A DNA stretch of 53,367 nt, taken from NCBI GenBank assembly GCA_049315725.1, contig JBMOJP010000004.1, positions 1 through 53,367 on the forward strand. The letters run 5' to 3'. Positions 1 through 53,367 of the stretch are shown here, in pieces. The notes beneath the pieces were generated by a model, which saw only the letters and a list, made by a program, of their open reading frames with translations, did not search any database and had not been told where the DNA came from. The stretch is from Chthoniobacterales bacterium (lineage in GTDB: Bacteria; Verrucomicrobiota; Verrucomicrobiia; Chthoniobacterales; JACTMZ01). Both the position numbers and the translations under genes were made by a program. The stretch's first letter is position 1. Each line of letters opens with the position of its first letter.

Positions 1-6
1 TCCCGG

Positions 7-441
7 CTAGCTTGTGCGCAAGGGATGCGACCAGTTCAACGCAGGAAACCGCGCAAAGTCCGCATCGGTCGAGATCCATTCACAGCCGTGTTCTATGGCG
101 AGGGCTGCATGCCACGCGTCGGCAACCAGTTTCCCTTTCGTAGAGAGGCCGAGGCAGAGTTGCTGAAAAATCTGCCAATTCCGCTCCCCGGGTCGCAGGA
201 TTACGGCCTGTGGCCTGCGCCTGAGCGAGTCGCAAAAAGCCAAAGCCGTGGCTACTGGTGTCGGCTGCTTGAAAACCTTCGGATTCGTCACGACCCGCAC
301 AAATCCGCTGAGCACGGCTTCCGAAAGACCAAAAGCGGATGGTCCTTCTACCAGCTCTTTGATGAACACGGCATACGCCTCATGTTCGCGAGAGTCTTCC
401 CGGTGCGCATAGATCAGGACATTGACATCGCAGAGCCTCAT
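7..441 (-). CDS. vapC: PIN-domain toxin, VapC family
   Basis: ORF 7..480(-). The internal Met gives MRLCDVNVLIYAH..., with PIN acidic positions (CDVNV, VADAWH, STDADF). This start overlaps the stop of the upstream RHH ORF by 4 nt (ATGA). Confidence 0.8.
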   Translation of the reverse strand: MRLCDVNVLIYAHREDSREHEAYAVFIKELVEGPSAFGLSEAVLSGFVRVVTNPKVFKQPTPVATALAFCDSLRRRPQAVILRPGERNWQIFQQLCLGLSTKGKLVADAWHAALAIEHGCEWISTDADFARFPALNWSHPLRTS

Positions 442-695
442 GGCGAGCGCTCGCCGTAGGTCGAGATGTCCTCGGCGCACAAAAGATCGTTGGTCCGGTC
501 CAGGTCGATCCCCTCCATCGGTCCTTCCCCGGAAAATGTGATCAACCGAAACGGCTCCGCATGCGGCTCCCCCTGAGATTCCAGCGCTCTGCGCCCGGCA
601 TCGGCCAGAAACGCGCTGAAACTTTTCCCTTCGCGACGCGCATGAGCACGAAGTCGCTCGCCCAATTCATCATCTAGTAATATGGTAGTCCGCAT
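438..695 (-). CDS. vapB: ribbon-helix-helix antitoxin (VapB/CopG-like)
   Basis: 85-aa ORF beginning MRTTILLDDELGERLRAHARREGKSFSAFLADAGRRAL, a typical RHH N-terminus. It is coupled to the PIN gene. Confidence 0.7.
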   Translation of the reverse strand: MRTTILLDDELGERLRAHARREGKSFSAFLADAGRRALESQGEPHAEPFRLITFSGEGPMEGIDLDRTNDLLCAEDISTYGERSP

Positions 696-849
696 AAAGC
701 ATAAAATATTATCTAATACACGCGTTTGTCAAGCGGCCCGTGGGGGAAGTTGGCAGAACGTGTCTCGTCAAAAGCGAGTTGACCCCTCTCTTTTTGTAAG
801 GCGGAACGGCTGAGCGCAGCCCGGCCATGCCGAAGTTCCATGCACCATG

Positions 850-1187
850 ACAGGCCCCTTTCGCTCCCAAACGCCGTCTTCGGGTCGGCCCGGCTCTCCA
901 ACCGGCACAAGGCCGGGCCGCTGGCCAGTTGCTCACCGCGCGCTCTGCCAGACCAAATCCTGGCGGAGCGTGTCGTGACCGTTGAGATCCCCATAACCCA
1001 AGCCTAGACCGAAGACACGTTGCCGCAGCAAATCAACCTGCTGGTGGGTGATCTGCCCGGGATCGCGCGGATCTTCGATGGCGGCATCCAGCGCCCGCAG
1101 CAACCCAAGGCACCGGTCCGCCTCGCGCAAGGCCATGATCCCCGCATCGCTGGAGACATCGCCTCCGGTGATACCGTGACGCCGTGT
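850..1187 (-). pseudogene. IS1380-family (DDE) transposase N-terminal remnant, frameshifted and truncated
   Basis: The minus-strand reading ...GITGGDVSSDAGIMALREADRCLGLLRALDAAIEDPRDPGQITHQQVDLLRQRVFGLGLGYGDLNGHDTLRQD matches the conserved N-terminus of IS1380-type transposases. It continues in another frame (..GEQLASGPALCRLES..) and then is lost. No DDE core is present. Confidence 0.5.
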
Positions 1188-2864
1188 TCAGTGTTCCACC
1201 GGCGAGCCGGTTTCGGATTCGCGGCCGACCAGCAGGCAAGCCAGTGCAGAGAGCACCATGGCCGCTCCGCCGAGGATGATCGCGTTGATGCCGTCGCCGC
1301 CGAGGAAGTGTTTCACCACCAAGCCCAGACCCAAGGAGGCGATGATCTGGGGTATGACGATGAAGAAGTTGAACACTCCCATGTAGAATCCCATTTTCTC
1401 GGCGGGAACAACATTCGAGAGCATGGCGTAAGGCATCGAGAGGATGCTGGCCCAGGCAATGCCCACAAAAATCATGGAGACGAGCAGCCACGAGGGTTGA
1501 GTCACAAAAGCGGCGGAGGCCAAGCCGAACCCTCCAGCCAGCAGGCAAACAAGATGAATGCTGCGCGCGCTGAAGAGCTTGACCAAGCCGAGCAAAGCGA
1601 AGGCAAAAACGAAGGCCACGAAATTGTAAGCAGAGAAGCAGAGGCCACCCCACTCCACGCCTTTCCGATAGAACTCCGATTCGGCCAGCCTTTCCTGCAT
1701 GGCAGCGGCTTGTTTTTCGCTGCCGCCACCTTGGGAAACGATAGCCGCGGTCGTGGTGTAAAGGGGATTGCGCAACTCAAGGGCGGAGACCGGAACATTC
1801 GAGCCCGCGCCGGCGGCGACGGCCGCGTTCACGCTTTGCATGTAGTCACTGAGCGGCAGCTTGGCCGGGGGTTCACCGGCTTCGATGGCTGCGGTGCCGC
1901 CCCGAGCTTCAATCAGCGCTGATTTGATGGCTGCTATGACGGTCGCCTGCTTTTCTTCGTTGTTTCCAGCAGGTGCGTCATCGCCCAGAGGCTTACCCCC
2001 GAACACCTTGGAAGCCGTGCTGGGAATGAAGAAAATCCACATGCAGAACAAACCAAACCATGTGAAGAACTGGACGATGGCGAGCCGGCGCATGGTGTGG
2101 GGCATTTTCCGGATGCCATGCATGATCTCGGCCATGAAATGCAAAGGGCCGCCGGTCTCAGACTTCATCTTCCGGAAAGCCTCCAGATCGTCCGGAGGGT
2201 ATTCCTTGGTGGTGAGGATCGTGTAGAGGATGGCGAAGATGAATACCGCGGCACCGATGTAAAAAGCCAAATGCACAGTGGCGGGGACAGCCGAGGCGAG
2301 GTTGATGGGAAGCTCCTCGTTTTGCTTGCCCAACAGAATGATGTCCGGCTGCCCGCCGCTCATGCCGAAGATGTTGGAAAGTATCCACGGGAGCGCGGAG
2401 GCCAGAACCGCACCGCCACCAATCAGCACGCTTTGCATCGCAAAGCCGACTTTGCGTTGGTCGGGAGGCAACTTGTCGCCGACGAAAGCCCGGAAGGGCT
2501 CCATGGAGACGTTGATGGAGGCATCAAGAATCCAGAGGAGCCCGGCGGCCACCCACAACGTCGGTGAATTCGGCATCGCGATGAGGGCGAGTGATGCGAG
2601 AATAGCCCCGACGAAAAAGTAGGGTCGGCGGCGGCCGAGCCGATTCCATGTGCGGTCGCTCATGTAGCCGATGATCGGCTGAACGATGAGGCCGGTGACT
2701 GGAGCGGCCAACCAGAGGATCGGTATGGCATCCGCAGCGGCCCCCAAAAATTGGTAAATGGCCGACATGTTCGCCATTTGCAGGCCGAATCCGAATTGGA
2801 TCCCGAGGAACCCGAAGGACATGTTCCAGATCTGCCAGAACGAAAGGTGCGGCTTTTTTTGCAT
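1188..2864 (-). CDS. MFS/GPH-type (SLC45/sucrose-transporter-like) sugar:cation symporter with a long inserted loop
   Basis: 558-aa polytopic ORF. The N-terminus FWQIWNMSFGFLGIQFGFGLQ...GYMSDRTWNRLGRRRPY is typical of GPH/SLC45 transporters. Confidence 0.75.
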   Translation of the reverse strand: MQKKPHLSFWQIWNMSFGFLGIQFGFGLQMANMSAIYQFLGAAADAIPILWLAAPVTGLIVQPIIGYMSDRTWNRLGRRRPYFFVGAILASLALIAMPNSPTLWVAAGLLWILDASINVSMEPFRAFVGDKLPPDQRKVGFAMQSVLIGGGAVLASALPWILSNIFGMSGGQPDIILLGKQNEELPINLASAVPATVHLAFYIGAAVFIFAILYTILTTKEYPPDDLEAFRKMKSETGGPLHFMAEIMHGIRKMPHTMRRLAIVQFFTWFGLFCMWIFFIPSTASKVFGGKPLGDDAPAGNNEEKQATVIAAIKSALIEARGGTAAIEAGEPPAKLPLSDYMQSVNAAVAAGAGSNVPVSALELRNPLYTTTAAIVSQGGGSEKQAAAMQERLAESEFYRKGVEWGGLCFSAYNFVAFVFAFALLGLVKLFSARSIHLVCLLAGGFGLASAAFVTQPSWLLVSMIFVGIAWASILSMPYAMLSNVVPAEKMGFYMGVFNFFIVIPQIIASLGLGLVVKHFLGGDGINAIILGGAAMVLSALACLLVGRESETGSPVEH

Positions 2865-3132
2865 GGGGCGAGGCAGTTGGGGAGTGTCTCAAGGCCTAAA
2901 CAAAACAAATCGTCGCGGCAAGCTCGGCGGTGCCTTGATGGCCCTGAAATGCCGAGAGAGTTGCTCGCGCCAAGATCGCCAAGGCCGCCAAGCTGGCCAG
3001 AGGCGCATGGGTGGGAAACTCCCTTTTGCGCCCTTGGCGCGAACCCTGGTTTTTGGTCAATGGCCCTCGCCGGACTTCGCGCTGGTTTGACAATGAAAAA
3101 TGGCAGGGTTTACTTCGTCAGGTCGGACAACC

Positions 3133-3813
3133 ATGAAACTCACCTACTACGGACACTCCTGCTTCAACGTGCTGGTCGAAGGCACCAATCTTCTCTTCGA
3201 CCCTTTCATCACGCCCAATCCGAAAGCCTCCGGTATCGACGCGGGAAAAATTCCGGCCGATTACATTTTTATCTCCCACGGGCACTTCGACCATGTGGCC
3301 GATGCGGTGGATATCGCGAAGCGGACCGGAGCCATCGTGGTGGCCAACTTCGAGATCGCCGAATGGTTCGGACGTCAGGGCGTCAAAAACCTCCACGCCA
3401 TGAACCTCGGGGGCGGGCATGACTTTCCTTTTGGCCGGGTGAAGATGATCCCGGCGCTGCATTCGAGCGTCCTGCCCGACGGAACCTACGGCGGCAACCC
3501 TGCGGGCTTCCTTGTCGAGAGCAGCGAGGGCGGATTTTTCTACTCGGGCGATACCGCGCTGACCCGCGATTTCAAGCTGGTGGCCGAGACGGCTTCGCTC
3601 AAGTTCGCCGTGCTCTGCATCGGGGACAATTTCACCATGGGTCCGGAGGACGCGGCCCGCGCCGCCAACTTCATCGAGACGACCGAGGTTGTCGGTGTTC
3701 ACTACGACACCTTCCCGCCCATCGAAATCGACCACCACGAAGCCATCCGCGCCTTCACCGACCGCAGCGCGACCCTGCATTTGCTCAGGATCGGGTCGTC
3801 GAAGGAGTTCTAG
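3133..3813 (+). CDS. metal-dependent hydrolase, UPF0173 / metallo-beta-lactamase fold
   Basis: MKLTYYGHSCF...ISHGHFDHV motif (HxHxDH). Start chosen at the internal Met of ORF 3100..3813. Confidence 0.8.
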   Translation: MKLTYYGHSCFNVLVEGTNLLFDPFITPNPKASGIDAGKIPADYIFISHGHFDHVADAVDIAKRTGAIVVANFEIAEWFGRQGVKNLHAMNLGGGHDFPFGRVKMIPALHSSVLPDGTYGGNPAGFLVESSEGGFFYSGDTALTRDFKLVAETASLKFAVLCIGDNFTMGPEDAARAANFIETTEVVGVHYDTFPPIEIDHHEAIRAFTDRSATLHLLRIGSSKEF

Positions 3814-3898
3814 CACCCTGTCGAACTCAGGGTGGGCCCGGCTGCCTTTGGTCAATATTGTCCACAAATCATGATTGCCGCGGGTGCGTTGTGTTTGA

Positions 3899-4570
3899 AT
3901 GATGCAGGGCATGTTGGAACTGTTGCAAAAGGGCGGGCCGGTGATGTGGGTCATTCTCGTCCTCAGCATGGCCGGGCTCGGCGTCTTTCTGGAGCGCCTG
4001 CTTTACCTGCACCGGGCGCAGATTCGCGTGGGGGAGTTTCTCCGCGGTCTGGCCAATCTCGTCCGCGACAGCCGCTTCGACGAAGCGCGTCAGCAGTGCC
4101 TCTCCACCCAGGGCCCGGTGGCGCGCGTCGCCCTCAGCGCCGTGCTGGCCCGCGATTGTCCGCGGTCCGAGTTGCGGGACATTGTGCAGGAGGCCGGTCA
4201 GCTTGAAGTCCCGCGGCTGGAGCGACACCTCGCCCTCTTCATTGGCTTGGCCTACACCGCGCCGTTGCTCGGCCTGCTCGGGACCGTGCTGGGTTTGCTC
4301 GAAGCTTTTTATCTCATCTCCACGCAGGGTGGCTATGCCACGGTGGTCGATCTCTCCGGCGCGGTTTATCAAAGCCTGATCTGCGCCGCCGCCGGGCTGG
4401 CTGTGGCCATTCCGGCGCTGATCGGCGGGAGCTACCTTTCCTCCCGCGTGCAGGATTTGCTCCATGACATGGAGCGGGCGGGGATCGAAATGGTCAACCT
4501 CTTGAAAAATCGCACTCTGCCCGCGGCGGAGATCCTCGCCATGGACGGCGAGCCCGTGCAGGAACCATGA
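3899..4570 (+). CDS. exbB: MotA/TolQ/ExbB proton-channel protein
   Basis: 3-TM layout with a conserved C-terminal half (LGLLGTVLGL...AGLAVAIPAL). ATGA overlap with the next gene. Confidence 0.8.
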   Translation: MMQGMLELLQKGGPVMWVILVLSMAGLGVFLERLLYLHRAQIRVGEFLRGLANLVRDSRFDEARQQCLSTQGPVARVALSAVLARDCPRSELRDIVQEAGQLEVPRLERHLALFIGLAYTAPLLGLLGTVLGLLEAFYLISTQGGYATVVDLSGAVYQSLICAAAGLAVAIPALIGGSYLSSRVQDLLHDMERAGIEMVNLLKNRTLPAAEILAMDGEPVQEP

Positions 4571-4974
4571 AGCTGACCCGGGCGACTCGCCTGCGGGGCG
4601 CGGTGCCGGTTTTTACCGGGACCATGACGGTTGTGTTGTTGCTCGTCTTTTTTCTCCTGCTCTCGACGTCCTTCCTCATGCAGCCGGGTATCATGGTGGA
4701 GTTGCCCGCTTCGCGGTTCCTTCTCCCCGCCATGCAAGATCCGCTCGTCGTTGCGGTGACCGGCGGACCCGGGGCGGCTGTCTTCTTCGAGGACCGGGTC
4801 GTCGAACCCGGACAACTCGGGGCCCGGCTCGAATCACGTCGCACCGTCTCGCGTCAGGTTGTGATCAAGGCGGACCGCGACGCGCCACTCGATCTCGTCA
4901 CGGCCGTAACTGGTCTCGCCCTCGAGCGCGGATTCTCCGTCGCTCTGGCGGCTACCCGAACGCCCGGGCCATGA
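4567..4974 (+). CDS. exbD: ExbD/TolR biopolymer transport protein
   Basis: 135 aa with a single N-terminal TM, followed by the ...VVIKADRDAPLDLVTAV... periplasmic domain typical of ExbD. Confidence 0.75.
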   Translation: MKLTRATRLRGAVPVFTGTMTVVLLLVFFLLLSTSFLMQPGIMVELPASRFLLPAMQDPLVVAVTGGPGAAVFFEDRVVEPGQLGARLESRRTVSRQVVIKADRDAPLDLVTAVTGLALERGFSVALAATRTPGP

Positions 4975-5702
4975 TCCTCTCCGACCGCCTGCTGCATGTC
5001 TTTCACTGGCCGTCGGGCTATCCGATCCGGCTGGCCCTGCCGGCCATGATCATTCTTTCCGTCATGCTGCACGGTCTGGCGTTTTATCTCGTGCGCTCGC
5101 CCGCGACGGGGCGGACCGGCGTCCTGCCGCCGCTGCCCGCCAAGGTCACGATGATTCCCGCGGATCCCTCCGGGGCCGAATCGGTGCTGCTCGCGGCGCG
5201 CGATCCCTCCTGGTTGCAGCCGGGCCGTTACCGTGATCGCCTGCTGCCTCCCCCGCGCCCGGGCCGCACGCTCCGCGCCCTGCGGCCGGAGTTGCCTTCG
5301 CTCGTGGCTGTGCCGCCGCCGGCCGTCCCGGAAGTTTGGGTCCCGGCCCTTCCTCCGCTCGCCGTGCGTTCTTGGCTGGAGGAGAGGGCGTCGCTGCCGC
5401 CGGTCGAACTGGCTCCGGTGACGGCCCGCTTTGAGCCCGCAGGTCCCGGGGTCGATGAGGATCTGCTGGCGCGCCTGCGCGCCGTCGCTCCCGCCCAAGC
5501 GCCGGGGCTGCCCGTGGAGTTGCTCGTGGTGCTTGATGCCGCGGGCGAGGCCCGCCACGTGTGGGTCCTGCGCAGTTGCGGCGTGCCGGCCCTCGACCTC
5601 GCGGCCCAGCGCGCCGTCCAGCGGTCACGTTTCGGCTCCTCCGAAGAGGGATACCAGGGAACCCTGCGCATTGTCTGGGGGCAGGGGGAGGCTGCGTCAT
5701 GA
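4971..5702 (+). CDS. TonB-like energy transducer (Pro-rich spacer plus TonB-C-like domain)
   Basis: N-terminal TM, Pro-rich middle (LPPPRPGR..PPPAVPEVWVPALPP), and C-terminal VLDAAGEARHVWVLRSCGVPALDLAAQRAVQRSRF. Coupled to exbD. Confidence 0.55.
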   Translation: MILSDRLLHVFHWPSGYPIRLALPAMIILSVMLHGLAFYLVRSPATGRTGVLPPLPAKVTMIPADPSGAESVLLAARDPSWLQPGRYRDRLLPPPRPGRTLRALRPELPSLVAVPPPAVPEVWVPALPPLAVRSWLEERASLPPVELAPVTARFEPAGPGVDEDLLARLRAVAPAQAPGLPVELLVVLDAAGEARHVWVLRSCGVPALDLAAQRAVQRSRFGSSEEGYQGTLRIVWGQGEAAS

Positions 5703-5941
5703 TGAGACTGAGCCTTTCCACGCTACCCCTGCTCTACGCGGGCGTTTTCCTTGCGGCCGTTCTTGGGCTTTGGCTACTTTGCGCGTGGAGTCAGGCTGGG
5801 CAAAGGCGCCGCGACCGGCGAGACTTGGCCCAGTGCCGCCTCTGTGCGGAATGGATCCGCCATGACCGGAGCACGGCGTTGGTGCGGTGCCCGGGGTGCG
5901 GCGCGGTCAATGAAACCAACCTCAGCATCAACGACATTTAG
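5699..5941 (+). CDS. small membrane protein with C-terminal zinc-ribbon (CxxC...CxxC)
   Basis: Internal Met of ORF 5561..5941. One TM (LLYAGVFLAAVLGLWLLCAW), then CRLCAEWIRHDRSTALVRCPGCG. The start overlaps the stop of the TonB-like gene (ATGA). Confidence 0.45.
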   Translation: MMRLSLSTLPLLYAGVFLAAVLGLWLLCAWSQAGQRRRDRRDLAQCRLCAEWIRHDRSTALVRCPGCGAVNETNLSINDI

Positions 5942-5952
5942 GAGAAAAAATT

Positions 5953-7128
5953 ATGGGCATGTGGATCGGACGGAATCGCAAGGCGCGGGTAACTTATGGG
6001 TTTGACGAAATTGCGCTGGTTCCCGGCGCGGTGACCATGAACCCCAACGAGGTCGATGTGACTTGGCAGATTCCCGCCGCGGACGGCGGGGCGCTCAAGC
6101 TGGCACTACCCATTCTGGCCAGCGCGATGGACGGAGTGGTTGACACGCGTTTCGCCATTGCCATGGGTCGCCTGGGTGGTTTGGCCGTGCTGAATCTCGA
6201 GGGTGTGCAGGTGCGCTACGAGGACGCCGATGCTGTGCTGGCCGAGGTTCTCAGCGCGGACAAGGACCAGGTAACCGGACTCCTGCAGAAAATTTATCTC
6301 GAACCGGTGAAGGAGGAATTGATCAGCCGCCGCATTCGCGAAATCAAGGAGGCCGGAGTCATCGCCGCCGTCAGCGCCATCCCGCAAAAAGCGGAACGCT
6401 GCGGGGCCATCGCGCAGGAAGCCGGGGTGGATGTTTTTGTCGTGCAGAGCACGGTTTCCACCGCACGCCATATCTCGACGGAATACCAGATGCTCGACCT
6501 GGCGAATTTCTGCCGCACGATGAAATGCCCGGTCATCATCGGTAACACCGTGACCTATGGCACGACGCTTGAACTCATGGAATGCGGGGTTTCCGGCGTG
6601 CTCGTCGGGGTCGGTCCCGGCGCGGCCTGCACCTCGCGCGGCGTGCTCGGCCTGGGCGTGCCGCAGGTCACCGCGACGGTTGATTGCGCCGCGGCGCGTG
6701 ACGCCTATTTCAAGAAAACCAGCCGCTATGTGCCGATCATCACCGATGGTGGCATGAACAAGGGCGGGGACGTCTGCAAGGCGCTCGCGTGCGGAGCCGA
6801 TGCCGTCATGGTGGGCAGCGCCTTCGCCAAAGCCGAGGAGGCTCCCGGTCGCGGTTTCCACTGGGGCATGGCCACGCCGCACGCCAATCTTCCGCGAGGC
6901 ACCCGCATCAAGGTCGGGGTTTCCGGCACGCTGCAGCAGATTTTGTTCGGGCCGGCCACGGTGGATGACGGCAGCCAGAATCTCGTCGGGGCCATTACCA
7001 CCTGCATGGGAAACGTCGGGGCGGCTAGCCTGCGCGAATTCCAGGAGACGGAAATTATCATCGCCCCGTCGATCAAGTCCGAAGGCAAGCTCTTCCAAAT
7101 GGTCCAAAACGTCGGTATGGCGCGGTGA
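5953..7128 (+). CDS. GuaB3-type IMP dehydrogenase-related protein (no CBS pair)
   Basis: IGRNRKARVTYGFDEIALVPG... N-terminus and TIM-barrel IMPDH-like sequence. Confidence 0.8.
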   Translation: MGMWIGRNRKARVTYGFDEIALVPGAVTMNPNEVDVTWQIPAADGGALKLALPILASAMDGVVDTRFAIAMGRLGGLAVLNLEGVQVRYEDADAVLAEVLSADKDQVTGLLQKIYLEPVKEELISRRIREIKEAGVIAAVSAIPQKAERCGAIAQEAGVDVFVVQSTVSTARHISTEYQMLDLANFCRTMKCPVIIGNTVTYGTTLELMECGVSGVLVGVGPGAACTSRGVLGLGVPQVTATVDCAAARDAYFKKTSRYVPIITDGGMNKGGDVCKALACGADAVMVGSAFAKAEEAPGRGFHWGMATPHANLPRGTRIKVGVSGTLQQILFGPATVDDGSQNLVGAITTCMGNVGAASLREFQETEIIIAPSIKSEGKLFQMVQNVGMAR

Positions 7129-7187
7129 AGAGCACGGCCATTTGGCCTCGCCAAGTGCAGCCGCGCTGCATTACGAATTGATGATTC

Positions 7188-8432
7188 ATGAGCGAGCGTC
7201 GCGTCGTCATCACAGGCATCGGAGTGGTCAGCCCGCTGGGCAACGACCTCGAGACTTTCTGGGCGGGTCTCAAGGCCGGCCGTAGCGGCATCGGGCCCAT
7301 CACGGCCTTCGACACCACGGAGTTCGACTGCAAAATCGCCGGGGAGGTGCGCGACTACGATCCGACGCCGTTTTACAAGACACCGAAGGATGTGCGCCGG
7401 AGCGACCGCTACACCCGTCTCGCCATGGGGGCGGCCAAGATGGCGATTGACCATTCCGGGCTCGACCTCCGGGCCATCGACCTCGATCGCGCCGGTGTCA
7501 TGATCGGCAGCGGTGTCGGTGGTCTGGCCACCATGGAGACCCATGTCGAGACCATGCTCTACAAGGGCCCGAGTCGCACCTCGCCGTTCATGATCGCCAT
7601 GATGATCAGCAATATGGCCAGCGGTGTCATATCCATGGAGTATGGATTGCGCGGTCCCAACATGTCGATTGTCACCGCCTGCGCCACGGCCAACAACTGC
7701 ATGGGCGAGGCTTGGCGGATCATCAAGTTCGGTGATGCCGATGTCATGCTGGCCGGCGGCAGTGAGGCTTGCGTCATCCGGACGGGCATCGCGGGCTTCG
7801 CCGCCATGCGCGCCCTGAGTCTGCGCAACGACGAGCCGGAAAAAGCCTCGCGCCCGTTCGACAAGGACCGCGACGGCTTCGTTATGGGCGAGGGCGGCGG
7901 TGTCCTGATCCTCGAGGAATACGAGCACGCGAAAAAGCGCGGTGCGAAGATTTATTGCGAGGTGTCGGGCTACGGACTCACGGCCGACGCCTACCACATG
8001 ACCGCCCCGCAACCCGAAGGCGAGGGGGCGGCGCGCTGCATGCGCATGGCCATGAGCCACGCCGGCGTCAACCCTGAGGAGGTGGATTACATCAACGCGC
8101 ATGGCACCTCGACCCAGATCGGCGACATCTGCGAGACAATGGCGATCAAGTCCGCGTTCGGGGCTCACGCGAAGGACGGGCTGCTCGTCAGTTCGACCAA
8201 GTCGATGACCGGTCACCTGCTCGGTGCGGCCGGGGCCGTGGAGATGGCCGCCTGCGTCATGGCCATGCGTGACGGGATCGTGCCACCAACCATCAACTTG
8301 GACGCCCCCGACGAACAATGCGACCTCGACTACGTGCCGCACAAGGCGCGGGAGAAGCAGGTCAAGATCGCCATCAGCAATTCCTTCGGCTTCGGCGGGC
8401 ACAATTCTTCCATTCTGATCAAGGCGGTCTGA
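7188..8432 (+). CDS. fabF: 3-oxoacyl-ACP synthase II
   Basis: RRVVITGIGVVSPLGN..., active-site ACATANN C, HGTST and SFGFGGHN motifs. Confidence 0.9.
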   Translation: MSERRVVITGIGVVSPLGNDLETFWAGLKAGRSGIGPITAFDTTEFDCKIAGEVRDYDPTPFYKTPKDVRRSDRYTRLAMGAAKMAIDHSGLDLRAIDLDRAGVMIGSGVGGLATMETHVETMLYKGPSRTSPFMIAMMISNMASGVISMEYGLRGPNMSIVTACATANNCMGEAWRIIKFGDADVMLAGGSEACVIRTGIAGFAAMRALSLRNDEPEKASRPFDKDRDGFVMGEGGGVLILEEYEHAKKRGAKIYCEVSGYGLTADAYHMTAPQPEGEGAARCMRMAMSHAGVNPEEVDYINAHGTSTQIGDICETMAIKSAFGAHAKDGLLVSSTKSMTGHLLGAAGAVEMAACVMAMRDGIVPPTINLDAPDEQCDLDYVPHKAREKQVKIAISNSFGFGGHNSSILIKAV

Positions 8433-8439
8433 TTCGGCC

Positions 8440-9255
8440 ATGGAAGCCCCGAAGGAAACGGCAGCGGAGTTTCCGGCCGTGCCTGCGGAGTTGGCGGCCT
8501 TCCGCCCTCGCGTGGCCATGGTTCTCGGGTCGGGGCTGGGCGGTTTTGCCGACGCGTGCGACAAGCTTTTCGAGGTTCCTTACGCAGCTATTCCGGGTTT
8601 GCCTGTCTCGGCGGTTCCGGGGCACGCGGGCCAGTTTGTCGGCGCGACCCTCGGCGGAGTTCCCCTGCTGCTGGCCGTTGGCCGGGTGCATTTTTACGAG
8701 GGACACAGCGCGCGGCTGGTGACCGCCCACGTGAGGCTGATGGCCTCGCTGGGGCCGCGCGCGCTCGTGTTGACCAATGCCGCGGGGACGCTGCACACAG
8801 GGTTCGAGCCGGGCACTTGGATGATGCTGAGTGACCACCTGAATCTCACCGGGGCGTCGCCTCTGACTGGCGGGCCGAATTTTTTCGACATGTCCGCGGT
8901 CTACGATGGCCAGCTGCGCCGGATGTTCCGCGAGTTGGCCCGCGAGCAGGGTTTGGGCCTGCACGAGGGTGTCTATGCGGGCATGCCGGGACCGCAGTAT
9001 GAGACGCCGGCCGAGGTCAGAATGCTGCGCCTGCTCGGGGCGGATGCCGTAGGCATGTCGACTGTCTTCGAGGCGATTCAGGCCCGCGCCCTCGGCCTGC
9101 GGGTGGCGGCATTTTCCTGCCTGACCAACTGGGGGGCGGGCATGATCGAGGCGTCGCTTTCACATCACGAGGTCATGGAGACAGGTCGCTCCGCCGCGAC
9201 CATCCTCAGCCGCCTGCTGGAAGCCTCGTTTCGTCGTGACTGGCCGGCGGATTGA
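8440..9255 (+). CDS. punA: purine nucleoside phosphorylase (PNP family I, PunA-type)
   Basis: GSGLGGFAD..., VPGHAGQFV, GRVHFYEG, GPQYETPAE, GADAVGMSTV motifs. Confidence 0.85.
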   Translation: MEAPKETAAEFPAVPAELAAFRPRVAMVLGSGLGGFADACDKLFEVPYAAIPGLPVSAVPGHAGQFVGATLGGVPLLLAVGRVHFYEGHSARLVTAHVRLMASLGPRALVLTNAAGTLHTGFEPGTWMMLSDHLNLTGASPLTGGPNFFDMSAVYDGQLRRMFRELAREQGLGLHEGVYAGMPGPQYETPAEVRMLRLLGADAVGMSTVFEAIQARALGLRVAAFSCLTNWGAGMIEASLSHHEVMETGRSAATILSRLLEASFRRDWPAD

Positions 9256-9317
9256 GTCTCACCGCAGAGTCCTGCTTCCCCCCCTTGGGCTGCCTCTGGT
9301 AGCCTCTTTTTTGCACC

Positions 9318-9914
9318 ATGACCGAATCGGAGCAGGAACCTGAGATCAGTGACGAGGATCTCGTTGCGCGCACCCAAGAGGGGGATCCGCGGGCTTTTGA
9401 TGCCTTGGTCCGCAAATACAGTTCGCGCCTCTATGGGTTGGTTTACCACATGACCTCCAACCACGAGGACACCAACGACCTCCTGCAGGACATTTTTTCC
9501 AAGGCCTACCGCTCGATCAAGGGCTTCCGCGGGAAATCGAGCTTCTACACCTGGCTCCATACGATCGCCACCAACATGACGATCAATTTTCTCAAGAAGC
9601 GGTCCCGCACTTACAATATGAGTCTTGATGACGTGGACAACGGGATCCACCATGACCCCGATTTCATCGAGATGACCTCCGCACCCGATGCAACGCGAGA
9701 GGTCAATCTCAAAGAGCTGCAACAAAGATTGAACGAGGCCATGATGAAGCTGTCGAATGACCACAGAGCCGTAGTCACTATGTTCGACATTCAAGGTATG
9801 CCTCATGCGGAAATCGGGAAAATCCTCGGGATCTCTGAGGGAACCGTTCGTTCCAGACTGTTTTACGCCCATCGCCAGCTGCAAAACCACCTCCAGGAAT
9901 TTCTCGTCAATTGA
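9318..9914 (+). CDS. ECF-type RNA polymerase sigma factor
   Basis: Region 2 (FDALVRKYSSRLYGLVYHMT..DLLQDIFSKAY...FYTWLHTIATN) and region 4 (ILGISEGTVRSRLFYAHRQL). Confidence 0.85.
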   Translation: MTESEQEPEISDEDLVARTQEGDPRAFDALVRKYSSRLYGLVYHMTSNHEDTNDLLQDIFSKAYRSIKGFRGKSSFYTWLHTIATNMTINFLKKRSRTYNMSLDDVDNGIHHDPDFIEMTSAPDATREVNLKELQQRLNEAMMKLSNDHRAVVTMFDIQGMPHAEIGKILGISEGTVRSRLFYAHRQLQNHLQEFLVN

Positions 9915-9918
9915 GCTT

Positions 9919-10350
9919 ATGAATCCCGACATCCACAAACTTCTCCGCCTCAAACGCTATGAGCATCCCACGCCGGACTACTTTGAGCGTTTTCTCGATG
10001 AATTTCATGACCGGCAGCGGTCCGATTTGCTCAAGCAGCCAACCTTGGGCCTGATCTGGGAGCGGATCGTCAGTGCGTTCCCCGATTTTCATGTTCCGCG
10101 CCTGGCCTACGCCGGTGTGGCCGCTGCGGCCATCATGGTTTCCACTGCGATTCTGGTCACGCAGCAGGGCGGCGACACGTCATCGGCCGCCGGAGCTTCC
10201 TTCGCGCTCAACTCCCCCGGGCCGACGGCCCCCGCGTTGTTTTCGGCTGAGAGTGCTGCCCGCCAGCCCGCCTCCTCACGTTCGGAGTTTCCCCCCTACT
10301 ACGTTCTGGAGTCACGGCCGGTGAGCTATGAGTCGCCTTATAGCTTTTAG
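9919..10350 (+). CDS. putative anti-sigma factor (single-pass membrane protein)
   Basis: Starts 5 nt after the sigma gene stop. One central TM (LAYAGVAAAAIMVSTAILV). Position-based call. Confidence 0.5.
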   Translation: MNPDIHKLLRLKRYEHPTPDYFERFLDEFHDRQRSDLLKQPTLGLIWERIVSAFPDFHVPRLAYAGVAAAAIMVSTAILVTQQGGDTSSAAGASFALNSPGPTAPALFSAESAARQPASSRSEFPPYYVLESRPVSYESPYSF

Positions 10351-11389
10351 TCTCTGCGGCGCCTTCGCCGGCGTCGCTCTTTTGGATTCCGCCCGGGCGG
10401 CCACGTCCGAGCCTGCTTCCCCGGTGCCCCTCGATGCGGCCGGGATGGCGGACGCGATCGAAGCCACGGTCGGACGTGTTTTTCACGAGAACGCCGATGC
10501 GGTCGTTCGGGTCGAGTCCGAGGACGAGTTAGGCAAGGTCGCCGGCACGGGATTTTTTGCCGACATGAACGGCACGATCTACACGCTCACCTCGGTGGTC
10601 GGAGACGGTCTCAGTGTCATGGTCACGCATGCGGGGCAACGCTGGCCGGCGCGTTTGCTGACCAAAGATTCCCGCAGCGGCATCGCCTTGATCAAAATCG
10701 AGACACCCACGGCCACGCCTTTCCTGACGCGCGGGGACTCGGGCGAACTGAAGGCGGCCTCGCCCCTCATCGCCATCGGATTTCCCTTCGACCATGATGT
10801 CACCCCCAGCTTCGGCTTGGTGGGCGGTTTCGATCGCCAGTCGGCCGGGAGGTTTTTCGCCACGACGCACATTCGCGCCAACATCCCCGTCCAGCGTGGT
10901 CAGGGTGGCAGCCCGGTGCTCAACATGGACGGAAAAGCGGTGGGCATTCTCGTCAGCAGTTTTGAGGAAGGGGCCGGATGCTATGTGCTCCCCATGCGTG
11001 CGGCGGAGAAACTGCGGTCCGACTACGAGCGTTTCGGCGGAGTGCGGCACGGTTGGGCCGGGGTCACCGTGCAGGAAGTCCCCCAGGCGGTGAATGGCTC
11101 GCGCATAGCCATTGACGTGGTTGATCCATCCGGGCCCGCCGTCGGCGAGTTCCGCCCGGGGGATGTGGTTTTGCAGGTCGGTGACATTACCGTGCGTGAG
11201 CCCGAGGATGCGCTTGATGCGGCGTTTTTCCTCACCGCGGGGGATTCAATCCAAGTCAAGGTCGCGCGGGGTGACGAAATCCTCAACATCTCCTTCACTC
11301 CGGGGCAGCACCCGATGGAGCGCAGTAACGACTTGCAGGCGCTCGGTCCGGACCGCCTGATGAACGTTGTGCCGGCGACCACGCCCTGA
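10328..11389 (+). CDS. secreted HtrA/DegP-like trypsin-fold plus PDZ protein with degenerate catalytic triad
   Basis: Signal peptide, then alignment by eye to E. coli DegP. TNNHVV aligns to TLTSVV, DIALIQI to GIALIKI, and GNSGGAL to GQGGSPV. PDZ-like C-terminus (GWAGVTVQE...GDVVLQVGD). Confidence 0.7.
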   Translation: MSRLIAFSLCGAFAGVALLDSARAATSEPASPVPLDAAGMADAIEATVGRVFHENADAVVRVESEDELGKVAGTGFFADMNGTIYTLTSVVGDGLSVMVTHAGQRWPARLLTKDSRSGIALIKIETPTATPFLTRGDSGELKAASPLIAIGFPFDHDVTPSFGLVGGFDRQSAGRFFATTHIRANIPVQRGQGGSPVLNMDGKAVGILVSSFEEGAGCYVLPMRAAEKLRSDYERFGGVRHGWAGVTVQEVPQAVNGSRIAIDVVDPSGPAVGEFRPGDVVLQVGDITVREPEDALDAAFFLTAGDSIQVKVARGDEILNISFTPGQHPMERSNDLQALGPDRLMNVVPATTP

Positions 11390-11397
11390 TGTCCCAA

Positions 11398-11455
11398 GTG
11401 GCATCGGCTTCCAGCCGATGATGGAAGTGGTTCATTGGCAGGATGCCGATGCCAC
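11398..11455. repeat. 58-bp REP-like imperfect palindrome (copy 1)
   Basis: GTGGCATCGGCTTCCAGCCGATG...CATTGGCAGGATGCCGATGCCAC. Its reverse complement matches 52915..52972 at 53/58 positions. It lies between convergent genes. Confidence 0.7.
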
Positions 11456-11483
11456 GCATTGCCTCCAGAAAATCTGAAAGGCC

Positions 11484-12584
11484 TTACACGTTGAAGCGAA
11501 ACTCCATCACGTCGCCGTCCTGCACGACGTATTCCTTGCCTTCGATCCGGAGTTTTCCGACCTCGCGCGCCTTCGCCTCGGAGCCGAGGGCCATGAGGTC
11601 CTCATAAGCCATCGTCTGGGCGGCAATGAAACCCCGCTCGAAGTCGCTGTGGATGACCCCGGCGGCGGCGGGAGCCTTGTCCCCGGCATGGATGGTCCAG
11701 GCGCGGGTTTCCTTCGGGCCGGTGGTGAAATAGGTGCGCAATCCGAGCAGGTGATAGACTGCTCGGATGAGCAGGCTCACGCCGCTGTCGGCCACGCCGA
11801 GGCCGGAGAGAAACTCCGCCGCCTCCTCGGGCGGGAGTTCGGCCAGTTCGCTTTCGATCTGGGCGCTGATGACGACGGCCTCGCTGCCATGGTGCGCGGC
11901 GGCGTAGTCGCGGACGGCCTGAATGTGGGCGTTGTCGCCCCCGGCCAGTTCGTTTTCCCCGACGTTGCAGGCGAAGATGGTCGGCTTGCTGGTCAGGAGG
12001 AAAAACTCACGAATGAGCTTTCGTTCGTCATCGGTCAGCTCGGCGGTGGAAGCGGGTTTGCCGGAATCGAGGTGCGGTAAAATTTTCTCGGCGAGGGCGA
12101 GCTCGGCCTTGGCTGTCTTGTCTCCTGAACGGGCACCCTTGGCCAGGCGTTCCGCGCGCTTCTTGATGCCGGCGAGATCGGCGAGGATGAGTTCGGTCGT
12201 GATGATCTCGATGTCGCGCACCGGGTCAACCGACCCGGCGACGTGGTGGATGTCGTCGCTCTCGAAGCAGCGGACGACCTGGACGATGGCGTCGACTTCG
12301 CGGATGTGGCTGAGGAACTGGTTGCCGAGGCCCTCGCCTTCGCTGGCGCCCTTGACCAGCCCGGCGATGTCCACAAACTCGATGGCGGTCGGGACGGTTT
12401 TTTCCGATTTGGTCAGCGCGGAGAGGCGGTCGAGACGATCGTCCGGAACATTCACGATGCCAACATTGGGCTCGATCGTGCAGAACGGGAAATTGGCGGC
12501 CGTGGCCTTCCGGGTGCGGGTCACCGCGTTGAAGAGGGTGGACTTTCCGACATTGGGCATCCCGACGATTCCGGCCTTGAGCAT
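11484..12584 (-). CDS. ychF: redox-regulated ATPase YchF
   Basis: MLKAGIVGMPNVGKSTLFNA... and the C-terminal TGS-like ...VVQDGDVMEFRFNV. Confidence 0.9.
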   Translation of the reverse strand: MLKAGIVGMPNVGKSTLFNAVTRTRKATAANFPFCTIEPNVGIVNVPDDRLDRLSALTKSEKTVPTAIEFVDIAGLVKGASEGEGLGNQFLSHIREVDAIVQVVRCFESDDIHHVAGSVDPVRDIEIITTELILADLAGIKKRAERLAKGARSGDKTAKAELALAEKILPHLDSGKPASTAELTDDERKLIREFFLLTSKPTIFACNVGENELAGGDNAHIQAVRDYAAAHHGSEAVVISAQIESELAELPPEEAAEFLSGLGVADSGVSLLIRAVYHLLGLRTYFTTGPKETRAWTIHAGDKAPAAAGVIHSDFERGFIAAQTMAYEDLMALGSEAKAREVGKLRIEGKEYVVQDGDVMEFRFNV

Positions 12585-12708
12585 AGGGGATCGACCTTAT
12601 CGGTGAAGCGCCGCGGATAGAAGAAGATTGCGGAAAAGGATTTTCCCGAGATTCGCGGACGAAGAAATAGCGTCTTTCATTTCCGCCCGGGAGCGGAAGA
12701 ATGCCCGC

Positions 12709-13458
12709 ATGGCCTCCGCCCGTCTGAAGAAAATTGTGACCTACGCGAACCGCTACCTTCGCCTCGCCGAGGTTGAGGACTATGCGGGGGCTCACAATGG
12801 CCTTCAGGTGGAGAATGGTGCAGGAGTTCAGCGCGTGCTGGCCGCAGTGGATGCTGGACTGCCGACCCTGCGGAAGGCGGCAGCGCTCGGGTCCGGTTCG
12901 CTGCTCGTGGTGCACCACGGGCTTTTCTGGTCCGGCGTGCAGATGGTCTCCGGCGTGTGGCGGGAGAAGCTGGAGATCATGCGCCAAAGCGACCTTTCGG
13001 TTTACGCCGCGCACCTGCCGCTCGATGCGCATGAGGTCGTGGGCAACAACGTGTTGCTCGCTCGGTCGGTCGGCGTGCGCAGCTTGAAGCCCTTCCTCGG
13101 CTTTGGCCGTGCGGGGACTTTTGCCGGATCGCGTGCCGATCTTGTTCGGGCCGTCCAGGCCGCGACGCATCGTGTGCCTCTGGTCTGCGCGGCTGGTCCG
13201 TCCAAACCCCACCGGGTCGGCGTGGTTTCCGGGGGCTCTGGCGACATGGTGGACAAGGTCGCGGCCGCCGGGGTGGACACGTTCATCACGGGCGAGGGAC
13301 CGCAGTGGAGTTGGGTCCGGGCCGAGGAATTGGGGCTCAATGTGATTTACGCGGGGCACTACGCGACCGAAACATTTGGGGTGAAGGCGCTGGCTGCGCA
13401 CCTGGCCGGGAAGTTTCGCCTTCCTTGGAACTTCGTCGACCATCCGGTCCCGTTGTGA
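12709..13458 (+). CDS. Nif3-like dinuclear metal centre protein (GTP cyclohydrolase 1 type 2 homologue)
   Basis: NGLQVE..., LLVVHHGLFW, and the C-terminal AGHYATE motif. Internal Met chosen. Confidence 0.8.
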   Translation: MASARLKKIVTYANRYLRLAEVEDYAGAHNGLQVENGAGVQRVLAAVDAGLPTLRKAAALGSGSLLVVHHGLFWSGVQMVSGVWREKLEIMRQSDLSVYAAHLPLDAHEVVGNNVLLARSVGVRSLKPFLGFGRAGTFAGSRADLVRAVQAATHRVPLVCAAGPSKPHRVGVVSGGSGDMVDKVAAAGVDTFITGEGPQWSWVRAEELGLNVIYAGHYATETFGVKALAAHLAGKFRLPWNFVDHPVPL

Positions 13459-14039
13459 TCCCGCGGGAATTTTTCACCCAGCCTCCCATGCATTGCGCGC
13501 GGGCTCTGGTGGGGTGCGAACTGGTCTGGGGCGGGTGCAGCGGCGTCATCGTGGAATGCGAGGCCTACGCAGCCCTCGGCGATCCCGCCTGCCACACGTT
13601 TTCGCGTCCCTCGGCCCGCAGATTCGTCGCCGACCACCCCGCCGGCACCGCGTATGTTTATCTCAACTACGGCATGCACTGGATGCTCAATGTCCTGATC
13701 AAGGGCGACGTGGATGGCTTTGTTCTGCTCCGGGCGATCGAGCCCCGGCGCGGCGTGGCGGCGATGCGGCGGCGGCGCGGAGAAAAGGAAGGGCGCGAAC
13801 TCACGGGTGGCCCCGGGCGTCTGGCCTCCGCGCTGGGAGTCACCGGCCGCGATCATGGCCGGGATTTATGCGCATCCCCGCGCCGGTGTTTTTTGCCGGG
13901 CGCGCCGGCCGAGGTCGCGGCCGATGGACGTATCGGAATCTCCCGTGCCCAAGAACTGCCCTGGCGCTTCTCCCTGCGGGGCAGCCGGTTTGTCAGCGTG
14001 CCCGTGCGGACGAAAAAAAAACCAAGCCGCGGAGGTTAG
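13455..14039 (+). CDS. mpg: DNA-3-methyladenine glycosylase (Mpg/AAG family)
   Basis: ARALVGCELV..., VECEAY...DPACH, AYVYLNYGMHWMLNV, GPGRLASALGV. GTG start overlapping the nif3-like stop (GTGA). Confidence 0.75.
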   Translation: MIPREFFTQPPMHCARALVGCELVWGGCSGVIVECEAYAALGDPACHTFSRPSARRFVADHPAGTAYVYLNYGMHWMLNVLIKGDVDGFVLLRAIEPRRGVAAMRRRRGEKEGRELTGGPGRLASALGVTGRDHGRDLCASPRRCFLPGAPAEVAADGRIGISRAQELPWRFSLRGSRFVSVPVRTKKKPSRGG

Positions 14040-14089
14040 TCCGCGACTTGGTCAAAAAGGGAATATTCCCCCCTTGTTGGCCGTTCAGC

Positions 14090-14203
14090 TTACTTGCTGT
14101 AGCTGACGGGAGCCGGTGCCGGCTTCGGCTTATGCGCGCAAGCGCCGAGGCTGAGCGACGCGGCCGCAACGGCGACGATGGCAATGATTCGAATGATGTT
14201 CAT
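14090..14203 (-). CDS. small putative lipoprotein (37 aa), below ORF-track cutoff
   Basis: Hand translation gives MNIIRIIAIVAVAAASLSLGACAHKPKPAPAPVSYSK, with a lipobox (L-G-A-C) and an AAGGGG Shine-Dalgarno-like sequence about 12 nt upstream. Confidence 0.4.
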   Translation of the reverse strand: MNIIRIIAIVAVAAASLSLGACAHKPKPAPAPVSYSK

Positions 14204-14291
14204 TTCTTGGTTCACCCCTTTCTAATGCAATTGATGCAAGCGTCGAGTTTGTCACAGTCGGCGCGGTGGACAACGAAAATCTCCCGAAATC

Positions 14292-14813
14292 TCAGGCCGT
14301 GCCGCCTGCCGCCTTGTTTCCGAGAGGCGGCTCAATCGTCACCGGGGTCCCGGCGGAAACCATTTCGTGCAGCGCGACCATGTCGGCATTGCGCAGCCGC
14401 ACGCAGCCATGGCTGGCGGGTGAACCGATCAGGTCCTCCTGATTCGTCCCGTGGATGTAGACAAAGCGGGCCAGCGTGTTGCTGTTTTCGGGGTCAAGCC
14501 CGTCGAGGGTGAGCACGCGGCTGAGCACATGATCCTCCTCACCACCGGGCTGGGCGATCTCGCCCGTGGGCTGCCGCGAACGAAAGATGCTCCAAGCCGG
14601 CGCGTGTGCGCCGATTTTTTCCCGAATGACAAAACGTCCGGTCGGTGTGCGGTAGCTGCCCTCCTCGCAGCCAAGGCCGAACCGCGAAGTCGAAACGGGA
14701 AACTCCGCCAGAACCTCGGTGCCCTCGGTCACGCGAAGGGTTTGGGTGGCCACATCGACCAACACCGCGCGCTGGGCGGGGGAGGGTTCGGTTGCTGCTT
14801 TCTTGATCGCCAT
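14292..14813 (-). CDS. L,D-transpeptidase (YkuD) domain protein
   Basis: ...YIHGTNQEDLIGSPASHGCVRLRNADM... catalytic His/Cys motif. Confidence 0.75.
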   Translation of the reverse strand: MAIKKAATEPSPAQRAVLVDVATQTLRVTEGTEVLAEFPVSTSRFGLGCEEGSYRTPTGRFVIREKIGAHAPAWSIFRSRQPTGEIAQPGGEEDHVLSRVLTLDGLDPENSNTLARFVYIHGTNQEDLIGSPASHGCVRLRNADMVALHEMVSAGTPVTIEPPLGNKAAGGTA

Positions 14814-14847
14814 GGTTGCTCCCTCGGCTATTCTCTCCGGTTCTCTC

Positions 14848-15855
14848 ATGAGCAGGAACTACCATGTAGCCATCGTCGGTGCAACCGGTGCCGTCGGGAT
14901 CGAAATGATGCGGGTGCTGGAGCGGCGGAATTTTCCCGTCGGAAAGCTGACCCTGCTGGCCTCGGCGCGCTCGACCGGGAAAGTGCTGGAGTTCCAAGGA
15001 CAGCCTGTGGAGGTGAGGGAACTGACGGCGGAAGCGTTCGCCGGTGTAGATTTCGCGCTCTTCAGCGCGGGCGGCGGTATCTCGAAGGAGTTTGCGCCCG
15101 CGGCCGTCGCCGCCGGTGCCGTTGTCGTCGATAATTCGTCGGCCTTTCGCCTGGACCCGGCCGTCCCGCTGGTGGTGCCCGAGATCAACCCGGAGGCCGC
15201 CCGGTCCCACCGGGGCATCATTGCCAACCCGAACTGCACCACGGCCATCACGCTGATGGGCCTTTGGCCGTTGCACCGCGCCTTCGGTGTCCGCCGCCTC
15301 TGGGCCTCCAGCTACCAGGCCGTTTCCGGCTCCGGCGCGAAGGCGATCGAAGAGCTCAAAGCCCAAGTCGAAGCGCTGGCCCGCGGCGAGCAGCCGCCCC
15401 GTGCGATCTATCCCTGGCAGATCGCCTTCAATGTCATCCCGCAGGTCGATGCCTTCCTCGACACCGGCTACACCAAGGAGGAAATGAAGATGGAAAACGA
15501 GGGCCGCAAGATCATGGGCCTGCCGGATTTTCGCGCCTCGGTCACCTGCGTGCGCGTGCCGGTCTATCGCGCCCACAGCGTCGCAGTCAGCGCCGAGTTC
15601 GATCGTCCTGTTTCCGTCGCCGCCGCCCGCGAGGCCCTGGCGACTGCCCCCGGCCTCAAGGTGGTGGACGAACCATCGCGCCACGGCTACCCCGTGCCGC
15701 TGCATGTCGCGGGTCAGGACGATTGCGAAATCGGCCGCCTGCGGGCGGACTGCGCCTTGGACAACGGCCTGGCCTTCTGGATCTGCGGCGACCAGCTTCT
15801 CAAGGGCGCCGCCCTCAATGCCGTGCAGATTGCGGAGTTGTTGGTCGAGCGCTGA
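14848..15855 (+). CDS. asd: aspartate-semialdehyde dehydrogenase
   Basis: HVAIVGATGAVG..., IIANPNCTT active-site Cys, SSYQAVSGSG. Internal Met of ORF 14719..15855. Confidence 0.9.
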   Translation: MSRNYHVAIVGATGAVGIEMMRVLERRNFPVGKLTLLASARSTGKVLEFQGQPVEVRELTAEAFAGVDFALFSAGGGISKEFAPAAVAAGAVVVDNSSAFRLDPAVPLVVPEINPEAARSHRGIIANPNCTTAITLMGLWPLHRAFGVRRLWASSYQAVSGSGAKAIEELKAQVEALARGEQPPRAIYPWQIAFNVIPQVDAFLDTGYTKEEMKMENEGRKIMGLPDFRASVTCVRVPVYRAHSVAVSAEFDRPVSVAAAREALATAPGLKVVDEPSRHGYPVPLHVAGQDDCEIGRLRADCALDNGLAFWICGDQLLKGAALNAVQIAELLVER

Positions 15856-15876
15856 ACGCGCCCCAGCCTGTTCGCA

Positions 15877-16137
15877 TTATTTTGCGTAGTGAAATCTGAG
15901 TTGTGCGATTTCAAGATTCTTTGCAGCAATTCGGTAAACCATACGATGCTCATCCGTGATACGGCGAGACCAGAACCCAGCAAGGGCGTGCTTCAAAGGT
16001 TCAGGTTTCCCGATCCCGTCATAATGGCTCCGCACAGTGTCCTTGATCAGTTCGTTGATTCTTCTGATCATTTTTTTATCCGTTTGCAACCAGTGCTGGT
16101 AATCTTCCCAAGCTTGGGGAGAGAAAACAAGATTCAT
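15877..16137 (-). CDS. yoeB: YoeB/Txe-family toxin
   Basis: MNLVFSPQAWEDYQHWLQTDKKMIRRINELIKD...SRRITDEHRMVYRI...FHY. 4-nt overlap with the antitoxin gene. Confidence 0.85.
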   Translation of the reverse strand: MNLVFSPQAWEDYQHWLQTDKKMIRRINELIKDTVRSHYDGIGKPEPLKHALAGFWSRRITDEHRMVYRIAAKNLEIAQLRFHYAK

Positions 16138-16397
16138 GCCTCCACCAGGTCTTTGACGTTCTTTCTGACGGTCTTTCCAGAGTTCAGACTCTCAATCGAC
16201 GCAAGTAAGCGCTTTGCGTTGGCTGGTGACCGAAGCAGATAAGCAGTTTCCTGAAGTGATTCATAGTCATCAAGAGAGAGCATGACCACAGCCTGGTCAC
16301 GATTGCGCGTAATGATAACGGGGTCATGGTCAACGCAAACTCTGTCCATTGTGGAGGCAAGCTTTTCTCTCGCTGCGGTGTATGTAATTGCAGTCAT
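16134..16397 (-). CDS. yefM: YefM/Phd-family antitoxin
   Basis: MTAITYTAAREKLASTMDRVCVDHDPVIITRNRDQAVVMLSLDDYESLQETAYLL. I prefer the internal Met because the longer ORF would run into the attC-like core at 16451. Confidence 0.8.
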   Translation of the reverse strand: MTAITYTAAREKLASTMDRVCVDHDPVIITRNRDQAVVMLSLDDYESLQETAYLLRSPANAKRLLASIESLNSGKTVRKNVKDLVEA

Positions 16398-16450
16398 ATG
16401 GACAACATCATGCACATGCACAGGAACCGTGTCAAGGACGATGTTTTTCT

Positions 16451-16612
16451 GGCGAACGTTCCCGATCACTTGCTCCCACTTGCTTTTGGCCCAGAGGGTG
16501 CGTAAGCAGCCTCTGGGCCAAAAGTGCCGAAGGCATGGGAGTTAAGTGCATCGGCCCGTTCCAGGGGCGCAGTCAAAGCCTCCGCTACGCTGCAGCCTTT
16601 ATCGTCAGACAT
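16451..16612 (-). repeat. composite attC-like site (two palindromic modules)
   Basis: Module A (16451..16563) has arms GGCGAACGTTCCCGATCACTTGCTCCC / GGGAGTTAAGTGCATCGGCCCGTTCC and an inner perfect 15-bp stem CTTTTGGCCCAGAGG / CCTCTGGGCCAAAAG. Module B (16564..16612) is near-identical to 18262..18315. Confidence 0.5.
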
Positions 16613-16618
16613 TTTGAT

Positions 16619-16996
16619 TTAGTCAGGCAGTTTAAAGGTCCAATAAGCGAGCGGAACAAGAGCGAGCTCGAGAACAATATATAAAATGAGAATCGGCTTT
16701 GGCTGACCATCGGCAAGGTAACTAAACAGCCTGCCACCCAGAAGACCTCCGGCAAAAACTACACACGTGAGAACTGCAGTGCTCCTGTGTCTGTTACTGA
16801 AAGCTGAATAAAGCCAGAATACGGCAAAGCCAAGATACAAGCCCATCGTTGCTCTGAGAATGTGAGTGACATTCAGATCGACCTCAGGAATCCCTAGGAA
16901 TGTTCGTGCGAACCACTGTGGTGAAATGCCGTAGAGAAGCGCGATAATAGTAACGGCAAAGAACGCGAATATTAAAAAGTATCGTTTAAGTTTCAT
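16619..16996 (-). CDS. small 4-TM membrane protein (DUF4345-like), integron cassette ORF
   Basis: MKLKRYFLIFAFFAVTIIALLYG... with four hydrophobic helices. AT-rich codon usage unlike the flanking chromosome. Confidence 0.55.
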   Translation of the reverse strand: MKLKRYFLIFAFFAVTIIALLYGISPQWFARTFLGIPEVDLNVTHILRATMGLYLGFAVFWLYSAFSNRHRSTAVLTCVVFAGGLLGGRLFSYLADGQPKPILILYIVLELALVPLAYWTFKLPD

Positions 16997-17055
16997 GACT
17001 AAAGAAAGAGATAATGCAGTTGCATAGTATTGTCGAAAGGGTGATATTTTCTTGT

Positions 17056-17148
17056 GCCGAACGTCCAAAGTGACCGGATGGCGGGCAGAGAGGCGTCGCG
17101 GTCTAGCTGCGCACGTTCCCGCCATTCGGTCGACTGCTCATGTTCGGC
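17056..17148 (-). repeat. attC-like site (93 bp)
   Basis: Plus-strand GCCGAAC (17056..17062) and GTTCGGC (17142..17148) bracket the imperfect arms GTCCAAAGTGACCGGATGGCGGGC / CCCGCCATTCGGTCGACTGCTCAT, with unpaired bases. On the cassette strand this reads R''=GCCGAAC ... R'=GTTCGGC. Confidence 0.6.
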
Positions 17149-17160
17149 TTTTTTATGATT

Positions 17161-17544
17161 TCACGTGACTGCTACTGGCAATGGGCCAGCGGCGACTAAC
17201 TTTTTTTTCCGTGAATCAACAGTAAGATTCAGACCTTCGAGGCTTCTAGCTCCCAATAATAGCATGTCACCCTTCTCTGCAAATACTACCTCGTCGACAG
17301 TGAAGAATTTATCGACTCTAACTATAGCAAATCCAACGCTTCGCGTAATTTGCTGGCCGTTCGCCATCACAAATGCTAAATCCTTCTTCTCTCTTTTTAT
17401 ACCCAGTTTATCTAGCGTGGCACCCGCTACCCACGTATACTCACTGCCAGTATCAACTAATAATTTAGGTATAGAAGTCCCCTTGTCTCGATCAGAGACA
17501 TTCTCGATTTTTGCTCCAACATAAAATGTGCCCATATTTTTCAA
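17161..17544 (-). CDS. retropepsin-like (clan AA) aspartic protease, integron cassette ORF
   Basis: 127 aa with the LLVDTGSEYTWV active-site motif (DTG). AT-rich. Confidence 0.7.
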   Translation of the reverse strand: MKNMGTFYVGAKIENVSDRDKGTSIPKLLVDTGSEYTWVAGATLDKLGIKREKKDLAFVMANGQQITRSVGFAIVRVDKFFTVDEVVFAEKGDMLLLGARSLEGLNLTVDSRKKKLVAAGPLPVAVT

Positions 17545-17582
17545 ACTACCACACAGAATTTGGTGTGAAAAGTCATTTTTCG

Positions 17583-17710
17583 GCCGAACGTCCGCGATCA
17601 GATATCCCCACTTGCTTTTGGCATCCGAGCCTGCTCCGCAGGCGAAATGCCAAAAGTGCCGAAGGCATACGATTGCTGTCTGAGGATGAAGTGATCATCG
17701 AGGATTCGAC
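17583..17710 (-). repeat. attC-like site with module-A hairpin
   Basis: GCCGAACGTCCGCGATCA ... TGATCATCGAGGATTCGAC outer arms. Inner 10-bp stem CTTTTGGCAT / ATGCCAAAAG. Shares CCCACTTGCTTTTGGC...GCCAAAAGTGCCGAAGGCAT with 16476..16535. Confidence 0.5.
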
Positions 17711-18252
17711 TCAATGTGGGTCAGGGGTTCGGTGGTCTGGTTTGTTGAACTAAGCCGCTGCGCGGCATGTTGATGAAGGGGTTTGGTTGGGTGTGGGGTG
17801 ATCGGGAGGTGTGGGAAGGTGGTGGTTCATGAAGACCATCCGAGAACCAGAGCACGCCCGTCGCGCCCAAGCCCGGCTGGCTTTGCCCCTGCTGCGGCGC
17901 GGCCATGATCCCGCTCTTGCGCCTGCCCGCCCTCTGGAAAACCGGACGCGCCCCGCCGTCTCCGCTTGCTCACGCCGCATGATCACCCGAACCAACGCGA
18001 CCCACCCAGGCCTTGCTGCAACGAACGGCAAAGCAGCGCACCCGTCGTGTCGGCGACCGGGGATAATCGGCCCAACTGGGCCTTTATACACTCAATGGCC
18101 GCGCCATCCCTTGGGGCAAAATCCTCTCCGGCAACGAAAGGGCCAATATCCCGCCGCGGCTTGCGGCCAAAAATGGAACCAGCCGCGCCTCTCGGCCGCG
18201 CTCCCCCAAACATAAGAAGCAGTAGCCCGCCCCACCTCCGTCCCTCGGGCTT

Positions 18253-18318
18253 GTTCAACCAGGGGCGCAGTCAAAGCCTCCGCTACGCTCCGGCTTCGCT
18301 GCACCCTTTATCGTTTAG
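18253..18318 (-). repeat. attC-like site (about 66 bp)
   Basis: The cassette strand reads CCTAAAC-GATAAAGGGTGCAGCGAAGCCGGAGCGTAGCGGAGGCTTTGACTGCGCCCCTG-GTTGAAC, ending in a GTTRRRY-conforming core. It begins immediately after the stop of ORF 18320..18805. Confidence 0.45.
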
Positions 18319-18319
18319 G

Positions 18320-18805
18320 TTATTTCGCTTGGAAAGAATCGACGTGCTTTCGAAGGACGTCTGAAACGGCCTTCCATTGGGATTCTTTTGCCGTTGCAGT
18401 GACCAAGTATACTTTTCCTCGCGTTGAAACAGCACGAGCATAGTAGTGAAGAGCATTCCCTTGCATTGGGCCGGTGTATTCAACAATCCATTCGTTGTCC
18501 CCGCTTTGCTTCTCCGAGATGATAGTCACATTCATTTGTTTGAACTGGTCTTTCGACATGGCAATGTAACTCGTGATCGTTCCTACATATGGTTGAATGT
18601 TAACATTTATGTTCGGTGCAAATCCATCCTCCGTAGGTAAAAACGTCAGAAGAGCGGTTGTCGCTGTGGCAGCGGATGGTTGTGCATCAAGGGCCTCAAT
18701 TGCAAAGCCATATTGAGGTAGCTCAACAGGTGCTGCGGTTACATGGGCGGTTATAGCCGCGCTATAAAGAGCGGCTCCTATCAGTGCGATGTGTTGTTTG
18801 GTCAT
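18320..18805 (-). CDS. secreted hypothetical protein, first integron cassette ORF
   Basis: 161 aa with a signal peptide (ALIGAALYSAAITAHVTA-AP). AT-rich. No family recognised. Confidence 0.55.
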   Translation of the reverse strand: MTKQHIALIGAALYSAAITAHVTAAPVELPQYGFAIEALDAQPSAATATTALLTFLPTEDGFAPNINVNIQPYVGTITSYIAMSKDQFKQMNVTIISEKQSGDNEWIVEYTGPMQGNALHYYARAVSTRGKVYLVTATAKESQWKAVSDVLRKHVDSFQAK

Positions 18806-18840
18806 AAAGTGGTGTTGGTAGGGGAATGCGACTTATTTTT

Positions 18841-18901
18841 TCCGAACGTATTTTAGAATGATATGTAAACTTATCGGAAAAACATGATATCATGCTAAAC
18901 C
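18841..18901. other. putative attI region / divergent promoter region
   Basis: TCCGAAC (18841..18847; GTTCGGA on the cassette strand) lies 54 bp upstream of the intI start. Direct repeats ATGATAT at 18858..18864 and 18884..18890. Confidence 0.35.
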
Positions 18902-19714
18902 ATGAAAACTGACATCACAAGTCGTGCGCAGAAGGTGTGGGAGGAGCGGTGGGCGCGCTTCGCGTTGGGGTTGGCCCGCCGGGGTGTAGATCCGCAGAAG
19001 CACGAGTTTTGTCGTGCTTGGGTTCGCGGGTTTGTGGCTTTCATAAAGCCGAAGGGGTTTTCAGAAGCGGGGCTTGAAGACGTGGAATCCTATTTATCCA
19101 AGTTGGCGGCCTCTGGCAAGAAGGGATGGCAGGTCGCGCAGGCCGGGGAGGCGTTGCAGGTGATGTTCGGTGAGGTGGACCCGCGGGCGTGGGCCAATCC
19201 CTGGCCTGAGACGTTGATCGCGGCGGCGAGGGATACTTTGGATCGCACCGAGCCGGCGGATTTGCCGCGCGGGCCGGTGGGCGACGTGACAAGGTTTGAG
19301 GGTCGGACGGATAGCGGCGAGGTTCCGGAGAGGTATGCGGGCTTTCTCGATCAGATTCGCGAGGCCTTGCGGTTGGAGCGGTATTCTTACCGCACGCAAC
19401 AGACGTATGCGGGTTGGATCAAGCGGTTTCTCATCTTCGCCCAGCCGATCTCGCGCACGGAGATTTTGTGGGGCGCTGCGCAGGATTACTTGGACTATCT
19501 CACGCTCGTGCGGCGGGTTTCGGGATCGACCTTGAATCAGGCCTTGAGTGCGCTGCAGTTTCTGTTCCGCATCGTGCTGCGTCAGCCGGCCGGCGGGCTG
19601 GGTGAGGTGAAGCGGCCGCCGCGGTCGCAACGGCTGCCGACCGTGTTGGGCCGGGAGGAGGTGCGCTCCTTGCTGCAGGGGATGCAGGGGGCGGGGTTGC
19701 TGATGGCCGCGTAA
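18902..19714 (+). pseudogene. intI: integron-integrase-like tyrosine recombinase, N-terminal fragment (two SAM-like core-binding domains)
   Basis: ...ERYSYRTQQTYAGWIKRFLIF...SGSTLNQALSALQFLFRIVL...RLPTVLGREEVRSLLQGMQGAGLLMAA, then TAA where the LLYGxGxR catalytic region should begin. Confidence 0.7.
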
Positions 19715-20082
19715 AAGGCTTCGCCTCACGCGGTGTTTGTGTGAGGTTTTTTGGCTGTGTTTTATGTGTATGTTTTGCACTCGGGGCGGGATGACGGTTT
19801 ATAAATTGGCTTCACGGGCGACTTGAGACGCCGCTTGCAGGAGCACAAGGATGGCAAATCGCTTGCCACCTCGTTCCGAGGTCCGTGGACTCTGATTTAT
19901 TATGAGGCTTATGCAGAGCAGGCGGACGCGGAGGGGCGTGAACGATATTTGAAAAGCGGTTCGGGCCGAAGGTTTTTGGACAAGCAGCTTGTTCACTATT
20001 TCACGCGACACCCGCGACGGCTTGGCGGCTCCCCCAACATTCCCTCCTCTCCCCCAACCGCGTGAGGGGAACCCTTTTACGC
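19709..20082 (+). mobile_element. 374-bp GIY-YIG mini-element bounded by 25-bp terminal inverted repeats, inserted in or replacing the intI core
   Basis: The left IR is GCGTAAAAGGCTTCGCCTCACGCGG (19709..19733). The right IR is CCGCGTGAGGGGAACCCTTTTACGC (20058..20082). They are complementary at 23/25 positions. Confidence 0.55.
19751..20065 (+). pseudogene. GIY-YIG nuclease family (UPF0213-like) gene with in-frame TAA at the Tyr of the YIG motif
   Basis: Hand translation gives ..FYVYVLHSGRDDGL*IGFTGDLRRRLQEHKDGKSLATSFRGPWTLIYYEAYAEQADAEGRERYLKSGSGRRFLDKQL... The stop codon is at 19802..19804. Confidence 0.6.
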
Positions 20083-20086
20083 GGGG

Positions 20087-20191
20087 ACGGTGCAGGAATT
20101 ACTCGGGCACGCGGACGTGAGCACGACGATGATTTACACACACGTTCTCAATCGTCCGGGCCTGACGGTGCGGAGTCCGTTGGATGGGTGA
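20087..20191 (+). pseudogene. intI: integron-integrase-like recombinase, C-terminal fragment (box II with catalytic Tyr)
   Basis: [34 protein letters not shown], in the same reading frame as the N-terminal fragment. The ...VRSPLD ending is typical of IntI. Confidence 0.65.
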
Positions 20192-20416
20192 GGCGGGACG
20201 AGGAGGGGAATTCTGGAGGGGAGCGAGGGCTTCCAGCCCGCTCTTGCCGGCATCCTGCCGGGAAGATAGCTGGAGGACACTGCCTCAACGGGTGCGCCGG
20301 GCAGGATGCCCAATACCGTTTACTTAAAGAGGTTTTATCCGCAGATTCACGCAGATGAGCGCAGATTAAAAAAGTGCAACAGTCTTTTTGTCAGCTATGT
20401 TCGTCACCACGGTTTC

Positions 20417-21592
20417 ATGCCGACGGATCCCGTCAATTCCCTGCTCTCGCCTGCGATGATCGCGGACCTCTGCCGCCGTGCGGCGGCGCCGGCGCGCCCG
20501 GTGCGGGAGGCGCGGCTGCTGCGCGATGGGGACGAGGCGTTTCCTGCCATGCTTGACCTCATCGGGGCGGCCCGGCATTCGGTTTGCTTCGAGAATTCCA
20601 TTTTCGCCGGGGATGCGACCGGGCGGCGTTTTGCCCGCGCCCTGGGCGACGCGGTGCGGCGCGGGGTGGAGACGCGGGTGCTTTACGATCCGGTGGGGAC
20701 GATGATGGTCAAGGGCGGTTCAGCCGCCAAATGCCTCGCCGCCGAGGGCGTTCCGGCGCGCGCTTTCCGTCCGGTCTCACTGCTCAGCCCCTTAACCTGG
20801 GTGCGGCTGCGTCATCGCGACCACCGCAAGAGTCTGATCGTGGATGGGGACACGGCGGTGGTGGGCGGGCTGTGTATCAGCGACAATTGGGCCCCGCGGG
20901 CCCAGGGCGGGCGGGATTGGCGGGACACAGCGCTGCTCGTTCGCGGTCCGCTGGCCGGCGATGTCGGCACGGCCTTCGAGGCCATGTGGCGGCGGGCCGG
21001 GGAGGTCGAGGTGCCGGTGCCGGCCGCGGCGGACATCATGCCACCCCCGGCACCGTGCGGCCTCGTCGCCGCCGACCAGCCGGGGGCGCACCATGTGGCG
21101 GGGCTCTACATCTGGCTGGCTGCTCACGCGCGGGAGAGTCTGGAAATCACGGACGCCTACCTTGTGACGCCCGAGCCGGTGGTCGCGGCGTTCGAGGCGG
21201 CGGCGCGGCGTGGCGTGTCCGTGCGATTTCTCCTCCCGGGCAGCAACAATCATCCGTTCGCCGCGGCCTCGGCCCGCCGGCGCTACAGCCGCCTGCTCGA
21301 CGCCGGGGCGCGCATCTACGAGTGGCGCGGGATGATGGTCCATGCCAAGACGGCGGTGGCGGATGGCGAGATTGTGCTGGTCGGATCGAGCAATCTGGAC
21401 ACGTTGTCGATGACGCGGAATTACGAGCTCAACCTGATCGTGGCCGACGCGGAGGTCGGCGCGAAGATGCGGGCGATGTTCAGCCACGACCTGCACGGGG
21501 CGCGGGAGATCCGGCCGGAGCAGTGGGCCCAGCGGCCGTTCTGGCAACGGGCCGCGGAGAGCGCGGCGCGCCTTTTCGATGACAACCTATGA
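20417..21592 (+). CDS. phospholipase D-family protein / cardiolipin synthase-like (two HKD motifs)
   Basis: HRKSLIVDG and HAKTAVADG...GSSNLD motifs. Internal Met of ORF 20306..21592. Confidence 0.8.
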   Translation: MPTDPVNSLLSPAMIADLCRRAAAPARPVREARLLRDGDEAFPAMLDLIGAARHSVCFENSIFAGDATGRRFARALGDAVRRGVETRVLYDPVGTMMVKGGSAAKCLAAEGVPARAFRPVSLLSPLTWVRLRHRDHRKSLIVDGDTAVVGGLCISDNWAPRAQGGRDWRDTALLVRGPLAGDVGTAFEAMWRRAGEVEVPVPAAADIMPPPAPCGLVAADQPGAHHVAGLYIWLAAHARESLEITDAYLVTPEPVVAAFEAAARRGVSVRFLLPGSNNHPFAAASARRRYSRLLDAGARIYEWRGMMVHAKTAVADGEIVLVGSSNLDTLSMTRNYELNLIVADAEVGAKMRAMFSHDLHGAREIRPEQWAQRPFWQRAAESAARLFDDNL

Positions 21593-22492
21593 GCCGGTCG
21601 CCCCGCCGATGCGCATGACGTGGAAGATGCCCGTCTCGTCGCGGTAGAATCCGCGAATTTTCGGAATGGCTGCGGGCAGTTTCATGATCGAACTGGCCAG
21701 CCATTGGTCAAAGCGCGCGGAGGCCTCCTCCTGCAACCTTCCATCGGGGGTGAAAATCTCGGTGAACGGCCGGGTCAGCGCCGCGTATTTCTTCGCGTCC
21801 ACCCGGGCTTTCTCCACCCGCCGCGGATCATAGACGGAAACCCACCATCCGCCGTTGGCCCCGGAGCCGGTCGGCGGGGTGATCTCGAAGACGAGGGTTC
21901 CGGCGGATTTCTTGTCCCCGCGGAGGGAGAGGGAGTAGAGGGTGGAGATTTCCTCCCGCGTGTTGAGATGCCCGGCCAGAAACTCGCGGACCATCTGGTG
22001 GTATCTGTCGCTGCGGCCGCGCTTCCCGTAGATGCCGAATTGGATGGCCACGGGATCGTCGGGATTGCCGTAGATATTGAGGATGCCGCGGAGGTTCACG
22101 TTGAAGGACAGATAGGGCACGTTGCGCAGGGCGCCTTCGGTGAAGCTGGCCGAGGGCGCCAACTGGACCCGCCAGACCGCGTCATGGTCGCGAAAATCGT
22201 GCACGATGGCCTGCCAGGACGGGAGCTTGCCCTTGGCCGTGACGGCCGCGACGTAAACCTCATTGTCCGCCTCCTCCTGGATGCGGCTGATGTCCGATTT
22301 GGGGATAACACGTTCGCCTGCGGCGGTCTGCAGGAGCACGGAGTTGGCGTCGTTGCGGAGGATGAGGCCGCGGAGGGTGGTTCCGTCCTTCATCTCGATC
22401 CGGTCTGTCGCCGGGGGCCTCGGTTGCTGCGCGGTCGTCGCCCCCGCGATCGCGAGGAAAAACAGGCCGGCCAGTTGAAGCTTTGCGAACAT
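21587..22492 (-). CDS. secreted hypothetical protein
   Basis: Signal peptide MFAKLQLAGLFFLAIAGATTAQQ. Normal genomic codon bias. No family recognised. Confidence 0.5.
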   Translation of the reverse strand: MFAKLQLAGLFFLAIAGATTAQQPRPPATDRIEMKDGTTLRGLILRNDANSVLLQTAAGERVIPKSDISRIQEEADNEVYVAAVTAKGKLPSWQAIVHDFRDHDAVWRVQLAPSASFTEGALRNVPYLSFNVNLRGILNIYGNPDDPVAIQFGIYGKRGRSDRYHQMVREFLAGHLNTREEISTLYSLSLRGDKKSAGTLVFEITPPTGSGANGGWWVSVYDPRRVEKARVDAKKYAALTRPFTEIFTPDGRLQEEASARFDQWLASSIMKLPAAIPKIRGFYRDETGIFHVMRIGGATGS

Positions 22493-22517
22493 GTCTCCAG
22501 TAAATAGGCTTCGGCGC

Positions 22518-23846
22518 ATGAAGCAAGCCGCTGCTCGGGTCATGGTATTGGCCGCCTTGGGCTTGGGCGGATGCGTCACTCCGCCCCCGCCCTACCATCC
22601 GCCGGCCCAACCCGTGGTGACCAGGCCCTTGCCGAAGGAAAAGTTCTGGTGGGGCACCTCCACGGCCAGCTACCAGAACGAGGACCGGGGTGTTGCGCCG
22701 GGCTCGCCCATGTATTTCCAGACCGACTGGGATGCCTATGGCAAGGAGGGGCTGGCGCCGATCCGCGGCGATGACGCGGTGTTCTCGTGGAGCCGGTTTG
22801 ACCGGGATCTGGCCGCCTTGAAGGAGCTCGGGGTGGACCATTTCCGCTTCGGCGTGGAGTGGGCGCGGATCGAGCCCAAGCCAGGCGTGATCAATGAGGC
22901 GGCCCTCGCGCAATACGTCAGCATGGCCCGGCAACTCCGGGCGGCCGGCATCGAGCCGGTGGTGACGCTCTGGCATTTCACGTTCCCGGATTGGCTCTAC
23001 AACCCGAAAGACAAGGCGCACTCGAATTTCCTGCACCCTGGTGCGCCGGAGGCATGGCACCGGCACGTGGAGCGGGTGGCCAAGGCCATGGCGCCCTACG
23101 TGAGGATTTACGTCCCGCAGAACGAGCCGAACGGAGCTCTCCAGCTCGGGTGGATCGCCGGACACTGGCCGCCGGGGCTGCTGCTTCACCCCTTCGGCTA
23201 CAAACGGGCCATGCGCATCGCGGCCGACATGTTTCGCGACGCCGCGGCCGTGGTCCGTCGGGAGCGGCCGGACGCCGTCATCATGGGCATCTATTCGCTG
23301 CCCGATTGGCGGAAGGCCAAGGGGTTGGTTGACCCGACCCGGTTTGTCTACAATCTGGTGCAGCGGCAGAATTTCGACCACCTTGACATGGTGGCCGACA
23401 CGATGGACATCGTCGGGGTCAACTACTACTACGCGCAGGACGCCAGCCTGCTGCGCTTTCTCAGCCGGGGCCATGGCGAGATGTCGTCCAACTACACCCA
23501 GCTCGGCTGGGAGATCGTGCCGGAGGGACTTTTCAACGTCCTGACCACGGTAAGTAAGCGCTACGGCAAACCGATCGTGCTGACCGAAAACGGCCTGGGC
23601 ACGCAGAGCGAGCGCAAGCGCATCCGCTATCTGCGCGAGCACATCGCGCAGATGCGCCGGGCCATGGCCGCCGGGGTGGACGTGCGCGGCTACTTCCCCT
23701 GGACGCTGGTGGACAACTACGAATGGAAAGAGGGATGGCACGGTCAGTTCGGCCTCTTCTCCTACGATCCGAAAACGAAAAACCGCGTCCTCCAGCCGAC
23801 CGGACGCTGGTTCTCCGCCTTCATCAAGTCGCACCAGGATCCTTGA
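22518..23846 (+). CDS. glycoside hydrolase family 1 beta-glucosidase, probable lipoprotein
   Basis: Lipobox LGLGGC. FWWGTSTASYQNE, acid/base NEP (VPQNEPNG) and nucleophile LTENG motifs. Confidence 0.8.
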   Translation: MKQAAARVMVLAALGLGGCVTPPPPYHPPAQPVVTRPLPKEKFWWGTSTASYQNEDRGVAPGSPMYFQTDWDAYGKEGLAPIRGDDAVFSWSRFDRDLAALKELGVDHFRFGVEWARIEPKPGVINEAALAQYVSMARQLRAAGIEPVVTLWHFTFPDWLYNPKDKAHSNFLHPGAPEAWHRHVERVAKAMAPYVRIYVPQNEPNGALQLGWIAGHWPPGLLLHPFGYKRAMRIAADMFRDAAAVVRRERPDAVIMGIYSLPDWRKAKGLVDPTRFVYNLVQRQNFDHLDMVADTMDIVGVNYYYAQDASLLRFLSRGHGEMSSNYTQLGWEIVPEGLFNVLTTVSKRYGKPIVLTENGLGTQSERKRIRYLREHIAQMRRAMAAGVDVRGYFPWTLVDNYEWKEGWHGQFGLFSYDPKTKNRVLQPTGRWFSAFIKSHQDP

Positions 23847-23938
23847 GCCTTGCCGTCGCACTCTTGCCTGCGCCTCTTGCTCCGTGGCAAGATGCAGATC
23901 CGCAGTCGGGCCCGCTGGACGGGCATCCCTGAAGATTA

Positions 23939-26900
23939 ATGCACGAGGAATCTATCGCGATCATTGGAATGGGGTGCCGTTTTCCCGGTGCGCTGAACAA
24001 CGTCGAAGACTTTTGGAAGTTCCTTCTCGAGGGGCGCGACGCCGTGGTGGAGATTCCGCCGGATCGCTGGAATATCGGGCGCTTCTACGATCCCGAGCCG
24101 GGGCTTCCGGGCAAATCAATGGCCAAGCACGGTGGGTTCATCGAGGGCATTGATCTTTTTGACCCGCAATTTTTCGGTATTTCCCCGCGCGAGGCTCCCT
24201 ACATCGATCCGCAGCAACGGCTGCTGCTCGAGACCGCGTGGGAGGCCATCGAGGACGCGGGGTTGGTCCTCGACCATGAGCACGGCACCGACATCGGCGT
24301 CTTCGCCGGCATCTCCCACACCGACTATCAGGGCATTCAGGGCGGGGCGACCGATCGCTGCGGCATCAGTCCTCATTCGGCCACCGGCCACGCCCACAGC
24401 ATCGCGGCCAACCGCATTTCCTACTGCCTCAACCTGACCGGGCCGAGTATCGCGATGGACACCGCATGTTCCTCGGCTCTCACCGCCGTGCACGTGGCCT
24501 GCGAGCACCTGCGCAAGGGGCGCTGCGCCACCGCCCTGGCCGGCGGGGTGACGGTCATGATCACGCCGGACGGCTTCATTGGTTTTTCCCAGGCCTCGAT
24601 GTTGTCGCCGGACGGACGGTGCCGTGCCTTCGATGCCTCGGCCAACGGTTTTGTCCGCGGCGAGGGTGCGGGCATGGTTCTGCTCAAGCCGCTGTCCCGG
24701 GCGCTGGCGGATGGTGATCGTGTTTATGCGGTGATCCGTGGCACGTCCGTCAATCAGGACGGCCACACCAACGGGATCATGCTGCCGGGGGAGGAAGCCC
24801 AGACCCGCCTGGTGCGCGAGGCCTGTGCCGACGCCGGCATCGATCCGGCGGATGTCGGCTACGTCGAAGCCCACGGCACCGGCACCGCGGTGGGCGATCC
24901 CATTGAGGCGCACGCGCTGAGCCACGCGCTCTGCGACGGCCGCCCGGCCGAACGACCGCTGGTCATCGGTTCCGTCAAGAGCAACCTCGGCCACCTCGAA
25001 ACCGCGGCCGGCGTGGCCGGTATCATCAAGGCGGCCCTCATCGTCAGCCGCGGCCAGATTCCACCGAGCATCCATTTCGAGACACCAAGCCCGCACATTG
25101 ATTTTGAGGCCTGCCGGCTGCGGGTGCCGACGCGGGTCGAGGCTTTCCCCGAGGTGGCCAGCGGAGCTCGGGTTGTCGGGGTCAATTCCTTCGGTTTCGG
25201 CGGGGCCAATGCCCACGTGATTCTGTCCGCCCCGCCGGCGTCTACGGTGGCGAAGACACCGGTGGTGGATGCGGAGCGCACCTGGCCCTTTGTGCTCTCC
25301 GCCCGCTCGGAGGAATCGCTCAAGGCCTCCGCGGCAAACCTCGCGGCCTGGCTGGAGGAGAAGGCCGGGTCCAACGGCACCGGCCGGTTCCTGCCCGACC
25401 TCGTTTACACTCTCGGGGCCCGCCGGAATCATCATCCTTACCGCCTGACCGCGGCGTCCGCCTCGGCCCGGGGCTTGGCCGAGAGCCTGGCCATGTTCGC
25501 GGGCGCGGGGGCCTGTCCGGGCCTGAACACATCTTTCGCTCCGCATCCGGAGCATTCTCCGCGCGTCGGATTTGTCATGAGCGGGCAGGGACCGCAGTGG
25601 TGGGGGATGGGGCGCGAGCTGATGCGGACCGAACCGGTCTTTCGTCAGGCCATGGAGCGCTGCGCCGCCGCCATGGCGCCTTACGCGCGCTTTAATTTAC
25701 TCGAAGAATTGGGCCGCGATGAGGCGACCACGCGGGTGGCCGAAACCGAAGTCGGGCAGCCGGCCATCTTTGCCATGCAGATCGCGCTGTCTGCTTTGTG
25801 GAAAGCGTGGGGCGTCACTCCCTCGGCCATCACCGGGCACAGCGTCGGCGAGGTGGCGGCGGCTTGTGTGGCGGGAATTCTAACCCTCGAAGAAGCGGCG
25901 CGCATCATTGTTATCCGCGCCCAGGCCATGTCCGGCTGCGCCCGTCACACCGGGGCGATGCTGGCAGTGGGGTTGGACGAGGAGGGGGCGCGGGCCTTGA
26001 TCGAACGCCACGACCCGGCGGCCAGCATTGCGGCGTTCAACGGACCGACTTCGCTCACCATCGCCGGGCTCAAGCCCTCGCTGGAAAAAATGGCGGCCGA
26101 GTTGGAGTCGCGCCAGATTTTCAACCGCTTCGTGCGCGTGCAGCATCCGTTCCATCACGCCATGATGCAGCCGGCCGCCGACGAGCTGACGGCGGCGCTG
26201 GCTGGTCTGGAACCGCAGGCTGGAGACGTGCCGTTCTTCAGCACGGTGACCGGCGCGCTCTGCCCCGGGGCGGATTGCACCGCGGCCTACTGGGGCAGCG
26301 GCATCCGGCAGCCGGTGCGTTTCGTTTCCGCCGTCAACGCCATGGCCGCGCACGGCGTGGATGTCTGGCTGGAGATCAGCGCGCATCCGGCCCTCGCCAT
26401 TTCGTTGCAGGAATGCCTCGGGTCGGTGGGAATCAAGGCTCCGGTCGTTTCCTCCACGCGCCGCGAGCGGGAACAGGAGGCGGCCATGGACGCGGTGCTC
26501 GACCTGCATCGGTTGGGCGTAGCCGTGGATTTTACCTCCCTGACCCCTTCGCGTCATCAACTCAGGCTGCCGACCTACCCTTGGAACAAGGCCCGCTGGT
26601 GGCACGAGTCCAACGAGATGCGCCACAGCCGCCTGAGCGCCGGGGGCAAGGGAATCCTTGATTTTCGTCTGGCCCGGTCCGTGCCCACCTGGGTGGCCCG
26701 CCTCGACGCCCGGCATCTGGCCTACCTGCGCGACCACTGTGTGGACAACCATGTCGTTTTCCCCGCGGCGGCCTTCATCGAAATGGCGCTTGAGGCGGGT
26801 CTCGAGATTTTCGAGAAGCGTCCGTTCGCCATTGAGGACTTTGAGATTCGCAAGCCGCTCATCCTGCCGGAATCAACCAGTCATCTTCTGCTCGAACTGA

Positions 26901-29900
26901 CCTGGGAGGCGACCGAGCGCACTTTCACGATCAAGAGTCTGCTCGAGCCCTCCTCGAGCTGGTCGGTCCACGTGGTCGGCTCGATGCGGGGCGAGCGCGT
27001 GGAAACGACGTTCGAGACCACACGCTGGCTGCCGCCCGAGGGTCGGCTCGATCCGATGGATCTCGAGGAGCATTACCAGCACAAGCGCGACCGCGGGCTG
27101 AATTACGGTCCGGAGTTCCGCGTGGCCCACGAAATTTTCGCCCGGGCCGGTGAGGCGTCGGGCCTGGTCGCCCTCTCGGCCGACGCCGCGCGCCGCGCCG
27201 CGGAGTATGCGGTCCATCCCGTGATCCTCGATGGCGCGCTGCACGTCTTCTCCGCCGGGGCCCGCACGGTGGAGGCACGGGGCCAGAAGTTGAAGCTCCC
27301 CGTGCGGTTCGGTCGCATCGTTTTCCTCCGGTCCCCCGGAGCCCGCAGCCGGGTGCAATCGGCCGTCACCCATTGCAACGAGGAGCTGACCGAGGGGCGC
27401 ATCGGATTGTATGACGAGCAGGGCGAGCCCTGCCTGCTCGTGGATGGTTTTCGGGCCGTCGCCCTTGGCTCCTTGCGCCGGGCGGGATCTTCAACGGGCG
27501 AGGGGAGGGATTTGGTTTATCATGCGGCGTGGGAGCGGCAGCCGGCCCCAGGGCCTCGTCCGGACCTCGAGCCGCTGCCGCTGGAGGATTTGCGCGCCGC
27601 GGCGGCCCGGGCGCTCGGTCAGGTGCTCGATCTTCGTGGCCGTGAACGCTTGGAAAATGTCATGCGCGAGGAAGATGACGTGGCCGCCGCCCAGATCGCC
27701 GCCGGCCTGCGCCGCATGGGCGTCGGAGCAGTCGGAGGCGCAGTCTTTTCGCCAGCATCGCTCGGGGTGCCCCCAGCCATGCAGCCCATTTTTCGGCGTC
27801 TCATGTCTGGCCTGACGGAGCATGAACTTTTGCGGGCCGAGGGTGACGGATGGCGCGTCACGCCCGCTTTCGCCGGTGCGGCCGAGGGCGCTTCCACAAT
27901 CCTGCAGGATTTTATCCGTCATTATCCCGGGCATCTTTGCGAGGTCATGCTCTGTGCCGCGACCGGCGCGGAATTCGAAGCGATCATCCGCGGGGAGAAA
28001 GACGCCATTCAGGTGCTCTTCAGCGGCATGGGGTCGGATCATTTGGAGCAATTTTACGGTGACGGCCTTTATGCCTCGCACTGGGTGACGGCTATCGGCA
28101 CGGCGGTGCGCCAAGCCGCCTCCGCGCGGCCCGAGGGCCGCGGATTGCGCATCCTTGAGGTCGGCGCGGGCACCGGTGGCCTGGCGGCCCAGCTCCTGCC
28201 ACTGCTTGAGCGCGGCGTCCATCAATACGTTTTCACCGATGTTTCCAGCGGCTTCTTCCCTCCCGCCCAGCAGAAACTCGCGGCTTATCCCGAGGTGGAA
28301 TACCGCGCTTACGATCTGGGCCGGAACCCGGAGGATCAGGGGCTGGTCGAGGGAAGTTTCGACTTCATTGTCGGCACGAACGTCGTGCATGCCGTGGCCG
28401 ATGTGCGGGCCTGTCTCACCAACCTGCATCGGCTCCTCGCCCCCGGCGGAACGCTCATGTTTATGGACGTGGCCACCCCGCGGTTGTGGACCGACTCGAT
28501 TTTCGGGCTGACCAGCGGTTGGTGGAGCCTGACCGACCGCGACCTGCGGCCCGAGCACCCGCTGCTGCCGCGGGCCAAGTGGGAGGAAATCCTGCAGAAG
28601 TGCGGGTTTGCGCAGACGCTCAGTCTCCCCGGGCTCTCTCGTCCGGGCGGCGGCGAGGGGCAGATCGGTCTGCTCGCCCGCAAAGCATGGTCCGAGGCGG
28701 CCGCCATCCTCGAAGAATCGGCTGCGCTGGAAGAGACCTCCTGGGTGATTTTTGCCGACCGTCGTGGCCTCGGTGATGCCCTGGCCAACGAAGTGCGGCG
28801 GCGGGGGGCGCGCTGCCGTGTGGTGCGCGCCGGGGCAGAGGACGCTGTGCCGGACGGGGATGTGCGCGTGATCAATCCGCGCCGGGCGGAGAGTTGGATG
28901 CATTTGGCCGGCGAATGGTCGGCGGACGCGCCGCCGCAGAGGTTTGTGCATTTGTGGGCGATGGATGAGGCGGAGCCGGATGCCTCATCCGATGGCCTCA
29001 TCGGAACCGATGCCCTGCTTCATCTCGCGCATGCTTTGGATGTTTTTGCCCCCACGGGGAAATTTCGTTTTGATCTTGTGACTTCCGGGGCTCAACCGGC
29101 GGGGCGTGATCCGGTGGGGGTTGAGGTTGGCGCCGGAGCAACCATCGGTCTTTTCCGGGTCTTCCTGACGGAGCATCCCGGCGCGACCTGCCGCGGGATT
29201 GATCTGCCGGCGGGGGTCTCGGCCGCGGATTGGCGGTTGCTCTGGGACGAGTTGCAGCGCACGGACCCCGAGCGTGAAGTCGCCGTGCGCGGCGAGGCGC
29301 GTTACGTCCAGCGCATGACCCGCGGTTTGCCTGTCGAGGATCGCCCGTTGGATGCATCCATCCCGCTGCGTCTCGAGTCGCGGGAGCGTGGGAGCATCGA
29401 CAGCCTCAAGTTCACGCCGTTTGTGCTGCCCGTCTGCGGGCCCGGAGAGGTGCTCATCAAGGTCCAGGCGGCCGCGTTGAATTTCCGCGACGTGCTCAAG
29501 GCGCTCGGGCTTTATCCCGCCGAGACGGCCGACGCGCGGATGTATGGCGACGAGGTTGCCGGGGAAGTTCTCGCCGTCGGTCCTGGCGTCGATCATGTCA
29601 AGGTGGGCGACCATGTTTTCGGTCTCGCGGTCTTCGGGTTGGCCACGCACACGCTGGCCCGCGCGGCCGATGTGATCCCGGTCCCGGCCGGCATGACTTC
29701 GGAGGAAGCGGCCACGGTGCCGGTGGTTTTCATGACCGCCTGGCACGCACTCGCCAGCGTGGCCCGCCTGCGGGCGGGCGAAAAAGTCCTCGTCCATTCG
29801 GGCGCCGGCGGCGTCGGCATGGCGGCGATTCAGATCGCGCAGCATCTTGGCGCCGAGGTCATCGCCTCGGCCGGAAGTCCCGGTAAGCGCGCCCTTCTCG

Positions 29901-31621
29901 AGACCCTGGGGGTCGAGCATGTCATCGACTCACGGCGCGGCGACTTTGCCGAGCGGGTCCTCGAGTTGACCGGTGGTCGCGGGGTCGACGCGGTGGTCAA
30001 CGCGCTGGCCGGTGAGGCCATTCCCATGGGGCTTTCGTGCCTGGCCGAGTTCGGACGTTTCATCGAGATCGGCAAGCGCGACATCTACCAGAATTCCAAA
30101 CTGCCGCTCTGGCACCTCCGCCGCAACGCGTCCTTCCATGTGGTCGCGATGGACGCTGTTTTCGCCGGTGATGCGGAATTGACCCGCGGGCTCCTCGCCG
30201 AGGTGGCCGGCCTGATGGCTCGGGGCGCGCTCCAACCCCTGCCTTACCGGTCCTTCCCGGCTTGCCGGGCGGATGCGGCTTTCCGTCTGATGGCGGCCGG
30301 CAAGCACACCGGGAAAGTCCTGCTCGCTTTCACCGACGCTTTCATGGTGGCAACCGGGACGGTGCCGCGACCATCTTTCAACGTTGATCCTGCCGCAACC
30401 TACCTCATCACCGGCGGCTTCGGCGGATTTGGCAAAGTCTTGGCCCGCTGGCTGTCCGACCGTGGGGCGCGGCACCTTGTCCTGGCCGGGCGGCAGGGCG
30501 AGGCCACGCCTGGTGCGGCGGAATTTATCGCCGAACTGCAGACCGCCGGCGCGGAAACTTTGAGTCTTCGGGCCGATGCCGGATCATCGGTCGACTTGGA
30601 GAAACTCTTTGCTGCCATCCGCGCTTGTGGTCGTCCGCTCAAGGGCGTGTTCCACCTCGCCATGGTCATCGACGATGCGTCGCTGGCCGACCTGACTCCC
30701 GCGAGAATGTCCGCGGTCATGCGCCCCAAGGCCCTCGGTGCGTGGTTGCTGCATGAGCACACGCGCGGCATGAACCTCGACGCCTTCGTCCTGTTTTCCT
30801 CCGCCTCGAGTATTTTCGGCAATCCCGGCCAGGGAAACTATGCCGCCGCCAATGCCTTCCTCGACAGCCTGGCCCATCATCGGCAGGCCCTCGGCTTGCC
30901 CGCCCTCGCCGTCAACTGGGGTGTCCTCGGCGGCGATGGTTATGTGGCCCGCAACGAAAAGGTCGCCGAGTATTTGGCGCGTCAGGGCACCCTTGCGCTC
31001 GAACCGAAGGAGGTCGTGTCCCTGCTCGAATCCTTCCTCGACGCCCGGGTGGCTCAAGTGGCGGCTTTGCGGGTCGATTGGGGCAAATGGCGGCAGGCCT
31101 TTCGCAGCCTGCAGGACAGCCCGTTTCACGAGCGCGTGTTTGCCTCCGCTGTCGAGACCGAGGAGACCTCAAGCAAGGCGGGTGACTGGCGCGGGCGCAT
31201 CGACGCGGCGCCCCCGGAGGAGCGCGAGTCGGTCATCGTCCGCGCCCTGCAGGAAGTCGTCGGCTCGGTGCTCCGGGTCAAGCCCGAGTCCCTGCGACCG
31301 GACCAACCCTTGACCGACCTCGGCCTCGACTCGCTCATGGGCGTGGAAATCGAAAATCTCATCGAGGGTTCCATCGGTGTGACCCTGCCCCCCACCAGTC
31401 TGATGCGGGCGCGGACCATCGGGCAGATTGCCACCCTCATCCACGGGCACCTTGGCGGCGAGCAGCGGCCCGGTACGTCTCCGGCCCAGGCGGCCGCCGG
31501 GGCCGAGGAGGAGGTTTCGTTGGCCGAACTTGATCTGGAGGCCCTGGGCGTGGACGACCTTGATGAATTGGGCCCTCCCAGCAGCGCGTCGAGGATCAAC
31601 ATCCCCGCGGGCGCCTCCTGA
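23939..31621 (+). CDS. fully reducing single-module type I polyketide synthase, KS-AT-DH-cMT-ER-KR-ACP, no thioesterase
   Basis: The domains, from a hand count, are as follows. KS is aa 4-430 (nt 23948..25228; DTACSS Cys177, EAHGTGT, GHLE). AT is aa 543-840 (nt 25565..26458; GHSVGE Ser634, HPFH). DH is aa 905-1180 (nt 26651..27478; HCVDNHVVFP, ILDGALH). The methyltransferase is aa 1320-1580 (nt 27896..28678; ILEVGAGTGG). ER is aa 1815-2130 (nt 29381..30328; HSGAGGVG). KR is aa 2153-2335 (nt 30395..30943; ITGGFGGFG, GQGNYAAAN). ACP is aa 2425-2505 (nt 31211..31453; LGLDSL Ser2465). There is an acidic C-terminal tail. Confidence 0.9.
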   Translation: MHEESIAIIGMGCRFPGALNNVEDFWKFLLEGRDAVVEIPPDRWNIGRFYDPEPGLPGKSMAKHGGFIEGIDLFDPQFFGISPREAPYIDPQQRLLLETAWEAIEDAGLVLDHEHGTDIGVFAGISHTDYQGIQGGATDRCGISPHSATGHAHSIAANRISYCLNLTGPSIAMDTACSSALTAVHVACEHLRKGRCATALAGGVTVMITPDGFIGFSQASMLSPDGRCRAFDASANGFVRGEGAGMVLLKPLSRALADGDRVYAVIRGTSVNQDGHTNGIMLPGEEAQTRLVREACADAGIDPADVGYVEAHGTGTAVGDPIEAHALSHALCDGRPAERPLVIGSVKSNLGHLETAAGVAGIIKAALIVSRGQIPPSIHFETPSPHIDFEACRLRVPTRVEAFPEVASGARVVGVNSFGFGGANAHVILSAPPASTVAKTPVVDAERTWPFVLSARSEESLKASAANLAAWLEEKAGSNGTGRFLPDLVYTLGARRNHHPYRLTAASASARGLAESLAMFAGAGACPGLNTSFAPHPEHSPRVGFVMSGQGPQWWGMGRELMRTEPVFRQAMERCAAAMAPYARFNLLEELGRDEATTRVAETEVGQPAIFAMQIALSALWKAWGVTPSAITGHSVGEVAAACVAGILTLEEAARIIVIRAQAMSGCARHTGAMLAVGLDEEGARALIERHDPAASIAAFNGPTSLTIAGLKPSLEKMAAELESRQIFNRFVRVQHPFHHAMMQPAADELTAALAGLEPQAGDVPFFSTVTGALCPGADCTAAYWGSGIRQPVRFVSAVNAMAAHGVDVWLEISAHPALAISLQECLGSVGIKAPVVSSTRREREQEAAMDAVLDLHRLGVAVDFTSLTPSRHQLRLPTYPWNKARWWHESNEMRHSRLSAGGKGILDFRLARSVPTWVARLDARHLAYLRDHCVDNHVVFPAAAFIEMALEAGLEIFEKRPFAIEDFEIRKPLILPESTSHLLLELTWEATERTFTIKSLLEPSSSWSVHVVGSMRGERVETTFETTRWLPPEGRLDPMDLEEHYQHKRDRGLNYGPEFRVAHEIFARAGEASGLVALSADAARRAAEYAVHPVILDGALHVFSAGARTVEARGQKLKLPVRFGRIVFLRSPGARSRVQSAVTHCNEELTEGRIGLYDEQGEPCLLVDGFRAVALGSLRRAGSSTGEGRDLVYHAAWERQPAPGPRPDLEPLPLEDLRAAAARALGQVLDLRGRERLENVMREEDDVAAAQIAAGLRRMGVGAVGGAVFSPASLGVPPAMQPIFRRLMSGLTEHELLRAEGDGWRVTPAFAGAAEGASTILQDFIRHYPGHLCEVMLCAATGAEFEAIIRGEKDAIQVLFSGMGSDHLEQFYGDGLYASHWVTAIGTAVRQAASARPEGRGLRILEVGAGTGGLAAQLLPLLERGVHQYVFTDVSSGFFPPAQQKLAAYPEVEYRAYDLGRNPEDQGLVEGSFDFIVGTNVVHAVADVRACLTNLHRLLAPGGTLMFMDVATPRLWTDSIFGLTSGWWSLTDRDLRPEHPLLPRAKWEEILQKCGFAQTLSLPGLSRPGGGEGQIGLLARKAWSEAAAILEESAALEETSWVIFADRRGLGDALANEVRRRGARCRVVRAGAEDAVPDGDVRVINPRRAESWMHLAGEWSADAPPQRFVHLWAMDEAEPDASSDGLIGTDALLHLAHALDVFAPTGKFRFDLVTSGAQPAGRDPVGVEVGAGATIGLFRVFLTEHPGATCRGIDLPAGVSAADWRLLWDELQRTDPEREVAVRGEARYVQRMTRGLPVEDRPLDASIPLRLESRERGSIDSLKFTPFVLPVCGPGEVLIKVQAAALNFRDVLKALGLYPAETADARMYGDEVAGEVLAVGPGVDHVKVGDHVFGLAVFGLATHTLARAADVIPVPAGMTSEEAATVPVVFMTAWHALASVARLRAGEKVLVHSGAGGVGMAAIQIAQHLGAEVIASAGSPGKRALLETLGVEHVIDSRRGDFAERVLELTGGRGVDAVVNALAGEAIPMGLSCLAEFGRFIEIGKRDIYQNSKLPLWHLRRNASFHVVAMDAVFAGDAELTRGLLAEVAGLMARGALQPLPYRSFPACRADAAFRLMAAGKHTGKVLLAFTDAFMVATGTVPRPSFNVDPAATYLITGGFGGFGKVLARWLSDRGARHLVLAGRQGEATPGAAEFIAELQTAGAETLSLRADAGSSVDLEKLFAAIRACGRPLKGVFHLAMVIDDASLADLTPARMSAVMRPKALGAWLLHEHTRGMNLDAFVLFSSASSIFGNPGQGNYAAANAFLDSLAHHRQALGLPALAVNWGVLGGDGYVARNEKVAEYLARQGTLALEPKEVVSLLESFLDARVAQVAALRVDWGKWRQAFRSLQDSPFHERVFASAVETEETSSKAGDWRGRIDAAPPEERESVIVRALQEVVGSVLRVKPESLRPDQPLTDLGLDSLMGVEIENLIEGSIGVTLPPTSLMRARTIGQIATLIHGHLGGEQRPGTSPAQAAAGAEEEVSLAELDLEALGVDDLDELGPPSSASRINIPAGAS

Positions 31622-31631
31622 TTTGGCCCGG

Positions 31632-32993
31632 ATGGAAACCGATGTCCGCACACGATTGCAGGAGATGGTGGCAAGCGGTCAGGTGCGCCTGCAGCCGCTG
31701 ACCTTTCCCCAGCGCGAATTGTGGGAAACTTCCTTCGTTCCCCCGACCGACCCTTCCCATACGATAGGCTCGTTCCTCGACATCCGCGGGCCCTTGTCAT
31801 TTGCCATGTGCCGCGACGCCCTCCGCCTCGTCATCGAGCGGCAGGAGGTCATGCGCACGTCATTCTTGCCGGGCAAGGATCGGCCGGTGCAAATGATCCG
31901 GGCCCACGCGGAACCCGTCCTGACCTATCGCGAACTCGCTTCCGGCGAAGCGGACGACGCGAACATTCTTGAGGTTTTGCACGAGAGCTTTCGTCGTCCC
32001 TTCGATCTGGTGCGCGGACCACTTTACCGCCTGGAAATGCTGCGACGTGGGCCGGACCATCACGCTCTGGGCCTGGGCATCCACCATGCCATTGCCGACG
32101 GGTGGACGGTGACCAGCTTTGTGGAGGATTTTTGCACCGCGTGCGTCATTGTCTGGCGCAAGGCGGGCAAGGACATGTCGCGACTGCGTGGTATCCGGGA
32201 TTCCCTGCCCCCGCTCGCCCTGACGTATTCAGCCTGGGGCGCGGCCGAGCGTGTGCGCTGGCAACCAGCTCGACTCGAACCGCACGCGGCCTATTGGCAG
32301 GACCGTTTGTCCGGCACGAAGCTGCTCTTTGACGCTCCCGCGGAGACAGCCCTCGCGCCCATGGAAAAATGGACGACCTCGCTGCCCGCCGAGCTGGCCG
32401 AGCCTCTGCGCGCCCTGGCCAAGCGGTCGGAGACGACGCTTTTCAGCGTGCTCGCCACGGCTTTCCGTCTGGCCCTCTTCCGCTGGAAAGGTGCGGATGA
32501 CGTGGTGTTGGGCACACCCGTGGCCGGCCGGGCCAAGGCGGCCAGCAAAGAGGTCATGGGCTATTTTTCCGGCATCGTTCCGCTGCGGGCCCGGCTTGAT
32601 CCGGCGCTTTCGTTCGAGCAGATGCTGGAGGAGGTTCACCGGCAGGCGGTGGATGATTTCGCCCACGCCATGCCATTCGTCGAATTGGCGGCCGCCGTCG
32701 AGCGCGGGGCGCCACGCCGACGGCACGCGATTTTCGACGTGCGGTTCGCCGTGCAGAATCATCCGTGGCCCAGCATTAAGATCCCCGGCATTTCGACCAA
32801 GCTCCGCACGCTGACGAGTGGCACCTCGCGCTTTGACATCGCCTGCGAGCTAACGGAGGATGGCCGCATGTTGGAGTTGATTTGGCTCCACCGGCCGACG
32901 GTCATGACCGCGTTGGAAGTTCGCGATTTGGACCGGATTTTCCGAGAGGTCTTGGTCGAAGCCGGAACGCGACCAGCTCCGACCACGAACTGA
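31632..32993 (+). CDS. stand-alone condensation-domain acyltransferase (NRPS C / PapA-like)
   Basis: LGIHHAIADGWT (HHxxxDG) motif. 453 aa. Starts 10 nt after the PKS stop. Confidence 0.8.
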   Translation: METDVRTRLQEMVASGQVRLQPLTFPQRELWETSFVPPTDPSHTIGSFLDIRGPLSFAMCRDALRLVIERQEVMRTSFLPGKDRPVQMIRAHAEPVLTYRELASGEADDANILEVLHESFRRPFDLVRGPLYRLEMLRRGPDHHALGLGIHHAIADGWTVTSFVEDFCTACVIVWRKAGKDMSRLRGIRDSLPPLALTYSAWGAAERVRWQPARLEPHAAYWQDRLSGTKLLFDAPAETALAPMEKWTTSLPAELAEPLRALAKRSETTLFSVLATAFRLALFRWKGADDVVLGTPVAGRAKAASKEVMGYFSGIVPLRARLDPALSFEQMLEEVHRQAVDDFAHAMPFVELAAAVERGAPRRRHAIFDVRFAVQNHPWPSIKIPGISTKLRTLTSGTSRFDIACELTEDGRMLELIWLHRPTVMTALEVRDLDRIFREVLVEAGTRPAPTTN

Positions 32994-33961
32994 TGAACGA
33001 AACCACTTTGACCGTGAAACCTGAGGCCCCTGCGGGCTTCGAGCCTTGGGCGCACCACGCAGCTTTCTCACTCGTGGCCGGGTTGTTCTACACCACGATG
33101 GGCGTGATGGCGCTGTGCCTTTATCAAGGGTGGATCTGGCCTTTGATTCCGCTGGTCCTGCTCTCGAGTCACCTCATGCACGCCATGCTCATCGCCTTCC
33201 ATGAGGCCGCCCATGGCAACCTCCGCAAGAGCAAGCTCTTGAATGAAATTGACGGAATTGTTGTCGGCATGATCAGCGTGACGCCATTCATGCTCTACCG
33301 GGCGTTGCATCAGAAACACCACGTGAACCTTGCGACTGAGAAGGACGTGGAGCTCTGGCCCTTCGTTGACCCGCAGGAGCCTCTTTGGTGGCGGCGCGTG
33401 GCGGCCTTCCTCGAATTGAACTTCGGTTTCTTTTACACGCCCTACCTTTTCTGGCGCGTCTTTCTCCAGCGTCCTTCGCCGGTGACCAACCGCGCTGTGC
33501 GACGCCGCATCTGGGTGGAGACGGCGGGAATGATTCTCTTCTGGGGCACCGTGCTGGGGCTCGTGGCCTACTTTCAAGTGTGGACTTGGTTTCTCGTCCT
33601 CTACTTCATCCCGGCCTTCATCGCGGGCAATCTACAAAGCTGGCGCAAATACATCGAGCATGTCGGCTTGAGCGGCAACACCGGCCGGAGCGCGACCCGC
33701 AGCATCGTCGGTGACACCTTGCCCGGCCGCATCGTCTCCATTTCCCTCCTGCACCAGCCGTTGCATGGCGTGCATCACATCAAGAGTTCCCTGCCGCACG
33801 AACAGTTGTCCGATCATGTGGACTGGCTCATGCCCGAGGATGACGGCGACACCGTGCCATTCCCAACCTATCGCGCGGCCTTTGCCGATCTGCTCAAATG
33901 CCTGGCCGACCCGCGGGTCGGCGGACAATGGGCGACCGCGTCGGCGCCCCGCGCCACCTGA
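32993..33961 (+). CDS. membrane fatty-acid desaturase/hydroxylase-family di-iron enzyme
   Basis: Three His boxes (HEAAHG, HQKHH, HGVHH) and 4 TM segments. The start overlaps the upstream stop (TGATG). Confidence 0.8.
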   Translation: MNETTLTVKPEAPAGFEPWAHHAAFSLVAGLFYTTMGVMALCLYQGWIWPLIPLVLLSSHLMHAMLIAFHEAAHGNLRKSKLLNEIDGIVVGMISVTPFMLYRALHQKHHVNLATEKDVELWPFVDPQEPLWWRRVAAFLELNFGFFYTPYLFWRVFLQRPSPVTNRAVRRRIWVETAGMILFWGTVLGLVAYFQVWTWFLVLYFIPAFIAGNLQSWRKYIEHVGLSGNTGRSATRSIVGDTLPGRIVSISLLHQPLHGVHHIKSSLPHEQLSDHVDWLMPEDDGDTVPFPTYRAAFADLLKCLADPRVGGQWATASAPRAT

Positions 33962-33963
33962 TC

Positions 33964-34674
33964 ATGTCGGACCACGCCGTGGCCGCAGATGACCGCACGC
34001 TTTTCGAGGCCGTCGGGCTGGCCAAGGAATACGACGACGGTCGCGTGCCCGCTCTGCGCGGGGTCAATTTTCGCATCAAGCGGGGTGAGTTCGTTTCGAT
34101 TGTCGGCCCCAGCGGCTGCGGCAAGACCACGCTGCTCAACATGCTCGGCCTGCTCGACACCCCGACCGGGGGTGAGTTGTGTTACGGCGGCACGGCGCTT
34201 TCGAGGGTCGCCGATCCCGCCACCTACCGCGCCCGCGAAGTCGGCTTCATCTTCCAGTCGTTCCACCTCCTGCCGACCTTCACCGTGGAGGAGAACGTGC
34301 AGATCCCCATGTTCGGCCTGCCGTGGAAACGCACCGAGCGCCAAGCCCGCGCGGTGGAGTTGCTGACCGCCGTCGGTCTGTCCCATCGCCTCGGTCATCT
34401 GCCGGTCAAACTCTCCGGCGGGGAGCGGCAGCGCGCCGCCATTGCCCGCAGTCTGGCCAATCGCCCGTCCATTCTTCTCGCGGACGAGCCCACGGGGAAT
34501 CTTGATAGCAAGAATGCGGGCCTCATCATGGAACTTCTCAAACGTCTTCAACAAGAGCACGAGGCCACGCTTGTCCTCGTGACCCACGACCCCGAGGTGG
34601 CCAGCCACGCCTCGCGCCTCATTCGCATGAAAGACGGCCAAATCCTGTCCGACGCCGCAGCCGTCAACGCATGA
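33964..34674 (+). CDS. ABC transporter ATP-binding protein, LolD/MacB type
   Basis: Walker [10 protein letters not shown], signature LSGGERQR, Walker [13 protein letters not shown]-loop VTHD. Confidence 0.85.
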
Positions 34675-35786
34675 CATTTCTCGAGGTCATCTTTCGCGGT
34701 CTCTGGCGGCGTCCGGTGCGGACCGGACTCACCGGCCTCGGCATCGCCATCGGCATCGCGGCTTTCGTTGCGCTCGTGGGGATGTCCGCCGGCTACGAGA
34801 AAGGTGTCACGCGGCAACTCGACGTGATCGGCATCGACGTGGTCGTGAGCAACATGCAGGGCGGGATCATGCCCAAGGCCTTCGAGGAATCGGTGCGCGA
34901 GGGCGTAGCGGCGCTGCCCGGGGTGGCCGAGGCCAATGCCACGCTCATGCAGATGTTGAGCGTGGAGGACGCGCCCATGATGGTCGTTTACGGCCGCCAA
35001 TGGGATTCGTTCACCTGGGACAGCTTGAAAGTTCTGGAGGGACGGCTGCCCCGCGACGCCAACGAACCCGCCGTGGTGCTGGGTCAGCTGGCTGCCGAGA
35101 TGCTGGGCAAAAAGCCCGGCGACAAAATCCAGATCGAAACCGGCGAGTTTGAAGTCGTCGGCATCGTGGATGGACAGTCCGTGGTGGAAAATGGCGCCAT
35201 CAACATGGCTCTCCCGCGTTTTCAGGAGGTCAGCGGCTACCAGAACCGGGTCAATTTCATCAATGTCCGCGTGCCGCCGGGCGCCGACGAGGCGCAAATC
35301 GCCGATCTCTGCCGCCGGATCGAGCAGGCCTTTCCCGGATTGCGCGCCGTCAAGGCTGGAGACGTGGTCGGGACCAGCCAGGGATTCCAAATGGCCCAGG
35401 CCATGAGTTGGAGCACTTCGCTGCTCGCCCTCATCGTCGGGGTTCTTGGCGTGATGAACACCATGCTGATGAGTGTCTTCGAGCGGAAACACGAGATCGG
35501 TGTCCTCCTGGCCCTCGGCTGGAAGCGCTCGCGTATCATGGTCCTCATCCTCTGCGAGTCCGCCGCCCTAGGCCTGCTGGGCGGGGTCATCGGGGTGGCC
35601 CTCGGGGCCCTCACGCTGGCTGCCCTGGAGCTCACGCCGATGGTGCGAGGATTTCTTGAGCCCGACCTCGGATGGCCTCTCGCCTTCCGCGCCATCCTCA
35701 TCGCTCTGGCTGTCGGTGTGGTCAGCGGCTTCTACCCCGCGTGGCGCAGTTCCCGCCTTTCCCCCAGCATCGCGCTTCAAGGTTGA
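34671..35786 (+). CDS. ABC transporter permease, FtsX/MacB-like (4 TM plus periplasmic domain)
   Basis: N-terminal TM, a periplasmic domain of about 220 aa, and three C-terminal TMs. ATGA overlap with the ATPase gene. Confidence 0.8.
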   Translation: MTFLEVIFRGLWRRPVRTGLTGLGIAIGIAAFVALVGMSAGYEKGVTRQLDVIGIDVVVSNMQGGIMPKAFEESVREGVAALPGVAEANATLMQMLSVEDAPMMVVYGRQWDSFTWDSLKVLEGRLPRDANEPAVVLGQLAAEMLGKKPGDKIQIETGEFEVVGIVDGQSVVENGAINMALPRFQEVSGYQNRVNFINVRVPPGADEAQIADLCRRIEQAFPGLRAVKAGDVVGTSQGFQMAQAMSWSTSLLALIVGVLGVMNTMLMSVFERKHEIGVLLALGWKRSRIMVLILCESAALGLLGGVIGVALGALTLAALELTPMVRGFLEPDLGWPLAFRAILIALAVGVVSGFYPAWRSSRLSPSIALQG

Positions 35787-35827
35787 CCGTCGTGCGTTCG
35801 CGCTTTTCAGTGGCGGCAGATCCCCTC

Positions 35828-36595
35828 ATGAGAAGATTTTCCTCCCTCCGCACCTTCCTTTTTCTCCTCCTGCTTTCCCTGCCGGCGTCAGCCGAGGAAA
35901 TCTCGATGTTCGCCACGGAGCTGGCGGGTCAACTGGCTGCCGCCGTGCAGGACGGCAGCTCGGTCGCGCGGGTGAAGTTCAAGGTCGAGCCCGCCGGCGG
36001 CGCGGCTCCCACCGTGCTCCAACTCCAAATCAAGGCCCGCCGCACGGCTGACCAGTCCGAGGTCGCTTATGAGGTGCTCTGGCCGACCGAGCGCAAGGGC
36101 GAGCGCCTCGTCCTGCGCCAGCGCGGCAACGGCCCCGTCGAGGCCGCGACCTTCGTTCCCCCCGAAAAACGCCAGCGCCTGACCGCCGCACAATTGCTCG
36201 AACCCATCCTCGGCAGCGACCTCGCGGCGCACGATGCGGTGGAGAACTTTTTCCGCTGGAAACAGCAAGCGCTGGGCGGACGCGAGAAAATCGGCAACGC
36301 CGACTGCGTCCTCGTCGAGTCCCGGCCCGGCGCAGGAGACAGCAGCCCCTACGGCAAAGTCGTCAGTTGGATCGACCCCCGCAAAATGATCCCCCTGCGT
36401 ATCGAGAAGTTCGACAAATCCGGGAAGTTGGTGCGGCGGATCGAGACAACCCAGACCGCCAAGGACGACCGCGGCCGCAACGTGCCCGCCGCCATGACCG
36501 TGACCCGCGCCGCCGGCGGCAGCGTAACCGAGATCGACGGCTCGAACCTCCGCCACGACGTAACCGTAGGCGACGCGGATTTCGCCGGGCTCTAG
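35828..36595 (+). CDS. secreted LolA-like / outer-membrane lipoprotein-sorting family protein
   Basis: Signal peptide (LFLLLLSLPASA). The size and beta-rich sequence resemble LolA_like proteins commonly found next to MacB-type ABC pairs. Internal Met of ORF 35672..36595. Confidence 0.55.
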   Translation: MRRFSSLRTFLFLLLLSLPASAEEISMFATELAGQLAAAVQDGSSVARVKFKVEPAGGAAPTVLQLQIKARRTADQSEVAYEVLWPTERKGERLVLRQRGNGPVEAATFVPPEKRQRLTAAQLLEPILGSDLAAHDAVENFFRWKQQALGGREKIGNADCVLVESRPGAGDSSPYGKVVSWIDPRKMIPLRIEKFDKSGKLVRRIETTQTAKDDRGRNVPAAMTVTRAAGGSVTEIDGSNLRHDVTVGDADFAGL

Positions 36596-36744
36596 GTTTT
36601 GTCCGTTCCTTCGTGGTCTGCCGCACTTGATAAAACAGTCGCCCGCCTCAAGCGCACTTGGACCTGACCCCAAAGCTGACGCCACCCCAAAGCTCGCGGC
36701 TCACATTGAGTATTTCGGGCAACCGTGACCAGACTGCATGCTGT

Positions 36745-37302
36745 CTACTGGAGGAATTTCGACCCCAGTCGCACAAGGTCCTGCATGTCGACGTCGCCGT
36801 CGTTGTCGGAGTCGAGGAAGTTTTGCAAAAGCGGGTTGGCTCCGGGGTTGGTGATGGCCGCGCCCTGCTGGGCTGACGGGGCGGCGCCGCTGCGGGATCC
36901 GGATCGCAGGAGCGAAACGACGGCGGGCAGAATGACCGGGAGCATGCTGAGGATGGTGTCAACGGGTAGCCCGCTTTTCTGTTGCGCTTGAGTGACCATC
37001 TGGTTCATGCGATCGGGACCGAGGGTGCGCTCGAGGTGTTGGGGCGAGCCGGCGTTTTGCGTGAGTGAGCCGAGCAGGGCGTCGATGCCCTCGATGCCGC
37101 CAGTCTGGCCGGCCTCGCGCAGGGCGGGCTTGAGCAAGCCGCCGATCGTGCCGGCCAGGCTCTCGCTGGCGCCCGCGGACACTGCGGGTGCCGCCGATTG
37201 GGCTCCGCCGGTCAGGGCAGCGAGGAGGCCTTCAAGGTCGGATTTTTGCGTGCCGGCTTGGGGATCTTGGATCGAGTTAACGAGGGTTTCGAAGAAGTTC
37301 AT
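36745..37302 (-). CDS. DUF937-like protein
   Basis: MNFFETLVNSIQDPQ...NPLLQNFLDSDNDGDVDMQDLVRLGSKFLQ. Only the C-terminal 185 aa of ORF 36745..38160 looks coding, because the rest is antisense to the next gene. Confidence 0.55.
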   Translation of the reverse strand: MNFFETLVNSIQDPQAGTQKSDLEGLLAALTGGAQSAAPAVSAGASESLAGTIGGLLKPALREAGQTGGIEGIDALLGSLTQNAGSPQHLERTLGPDRMNQMVTQAQQKSGLPVDTILSMLPVILPAVVSLLRSGSRSGAAPSAQQGAAITNPGANPLLQNFLDSDNDGDVDMQDLVRLGSKFLQ

Positions 37303-37395
37303 AGAATTTTGATCTTGGCGCATTCGGTCAGCGAGGGGAAGCCGCAACGATGTCCATGCCGCGGGCTTGTGCCCTGCTCCGACCTCGGGTAACTG

Positions 37396-38259
37396 GTGGG
37401 GATGAAATGGTCCGGTCGCCGCGAAAGCACCAATGTGGAGGATCGCCGGGGGATGAGCCCGACCGGCCGCACCGTGGTCGGCGGCGCGGGTTTGCTCATC
37501 ATTCTGGCCGTCGCGTTGTTCACCGGGGCGGACCCGATCCGGTTGATGGACGACCTGGGCGTGGATACGGGAGCGGGGCCGACGCAGACGCAGACGGCAC
37601 CCGCGGCCGACGATGGCGTTCGCAAGTTTGTCTCCACCGTGCTGGCCGATACCGAGGACGTCTGGACCGAGGCCTTCGCCAAATCGGGAAAATCCTACAC
37701 CCCGCCGCGTCTCGTGCTCTACTCTGGTCGGACGCCGATGCCCGGGGGATTGGCGCAGGGTGCGACGGGGCCGTTTTATCTGCCGACCGATCAGACCATC
37801 TATCTGGACTTCTCGTTTTTCGATGAAATGCGCCGGCGGTTCGGCATGACCGGGGATTTCGCCGCCGCTTACGTGATTGCGCACGAGGTCGGGCACCATG
37901 TGCAACATTTGCTCGGGTTGACCGACAAAGTGCATGGCGCGATGGGACGCACCTCGGAGGCGGAATACAACCAGATGTCCGTGCGTCTGGAGCTCCAGGC
38001 CGATTTTCTCGCCGGGGTGTGGGCGCACCACGCGCAACAGCGGTGGGACATTCTGGAGGAAGGGGACATCGACGATGCGATCAATGCGGCCGAGACCGTG
38101 GGCGATGACCGTTTGCAGTCGGCCACGCGCGGTTACGTGGTGCCGGACTCCTTCACCCACGGCAGGGCCGAACAGCGCCGGCGATGGTTTCTCCAGGGGT
38201 TCAAATCCGGCCGACTCTCCGAGGGCAACACCTTCGACGTGCCTTACGATCGGCTCTGA
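37396..38259 (+). CDS. YpfJ-like neutral zinc metallopeptidase
   Basis: RRESTNVEDRRG N-terminus, one TM, and the HEVGHHVQ (HExxH) motif. Confidence 0.75.
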   Translation: MGMKWSGRRESTNVEDRRGMSPTGRTVVGGAGLLIILAVALFTGADPIRLMDDLGVDTGAGPTQTQTAPAADDGVRKFVSTVLADTEDVWTEAFAKSGKSYTPPRLVLYSGRTPMPGGLAQGATGPFYLPTDQTIYLDFSFFDEMRRRFGMTGDFAAAYVIAHEVGHHVQHLLGLTDKVHGAMGRTSEAEYNQMSVRLELQADFLAGVWAHHAQQRWDILEEGDIDDAINAAETVGDDRLQSATRGYVVPDSFTHGRAEQRRRWFLQGFKSGRLSEGNTFDVPYDRL

Positions 38260-38319
38260 TTGGTGCGGTCGCGATTTTTGCGCGTTTCCTCGCGGAGCGG
38301 GACGCTATAAAAGAAACTT

Positions 38320-39354
38320 ATGGAATTGGTCAAGGTCGCCATTGTCGGCGCGAGCGGTTACTCGGGAGAGGAACTGCTCGCCCTCCTGGCGAGGCATCCA
38401 CGGGTGGACGTGGTCGCGGTGACGTCGCGCCAGTCGGCCGGACAGACCGTGCCGGAGGTCTTTCCGCAAATGGCGGGATCGCGGTTGGCCGGAATGAAGT
38501 TTGTCGAGCCCTCAGCCGGCGTTCTGCTGCAATCCGGTGCGACCACGGTTTTCCTCGCGTTGCCGCACGGGCTGGCCGCGGAGTTTGCCGCGCCGCTGCG
38601 GCGGGCGGGTATTCAAGTCGTGGACCTCAGCGCGGATTTCCGGCTCAAGTCGCCCGAAGTTTTCGCCGAATTTTACGGAGGCAGCCATCCGGCACCGGAC
38701 TTGCTCGCGGAATCGGTTTATGCCCTGCCGGAGATTTGCGGCGATGCCGTGTTGGCCGGGGCGGGGCTGTTGGCCTGCCCGGGATGCTATCCCACGAGCA
38801 TTCTCGTGCCGCTGGTGTCCCTGTTGCGGCGGAAGCTGATCGAGCCAGATTCGATCGTGATCAACAGCTTGAGCGGGGTCAGCGGGGCCGGACGCAAGGC
38901 GGAGGTTCCGCTTCTTTTCGCCGAGTGCAATGAAAGCCTGCGGGCTTACGGCGCGCCCAAACACCGGCATCTTTCCGAGATCGAGCAGGAGCTGGCCGCA
39001 GCTGCGGGCGGCCCGGTCACGGTTAGTTTCACCCCGCATCTGGTGCCGGTGACGCGGGGAATGATTTCGACCATCGTGGTCCGCCCGGTTGGCGGCGCAG
39101 GCGCGCGGGAAGTTGAGGCTGCGTGGGCGGCGGACTATGCCAACCGCCCTTTCGTCCGGCGCGTGGCGCATCTGCCGGAATCGAAACATGTGATGAAGAC
39201 CAACTTCATCGATCTGGCTGTGCGGGAAGATGCGCGCACCCGGCGGCTGCTGCTCTTCAGCGCGCTGGACAACCTGACCAAGGGCGCGGCTGGACAAGCC
39301 GTGCAGGCTTTCAATCTTTCGCAGGGCTGGGACGAAGGAACGGGACTTTTATGA
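38320..39354 (+). CDS. argC: N-acetyl-gamma-glutamyl-phosphate reductase
   Basis: VAIVGASGYSGEEL..., active-site CPGCYPTS. Confidence 0.9.
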   Translation: MELVKVAIVGASGYSGEELLALLARHPRVDVVAVTSRQSAGQTVPEVFPQMAGSRLAGMKFVEPSAGVLLQSGATTVFLALPHGLAAEFAAPLRRAGIQVVDLSADFRLKSPEVFAEFYGGSHPAPDLLAESVYALPEICGDAVLAGAGLLACPGCYPTSILVPLVSLLRRKLIEPDSIVINSLSGVSGAGRKAEVPLLFAECNESLRAYGAPKHRHLSEIEQELAAAAGGPVTVSFTPHLVPVTRGMISTIVVRPVGGAGAREVEAAWAADYANRPFVRRVAHLPESKHVMKTNFIDLAVREDARTRRLLLFSALDNLTKGAAGQAVQAFNLSQGWDEGTGLL

Positions 39355-40562
39355 GCGGGATCAAATCGATCAAGGGCGGCGTGACGGCCGCGAGCGGGTT
39401 CCGTGCAGCGGCGGTTTTTGCCGGGATCAAAGCCTCGAACAAGGGCCGCGACGACATGGCCCTGGTGGCTTCGGAGATTCCGGCCACCGCCGCAGGAGTT
39501 TTTACGACCAACCGGGTCAAAGCCGCGCCGGTGCGGGTTTCCCGCGCGCACCTGCGCGCCGCGCACGCCTGTGCCGTGCTGCTCAACAGCGGCAACGCCA
39601 ACGCCTGCACCGGGCCGTGCGGCATTGCGGCGGCCAAGTCTCTCGCCGGCCAGATGGCCGACGCTCTCGATTGCGGGGTGCGGCGGGTGCTGGTCTGTTC
39701 GACCGGGCGGATCGGTGTGCCTTTGCCGGTGGAAAAAATGGCGGCCAAACTCCCCGACCTGGCCGCCCGCCTCTCTGCCAAAAGCGGGCTTCTGGCCGCA
39801 AAAGCCATCATGACCAGCGACACCTTCCCCAAGCAATACGCGCTGGAAGTTCGCGCGGCCGGTGGAACATTCCGCGTCGGCGGCATGGCCAAAGGTGCCG
39901 GAATGATCAATCCCAACATGGCAACGATGCTCTGCGTTCTCACCACCGATGCAAAAATCGCCAAGGGTGCGCTGCACAACGCCCTGCATGCCGCGGTGGA
40001 GAAAACCTTCAACCGCATCACGGTGGACGGCGACATGAGCACGAACGACACCGTCCTCGCCCTGGCCAACGGAGCAGCGGGCGGCGCCGCCATCAAGGCC
40101 GGCGCGCCCGACCACACGCTTTTCCTCGAGGCCCTGAGCGAGGTCTGCCTCAAACTCGCGCACATGATCGTCGAGGACGGCGAGGGGGTCTCGAAGTTCG
40201 TCACCGTGCAGGTGCGCGGGGCCTCGAGTCTGCAGGCCGCGCGCAAGGTGGCCGAGGCGGTGGCGAATTCCACCCTGGTCAAGTGCGCCTGGGCCGGGAA
40301 CGATCCGAATTGGGGCCGCATCCTTGACGCCGCCGGCTACTGCGGCGTGCGCATTCGTGAGGAACTCGTCGACATTTACTATGATGGCCTGGCGGCGGTG
40401 CGGGGCGGGACCGTGGCGCCCACTCCGAAGGAGAAGCTGGTCGCCGCCGTCTCCAACAAGAGATTCACCGTCACGCTGGACCTGCAGCAGGGCAAAGCCT
40501 CCTACAAGGTCTACACGACCGACCTGACCGAAAAATACGTCGAGCTCAACCTCAGTGAATAA
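39351..40562 (+). CDS. argJ: bifunctional ornithine acetyltransferase / N-acetylglutamate synthase
   Basis: GVTAASGFRAAAVFAGIK..., autoproteolytic site region ATMLCVLTTDA. ATGA overlap with argC. Confidence 0.9.
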   Translation: MSGIKSIKGGVTAASGFRAAAVFAGIKASNKGRDDMALVASEIPATAAGVFTTNRVKAAPVRVSRAHLRAAHACAVLLNSGNANACTGPCGIAAAKSLAGQMADALDCGVRRVLVCSTGRIGVPLPVEKMAAKLPDLAARLSAKSGLLAAKAIMTSDTFPKQYALEVRAAGGTFRVGGMAKGAGMINPNMATMLCVLTTDAKIAKGALHNALHAAVEKTFNRITVDGDMSTNDTVLALANGAAGGAAIKAGAPDHTLFLEALSEVCLKLAHMIVEDGEGVSKFVTVQVRGASSLQAARKVAEAVANSTLVKCAWAGNDPNWGRILDAAGYCGVRIREELVDIYYDGLAAVRGGTVAPTPKEKLVAAVSNKRFTVTLDLQQGKASYKVYTTDLTEKYVELNLSE

Positions 40563-40565
40563 GCC

Positions 40566-41444
40566 ATGAGTCTGCCCGACGCCACCCTCCGCGCGGCCGT
40601 GCTGGTCGAGGCGCTTCCGTTTTTGCAAACCTTCCGCGGCTGCACCTTCGTGATCAAATACGGGGGGAGCGCAATGGAAAGCGACGACGCGGTTGAGCGC
40701 TTGCTCCGTGATGTGGTCTTTCTCGAGGCGGTCGGAATCAATCCGGTGCTGGTGCACGGCGGCGGCAAGGCGATCAGCGCCCGCATGCGCGCAGCCGGCT
40801 TGGCTGCACGCTTCGTCCACGGGTTGCGCGTGACCGATGTATCCTCCATCCGCATCGTCGAGGACGTGCTCGACCACGAGGTCAACCCGCGCTTGGTCTC
40901 GGCCATCGGCGAATTCGGCGGCCGCGCCCGCGGGTTCTCGGGACGCGATGTGCTCAAGGCGGAAAAATTGCCGCCGGTCGACGATGGCGAGGGTGGCACG
41001 GAGGACCTTGGATTCGTCGGCCGGGTCACCGGCGTGGACACGACCGAATTGGAGCGCGTCCTGCAGGAGGAGCGCGTGCCGGTGGTGTCGCCGCTCGGGC
41101 GCGGAGCGGATGGCCAGACGCTCAACGTCAACGCGGACGAAGCCGCCGCGGCCATCGCCGGCGCGCTGCGGGCGACCAAGCTGATTTTTCTCAGCGACGT
41201 GCCCGGAATCATGCGGGATCGTGAGGACCCCGGGTCGCTGGTGGCGACGGTCCGCGCGGCGCAGGTGGAAACGCTCATCCGGCAAAAAGTGCTCGAGGGC
41301 GGCATGATTCCGAAGGTCCAGGGCGCGGTGGCCGCCTTGGAAAAAGGCGTGGGCAAGACGCATATGATTGACGGGAGGCTGGCCCATGCTTTGCTGCTGG
41401 AAATTTTCACCAATGAAGGCGTCGGCACTGAAATTGTGGCTTAG
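40566..41444 (+). CDS. argB: acetylglutamate kinase
   Basis: FVIKYGGSAM..., VLVHGGG, NVNADEAAAAIA motifs. Confidence 0.9.
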   Translation: MSLPDATLRAAVLVEALPFLQTFRGCTFVIKYGGSAMESDDAVERLLRDVVFLEAVGINPVLVHGGGKAISARMRAAGLAARFVHGLRVTDVSSIRIVEDVLDHEVNPRLVSAIGEFGGRARGFSGRDVLKAEKLPPVDDGEGGTEDLGFVGRVTGVDTTELERVLQEERVPVVSPLGRGADGQTLNVNADEAAAAIAGALRATKLIFLSDVPGIMRDREDPGSLVATVRAAQVETLIRQKVLEGGMIPKVQGAVAALEKGVGKTHMIDGRLAHALLLEIFTNEGVGTEIVA

Positions 41445-42567
41445 GGTTTGTTGCCTCCTCCTCGCGGCGGCGCTCGGCGCGCAGGCCGAGTTCCGCGGGG
41501 CGTGGATCTCGACCGTTTACAACCTTGACTGGCCGTCGGAGGGTTCCTCCCCCGCGGAGCAGAAAGCCGAATTGGTCCGGTTGCTTGATGCGGCCAAATC
41601 GCTCGGGCTGACCGATGTTTTTTTCCAGGTCAGGCCGGAAGGGGATGCCTTCTATCGTTCTTCGCTCGAGCCCTGGAGCCGCTTCCTGACCGGCACACAG
41701 GGGAAGGATCCGGGCTATGATCCGCTGGAGTTGTGTCTGGCCGAGGCGGGCCGGCGGGGCATCCGTGTGCACGCCTGGCTCAATCCCTACCGCGCTTCGA
41801 TCAAGGCCGGAGCCTCGCTGGCCTCCAACCACATGGCCCGGCGCTTCAGCGCCTACGCCTACAAGGTCGGTTCCGTCGTCTGCATGGACCCGGGTTCGCC
41901 CGAGGTGCAGGACCATGTCGTCAAAGTTGTGACCGACATCGCCCGCCGCTACGCCGTGGCCGGGATTCACCTCGACGATTATTTTTATCCCTATCCTCCG
42001 AAGGGCGGAAAAGTGAACTTCCCCGATGGCAAGACCTACCAGCGTTACCGGGACGGGGGGGGCAAACTCGAACTCGGCGACTGGCGCCGCGACAACGTCA
42101 ACCGCCTCGTGGCGCGGGTGCATCAGGCCGTCAAGGCCGCCCGGCCGGGCGCGGTTTTCGGCATCAGTCCGTTCGGCATCTACACGAAAGGAAAGCCGTC
42201 CACGGTCGAGGCGGGCCTTGATCAACTCAACGAGATCTTCGCCGATCCTGTGCAGTGGATGCGCAGCGCTTCGGTGGATTATCTGGTGCCGCAGCTTTAT
42301 TGGAAGGACGGCTCGGCCCAGTCGTTCAGCGAACTGCTCAAGTGGTGGCGTGGCTCCGAAGCGAATCCTCGGGGCGTGCCCATCTACCCGGGCATTGCGG
42401 CCTACCGCATGAGCGAGCAGGGCTGGCCGCCGCAGGAAATTCTCCGTCAGGTTGCCCTCTCCCGCACGGTCGGCAAGGGTCCTTCGGGTCAGGTGTTTTT
42501 TCGCCTCGGCACGCTGGCGGACAACACTAAGGGGATCGTGACGCAGCTTAAAAAGGCCGGCTACTGA
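41413..42567 (+). CDS. secreted glycoside-hydrolase-like family 10 (GHL10 / YngK-like) protein
   Basis: Signal peptide, then EFRGAWISTVYNLDWPS...VFFQVRPEGDAFY...HAWLNPYR. Confidence 0.7.
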   Translation: MKASALKLWLRVCCLLLAAALGAQAEFRGAWISTVYNLDWPSEGSSPAEQKAELVRLLDAAKSLGLTDVFFQVRPEGDAFYRSSLEPWSRFLTGTQGKDPGYDPLELCLAEAGRRGIRVHAWLNPYRASIKAGASLASNHMARRFSAYAYKVGSVVCMDPGSPEVQDHVVKVVTDIARRYAVAGIHLDDYFYPYPPKGGKVNFPDGKTYQRYRDGGGKLELGDWRRDNVNRLVARVHQAVKAARPGAVFGISPFGIYTKGKPSTVEAGLDQLNEIFADPVQWMRSASVDYLVPQLYWKDGSAQSFSELLKWWRGSEANPRGVPIYPGIAAYRMSEQGWPPQEILRQVALSRTVGKGPSGQVFFRLGTLADNTKGIVTQLKKAGY

Positions 42568-43403
42568 CGTCTAAGGAGGGCCGCCGCCAGGGCGGTGATT
42601 TTCTCCGCAGTGGACAGACGGTAACGCACCTCCACAACGCGCAAACCGTCGCCAAGCATTTTGCCCAGCAATTGCGCGTAAACGGCGCCCATCAAGCGCG
42701 CCGGGCGCAGTGCACGCCGATCATCCGCCGGTTGAAGTCGCGCGGCTTCGGCGTAGAGTCGCGCGTTTTCGGCCGCGAACCTTTGCAGAAAAGCCTGCCG
42801 TTTTTGGTCCCGCCGGAAAAAATCATCCGCGTCGATCCCGTCTGCGGCCAGTTCGTCGAGGGCATAGTAAAGGCGCCCGCGCTGCCAATCAGACGCCGTG
42901 TCGCGCAGGATGTTGGTGTATTGCAGGGCGCGTCCGAGGGTCTCGGCATAGGCGGCCGCCCGCTGCGGGTTCGCGCCGAAAATCGGCAGGCAGAGCAGGC
43001 CGACGGTCCCGGCCACGCGGTGACAGTAAAGGTCGAGGTCCGCCCGCGTGGGCATGCGCACCGGGGTCGAGAGATCGGTCGCCACGCCTTCGAGGAGTTC
43101 GAGGAAAATCGCCGGGTCGAGTCTGCGGCGTTGCACCATCTCGCGCAGATTGTCCGGCAGGCCCGCACGTCCCGGATCGCGGAAGCCATCACGCCAGGCG
43201 GCCAGAGCTTCCAGTCGCAAGGCCCCAGGGCCGGGAATGGCGTCGTCCGCCAGGTCGTCCACCCGGCGGCAGAAGGCGTAGAGAATCTCGAGATCGTGCC
43301 GCCGTGCGGAGGGGAGGAGGCGGAAAGCCGGAGCGAAGCTCGATCTGCTGGCCCGCACCTCGGAGGCGGCATCGAGATGCGCGGGCGGCAGCAGGTGGTT
43401 CAT
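42561..43403 (-). CDS. squalene/phytoene synthase family protein (HpnC/HpnD/CrtB-like)
   Basis: SFAPAFRLLP...YAFCRRVDDLADD (first Asp-rich motif) and NILRDTASDWQRGRLY (second motif region). Internal Met of ORF 42561..43610. Confidence 0.8.
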   Translation of the reverse strand: MNHLLPPAHLDAASEVRASRSSFAPAFRLLPSARRHDLEILYAFCRRVDDLADDAIPGPGALRLEALAAWRDGFRDPGRAGLPDNLREMVQRRRLDPAIFLELLEGVATDLSTPVRMPTRADLDLYCHRVAGTVGLLCLPIFGANPQRAAAYAETLGRALQYTNILRDTASDWQRGRLYYALDELAADGIDADDFFRRDQKRQAFLQRFAAENARLYAEAARLQPADDRRALRPARLMGAVYAQLLGKMLGDGLRVVEVRYRLSTAEKITALAAALLRRQ

Positions 43404-44089
43404 GTAGCCGGCACCGTCAGGAACCCGTCGCTCATGGCCAGCACGTGGTCCGCGGTTTGCGCGGCCGGACCGTCGGGCCGTGCGCTCCAGACGACGGTCA
43501 GCCCCAATTCTCCCATCGCCCGGCGGGCCAGCGGGACGAGGATTTCCTCGGCCGCCGGCGACTCGGCCAGCAGCGCGCGCGGCCGGTGAATGATGGCCCG
43601 GGCAAAGCAAACCAAGGCCTGCTTTTCCGGGGGAAGAGCCGAGACGGGGCTTTCGGCCTCGTCTTCCAGCCCGCAGAATTCCAGGGCGAAAATCGTCTGC
43701 CCCGTCTGCTCGGATTGAGTCTGTGCGCCCGATTTGAGCAGCGGGAAGGCAATGTTTTCGAGGACGCTCAGCGAAGGGAGCAGGGCGTTGGCCGGAAAGA
43801 GAAAACCGAAGGTCCGCTGCCGCAGGGTGTCACGGGCGGATTGATCGAGTTGTGTGGCGTTGACGTCCTCACACCACACCTCGCCACTGTCCGGTTGCTC
43901 AAGCAGGCCGAGGAGGTGCAGCAGAAGGTTGTTGCCGCAGTCGGCCGGTCCGCAGATTGCATGGAAGAGGCCGGCGGAGAAGTCTGCGTTGACCTGGCGC
44001 ACCTGCGAGGCGCCGGCGCGCCAGAGGGGGCGGCGGCAATGCAGGTCGCGGCAGCGGAGCAGGGGAGGATTCATTCGCCGAAGACGCAT
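43400..44089 (-). CDS. LolD-like ABC ATPase homologue with all nucleotide-binding motifs degenerate
   Basis: Collinear with LolD, but Walker A is GPADCGNN, the Q-loop Q is replaced by P, the signature is LPPEKQA, Walker B is LLAESP, and the H-loop is WSAR. The stop overlaps the start of the synthase gene (ATGA). An alternative start is at 44074. Confidence 0.6.
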   Translation of the reverse strand: MRLRRMNPPLLRCRDLHCRRPLWRAGASQVRQVNADFSAGLFHAICGPADCGNNLLLHLLGLLEQPDSGEVWCEDVNATQLDQSARDTLRQRTFGFLFPANALLPSLSVLENIAFPLLKSGAQTQSEQTGQTIFALEFCGLEDEAESPVSALPPEKQALVCFARAIIHRPRALLAESPAAEEILVPLARRAMGELGLTVVWSARPDGPAAQTADHVLAMSDGFLTVPAT

Positions 44090-44163
44090 TGTGCGCGTCT
44101 CGCCGCCGAAATGCAGGAAGAATCTATTGCGTGGAACCCGGCGCGGCGGCACCCTCAACCTTC

Positions 44164-44733
44164 ATGACCTTGGCCAACCAGATTACTATCATCCGGATTC
44201 TTCTCATTCCGGTCTTCGTGGTTTTCTCCGTCTATTACTCGGTCAGCGTGCGCGCGGGTGCGCCGGAGCCATGGCTGCACTGGTGTGCGGTGGGCACCTT
44301 TGTGGTGGCCGCCGTCAGCGACGGGCTCGATGGCTGGATCGCGCGGCGCTTCAACCAGCGCAGCGCGCTGGGCGTGGTGCTTGATCCCATCGCCGACAAG
44401 GGGCTCCTTCTCACGGCCATCATCACGTTGAGCCTCTATCCCTGGGCCGTGGGCCTGCCGCTTTGGTTTCCCATCCTTGTCGTCGCCCGGGACGTGGTCA
44501 TTCTTGTCGGCTGCGGGTTGCTCAAGTTTTTCACCGGGGATGTCGAGATTCGGCCGAGTCTGCTCGGCAAGACCGCGACGGCCCTGCAGATGGCCGCGGT
44601 GGGCTGGGTGCTGCTCCAGATTCCCGAAGAGCGCTGGGTCGTGTGGGGGGCCGGATTTTTCACCCTGGTGAGCGGAATCGGTTACGTCTGGCGCGGAACG
44701 AATTCACTCGGTGGGGCGGAGCGCGCGACATGA
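44164..44733 (+). CDS. pgsA: CDP-alcohol phosphatidyltransferase (PgsA-like)
   Basis: DGLDGWIARRFNQRSALGVVLDPIADK motif (DGx2ARx8Gx3Dx3D). Confidence 0.8.
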   Translation: MTLANQITIIRILLIPVFVVFSVYYSVSVRAGAPEPWLHWCAVGTFVVAAVSDGLDGWIARRFNQRSALGVVLDPIADKGLLLTAIITLSLYPWAVGLPLWFPILVVARDVVILVGCGLLKFFTGDVEIRPSLLGKTATALQMAAVGWVLLQIPEERWVVWGAGFFTLVSGIGYVWRGTNSLGGAERAT

Positions 44734-46187
44734 AGAAGGCCGTTCTCGTCGGGCGTCCCAATGTGGGAAAGTCCGCGCTCTTCAACCGTCTGGCCGGGCG
44801 GCGCATTTCCATTGTCCACGACCAACCCGGCGTGACCCGCGACCGCATCGAGGCGGTGTGCAATTTGGGGCGGGCGCCTTTCAGCATCGTGGACACCGGC
44901 GGTATCGGCGCGTCGCCCGATCCGGACTTTGCCGAGGCCACGCATCGCGCGGCCGATGAGGCGATCGAGGGGGCGGACGTGGTGCTTTTTGTTCTCGATG
45001 GCCAGGACGGCTTGCTGCCGCTCGATGCCGAGTTGGCGGCCAAGCTGCGCCGCGCCTCGCGTCCGGTCGTCCTCGTGGTCAACAAACTCGACCATCCCAA
45101 GCACGACGACCGCGAAAGCGAGTTCGCCAAGCTGGGCTTTGCCCGCGTTGTCGGGGTCAGTGCGGTGCATGGCCGCGGCATGAACGATCTCCTCGACGCG
45201 GTGCAGGAGGCCTTCGGTGCCACCGCGCCCGAGGCCGAGTTGCCCGAGCAGGTCATCCCGCCCCGTCTGGTCATCATTGGCCGTCCGAACGTCGGCAAAT
45301 CATCGCTGACCAATGCCCTCCTCGGCCGCGCGCGGGCCATCGTCAGCACTATTGCCGGCACGACCCGCGACTCGCTGGAAATTCCGTGCGAACTCGGCGG
45401 GAGCGCCTACTTGTTACTCGACACCGCGGGCATTCGGCACCGCTCGCGGCACAACACCTCGGTCGAGGTCTTCAGCGTCATGCGGTCGGAGGAAGCCATC
45501 CGCATGGCCGATGTTTGCGTCCTCGTCATCGACGCCTCGGCGGGGGTGACCGCGCAGGACAAGCGGATTGCCGGGCTCATCCAACAGGCCCGCAAGGCGG
45601 TCATCGTGGTGGTCAACAAGGCGGATCTGCTTCCGCCGGAAGCGCAGACCCGCGAGGGCCTCAAGGAGGCTCTGGCCGCCTGGCAGGCCGAGCTATTTTT
45701 CCTGCCCCACGCGCCCATGGTCCTGCTCTCGGCCAAGACCGGCGAGAACCTGCGGCGCCTCGGCACGGTCCTGGAAAAAGTTCGCCAACACGCCACCCGT
45801 CGTTTGGGCACGGGCGAACTGAACCGCGTGATCCGCGACGCCATGATCCTGCACCCCGCGCCGGCCCGGGGCGTGCGGCGGCTGAAAGTTTTCTACGCCA
45901 CGCAACTCGAGGAGACGAATCCGCGTCCGTTCGCGCCGGTCAAGTTCCTCCTCTTTGTCAATTCGCCCGGCCTGCTCACCCCGACCTACGAGACCTATCT
46001 CGCTGCCCAACTGCGCCGCATCCGCGAGTATCCGGGCCTCCCGCTCGTGCTCGAATTGCGCGCCCGGCCCGAATCCGAAAAACGCACCCGTTCCCGCGCG
46101 AGCGGACGCCCAACCAAGTCGCCCGGCAAGTTTTCCGCCAAACGCGCGGCCAAGCGCCCCGCACCCAAAAAGCGTCACAAGGGTTAA
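44730..46187 (+). CDS. der: ribosome-associated GTPase Der/EngA with polybasic C-terminal tail
   Basis: Two G domains (GRPNVGKSALFN, GRPNVGKSSLTN), a KH-like domain, and the tail ...RTRSRASGRPTKSPGKFSAKRAAKRPAPKKRHKG. ATGA overlap with pgsA. Confidence 0.9.
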   Translation: MKKAVLVGRPNVGKSALFNRLAGRRISIVHDQPGVTRDRIEAVCNLGRAPFSIVDTGGIGASPDPDFAEATHRAADEAIEGADVVLFVLDGQDGLLPLDAELAAKLRRASRPVVLVVNKLDHPKHDDRESEFAKLGFARVVGVSAVHGRGMNDLLDAVQEAFGATAPEAELPEQVIPPRLVIIGRPNVGKSSLTNALLGRARAIVSTIAGTTRDSLEIPCELGGSAYLLLDTAGIRHRSRHNTSVEVFSVMRSEEAIRMADVCVLVIDASAGVTAQDKRIAGLIQQARKAVIVVVNKADLLPPEAQTREGLKEALAAWQAELFFLPHAPMVLLSAKTGENLRRLGTVLEKVRQHATRRLGTGELNRVIRDAMILHPAPARGVRRLKVFYATQLEETNPRPFAPVKFLLFVNSPGLLTPTYETYLAAQLRRIREYPGLPLVLELRARPESEKRTRSRASGRPTKSPGKFSAKRAAKRPAPKKRHKG

Positions 46188-46357
46188 TCTGGCGCGATCG
46201 TGCAGGGGAGGGGCGTCTAGCCGCCGCAAAATCCGTCGCAACCGCCAGCTTTGGCACGGACGTTGCTCTTTATGTGATCTGCGGGGCAATTTTTCTTTGC
46301 GCCCGCCGTTCCATTCCCTAATTTCGCACGTTCGCCGGACCCACACTGACCACGCCC

Positions 46358-49300
46358 ATGAAAATGCCCGAGCGCCAAGGCCTCTACGACCCGCAATTTG
46401 AACACGAATCGTGCGGGGTGGGCTTCGTCGTGCACCGCAAAGGGCGCAAATCCCACGAGATTGTCCAGCAGGGCCTGCAAATTCTGGTCAACCTCGAGCA
46501 CCGCGGAGCCTGCGGTTTCGAGGAGAACACCGGGGACGGCGCGGGCATCCTCATTCAGTTGCCGCACAAGTTCCTCGCCGCGGTGGCGGAGGAGGAGAAC
46601 ATCGAGCTTCCCGCCCCCGGGGAATACGGCGTGGCCATGGTCTTTCTTCCGCCGGACCAGCAGTTGCGCGAAAAAATCGCCCAGCGCTTCGAGCAGGTGG
46701 TCCGGGCCGAGGGCCAGAAATTTCTCGGCTGGCGCACCGTGCCGACCAACAACACCACCCTCGGCGAAACGGCCAAGTCGGAGGAACCCGAGGTGCGCAT
46801 GGCTTTCGTCGGGCGCCATCCGGCGATCAAGGACGAGCTGGCCTTCGAGCGGAAGCTCTACGTCATTCGCCATCGGCTCTTCAACGAGATCCGCTACGCC
46901 GGCGCGCCCGGCGGCAGCTTCTTTTATCTGCCGAGCTTCTCCTCCCGCACGCTCGTCTACAAGGGCATGCTGACCACGGCGCAGGTCGCGGAGTATTATC
47001 CCGATTTGTCCGACCCCCGGATGGAGAGTGCGCTGGCCCTCGTCCACTCGCGGTTCAGCACGAACACCTTCCCGAGCTGGGAGCGGGCGCATCCCTACCG
47101 CTACGTCGCGCACAACGGCGAAATCAACACCCTGCGCGGCAACGTCAACTGGATGAATGCCCGCGAGGCGCAGCTGGCCTCGGAGCTGTTTGGCGACGAC
47201 ATCGAGACGCTCAAGCCGGTCATTCACCAGGACGGCAGCGACTCGGCCATGTTCGACAACTGCTTCGAGTTCCTCGTTCTCTCCGGTCGTCCGCTGGCTC
47301 ACGCCGCGGTCATGATGATCCCCGAGCCTTGGGCCAAGCATGAATCGATGCCGGCCGATCGTCGGGATTTTTACGAATACCACTCTTGTCTGATGGAGCC
47401 GTGGGATGGTCCGGCCGCGGTGGCCTTCACCGACGGCACGCAGATCGGTGCCGTGCTCGATCGCAACGGCCTGCGCCCGTGCCGCTACTACGTGACCAAG
47501 GATGACCTCGTCATCATGGCCTCCGAGGTCGGTGTCCTCGACATCGCGCCCGAGCGCGTCGAGTCGAAGGGACGACTGCAACCCGGCCGCATCTTCCTTG
47601 TGGACACCAAGGAGGGTCGCATCATCGCCGACGAGGAAATCAAAGAAAGCCTGGCCAAGGCCGAGCCCTACGGGCAATGGCTCAAGGAAAACCTCGTCAA
47701 GCTGGAGGACCTGCCGGACGGCAACGAACCGGCGCATCCCGACCATGCGACGGTGACTACCCGGCAGTTCGCCTTCGGCTACACCCAAGAGGACCTCAAT
47801 CTCATCATCGCGCCGATGGCCCGCACCGCCGTCGAGCCGATCGGCTCGATGGGCAACGACTCGCCGCTGGCCACGCTCTCGGACAAGCCGCAGCTTCTCT
47901 ACAATTACTTCAAGCAACTGTTCGCCCAAGTGACCAACCCGCCGATCGACTCGATCCGCGAGGAAATCGTCACCTCGACCATCACCACGCTCGGCTCGGA
48001 GGGCAACCTGCTTGAGCCCACGCCGCAAAGCTGCCGCCAGATCCAGCTCGTTTCGCCGGTCATCACGAACGAGGAGCTGGAAAAATTGCGCGCCGTCAAC
48101 CAACCCGGCTTCAAATCCGCCACCCTGCCCATCCTCTACAACGTGAGCGGCGGCGGACCCGCGCTGGAGGAGGCGCTCAATGACCTCTTCGATGCGGCCG
48201 ACCGGCACATCGCGGACGGCGTGAACATCCTCATTCTCTCAGACCGCGGCCTCAACGAGCAGCGTGCACCCATTCCCGCCCTGCTGGCTGTCTCCGGGCT
48301 CCACCACCACCTCGTGGCCAACGGTCGCCGCACGCAGGTCGGTCTCGTCCTCGAGTCCGGCGAGCCCCGCGAAGTCCATCACTTCGCGCTCCTCACCGGC
48401 TACGGCGTCGGCGCGATCAACCCGTATCTCGTCTTCGAGTCGATCGAGGACATTATCCAACGCCAGAGCCTCACTGGCATCGACCCGCAGAAGGCGGTCA
48501 AGCAATACGTGAAGGCCGCAGTCAAGGGCATCGTCAAGACGATGTCCAAAATGGGCATTTCCACCATCCAAAGCTACCGCGGGGCGCAGATTTTCGAGGC
48601 GGTCGGACTGAACAGCGAGGTCGTCGACACGTATTTCAAATGGACGGCCTCGCGCATCGAGGGCATGGACCTCTCCGGCATCGCCCGCGAAGCAGCCATG
48701 CGCCATCAACGCGCCTGGCCCGGCCGCGACTACCGCGACGATGTGCTCGATGCGGGCGGCGTTTACAAGTGGAGGCACGACGGCGAGCACCACGCCTTCA
48801 ATCCGACGACTATTCACCTCCTGCAGCACGCCTGCCGCACGGGGAGCATGGATGTTTTCCGCCAATACACGGCCTCGGTCAACGACCAGTCGAAGAAGCT
48901 GGCCACCTTGCGCGGTCTCATCGACCTCGAGTTTGACGAGAATGGCGGTATTCCGATCGACGAAGTTCAGTCCGTCGAATCCATCATGAAGCGCTTCAAG
49001 ACCGGCGCGATGTCCTACGGCTCGATCAGTCTCGAAGCCCACGAAACACTCGCCGTCGCCATGAACCGCATCGGTGGCAAGAGCAACACAGGGGAGGGCG
49101 GGGAGGATCCCGGGCGCTACACCGTGATGCCCAACGGGGATTCGAAGAACAGCGCGATCAAGCAGGTCGCTTCCGGCCGTTTCGGCGTGACCAGCTACTA
49201 CCTCTCGCAGGCCAAGGAGCTGCAGATCAAAATCGTCCAGGGCGCCAAGCCGGGCGAAGGCGGACAGCTTCCCGGCACCAAGGTGTATCCGCCCATCGCC

Positions 49301-50950
49301 AAGGTGCGCCACTCCACCCCCGGCGTCGGCCTCATCTCGCCCCCGCCGCACCATGACATTTATTCGATCGAGGATCTGGCCGAGCTGATCCACGACCTGA
49401 AAAATTCCAACCGCCATGCACGCGTTTCGGTCAAACTGGTCAGCGAAGTCGGTGTCGGCACCGTGGCCGCCGGCGTGGCCAAGGCCCATGCCGATGTCGT
49501 GCTCATCAGCGGTTACGACGGAGGCACCGGAGCCTCGCCACTCTCCAGCGTGCAGCACGCCGGCATGCCGTGGGAACTCGGCCTGGCCGAGACTCATCAA
49601 ACGCTGCTGCTCAACAATCTGCGCAGCCGCATCGTTGTCGAGGTGGACGGACAACTCAAAACCGGCCGCGACGTGGTCATCGGCGCGATGCTGGGCGCGG
49701 AGGAGTTCGGCTTTGCCACCGCGCCGCTCGTGGTCATGGGTTGCATCATGATGCGCGCCTGCCACCTCAACACCTGCCCGGTTGGCGTGGCCACCCAGGA
49801 TCCGGAGCTGCGGAAAAAGTTCACCGGCAACGCGGACCACGTGGTCAACTTCATGCGCTTCATTGCGACCGAGGTGCGCGAACTGATGGCCAAGCTGGGA
49901 TTCCGCACGCTGGACGAAATGGTCGGACGCGTCGACCGCCTGGCCATGCGCAAGGCGGTGGACCATTGGAAGGCCGCGGGCCTCGACTATTCGCGCATCC
50001 TTTACACGCCCGAGGTCGGGGACGAGGTTGGCCGGTATTGCACGATGAAGCAGGATCACGGCATCGAAAAGTCCCTCGATATCACCACGCTGCTGAAACT
50101 CTGCCAGCCGGCCATCGAGCAGGGCAAGAAGGTCCAGGCCAGCCTGCCGATCAGGAACGTCAATCGCGTGACCGGCACCATTCTCGGCTACGAAATCTCC
50201 AAGGCCTACGGGCTCGAAGGATTGCCCGAGGATACCATCTCACTCGAATTCACCGGCTCGGCCGGACAAAGCTTCGGCGCCTTCGCCCCCCGCGGGCTGA
50301 CCCTCCGGCTCGAGGGCGATGCCAACGACTACGTGGGCAAGGGGCTGAGCGGTGGCAAAATCATTGTCTATCCTCCGGCCGCCGCCACCTTCGCCGCCGA
50401 GGAAAACATCATCATTGGCAATGTCGCCCTCTATGGCGCGACCGATGGCGAGGTTTACATCCGCGGCATGGCCGGCGAGCGCTTCTGCGTGCGCAACAGC
50501 GGCGCCCGCGCCGTGGTTGAGGCGGTGGGCGACCACGGTTGCGAATATATGACGGGCGGACGCGTGGTCGTGCTCGGCCCGACCGGACGCAACTTTGCCG
50601 CGGGTATGTCCGGCGGGATCGCCTATGTCCTCGACCCGGCGGGCAACTTCCACACCCGTTGCAATCTGGACATGGTGGACCTTGACCGGCTGGAAAATGC
50701 GGAGGAAATCGCGGAGGTCAAAGTCATGATCGAGCGGCATGCGGAATTGACCGGCAGCCAGCACGCCCGCGCGGTGCTTGAGGCTTGGGATCGTTCGGTG
50801 CGGGACTTTGTCAAAGTGCTGCCCAAGGACTACAAGCGTGTGCTCATGGCCATGGATCGCGTCATTGCCTCTGGGCTGAGCGGCGAGGAAGCGGTCATGG
50901 CCGCCTTCGAGGAAAACGCCCGCGACCTCGCCCGGGTGGGCGGAAACTAG
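46358..50950 (+). CDS. gltB: glutamate synthase large subunit
   Basis: The N-terminal amidotransferase Cys (HESCGVGF), the FMN/Fe-S central domains, and the GXGXG C-terminal domain are all recognisable. 1530 aa. Confidence 0.95.
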
Positions 50951-50958
50951 GAAATATC

Positions 50959-52443
50959 ATGGGAAAACCGACCGGATTCATGGAGTTCACCCGCGAGTTG
51001 CCGCGGGATCGTTCCCCGCAGGAGCGTATTCGCGACTGGGAGGAGTTTCACGACCACACACCCGAGGCCAAGCTGCGCGACCAGGGCGCCCGCTGCATGG
51101 ATTGCGGCACACCGTTCTGCCAGACCGGCATGATCATCAAGGGTGCGACCAGCGGGTGCCCGATCAACAATCTCATCCCCGAGTTCAATGATCTCGTTTA
51201 CCGCGGGCTCTGGCGTGAGGCGCTCGACCGGCTGCACAAGACGAACAATTTTCCCGAGTTCACCGGCCGCGTCTGCCCCGCCCCGTGCGAGGGGGGCTGC
51301 GTCCTCGGCATCATCGAACCGCCCGTCACGATCAAAAACATCGAGTTTTCCATCATCGAAAAAGGTTTCGCGGAGGGCTGGGTCATGCCGCAGCCGCCGA
51401 AGACCCGCTCAGGCAAGAAGGTTGCGGTCGTCGGCTCCGGCCCGGCCGGTCTGGCTTGCGCCGACCAGCTGAACAAGGCCGGACACCTCGTCACGGTCCT
51501 TGAGCGGGCCGACCGGATCGGCGGCCTCCTCACCTACGGCATCCCCAACATGAAGTTGGACAAGGAGGACATCGTGCGGCGCCGGGTGAATATTCTGGCG
51601 GCCGAAGGAATCGAGTTTGTTACCCATGCCGATGTGGGGCGCAGCTATCCGGCGGAAAAACTCCGCGAGGATTTCGATGCCGTCGTCCTCTGCTGCGGCG
51701 CCACCCAAGCCCGCGATCTTCCGGTCGAGGGCCGCGATCTCGCCGGAATTTTCCCCGCGATGCAATTTCTCACCACCAACACCAAATGCCTCCTCGATGG
51801 CAGCGCCGTTCCGGCCGACCTCAGCGCGAAAGGCCGCGATGTCGTGGTCATCGGCGGTGGGGACACGGGGACCGATTGTGTCGGCACTTCCATCCGGCAA
51901 GGCTGCCGCAGCGTCACCCAGTTGGAGATTTTGCCCAGGCCACCCGACAGCCGGGCGGCCGACAATCCCTGGCCCGAATGGCCGAAAATCTACCGCATGG
52001 ACTACGGCCAGGAGGAGGCCGCCGCCCTCTTTGGGGCCGACCCGCGCGTCTATTGCACCACCGCGAAAAAATTCACCGGCGACAAACAATGCCGGGTCAA
52101 CGAAATCCACACGGTCCAGATCGAGTGGGCTCTCGATGCCCAGGGGCGTTACTCGCCCAAGGATCTGCCCGGCACGGAGAAAGTCATCCCCGCGCAGCTC
52201 GTCCTCCTCGCCATGGGGTTCCTCGGACCGGAAAAACCGCTGGTCGAATCGCTCCAACTCGAGACCGACCCGCGTTCCAACGTGAAGGCCGATTACGGCA
52301 AGTTCGCCACCAGCGTGCCCGGCGTGTTTGCTGCGGGCGACATGCGCCGGGGCCAGAGCCTGGTCGTCTGGGCCATCAACGAGGGGCGCGCCGCGGCTCG
52401 CGAATGTGACCGCTACCTGATGGGTTTCACCAACCTGCCCTGA
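50959..52443 (+). CDS. gltD: glutamate synthase small subunit (NADPH)
   Basis: [10 protein letters not shown]..., [30 protein letters not shown] motifs. Confidence 0.9.
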
Positions 52444-52492
52444 CCGCCGAATCTGGCTTGCCTTCGCGGCCGGTTCGCGGGAATGCTCACCT

Positions 52493-52774
52493 ATGCGCTA
52501 CTCCCTCCTCGCCCTCCTCCTCGCGGTCGCGCCAGCCTTGGCTCAAGAAGTCGTCCCGGTCGTGCCGGTTACGACCGCGGCTCCGGCCAAGACCGCCGTG
52601 AAAATTCCCTGGGGCCTGACCATCGACCAATACCGCTTGGTTGACGCCTCGCGCCGTCCGGGTGGATCGACCTTCACCTACCAAAAAGCCCGCGGCCGCG
52701 GACCGTTCGGAAATCTTGTCGAGCACGTGCCCGGCGGTCCGCAGCGCTCGGTGGCCAGGAGAATGCAATGGTGA
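52493..52774 (+). CDS. small secreted hypothetical protein
   Basis: Signal peptide MRYSLLALLLAVAPALAQE. 93 aa. No family recognised. Confidence 0.4.
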   Translation: MRYSLLALLLAVAPALAQEVVPVVPVTTAAPAKTAVKIPWGLTIDQYRLVDASRRPGGSTFTYQKARGRGPFGNLVEHVPGGPQRSVARRMQW

Positions 52775-52848
52775 AGACGTTTCTGTTACGCGCCCTGGCG
52801 ATCCTTCTGCCCGCCCTGTTCGCCGGGTGTGCGATGATCGAGTTCTGA
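52768..52848 (+). CDS. 26-aa putative micro-lipoprotein, below ORF-track cutoff
   Basis: Hand translation gives MVKTFLLRALAILLPALFAGCAMIEF, with a lipobox (F-A-G-C). The ATG overlaps the stop of the preceding ORF (ATGGTGA). Confidence 0.3.
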   Translation: MVKTFLLRALAILLPALFAGCAMIEF

Positions 52849-52914
52849 CCTTGGTCTGCGGTGGTCCTCCTCCGCGCCTGTTAGAGCCGTTTCAGATTTT
52901 CTGTCGCCGGGAAC

Positions 52915-52972
52915 GTGGCATCGGCATCCTGCCGATGAACCCCTCCGATCATCGGCTGGAAGCCGATGCCGC
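52915..52972. repeat. 58-bp REP-like imperfect palindrome (copy 2, inverted relative to copy 1)
   Basis: GTGGCATCGGCATCCTGCCGATGAACCCCTCCGATCATCGGCTGGAAGCCGATGCCGC, 53/58 identical to the reverse complement of 11398..11455. Confidence 0.7.
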
Positions 52973-53216
52973 CTCGGAACACATCCCACCGACAAGGGTT
53001 GCGACTTTGTTTAACCCGCGCTGATCTTCGAGCATGTCCCCTCCACGACATGCCCTGTCCCCTTGAAGGACACGGTTGCCCGACGGGACCAACCCGAGGC
53101 CGACGGCCCCCGGTCCAACACTGGCCGCCGCAGGCGGAAAGTCCTACCCGCGGGGAGGCTAAGGGGTCAGGCATAAAATCTTGCGGTTGCGTTCTGGTTG
53201 GTAGTAGTTTTCAAGG

Positions 53217-53367
53217 ATGCCGAGACGGATTCGCATCGAATTTGCCGGGGCGATGTATCACGTCATGGCGCGTGGGAATTTGCTTTGATGTCCAACCATT
53301 ATCACCTTTTGCTCGAAACACCGGAGGCGGACCTGGCCGTTGGCATGGGCTGGCTGCAGGGGGAGAA
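53217..53367 (+). pseudogene. REP-associated / IS200-like Y1 (HUH) transposase gene, internally deleted and running off the window
   Basis: MPRRIRIEFAGAMYHVMARGNLL* (stop at 53286..53288), then ALMSNHYHLLLETPEADLAVGMGWLQGE in another frame (HUH = HYH). About 35-40 aa that normally separate these blocks are missing. Confidence 0.55.

Follow-up and report, generated by a model that had tools for sequence, protein, structure and literature searches.

The window analysed here is a stretch of 53,367 nt of contig JBMOJP010000004.1 (GCA_049315725.1) from a Chthoniobacterales bacterium, and all coordinates are window positions. On its plus strand, asd (aspartate-semialdehyde dehydrogenase; 14848..15855; NF011456, 458.9 bits) and cls (20417..21592) form the left and right chromosomal flanks of an interval whose layout would be that of an integron: an integrase gene (intI) reads on the plus strand, attI lies 54 bp ahead of its start, and the transcription of the five cassettes points away from intI. 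The asd stop codon overlaps the last attC remnant, and an identical asd protein is encoded on a contig (L004) that terminates at the asd stop. The cls product, called as a 391-aa form (P0225) with its start at 20417, is a PLD-family cardiolipin synthase homologue (PLDc_2, 129 bits), yet its TIGR04265 score of 220.3 bits lies under the curated cutoff of 290 bits; with that reservation, both neighbours had been named correctly in an earlier, sequence-only reading, which took the interval for a decayed chromosomal integron with a destroyed integrase. That proposal is borne out. The asd-cls interval is very probably a small chromosomal integron of a Chthoniobacterales/Terrimicrobiaceae-type soil Verrucomicrobium whose intI was killed by a GIY-YIG element; the data show directly how the genes are ordered, where the junctions, the attC sites and the attI crossover point lie, and that this type of element recurs in other intI genes.

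Integrase fragments and attI

The recombinase gene is present, as had been claimed, in two pieces in the same frame. The N-terminal fragment (18902..19714, plus strand, 270 codons) matches positions 1-122 of the 315 of TIGR02249 (E 4.6e-28) and consists of a lineage-specific N-extension and a SAM-like core-binding domain; Pfam recognises two Phage_int_SAM_4 stretches in it, in agreement with the two SAM-like domains noted earlier. The C-terminal fragment (20087..20191, plus strand) carries box II (LLGH...IYTHV...VRSPLDG) and aligns with TIGR02249 positions 281-313 (E 4.4e-14) and with positions 1118..1216 of L001. L001 and L002 carry closely related intI genes that lack the element described below, and their IntI proteins are 82-86% identical to the N-terminal fragment. 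The assignment to IntI rather than to XerC/XerD holds: TIGR02249 is the best model on both fragments, its lead over the Xer models being above 60 bits for the N-terminal piece and ~20 bits for the 34-residue C-terminal one, and full-length relatives score 396-407 bits (curated integron-integrase cutoff, 265) and carry the IntI-specific insert (alignment A1). Verrucomicrobial IntI relatives are 440-472 aa long, and in the same alignment the window copy is short by ~157 residues. The lost segment of 475 bp encodes the box I arginine, the IntI-specific extra domain and the HxxR motif, that is, the whole catalytic core, which is why the IntI-specific domain is invisible in the window copy.

attI occupies 18842..18901 (plus strand), with the crossover core TCCGAAC at 18842..18848 followed by conserved sequence, GTATTTTAGAATGATAT...CATGATATCATGC, up to the intI start. 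The core that had been proposed at 54 bp from the recombinase start proved to be a real crossover point at which four related loci diverge: to the right of its AAC the window, L002, L005 and L006 share conserved sequence, and to the left they are unrelated.

Cassettes and attC sites

The genes read from attI outwards are functionally unrelated and lie on the minus strand, as the sequence-only reading had it, and profile matches now identify them. Cassette 1 encodes a PsbP-like secreted protein (18320..18805; PF01789, 32.2 bits); an identical protein occurs on L098, whose sequence matches the window at 100% identity across 18269..19150. The body of cassette 2 (17753..18251, minus strand) holds no credible ORF, returned no Pfam hit and no plasmid match, and its 91-aa ORF has no homologue among 1.84 billion representatives. 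Cassette 3 encodes a clan-AA (retropepsin-like) aspartic protease (17161..17544; PF13975, 33.1 bits; PF13650, 28.4 bits) starting at TTG 17544 or ATG 17535, and cassette 4 a DUF4345 membrane protein (16619..16996; PF14248, 73.6 bits). In cassette 5, the antitoxin gene yefM (16134..16397; NF008499, 109 bits; PF02604, 87 bits) is preceded by a putative sigma-70-like promoter (TTGACA-17-CATGAT, 16435->16407) and followed by the toxin gene yoeB (15877..16137; TIGR02116, 112 bits; PF06769, 125 bits); the collection has an identical YoeB protein in other contexts, with 154 blocks listing it. The cassettes are indeed AT-richer than their surroundings, at a GC content of 0.42-0.53 against 0.62-0.73 in the flanks, except for the overlooked ORF-less stretch of cassette 2 (17750..18260, 0.60-0.66).

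Every gap had been said to hold a palindrome with the ends GCCGAAC...GTTCGGC. This is exact for the canonical attC at 17056..17148 and for none of the other gaps, and two attC sites are degenerate. All five sites are given here on the plus strand. The canonical site (bottom strand; model R1, 30.3 bits, E 4e-5; fold z -4.5) has an 8-bp outer box, a 5/5 unpaired spacer, a long inner stem and one bulged base in the 3' arm, and its inner end complements the cassette start (17583..17589) at 7/7 positions. The best R1 match in the window is the bottom-strand attC at 16452..16565 (repeat D4; 60.3 bits, E 5e-12), a good, well-folded site (DNA fold z -8.0; two bulged bases in the 3' arm) with ends that differ from GCCGAAC/GTTCGGC and with a short-type attC remnant (16559..16612) fused to its right. 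The attC of cassette 2 (17583..17752, bottom strand; 45.9 bits, E 1e-8) is chimeric, with a ~55-nt insert and a moderate fold (z -2.3). Its right end had been placed at GTTCGGT; homology to the attC sites at 321-431 of L002 and 1025-1137 of L025 instead sets the outer box at GTTGAAC (17746..17752), which is exactly the reverse complement of GTTCAAC, the start of the cassette at 18252..18258. The short-type attC of cassette 1 (18252..18319) is decayed, folding with z -0.8 as against z -5.0 for its homologue at 31-100 of L029. Of the attC of the toxin-antitoxin cassette (15852..15876, bottom strand GAACGCGCCCCAGCCTGTTCGCA) the outer boxes alone remain, with no significant fold; homology of the cassette to L099-L103 ends at 15869/15870, and L099 has a full attC after an identical TACGAAC box. 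Since this attC is internally deleted, the cassette is probably no longer excisable. It resembles the YefM-YoeB type II cassettes of integron arrays in that antitoxin and toxin genes overlap and have a promoter of their own within the cassette, and differs in being the last of its array and in having probably lost excision. Cassette starts are reverse complements of their own outer boxes at 7/7 positions for two cassettes and at 6/7 for this one. Bottom-strand folds with extrahelical bases are seen at 16452..16565 and 17056..17148; two of the five sites have no significant fold and one is chimeric.

One alternative is that the interval is no integron at all, being instead a genomic islet with the remnant of an XerC/D-like or phage-type recombinase and with unrelated palindromes of the REP-like or terminator kind. 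Points in its favour are the shortness of the array, the poor folding of some intergenic palindromes, and similar hairpins picked up elsewhere in the GC-rich window by a crude motif-and-fold scan. The covariance model R1, however, is specific in both strand and place: it is lineage-specific, having been built solely from sites of relatives (L002, L003, L025), and the three best-scoring sites that it finds across all 53 kb (16451-16562, 17583-17686 and 17056-17148, all plus strand) fall in the predicted gaps on the predicted strand, although it shares sequence motifs with two of them; the next-best match has 16 bits. Alignment A4 shows covarying L-box pairs, and the islet reading also fails on the margin of TIGR02249 over the Xer models, on the relatives that pass the curated cutoff and possess the IntI-specific insert, and on the cassette-specific breakpoint at attI. 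We regard it as effectively ruled out, by the very tests that the sequence-only reading had proposed. The integron reading is correct: full-length intI relatives pass that cutoff, attI is established by comparison of related loci, an attC model trained elsewhere matches the predicted gaps and strand, and the YefM-YoeB cassette is found elsewhere with its own attC, with homology stopping at the cassette borders.

A GIY-YIG element in intI

The integrase is dead, as had been claimed, but not through simple decay: the catalytic core has been swapped for a discrete element of 379 bp (19708-20086, plus strand; 19707..20084 when bounded by its end repeats), which stands where L001 has positions 643..1117 (junctions determined at the DNA level). 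Its 27-nt inverted repeats (left 19707..19733, right 20058..20084), detected as a 28-nt inverted repeat with 93% complementarity, each fold as a hairpin; the TAA that terminates the N-terminal intI fragment comes from the left one. Between the ends lies a GIY-YIG ORF of 102 codons (19757..20065, plus strand; PF01541, 48.4 bits), whose UPF0213-like product (PDB 1zg2) is a catalytic domain only, of ~90 aa and with no DNA-binding extension. The ORF contains an in-frame TAA (19802..19804) at the codon of the YIG tyrosine, where L005-L007 have TAC, and an intact twin (P0105) is 99% identical; the window's gene has since acquired this nonsense mutation. We found no paper describing such an element.

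The same element lies inside intI genes on dozens of unrelated metagenome contigs. Among 80 metagenome loci gathered by GIY-YIG similarity only, without reference to intI, at least 44 have the element abutting intI pieces, always on the same strand, a fraction that may be higher than in the family at large, since the 80 are the closest matches to the window's GIY protein; three further cases were recognised by eye. The recurrent order, on one strand, is intI N-piece, hairpin, GIY-YIG, hairpin, intI C-piece. The junctions vary, with ~17 different ones on the left and 12 on the right, the integrase core is absent every time, and the host intI genes elsewhere are only 30-40% identical to the window's; at nine other loci, TIGR02249 was the best family for the intI fragments in all nine. 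GIY identity correlates poorly with host IntI identity (r 0.35). The end hairpins covary (64 double-change cells versus 17.4 +/- 3.4 in shuffles), and the GIY ORFs, intact in 77 of 83 cases with a median dN/dS of 0.11, are by this measure under purifying selection.

It could be argued that the window records ordinary decay, a random deletion of the intI core with an unrelated small gene there by chance and no link between GIY-YIG and integrons. Pseudogenes make up about a third of the intI genes in genomes (PMC2426708), the window alone is a single event, and its GIY copy is itself broken. That 44 or more of the 80 loci, picked independently of intI, repeat the arrangement makes this very improbable, and the varied junctions and divergent hosts speak against a single vertically inherited locus. 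Slightly less remote, though still quite unlikely, is a domesticated two-gene module in which the IntI N-terminal DNA-binding domain and the GIY-YIG protein serve a new host function, in which the SAM-like domain would direct the nuclease to att-like DNA, with no parasite involved. Co-orientation in 44 of 44 cases, the strong selection on GIY and an N-fragment ORF that is still open in the window, L005, L006 and L008 would all fit such a module, but no constant partner domain is retained, as the ends of the left fragments are spread over model positions 46 to 354 and many loci keep just a C-terminal intI remnant; the hairpin supplies an in-frame stop in 10 of 28 cases, the level expected by chance, and the element also occurs in non-intI contexts (mtgA/exonuclease, tRNA, IS91).

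We favour a selfish mobile unit that would land preferentially in intI genes. Its arrival, or later recombination or deletion at its ends, may have removed the integrase core; insertion and core deletion may be separate events, since a simple insertion into an otherwise complete intI was seen at no locus and neither a target-site duplication nor a target consensus was found.

Probable exchange at attI and relation to known systems

The sequence-only reading held that loss of the integrase would freeze the array. This is contradicted by L005 and L006, which are 98% identical across intI::GIY and share the same junctions but have different first cassettes, their homology stopping exactly at the attI core. 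The array is thus probably not frozen, as far as these loci can tell. Less probably, it truly is: the L005 and L006 arrays would have diverged before the disruption, and the intI::GIY allele would then have spread between strains by homologous recombination or homing. Spread of this kind is expected from a homing-type nuclease, and L005 and L007 also differ from the window downstream of intI and carry an extra 88-nt insert, so that their genomic background is a different one. Against this, a sharp breakpoint at the attI core is the product of integrase-mediated exchange, and allele spread needs a recombination endpoint that coincides with that core; no second intI lies within the 53-kb window, but the genome extends beyond it. 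Cassettes at attI were probably still exchanged after the disruption, whether by a trans-acting integrase or through homologous replacement, and the downstream attC sites would meanwhile have decayed by internal deletion, fusion and insertion.

With sedentary chromosomal integrons whose intI is inactivated (Xanthomonas arrays; survey PMC2426708), the asd-cls integron shares a divergent intI/attI platform with a dead integrase, co-oriented promoterless cassettes that each have a terminal attC, and a toxin-antitoxin cassette with its own promoter. It differs in its host, a Verrucomicrobium, in an IntI family with a ~150-aa N-terminal extension and a second SAM-like stretch, in the very short array of five cassettes, and in that a discrete GIY-YIG element, not a point mutation or an IS insertion, has inactivated the integrase.

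The element itself has several partial counterparts. IS1111-attC insertion sequences and group IIC-attC introns, both parasites specific to integrons, are directed to attC sites and spare intI. Like them, the element would be a mobile unit with insertion confined to an integron component; unlike them, it sits in the intI coding sequence, with the catalytic core always lost, and has no gene for a DDE/DEDD transposase or a reverse transcriptase. REP/RAYT units and IS200/IS605-type elements likewise have a single small nuclease gene between inverted hairpin-forming repeats, minimal size, no target-site duplication and nested or solo hairpins nearby, but the enzyme here is GIY-YIG and not an HUH Y1 transposase, and the 53-kb window has no dispersed solo hairpins. 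Free-standing GIY-YIG homing endonuclease genes (phage T4 Seg, with I-TevI as the intron-encoded paradigm) are similar in placing a small selfish nuclease gene in a conserved target gene, in presence/absence polymorphism among close relatives, and in a nuclease under purifying selection beside a damaged target. The window's element departs from these in its ~90-aa protein with the catalytic domain only, in the hairpin inverted repeats at both ends, and in junctions that vary by locus instead of marking one precise homing site.

A GIY-YIG element in a chromosomal integrase gene

The integron that occupies the interval between asd (14848..15855, its left bracket) and the gene for a homologue of PLD-type cardiolipin synthases (cls; 20417..21592, its right bracket) belongs, taken alone, to a known kind; what had not been expected is a hairpin-flanked GIY-YIG element that recurs in intI. 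The recombinase gene is in two plus-strand pieces, an N-terminal piece (18902..19714) that covers positions 1-122 of the 315 in the integron integrase model TIGR02249 and a C-terminal piece (20087..20191) that covers positions 281-313. TIGR02249 is the best family for both and the Xer models score far lower. The 104 homologues of the N-terminal piece are 440-472 aa long, those with a name are integron integrases from Chthoniobacterales or Terrimicrobiaceae, and three of them score 396-407 bits against the curated cutoff of 265. The recombinase is best read as an IntI, as had been proposed from its sequence. In the protein alignment, ~157 residues are absent from the window copy; the box I arginine and the HxxR motif are lost with them, as is the IntI-specific insert (KYPNAATEWAWYWLFPA). 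The additional domain specific to IntI is present in relatives that are 65-86% identical and exceed the cutoff, and is invisible in the window because it lies inside the deleted segment.

The N-terminal piece carries two SAM-like stretches by Pfam. The second and weaker of these belongs to an N-terminal extension of ~150 aa (18902..19340, IntI residues 1-147) that most of the 104 homologues share; their length of 440-472 aa compares with ~320 aa for classical IntI. The locus also adds to the record integrons of Verrucomicrobia whose IntI family is unusual in its long N terminus.

What replaced the core of the integrase can be read from a relative with an uninterrupted gene, L001, to which window positions 19560-19707 and 20087-20185 align at the DNA level (L001 495-642 and 1118-1216, respectively), so that 475 bp of intI have been replaced by 379 bp. 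The replacing segment is bounded by inverted repeats of 28 nt that are 93% complementary and both of whose arms fold as hairpins, and between them lies an ORF that matches the GIY-YIG domain PF01541 at 48.4 bits (cutoff 22.6) and has the UPF0213 protein 1zg2 as its closest solved structure (E 6e-6). The GIY and YIG motifs, the catalytic arginine and the metal-binding glutamate, within a domain of ~90 aa, place it in the UPF0213/YhbQ-like part of the GIY-YIG superfamily, and the corresponding residues (Y5, Y16, R26 and E62) do not vary among 22 homologues. The codon of the YIG tyrosine, Y16, is TAA in the window and TAC in L005-L007, three metagenome contigs that are 98% identical to the disrupted allele and have identical junctions. 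The window holds no further copy of the element or of its hairpins. A terminator-like hairpin followed by a T-run (GCCTCACGCGGTGTTTGTGTGAGGT TTTTTGG; 19723..19757) overlaps the left hairpin of the element, and could stop transcription from the intI promoter short of the GIY-YIG gene.

Recurrence and proposed mobility of the element

We gathered 80 metagenome loci solely with an alignment of GIY-YIG proteins and sought intI pieces in them with a profile built from 67 IntI proteins of full length. In 44 of these loci such pieces abut the GIY-YIG gene and share its strand, and in three additional loci intI was evident from the flanks. Fragments from nine other loci all had TIGR02249 as best family, and one of them exceeded the full-length cutoff. 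P0147, a homologue at 74% identity, likewise directly follows a truncated intI N-fragment; the integron there is a different one, which has an attI-like core and a cassette of its own. The left junctions fall at ~17 different IntI positions (46 to 354) and the right junctions at ~12 (266 to ~449), and in every one of the 19 loci for which both sides are present at least 53 profile positions, the catalytic centre included, are missing. A meaningful in-frame arrangement of N-terminal piece, GIY-YIG protein and C-terminal piece is ruled out, as the reading frames over the junctions are random among loci; the layout of the window, all in one frame, is therefore chance.

The same 27-nt ends, each the reverse complement of the other, are found in nearly all 83 loci, whether the element is within intI or not. 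The left end (CCGCGTAAAAGGCTTCGCCTCACGCGG) lies ~45 nt ahead of the start codon, the right end is the reverse complement of CCGCGTAAAAGGCTTCGCCTCACGCGG and often provides the stop codon, and the element as a whole is 335-420 bp long across loci. Covariation supports the hairpin: 94.7% of cells are paired (19-50% in slid controls) and 64 cells show double changes, as opposed to 17.4 +/- 3.4 in shuffles. The GIY-YIG ORF is intact in 77 of 83 cases, with a median dN/dS of 0.11. Terminal inverted repeats are a property shared with insertion sequences and transposons. The sole ORF is the GIY-YIG gene, which matches no NCBIfam transposase, and no transposase of a known family was seen; neither a consistent target-site duplication nor a target consensus was found at the junctions.

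Similarity among the GIY-YIG proteins is decoupled from similarity among their hosts. GIY-YIG identity correlates only weakly with the identity of the host IntI (r 0.35), and in one pair of loci, L026 and L045, the GIY-YIG proteins are 89% identical and the integrases 39%. The intI-associated copies are spread over many branches of the GIY-YIG tree, and the element is present in one and absent from the other of close intI relatives, as in the window and L001. This presence and absence in relatives, together with the decoupling from the host, lends indirect support to a possible homing endonuclease gene, which would cleave the element-free allele at a specific site and be copied during repair.

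Contexts other than intI were also encountered. In 12 loci the element occupies a conserved position with mtgA on one side and a gene for a 5'-3' exonuclease on the other, in four it lies at the 3' end of a tRNA gene, and a fragment of an IS91-type transposase is a further context. In eight loci (L033, L041, L056, L057, L073, L086, L089 and L093) the terminal GTG of the right hairpin is the start codon of the exonuclease gene; with mtgA upstream and a GIY-YIG clade of their own, these represent a conserved intergenic home of the element. Where the element adjoins the CCA side of a tRNA 3' end (L062, L069, L076 and L079), a 20-nt duplicate of that end is found on the element's other side. Variants were seen too: a single intI remnant holds two different GIY-YIG genes in tandem in L083 (2495..3079), L090 (616..1436) and L094 (127..715), the second just 40-44% identical to the query; the right-end hairpin has a second hairpin nested in its loop in L026, L028, L037 and L045; and in L031 (428..1720) a second, apparently complete intI-like gene comes directly after a GIY-disrupted intI remnant and has the same orientation. 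The element was not found in viral contigs, and a full-text literature search returned no paper describing it.

Bacteria capture genes mainly by means of integrons; dead integrases, common in chromosomal integrons, are mostly ascribed to random decay. About one-third of intI genes are pseudogenes (PMC2426708). From the comparisons presented here we infer that the loss of the window integrase was caused by a specific, recurrent and selected element, and the mobility and mechanism of that element are likewise deduced from sequence. We would go further and propose that the unit, made up of a single 90-102-aa UPF0213-like nuclease and 27-nt inverted hairpin ends, is an undescribed kind of autonomous selfish element with a large clade specialised on intI, that it enters intI in the same orientation as the gene, the recombinase core always being lost, and that it moves horizontally between very different integrons; for these three propositions taken together, we regard the chances of being right or wrong as evenly balanced. 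If they are true, the unit would be the first parasite known to exploit the integrase gene itself, as opposed to the attC sites, and a systematic source of intI pseudogenes and of 'CALIN'-type arrays in soil bacteria. A unit that targets intI would be a natural antagonist of integron activity, would account for part of the environmental load of intI pseudogenes, and would represent a new minimal architecture for mobile DNA consisting of a nuclease and two hairpins.

Cassettes, attC sites and chromosomal setting

The genes named for the interval in the sequence-only reading were recovered by the ORF map and domain searches, all on the minus strand: yoeB (15877..16137), yefM (16134..16397), a DUF4345 membrane protein gene (16619..16996), a clan-AA aspartic protease gene (17161..17544) and a PsbP-like protein gene (18320..18805). 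YefM and YoeB form a type II toxin-antitoxin pair whose genes overlap by 4 nt and whose products both match their family models, YoeB at 112 bits to TIGR02116 (cutoff 51.8) and YefM at 87 bits to PF02604 and at 109 bits to NF008499, slightly below the equivalog cutoff of 121. The AT-richness ascribed to the cassettes holds for the five genes (42-53% G+C, flanks 62-73%) but not for 17750..18260, which is GC-rich and devoid of any ORF.

The attC sites, whose bottom strand is the plus strand of the window, were sought with a covariance model trained on six sites, only from L002, L003 and L025, and supplied with a structure of outer and inner boxes; several inner-box pairs covary in the training alignment, and covariation in the L box is visible in the attC alignment. 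In an unfiltered search of both strands of the entire window, the top three matches, all on the expected strand, coincide with proposed sites: 16451-16562 (60.3 bits, E 5e-12), 17583-17686 (45.9 bits, E 1e-8) and 17056-17148 (30.3 bits, E 4e-5). The fourth-ranked match reaches 16.2 bits, and the model also detects sites upstream of intI on L003, L018 and L025 that were not used in training. It is limited to the long attC type, since MAFFT failed to align the short and long types. The model replaced a scan for outer-box complementarity and fold energy, which was unspecific in this GC-rich window, with seven plus-strand and five minus-strand candidates across 53 kb; Rfam has no attC family, and all that it matched in 15-21 kb was a miRNA-like hairpin, by chance. 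In the fold of 17056..17148 (z -4.5) the outer box has 8 bp, the spacer is unpaired (5/5) and the long inner stem has a single bulged base on its 3' arm; the site at 16452..16565 folds with two bulges on the 3' arm (z -8.0). The imperfect palindrome, boxes and extrahelical bases expected of attC are present in the array, where the model detects three sites and two further sites are degenerate.

Cassette starts are the reverse complements of the outer boxes of the same cassettes, as would be expected for circularisable cassettes: GCCGAAC at 17583 complements GTTCGGC at 17142 (7/7), GTTCAAC at 18252 complements GTTGAAC at 17746 (7/7) and GGCGAAC at 16452 complements GTTCGCA at 15870 (6/7). The result is five cassettes, all on the minus strand. 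The first holds the PsbP-like gene and a decayed short attC (18252..18319; fold z -0.8, against -5.0 for its homologue on L029). The second has an ORF-less, GC-rich body (17753..18251), unmatched by Pfam, plasmid BLAST or a search of 1.84 billion proteins, and a chimeric attC with an insert (17583..17752). The third consists of the protease gene and a canonical attC. In the fourth, with the DUF4345 gene, the attC at 16452..16565 has a short-type remnant fused to it. The fifth, yefM-yoeB, has its own promoter-like site and an attC reduced to 25 nt that overlaps the asd stop codon.

That these are discrete mobile cassettes is seen in their common orientation, in the variation of the first cassette and in the occurrence of the toxin-antitoxin cassette elsewhere with homology up to its borders. 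The collection has an identical YoeB protein in 154 blocks, where its neighbourhoods are unrelated; DNA homology with the window stops at 16446/16459 and 15869/15870, which are the cassette borders, and a full attC is still present on L099 beyond the box that it has in common with the cassette. The exact YoeB sites on L099-L103, which include one between sulfatase and GDSL lipase genes and one beside an IS21 element, look like solitary cassettes outside integrons.

As for the chromosomal setting, a cls relative 90% identical to that of the window has a YkuD gene just 118 nt upstream and no integron there, and in relatives at 77% identity the upstream gene is HtrA-like. Since the cls relatives differ upstream and retain the downstream order (cls, a 302-aa protein and a GH1 enzyme), the integron sits at a variable chromosomal point. 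L001-L003 share no synteny with the window beyond intI. The reading of the locus as an integron is correct, and it withstands the refutation tests proposed with it. In the window a YkuD-domain gene, so annotated by Pfam for the same gene on the contig L004, lies upstream of asd on the minus strand (14292..14849); the YkuD gene directly upstream of cls in the 90%-identical relative suggests a rearrangement here. Also upstream of asd, an ORF at 13305..14039 resembles a 3-methyladenine-glycosylase when its translation is judged by eye.

attI and the state of the array

The 54 bp from TCCGAAC (18842..18848) to the intI start are conserved among the window, L002 (intI 82% identical to that of the window), L005 and L006 (both 98%), whereas left of AAC| these four have nothing in common. 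The break falls exactly at AAC| on the bottom strand (18848), corresponding to the attI crossover G|TT, and is the mark that exchange of cassettes at the canonical crossover leaves. The core had been noted at the place where attI is expected, 54 bp from the recombinase start, and the four loci bear this out. A sigma-70 consensus scan of 18805-19100 gave no minus-strand promoter-like site for the cassette promoter Pc, a result to be read with the possibility that Verrucomicrobial promoters differ. L002, L005 and L006 also keep the perfect palindrome (CATGATATCATG; 18884..18896) that the window has immediately upstream of the intI start codon, a candidate operator in the regulation of intI.

Loss of the integrase had been expected to freeze the array. 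In the population this is probably not so, as L005 and L006 share the disrupted allele and differ in their first cassettes; cassette content at attI can thus differ among platforms with the same dead integrase. There is no second intI in the window. An integrase acting in trans might still service attI, or alternatively the disrupted allele may have spread between backgrounds. Two of the contigs that carry this allele, L005 and L007, differ from the window downstream of intI, where the sequence is not cls, and their intI C-fragments (L005 1907..1981, L007 556..645) contain an extra GC-rich insert of ~88 nt after ATGATTTA.

Follow-up and report, generated by a model that had tools for sequence, protein, structure and literature searches.

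In mycobacteria, phthiocerol dimycocerosate is the lipid of the Mas/PapA5/DrrABC-MmpL7/LppX system, and sulfolipid-1 that of Pks2 and PapA1-2. Heterocyst glycolipid is a further envelope lipid made by a polyketide synthase (PKS), and it is exported by an FtsX-family ABC transporter of the DevBCA type. Flexirubin and aryl-polyene loci combine type II-like PKS machinery with RND/MMPL-type transporters. The flexirubin locus houses paralogues of LolA and LolB (PMC11885536). LolA-superfamily structures have hydrophobic grooves (PMC13103446), and for a Borrelia trio of an ATPase, a MacB-like permease and a LolA-like protein, export of a non-polar ligand has been proposed computationally (PMC13078400).

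Here, we analyze a six-gene operon in a 53,367-nt stretch of DNA (the window) from a Chthoniobacterales bacterium, which most likely makes and exports an uncharacterised polyketide-derived lipid. The six genes encode a PKS, a stand-alone condensation (C) enzyme, a membrane oxygenase, an ABC ATPase, a permease and a LolA-like protein. No paper on this gene set was found in open-access and bioRxiv full text, although this is no proof of its uncharacterised status. The locus follows the established logic of the Mas/PapA5/LppX pathway, in which a single-module reducing synthase is followed by a separate condensation-fold enzyme and by a transporter with a LolA-fold lipid carrier; moreover, Mas is the best match of the PKS among solved structures and Pks2 one of its top NCBIfam matches. 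Unlike the mycobacterial system, it combines a malonyl-type AT with an embedded cMT, which Mas lacks, its C enzyme resembles LCL-type NRPS domains and not PapA, its transporter is a MacB/FtsX-type (type VII) ABC system rather than DrrABC or MmpL, and the host is a diderm verrucomicrobium. The domain string is identical to that of fungal HR-PKS and PKS-NRPS enzymes of the LovB, Fum1 and psoA type, where a C domain also follows, and LovB and psoA are strong PDB matches of the PKS; among the matches listed in the searchable literature, all papers using the string KS-AT-DH-cMT-ER-KR-ACP are on fungi. In contrast to these, the gene is bacterial, the C domain forms a protein of its own that resembles bacterial LCL domains more than the C domains of psoA or LovB, and the closest cMT is that of cyanobacterial CurJ.

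The remaining systems share parts of this arrangement. Flexirubin and aryl-polyene loci also encode a polyketide-type outer-membrane lipid together with LolA-superfamily proteins (PMC11885536), whereas the present locus has a type I PKS, a C enzyme, a type VII ABC transporter and a LolA-like protein of the PF17131/DUF1329/LolA3 branch. With LolCDE-LolA and Borrelia BBJ26-28 it has in common an ATPase, a four-TM permease with a large periplasmic domain and a LolA-fold carrier, and no membrane-fusion protein (PMC13078400); it differs from LolCDE-LolA in its single permease gene and in its cargo, presumed to be a lipid and not a lipoprotein. As in the heterocyst glycolipid system, a PKS occurs with an FtsX-family ABC exporter whose ATPase matches the DevA family, but the DevA score is below the family cut-off, and neither a DevB-type membrane-fusion protein nor a glycosyltransferase is present.

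The six genes are co-directional on the plus strand between 23939 and 36595, and sequence and translations confirm both their intact reading frames and the junctions reported in the earlier note (Table 1). The operon ends before a minus-strand gene that, as read from the sequence, starts at about 37303 and runs toward it. Upstream, a plus-strand ORF at 21620-22507 was considered as a further operon gene and rejected as a shadow frame: it is 57% identical to the corresponding sequence of a related locus (L003), versus 79% for the minus-strand frame at 21587-22579. This minus-strand gene and a GH1 gene were also rejected as members of the unit, as they lie upstream of the PKS only in L003, L004, L007 and L011, the closest relatives of the window locus. 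A terminator scan of the window gave no excess (20 sites versus 16.9 in shuffled sequence), promoter and terminator scanning yielded nothing usable at the operon borders, and no tRNA gene was found in the window. TE, R, A and PCP domains are absent from the operon in Pfam searches and from the recurrent neighbours of 80 related loci.

Table 1. Genes of the operon and domains of its PKS in window coordinates
Feature	Coordinates	Strand	Extent	Details
PKS gene	23939..31621	+	2560 aa	followed by 10-nt gap
KS	23948..25081	+	aa 4-381	Cys177; His pair EAHGTGT / KSNLGHL
AT	25571..26521	+	aa 545-861	Ser635 in GHSVGE; malonyl-like HPFH
DH	26681..27472	+	aa 915-1178	HxxxNxxxxP and DxxxH
cMT core	28124..28612	+	aa 1396-1558	SAM motif I LEVGAGTGG; catalytic His in NVVHAV
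ER	29369..30328	+	aa 1811-2130	NADPH motif HSGAGGVG
KR	30395..30928	+	aa 2153-2330	TGGFGGFG; IDD (B-type-like); catalytic YAAAN
ACP	31244..31441	+	aa 2436-2501	Ser2465 in LGLDSLM
Acidic C-terminal PKS tail	31454..31618	+		conserved E-[IV]-D-[LF]-D-x-[LI]-x-D-x-D-L-D-like motif
Stand-alone condensation (C) enzyme gene	31632..32993	+	453 aa	followed by TGATG overlap
Membrane oxygenase gene	32993..33961	+	322 aa	followed by 2-nt gap
ABC ATPase gene	33964..34674	+	236 aa	followed by ATGA overlap
Permease gene	34671..35786	+	371 aa	followed by 41-nt gap
LolA-like gene	35828..36595	+	255 aa	last of the six

The PKS is a single fully reducing type I module, KS-AT-DH-cMT-ER-KR-ACP, with all catalytic residues present; Pfam finds neither a loading domain nor a TE or R release domain. 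The architecture and intact motifs described in the earlier note are borne out by Pfam (KS 3.6e-97, AT 8e-66, PS-DH 1.3e-22, Methyltransf_12 1.1e-17, ADH_zinc_N 4.9e-24, KR 1.6e-62, PP-binding 2.4e-13) and by the invariance of all catalytic motifs in 49 orthologues. Its positions for the KS cysteine (Cys177) and the ACP serine (Ser2465) stand, but the AT serine is residue 635 (GHSVGE spanning 633-638) and not 634. Among PDB entries, M. tuberculosis mycocerosic acid synthase matches best (1031 bits), yet orthology with Mas or Pks2 was rejected given the HPFH/GHSVGE AT, the presence of a cMT and a score of 1226 bits for NF041183 versus a cut-off of 2400. Alignment to DEBS ATs, which places HPFH opposite YASH and GHSVGE opposite GHSQGE, supports the proposed malonyl-like character of the AT, which leaves the cMT as the source of any methyl branch. 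This domain proves to be a true C-methyltransferase in its best PDB match, the CurJ C-MT (5thy, 1.1e-57), followed by PksCT (5mpt, 5.6e-40); SAM motif I and the catalytic His align with both and are invariant in the orthologues. However, an Asp occupies the position at which CurJ, PksCT and 7dmb have Glu as the partner of the His, and because it replaces the Glu of characterised C-MTs, activity is not assured. His and Asp are both invariant (49/49 orthologues). The cMT domain is 68% conserved across these orthologues; PKS domains average 60-76% identity across orders, with KS at 75% and the MT as conserved as AT and KR. Beyond the ACP, the acidic tail carries a net charge of -7 to -21 in 24 of the 25 orthologue tails listed, the exception being a truncated sequence (L020, -4), and its motif recurs although overall tail identity is low; the tail may thus represent a docking element for the C enzyme.

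Whether the PKS acts repeatedly bears on the length of its product. It could instead attach one fully reduced, possibly alpha-methylated C2 unit to a fatty acyl primer, yielding a 2-methyl acyl chain of ordinary length instead of a long chain with many branches, a possible reading that we nevertheless consider doubtful. A single module at a locus with no loading domain or acyl-activating enzyme would suit such non-iterative use, KS-AT scores the same against modular DEBS (2hg4, 608.6 bits) as against Mas (5bp1, 609.1 bits), and some lineages keep the C enzyme and downstream genes with no adjacent PKS, suggesting ordinary acyl donors. Whole-protein similarity, however, is highest to Mas, and to our knowledge the characterised stand-alone fully reducing single-module synthases (Mas, Pks2, fungal HR-PKSs and animal FAS) are iterative, which favors iterative chain building here as well.

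Relatives of the C enzyme occur in 318 stretches of the genome scan, of which 80 loci were kept, all from Verrucomicrobiota; locus flanks were 10 kb, ending inside or just before the PKS, and so do not reach the PLD-like gene. The PKS lies directly upstream of the C enzyme in 50 of 52 loci. Downstream, the oxygenase is present in 57 of 61 loci, the ATPase in 54, the permease in 52 and the LolA-like gene in 48, with all four in window order in 45. The six-gene order is conserved across orders of Verrucomicrobiota, and its recurrence in dozens of species goes far beyond what chance would produce. Synteny therefore supports the earlier proposal that the six genes form one functional unit, and the conservation of order and sequence across orders, together with the 318 stretches, makes a sporadic secondary-metabolite locus unlikely. 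The possibility raised before, that the downstream genes are conserved independently of the PKS, mostly does not hold: they lack an adjacent PKS in a few loci (L029, L051 and probably L023 and L026), where the C enzyme is still attached. In L029 and L023, the C-oxygenase-ABC-FtsX set is kept with no adjacent PKS; therefore, an ordinary acyl-ACP may in some cases act as donor. Of 61 loci, 13 have no LolA-like gene, among them L020, L021 and L025, and in some the transport set is absent altogether. In L052, the PKS-C pair is followed by a membrane-fusion protein (MFP) and an AcrB-family RND pump in place of the ABC/LolA set, the only locus where an MFP is seen; such a replacement links the transport genes to the product of the PKS. 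It would fit a product released outside the cell just as well as one placed in the outer membrane. Additionally, the transport set is duplicated within one cluster (L042), and recurrent neighbours elsewhere include lipid-related genes for a patatin-like phospholipase, a PGAP1-like lipase and a chalcone-isomerase-like protein.

The ATPase of this transport set is LolD/MacB-like (ABC_tran 9.5e-34). Its best NCBIfam match is LolD (TIGR02211, 230 bits versus a cut-off of 307.75), with further resemblance in NCBIfam to MacB and DarD-type exporters and to the DevA family (2.1e-54, 184 versus 296). The permease is of the type VII ABC kind (MacB_PCD 3.8e-22, FtsX 8e-19), with a predicted topology of TM1, a MacB-like periplasmic domain and TM2-4, and its single gene implies a homodimer; against LolCE (TIGR02212) it scores 62 bits versus a cut-off of 362. 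The last gene had been read as encoding a secreted LolA-superfamily protein, and this is corroborated by PF17131 (LolA_like, 4.8e-21), an AF2 model (pLDDT 90.2) and Foldseek matches at TM 0.77-0.83 to 4z48, 3bk5 and P. gingivalis LolA3 (9tp6). The model is nearer to the LolA3/DUF1329 branch (TM ~0.8) than to canonical LolA (TM 0.4-0.5), and a Sec-type signal read by eye ends in ASA with no lipobox Cys. Membership of canonical LolCDE-LolA was rejected, as the LolD and LolCE scores lie below the family cut-offs; by its sequence, the transporter is Lol-like but not canonical LolCDE/LolA. A tripartite MacAB-TolC or DevBCA exporter was also rejected, since no HlyD-family membrane-fusion protein occurs among the six genes or in the window flanks.

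MacB-family transporters export small molecules and peptides, and the product could accordingly be a secreted specialised metabolite, such as a lipoamino-acid surfactant, a signal or an antibiotic, with the ABC pair serving efflux or self-protection and the LolA-like protein being auxiliary. The resemblance of the ATPase to MacB and DarD-type exporters, the classical MFP and AcrB-type RND pair that replaces the set in L052, and the dispensability of the LolA-like gene in some lineages all point this way. We nonetheless judge it rather unlikely: in the window, as in most loci, the ABC pair has no membrane-fusion protein beside it, nearly four-fifths of loci (48/61) keep the LolA-like gene, and the very high PKS conservation across orders (KS 75%) and the recurring lipid-handling neighbours fit a structural lipid better than a secondary metabolite, which would be expected to vary.

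The C enzyme is matched in Pfam at E<=0.01 solely by PF00668 (Condensation, 5.5e-51, 174 bits, model positions 5-403 of 456). Its catalytic HHAIADGW keeps HHxxxDG intact, with H151, H152, D156 and G157 invariant, a conserved N-terminal helix about 20 aa long lies ahead of the C1 motif, and no TM segment is predicted. The top PDB matches are LCL-type domains (5u89, Txo2 and TycC, ~1e-53), compared with 1.7e-16 for the CDA starter C domain and 7e-33 and 5e-14 for the C domains of psoA and LovB. No PapA5 chain occurs among the PDB matches at E<=1e-3 in the single-sequence search or among the best 60 of 73 matches in the profile search, and VibH is absent from the PDB matches listed. Furthermore, an exhaustive profile search with the C enzyme gave a list dominated by giant multi-C NRPSs, marking the protein as no more than an ordinary C-domain relative. 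A PapA-type acyltransferase was thus rejected on the LCL ranking and the absence of PapA5 among the matches listed; the analogy to PapA drawn earlier survives as a functional likeness, while by sequence the enzyme ranks with LCL-type NRPS C domains. As far as sequence can tell, it is an ordinary NRPS-type (LCL-like) condensation domain, and it probably off-loads the PKS chain. Carrier-bound aminoacyl groups are the usual acceptors of LCL-type C domains, and no acceptor A-PCP module occurs in the operon or among recurrent neighbours.

Condensation-fold enzymes can also form esters, as PapA5 and Fum14 do, and the C enzyme might use the chain to acylate a hydroxyl group on a sugar, on glycerol or on another lipid, in the manner of PapA5 or PapA3. 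Consistent with this, no gene in the operon supplies an amine, and in some lineages the cluster has lipases and a patatin-like protein as neighbours; still, ester formation appears improbable, as the enzyme groups by sequence with amide-forming LCL domains and PapA5 is not among its PDB matches listed. That the ATPase, permease and LolA-like protein are a housekeeping lipoprotein-sorting system merely adjoining the PKS, as the LolD match and the LolA superfamily might suggest, is very unlikely given scores below the Lol equivalog cut-offs, a linkage to PKS-C that holds across orders, and the absence or replacement of the set in some genomes and its duplication in L042, all unlike an essential single-copy system.

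The oxygenase is an integral-membrane di-iron enzyme of the FA_desaturase superfamily (PF00487, 6.1e-29) with two predicted hydrophobic blocks. The His residues of its boxes (HEAAH, HQKHH and HGVHH, as HEAxH, HQxHH and HGxHH) are invariant in 14 orthologues. At E<=1e-5, NCBIfam matches are only to hydroxylases, GntB (3.4e-9) and CrtR (3.4e-7), with weak scores of 36 bits versus a cut-off of 380 and 30 versus 475. A sequence profile search gave no relative among solved structures, and a poor AF2 model (pLDDT 65.5) gave weak Foldseek matches, of which AlkB (TM ~0.48) alone is relevant.

Combining these results, we propose, as a reading with about even chances of being right, a vertically conserved verrucomicrobial operon whose enzymes assemble a reduced polyketide acyl chain, couple this to a small nucleophile, oxidise it and carry it away from the inner membrane. 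The PKS would work iteratively or extend a fatty-acyl primer to a saturated chain, which the cMT may alpha-methylate. The C enzyme would dock on the acidic PKS tail and free the chain as an amide or, less likely, an ester, with the acceptor, for example an amino acid, a polyamine or a lipid head group, encoded outside the operon. The oxygenase would then hydroxylate or desaturate the lipid within the membrane, and the ABC pair would extract it from the inner membrane, with the LolA-like carrier then taking it to the outer membrane. Product, acceptor and destination are all inferred within this scheme. Several observations weigh against it, among them the loci that lack a LolA-like gene, a transport set or an adjacent PKS, the RND/MFP pair of L052 and the Asp in the cMT. 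In addition, the locus holds no carrier-bound aminoacyl partner, which LCL-type C domains normally use. Type VII ABC transporters have no known flipping activity, leaving the passage of a cytoplasm-made lipid to the periplasmic leaflet unexplained.

More tentatively, the operon may define a hitherto unknown class of outer-membrane lipids in many Verrucomicrobiota, with a chain built by a bacterial synthase resembling fungal HR-PKSs, amide release by a free-standing C enzyme and a Lol-like pathway of their own, an independently evolved diderm counterpart of Mas/PapA5/LppX. For assembly-line enzymologists, PKS off-loading by a stand-alone LCL-type C domain would be of interest. If the product is an envelope lipid, the operon would provide a case, rare in bacteria, of a fully reducing PKS that contains a cMT in the fungal manner; it would also supply a natural cargo for the LolA_like/LolA3 branch, so far uncharacterised, and for trios of an ATPase, a MacB-like permease and a LolA-like protein, whose function has so far only been predicted. 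Verrucomicrobiota are abundant in soil, freshwater and animal-associated habitats, and their envelope chemistry is poorly known; such a lipid would add a new component to the membranes of the phylum and serve as a new lipid biomarker for it.

The earlier note on this DNA had described six co-directional genes at 23939-36595, and this observation is confirmed: all six open reading frames (ORFs) are intact and lie on the + strand, the five junctions agree with the note, with gaps of 10, 2 and 41 nt at the first, third and fifth and overlaps (TGATG, ATGA) at the second and fourth, and the set recurs in other genomes. Downstream of the sixth gene, a gap of ~150 nt is followed by a convergent gene on the minus strand, and the operon ends at the sixth gene because this neighbour runs towards the LolA-like gene. 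The G+C content of the operon (0.63-0.67) is like that of the remaining window. Since housekeeping genes surround it (FabF-like, YchF, ArgC, ArgJ, ArgB, Der, GltB/D), its setting is the chromosomal core, not an obvious island.

Features in the window and in related loci
Location	Coordinates	Strand	Feature	Remarks
Window	23939-31621	+	Polyketide synthase (PKS)	
Window	31632-32993	+	Stand-alone condensation-domain (C) enzyme	
Window	32993-33961	+	Oxygenase	
Window	33964-34674	+	ATPase	
Window	34671-35786	+	Permease	
Window	35828-36595	+	LolA-like protein	
Window	22491-23846	+	GH1 glycosidase, divergent	208 bits against BGL cut-off of 478
Window	21587-22579	-	Secreted 330-aa protein	Real gene opposite a shadow frame
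Window	20306-21592	+	PLD-type, cardiolipin-synthase-like gene	TIGR04265, 220 bits, under cut-off of 290
Window	19823-20065		Small GIY-YIG-like ORF	
Window	18902-19714		ORF with phage-integrase N-terminal SAM-like domain only	PF13495
Window	17161-17544	-	Retropepsin-like ORF	
Window	16134-16469	-	Candidate YefM/Phd-type antitoxin, overlapping toxin ORF	By eye
Window	15877-16137	-	Candidate YoeB-type toxin	By eye
L052 (Akkermansiaceae MAG)	11361-15853		HlyD-family MFP and AcrB-family RND pump after PKS-C pair	
L040 (Verrucomicrobiales-type)	15123-21357		Co-directional cluster extension	
L042 (Verrucomicrobiales-type)	11914-18208		Co-directional cluster extension	
L047 (Verrucomicrobiales-type)	13057-19974		Co-directional cluster extension	

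Upstream, 92 nt separate the end of the GH1 glycosidase gene from the start of the PKS. The glycosidase bears a signal of the lipoprotein type (LGGC), its NEP and TENG motifs are intact, and direct adjacency of its gene to the PKS is confined to the closest relatives (loci L003, L004, L007 and L011). A + strand ORF at 21620-22507 was rejected as a shadow frame, the minus-strand frame being 79% identical to L003 vs 57%. The real minus-strand gene has no Pfam match, and in the closest relatives it is a conserved neighbour of the GH1 gene. There are 2.3 kb between the PLD-type gene and the PKS downstream of it. Elsewhere in the window, the small minus-strand ORF pair at 15877-16469 sits in a low-GC stretch (0.50 vs about 0.65), and the region 17161-20065 possibly consists of mobile-element remnants; its integrase-like ORF has no catalytic domain, and no tRNA gene lies nearby.

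Relatives of the C enzyme number in the hundreds and carry no functional name; where their source is named, it is Chthoniobacterales, Verrucomicrobiales or unclassified Verrucomicrobiota. Scanning one genome per species yielded 318 stretches with a C-enzyme relative, and the 80 loci kept are all from Verrucomicrobiota, including MAGs labelled Prosthecobacter debontii, Luteolibacter, Chthoniobacter, Akkermansiaceae and Terrimicrobiaceae, with the nearest locus (80% identity) in a Chthoniobacterales MAG, so that the organism of the window belongs to this order or close to it. The PKS stands directly upstream of the C enzyme in 50 of the 52 loci with enough flank, and downstream (61 loci with enough flank) the oxygenase is found in 57, the ATPase in 54, the permease in 52 and the LolA-like gene in 48, all four in the window order in 45. 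Four loci of Terrimicrobiaceae-type and some Chthoniobacterales (L023, L026, L029, L051) have the C enzyme, mostly with oxygenase, ATPase and permease, preceded by unrelated housekeeping genes and with no PKS directly upstream; L029 and L023, and partly L026, keep the C-oxygenase-ABC-FtsX set in the absence of an adjacent PKS. The LolA-like gene is absent from L020, L021 and L025. In L052, the MFP and RND pump stand in for the oxygenase, ABC, FtsX and LolA-like genes, and because the exporter is swapped beside an unchanged PKS-C pair, there is good evidence that what the PKS makes is the cargo of the transport genes. One MAG (JBBSDS01, LS1_sbin.21) has a cluster copy on each of two separate contigs (L064, L067), a case of paralogous clusters or else of a mixed bin.

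The PKS (2560 aa) has its ketosynthase (KS) at the very start, followed by AT, DH, C-methyltransferase (MT), ER, KR and ACP and, after the ACP, an acidic C-terminal tail of 55 residues; a Pfam domain search returned neither a loading nor a release domain. As a whole, its best solved relative is the M. tuberculosis mycocerosic acid synthase (Mas; 1031 bits over two stretches), while KS-AT alone is equally close to DEBS modules and Mas (about 609 bits each). In an alignment of 49 distinct orthologues, every catalytic motif shows no or almost no variation; this covers the KS (Cys, two His), the Ser of the AT, the DH (His, Asp), the MT (SAM motif I, His), the glycine motifs of ER and KR, the Tyr of the KR and the Ser of the ACP. 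Among the active-site residues previously assigned, Cys177 and Ser2465 hold, and the AT serine moves from Ser634 to Ser635. By the established HAFH/YASH rule, the AT motif tells malonyl from methylmalonyl specificity. Here, GHSVGE and HPFH align opposite GHSQGE and YASH in the DEBS ATs, which are methylmalonyl-specific, and HPFH, judged by that rule, makes the AT read as malonyl-type. The MT region, matching the solved domains of CurJ (1.1e-57) and PksCT (5.6e-40) and containing GGTLMFMDVAT (PKS residues 1503-1513, window 28445-28477), is a genuine PKS C-methyltransferase domain. Its conservation (68%) equals that of AT (68%) and KR (67%) across the 49 orthologues, which argues that it is held by selection. 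Where CurJ, PksCT and 7dmb pair the catalytic His (His1484 here) with a Glu, 49/49 orthologues have an Asp (Asp1510 here), a family-specific oddity.

The C enzyme (453 aa) is a full-length condensation domain with no predicted TM segment, and its HHAIADGW-site motif is invariant across 12 diverse orthologues. Further motifs of the C enzyme are F[PS]QRE[LI]WE and D[VT]RFAxQNH. PDB searches, both with the single sequence and with a profile, ranked LCL-type NRPS C domains at the top (5u89, Txo2, TycC and Txo1, 1e-51 to 1e-53), with the fungal hybrid psoA at 7e-33 and the CDA starter C domain at 1.7e-16; PapA5 and VibH were not among the matches listed. A conserved helix of ~20 residues precedes the C1 motif at its N-terminus. 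The PKS tails are 29% identical overall, yet have in common the acidic motif E-[IV]-D-[LF]-D...D-L-D, and we infer that tail and helix may form a docking pair.

The oxygenase (322 aa, PF00487) has two hydrophobic blocks and invariant HEAxH, HQxHH and HGxHH motifs plus further His residues. Hydroxylation appears at least as likely as desaturation, because its sole NCBIfam matches at E<=1e-5 are hydroxylases (GntB and CrtR, both well under cut-offs), sequence searches found no solved relative and the AF2 model is poor. The ATPase, LolD/MacB-like and with the ABC motifs expected of such a protein, falls under every family cut-off; the topology of the permease is that of MacB/LolC (TM1, periplasmic domain, TM2-4), and it scores only 62 bits against LolCE. 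The LolA-like protein bears a Sec-type signal without a lipobox Cys, and its AF2 model (pLDDT 90.2) superposes best on the DUF1329 protein 4z48, 3bk5 and P. gingivalis LolA3 (TM 0.77-0.83), canonical LolA fitting less well (TM 0.4-0.5). LolA3 has a hydrophobic groove and its function is not known (PMC13103446).

Other lineages add recurrent neighbours absent from the window, namely an AsnB-like amidotransferase, a ~370-aa unknown protein, a PGAP1-like lipase, a chalcone-isomerase-like protein and a 1300-aa patatin-like phospholipase, most of which handle lipids. The extension in L040, L042 and L047 comprises the ~370-aa protein, the lipase and either the patatin-like phospholipase or an unknown protein of 290 aa; in L042 it is followed by a second ATPase-permease-LolA-like trio inside the one cluster. 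In about 15 loci (L036, L037, L039, L047, L053 and others), the PKS has the AsnB-like glutamine amidotransferase (Asn_synthase 5.7e-75) as its immediate upstream neighbour, mostly on the opposite strand and ~8 kb ahead of the C gene, a placement that hints at a product carboxylate amidated in some lineages.

The earlier reading of an iterative PKS whose chain is transferred by the C enzyme and shuttled to the outer membrane is borne out in part, with corrections. Seen directly are the enzyme inventory, the gene linkage and the fact that no further release function is present. The PKS would build its chain iteratively and methylate it; release would occur by amide formation with an acceptor encoded outside the operon, and the lipid would then be oxidized in the membrane, extracted in Lol-like fashion and carried through the periplasm. 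LCL-type domains normally need a carrier-bound acceptor, which is a weak point of this mechanism. The export destination could be the medium instead of the outer membrane.

The closest functional parallel is the mycobacterial Mas/PapA5/transporter/LppX system, from which the operon departs in AT specificity, presence of the MT and type of C enzyme. Its PKS matches the architecture of fungal HR-PKSs, and the exact domain string is fungal throughout among the literature matches listed (25 of 34); unlike in fungal HR-PKSs, both the MT and the C partner are bacterial in type. The link to LolA is reminiscent of the flexirubin locus (PMC11885536), as the transport trio is of the predicted Borrelia BBJ26-28 system (PMC13078400). 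A search of open-access and bioRxiv full texts, with MIBiG outside its reach, did not turn up the six-gene set. Apparently not characterised before, the operon is a real and widely conserved gene cluster family.
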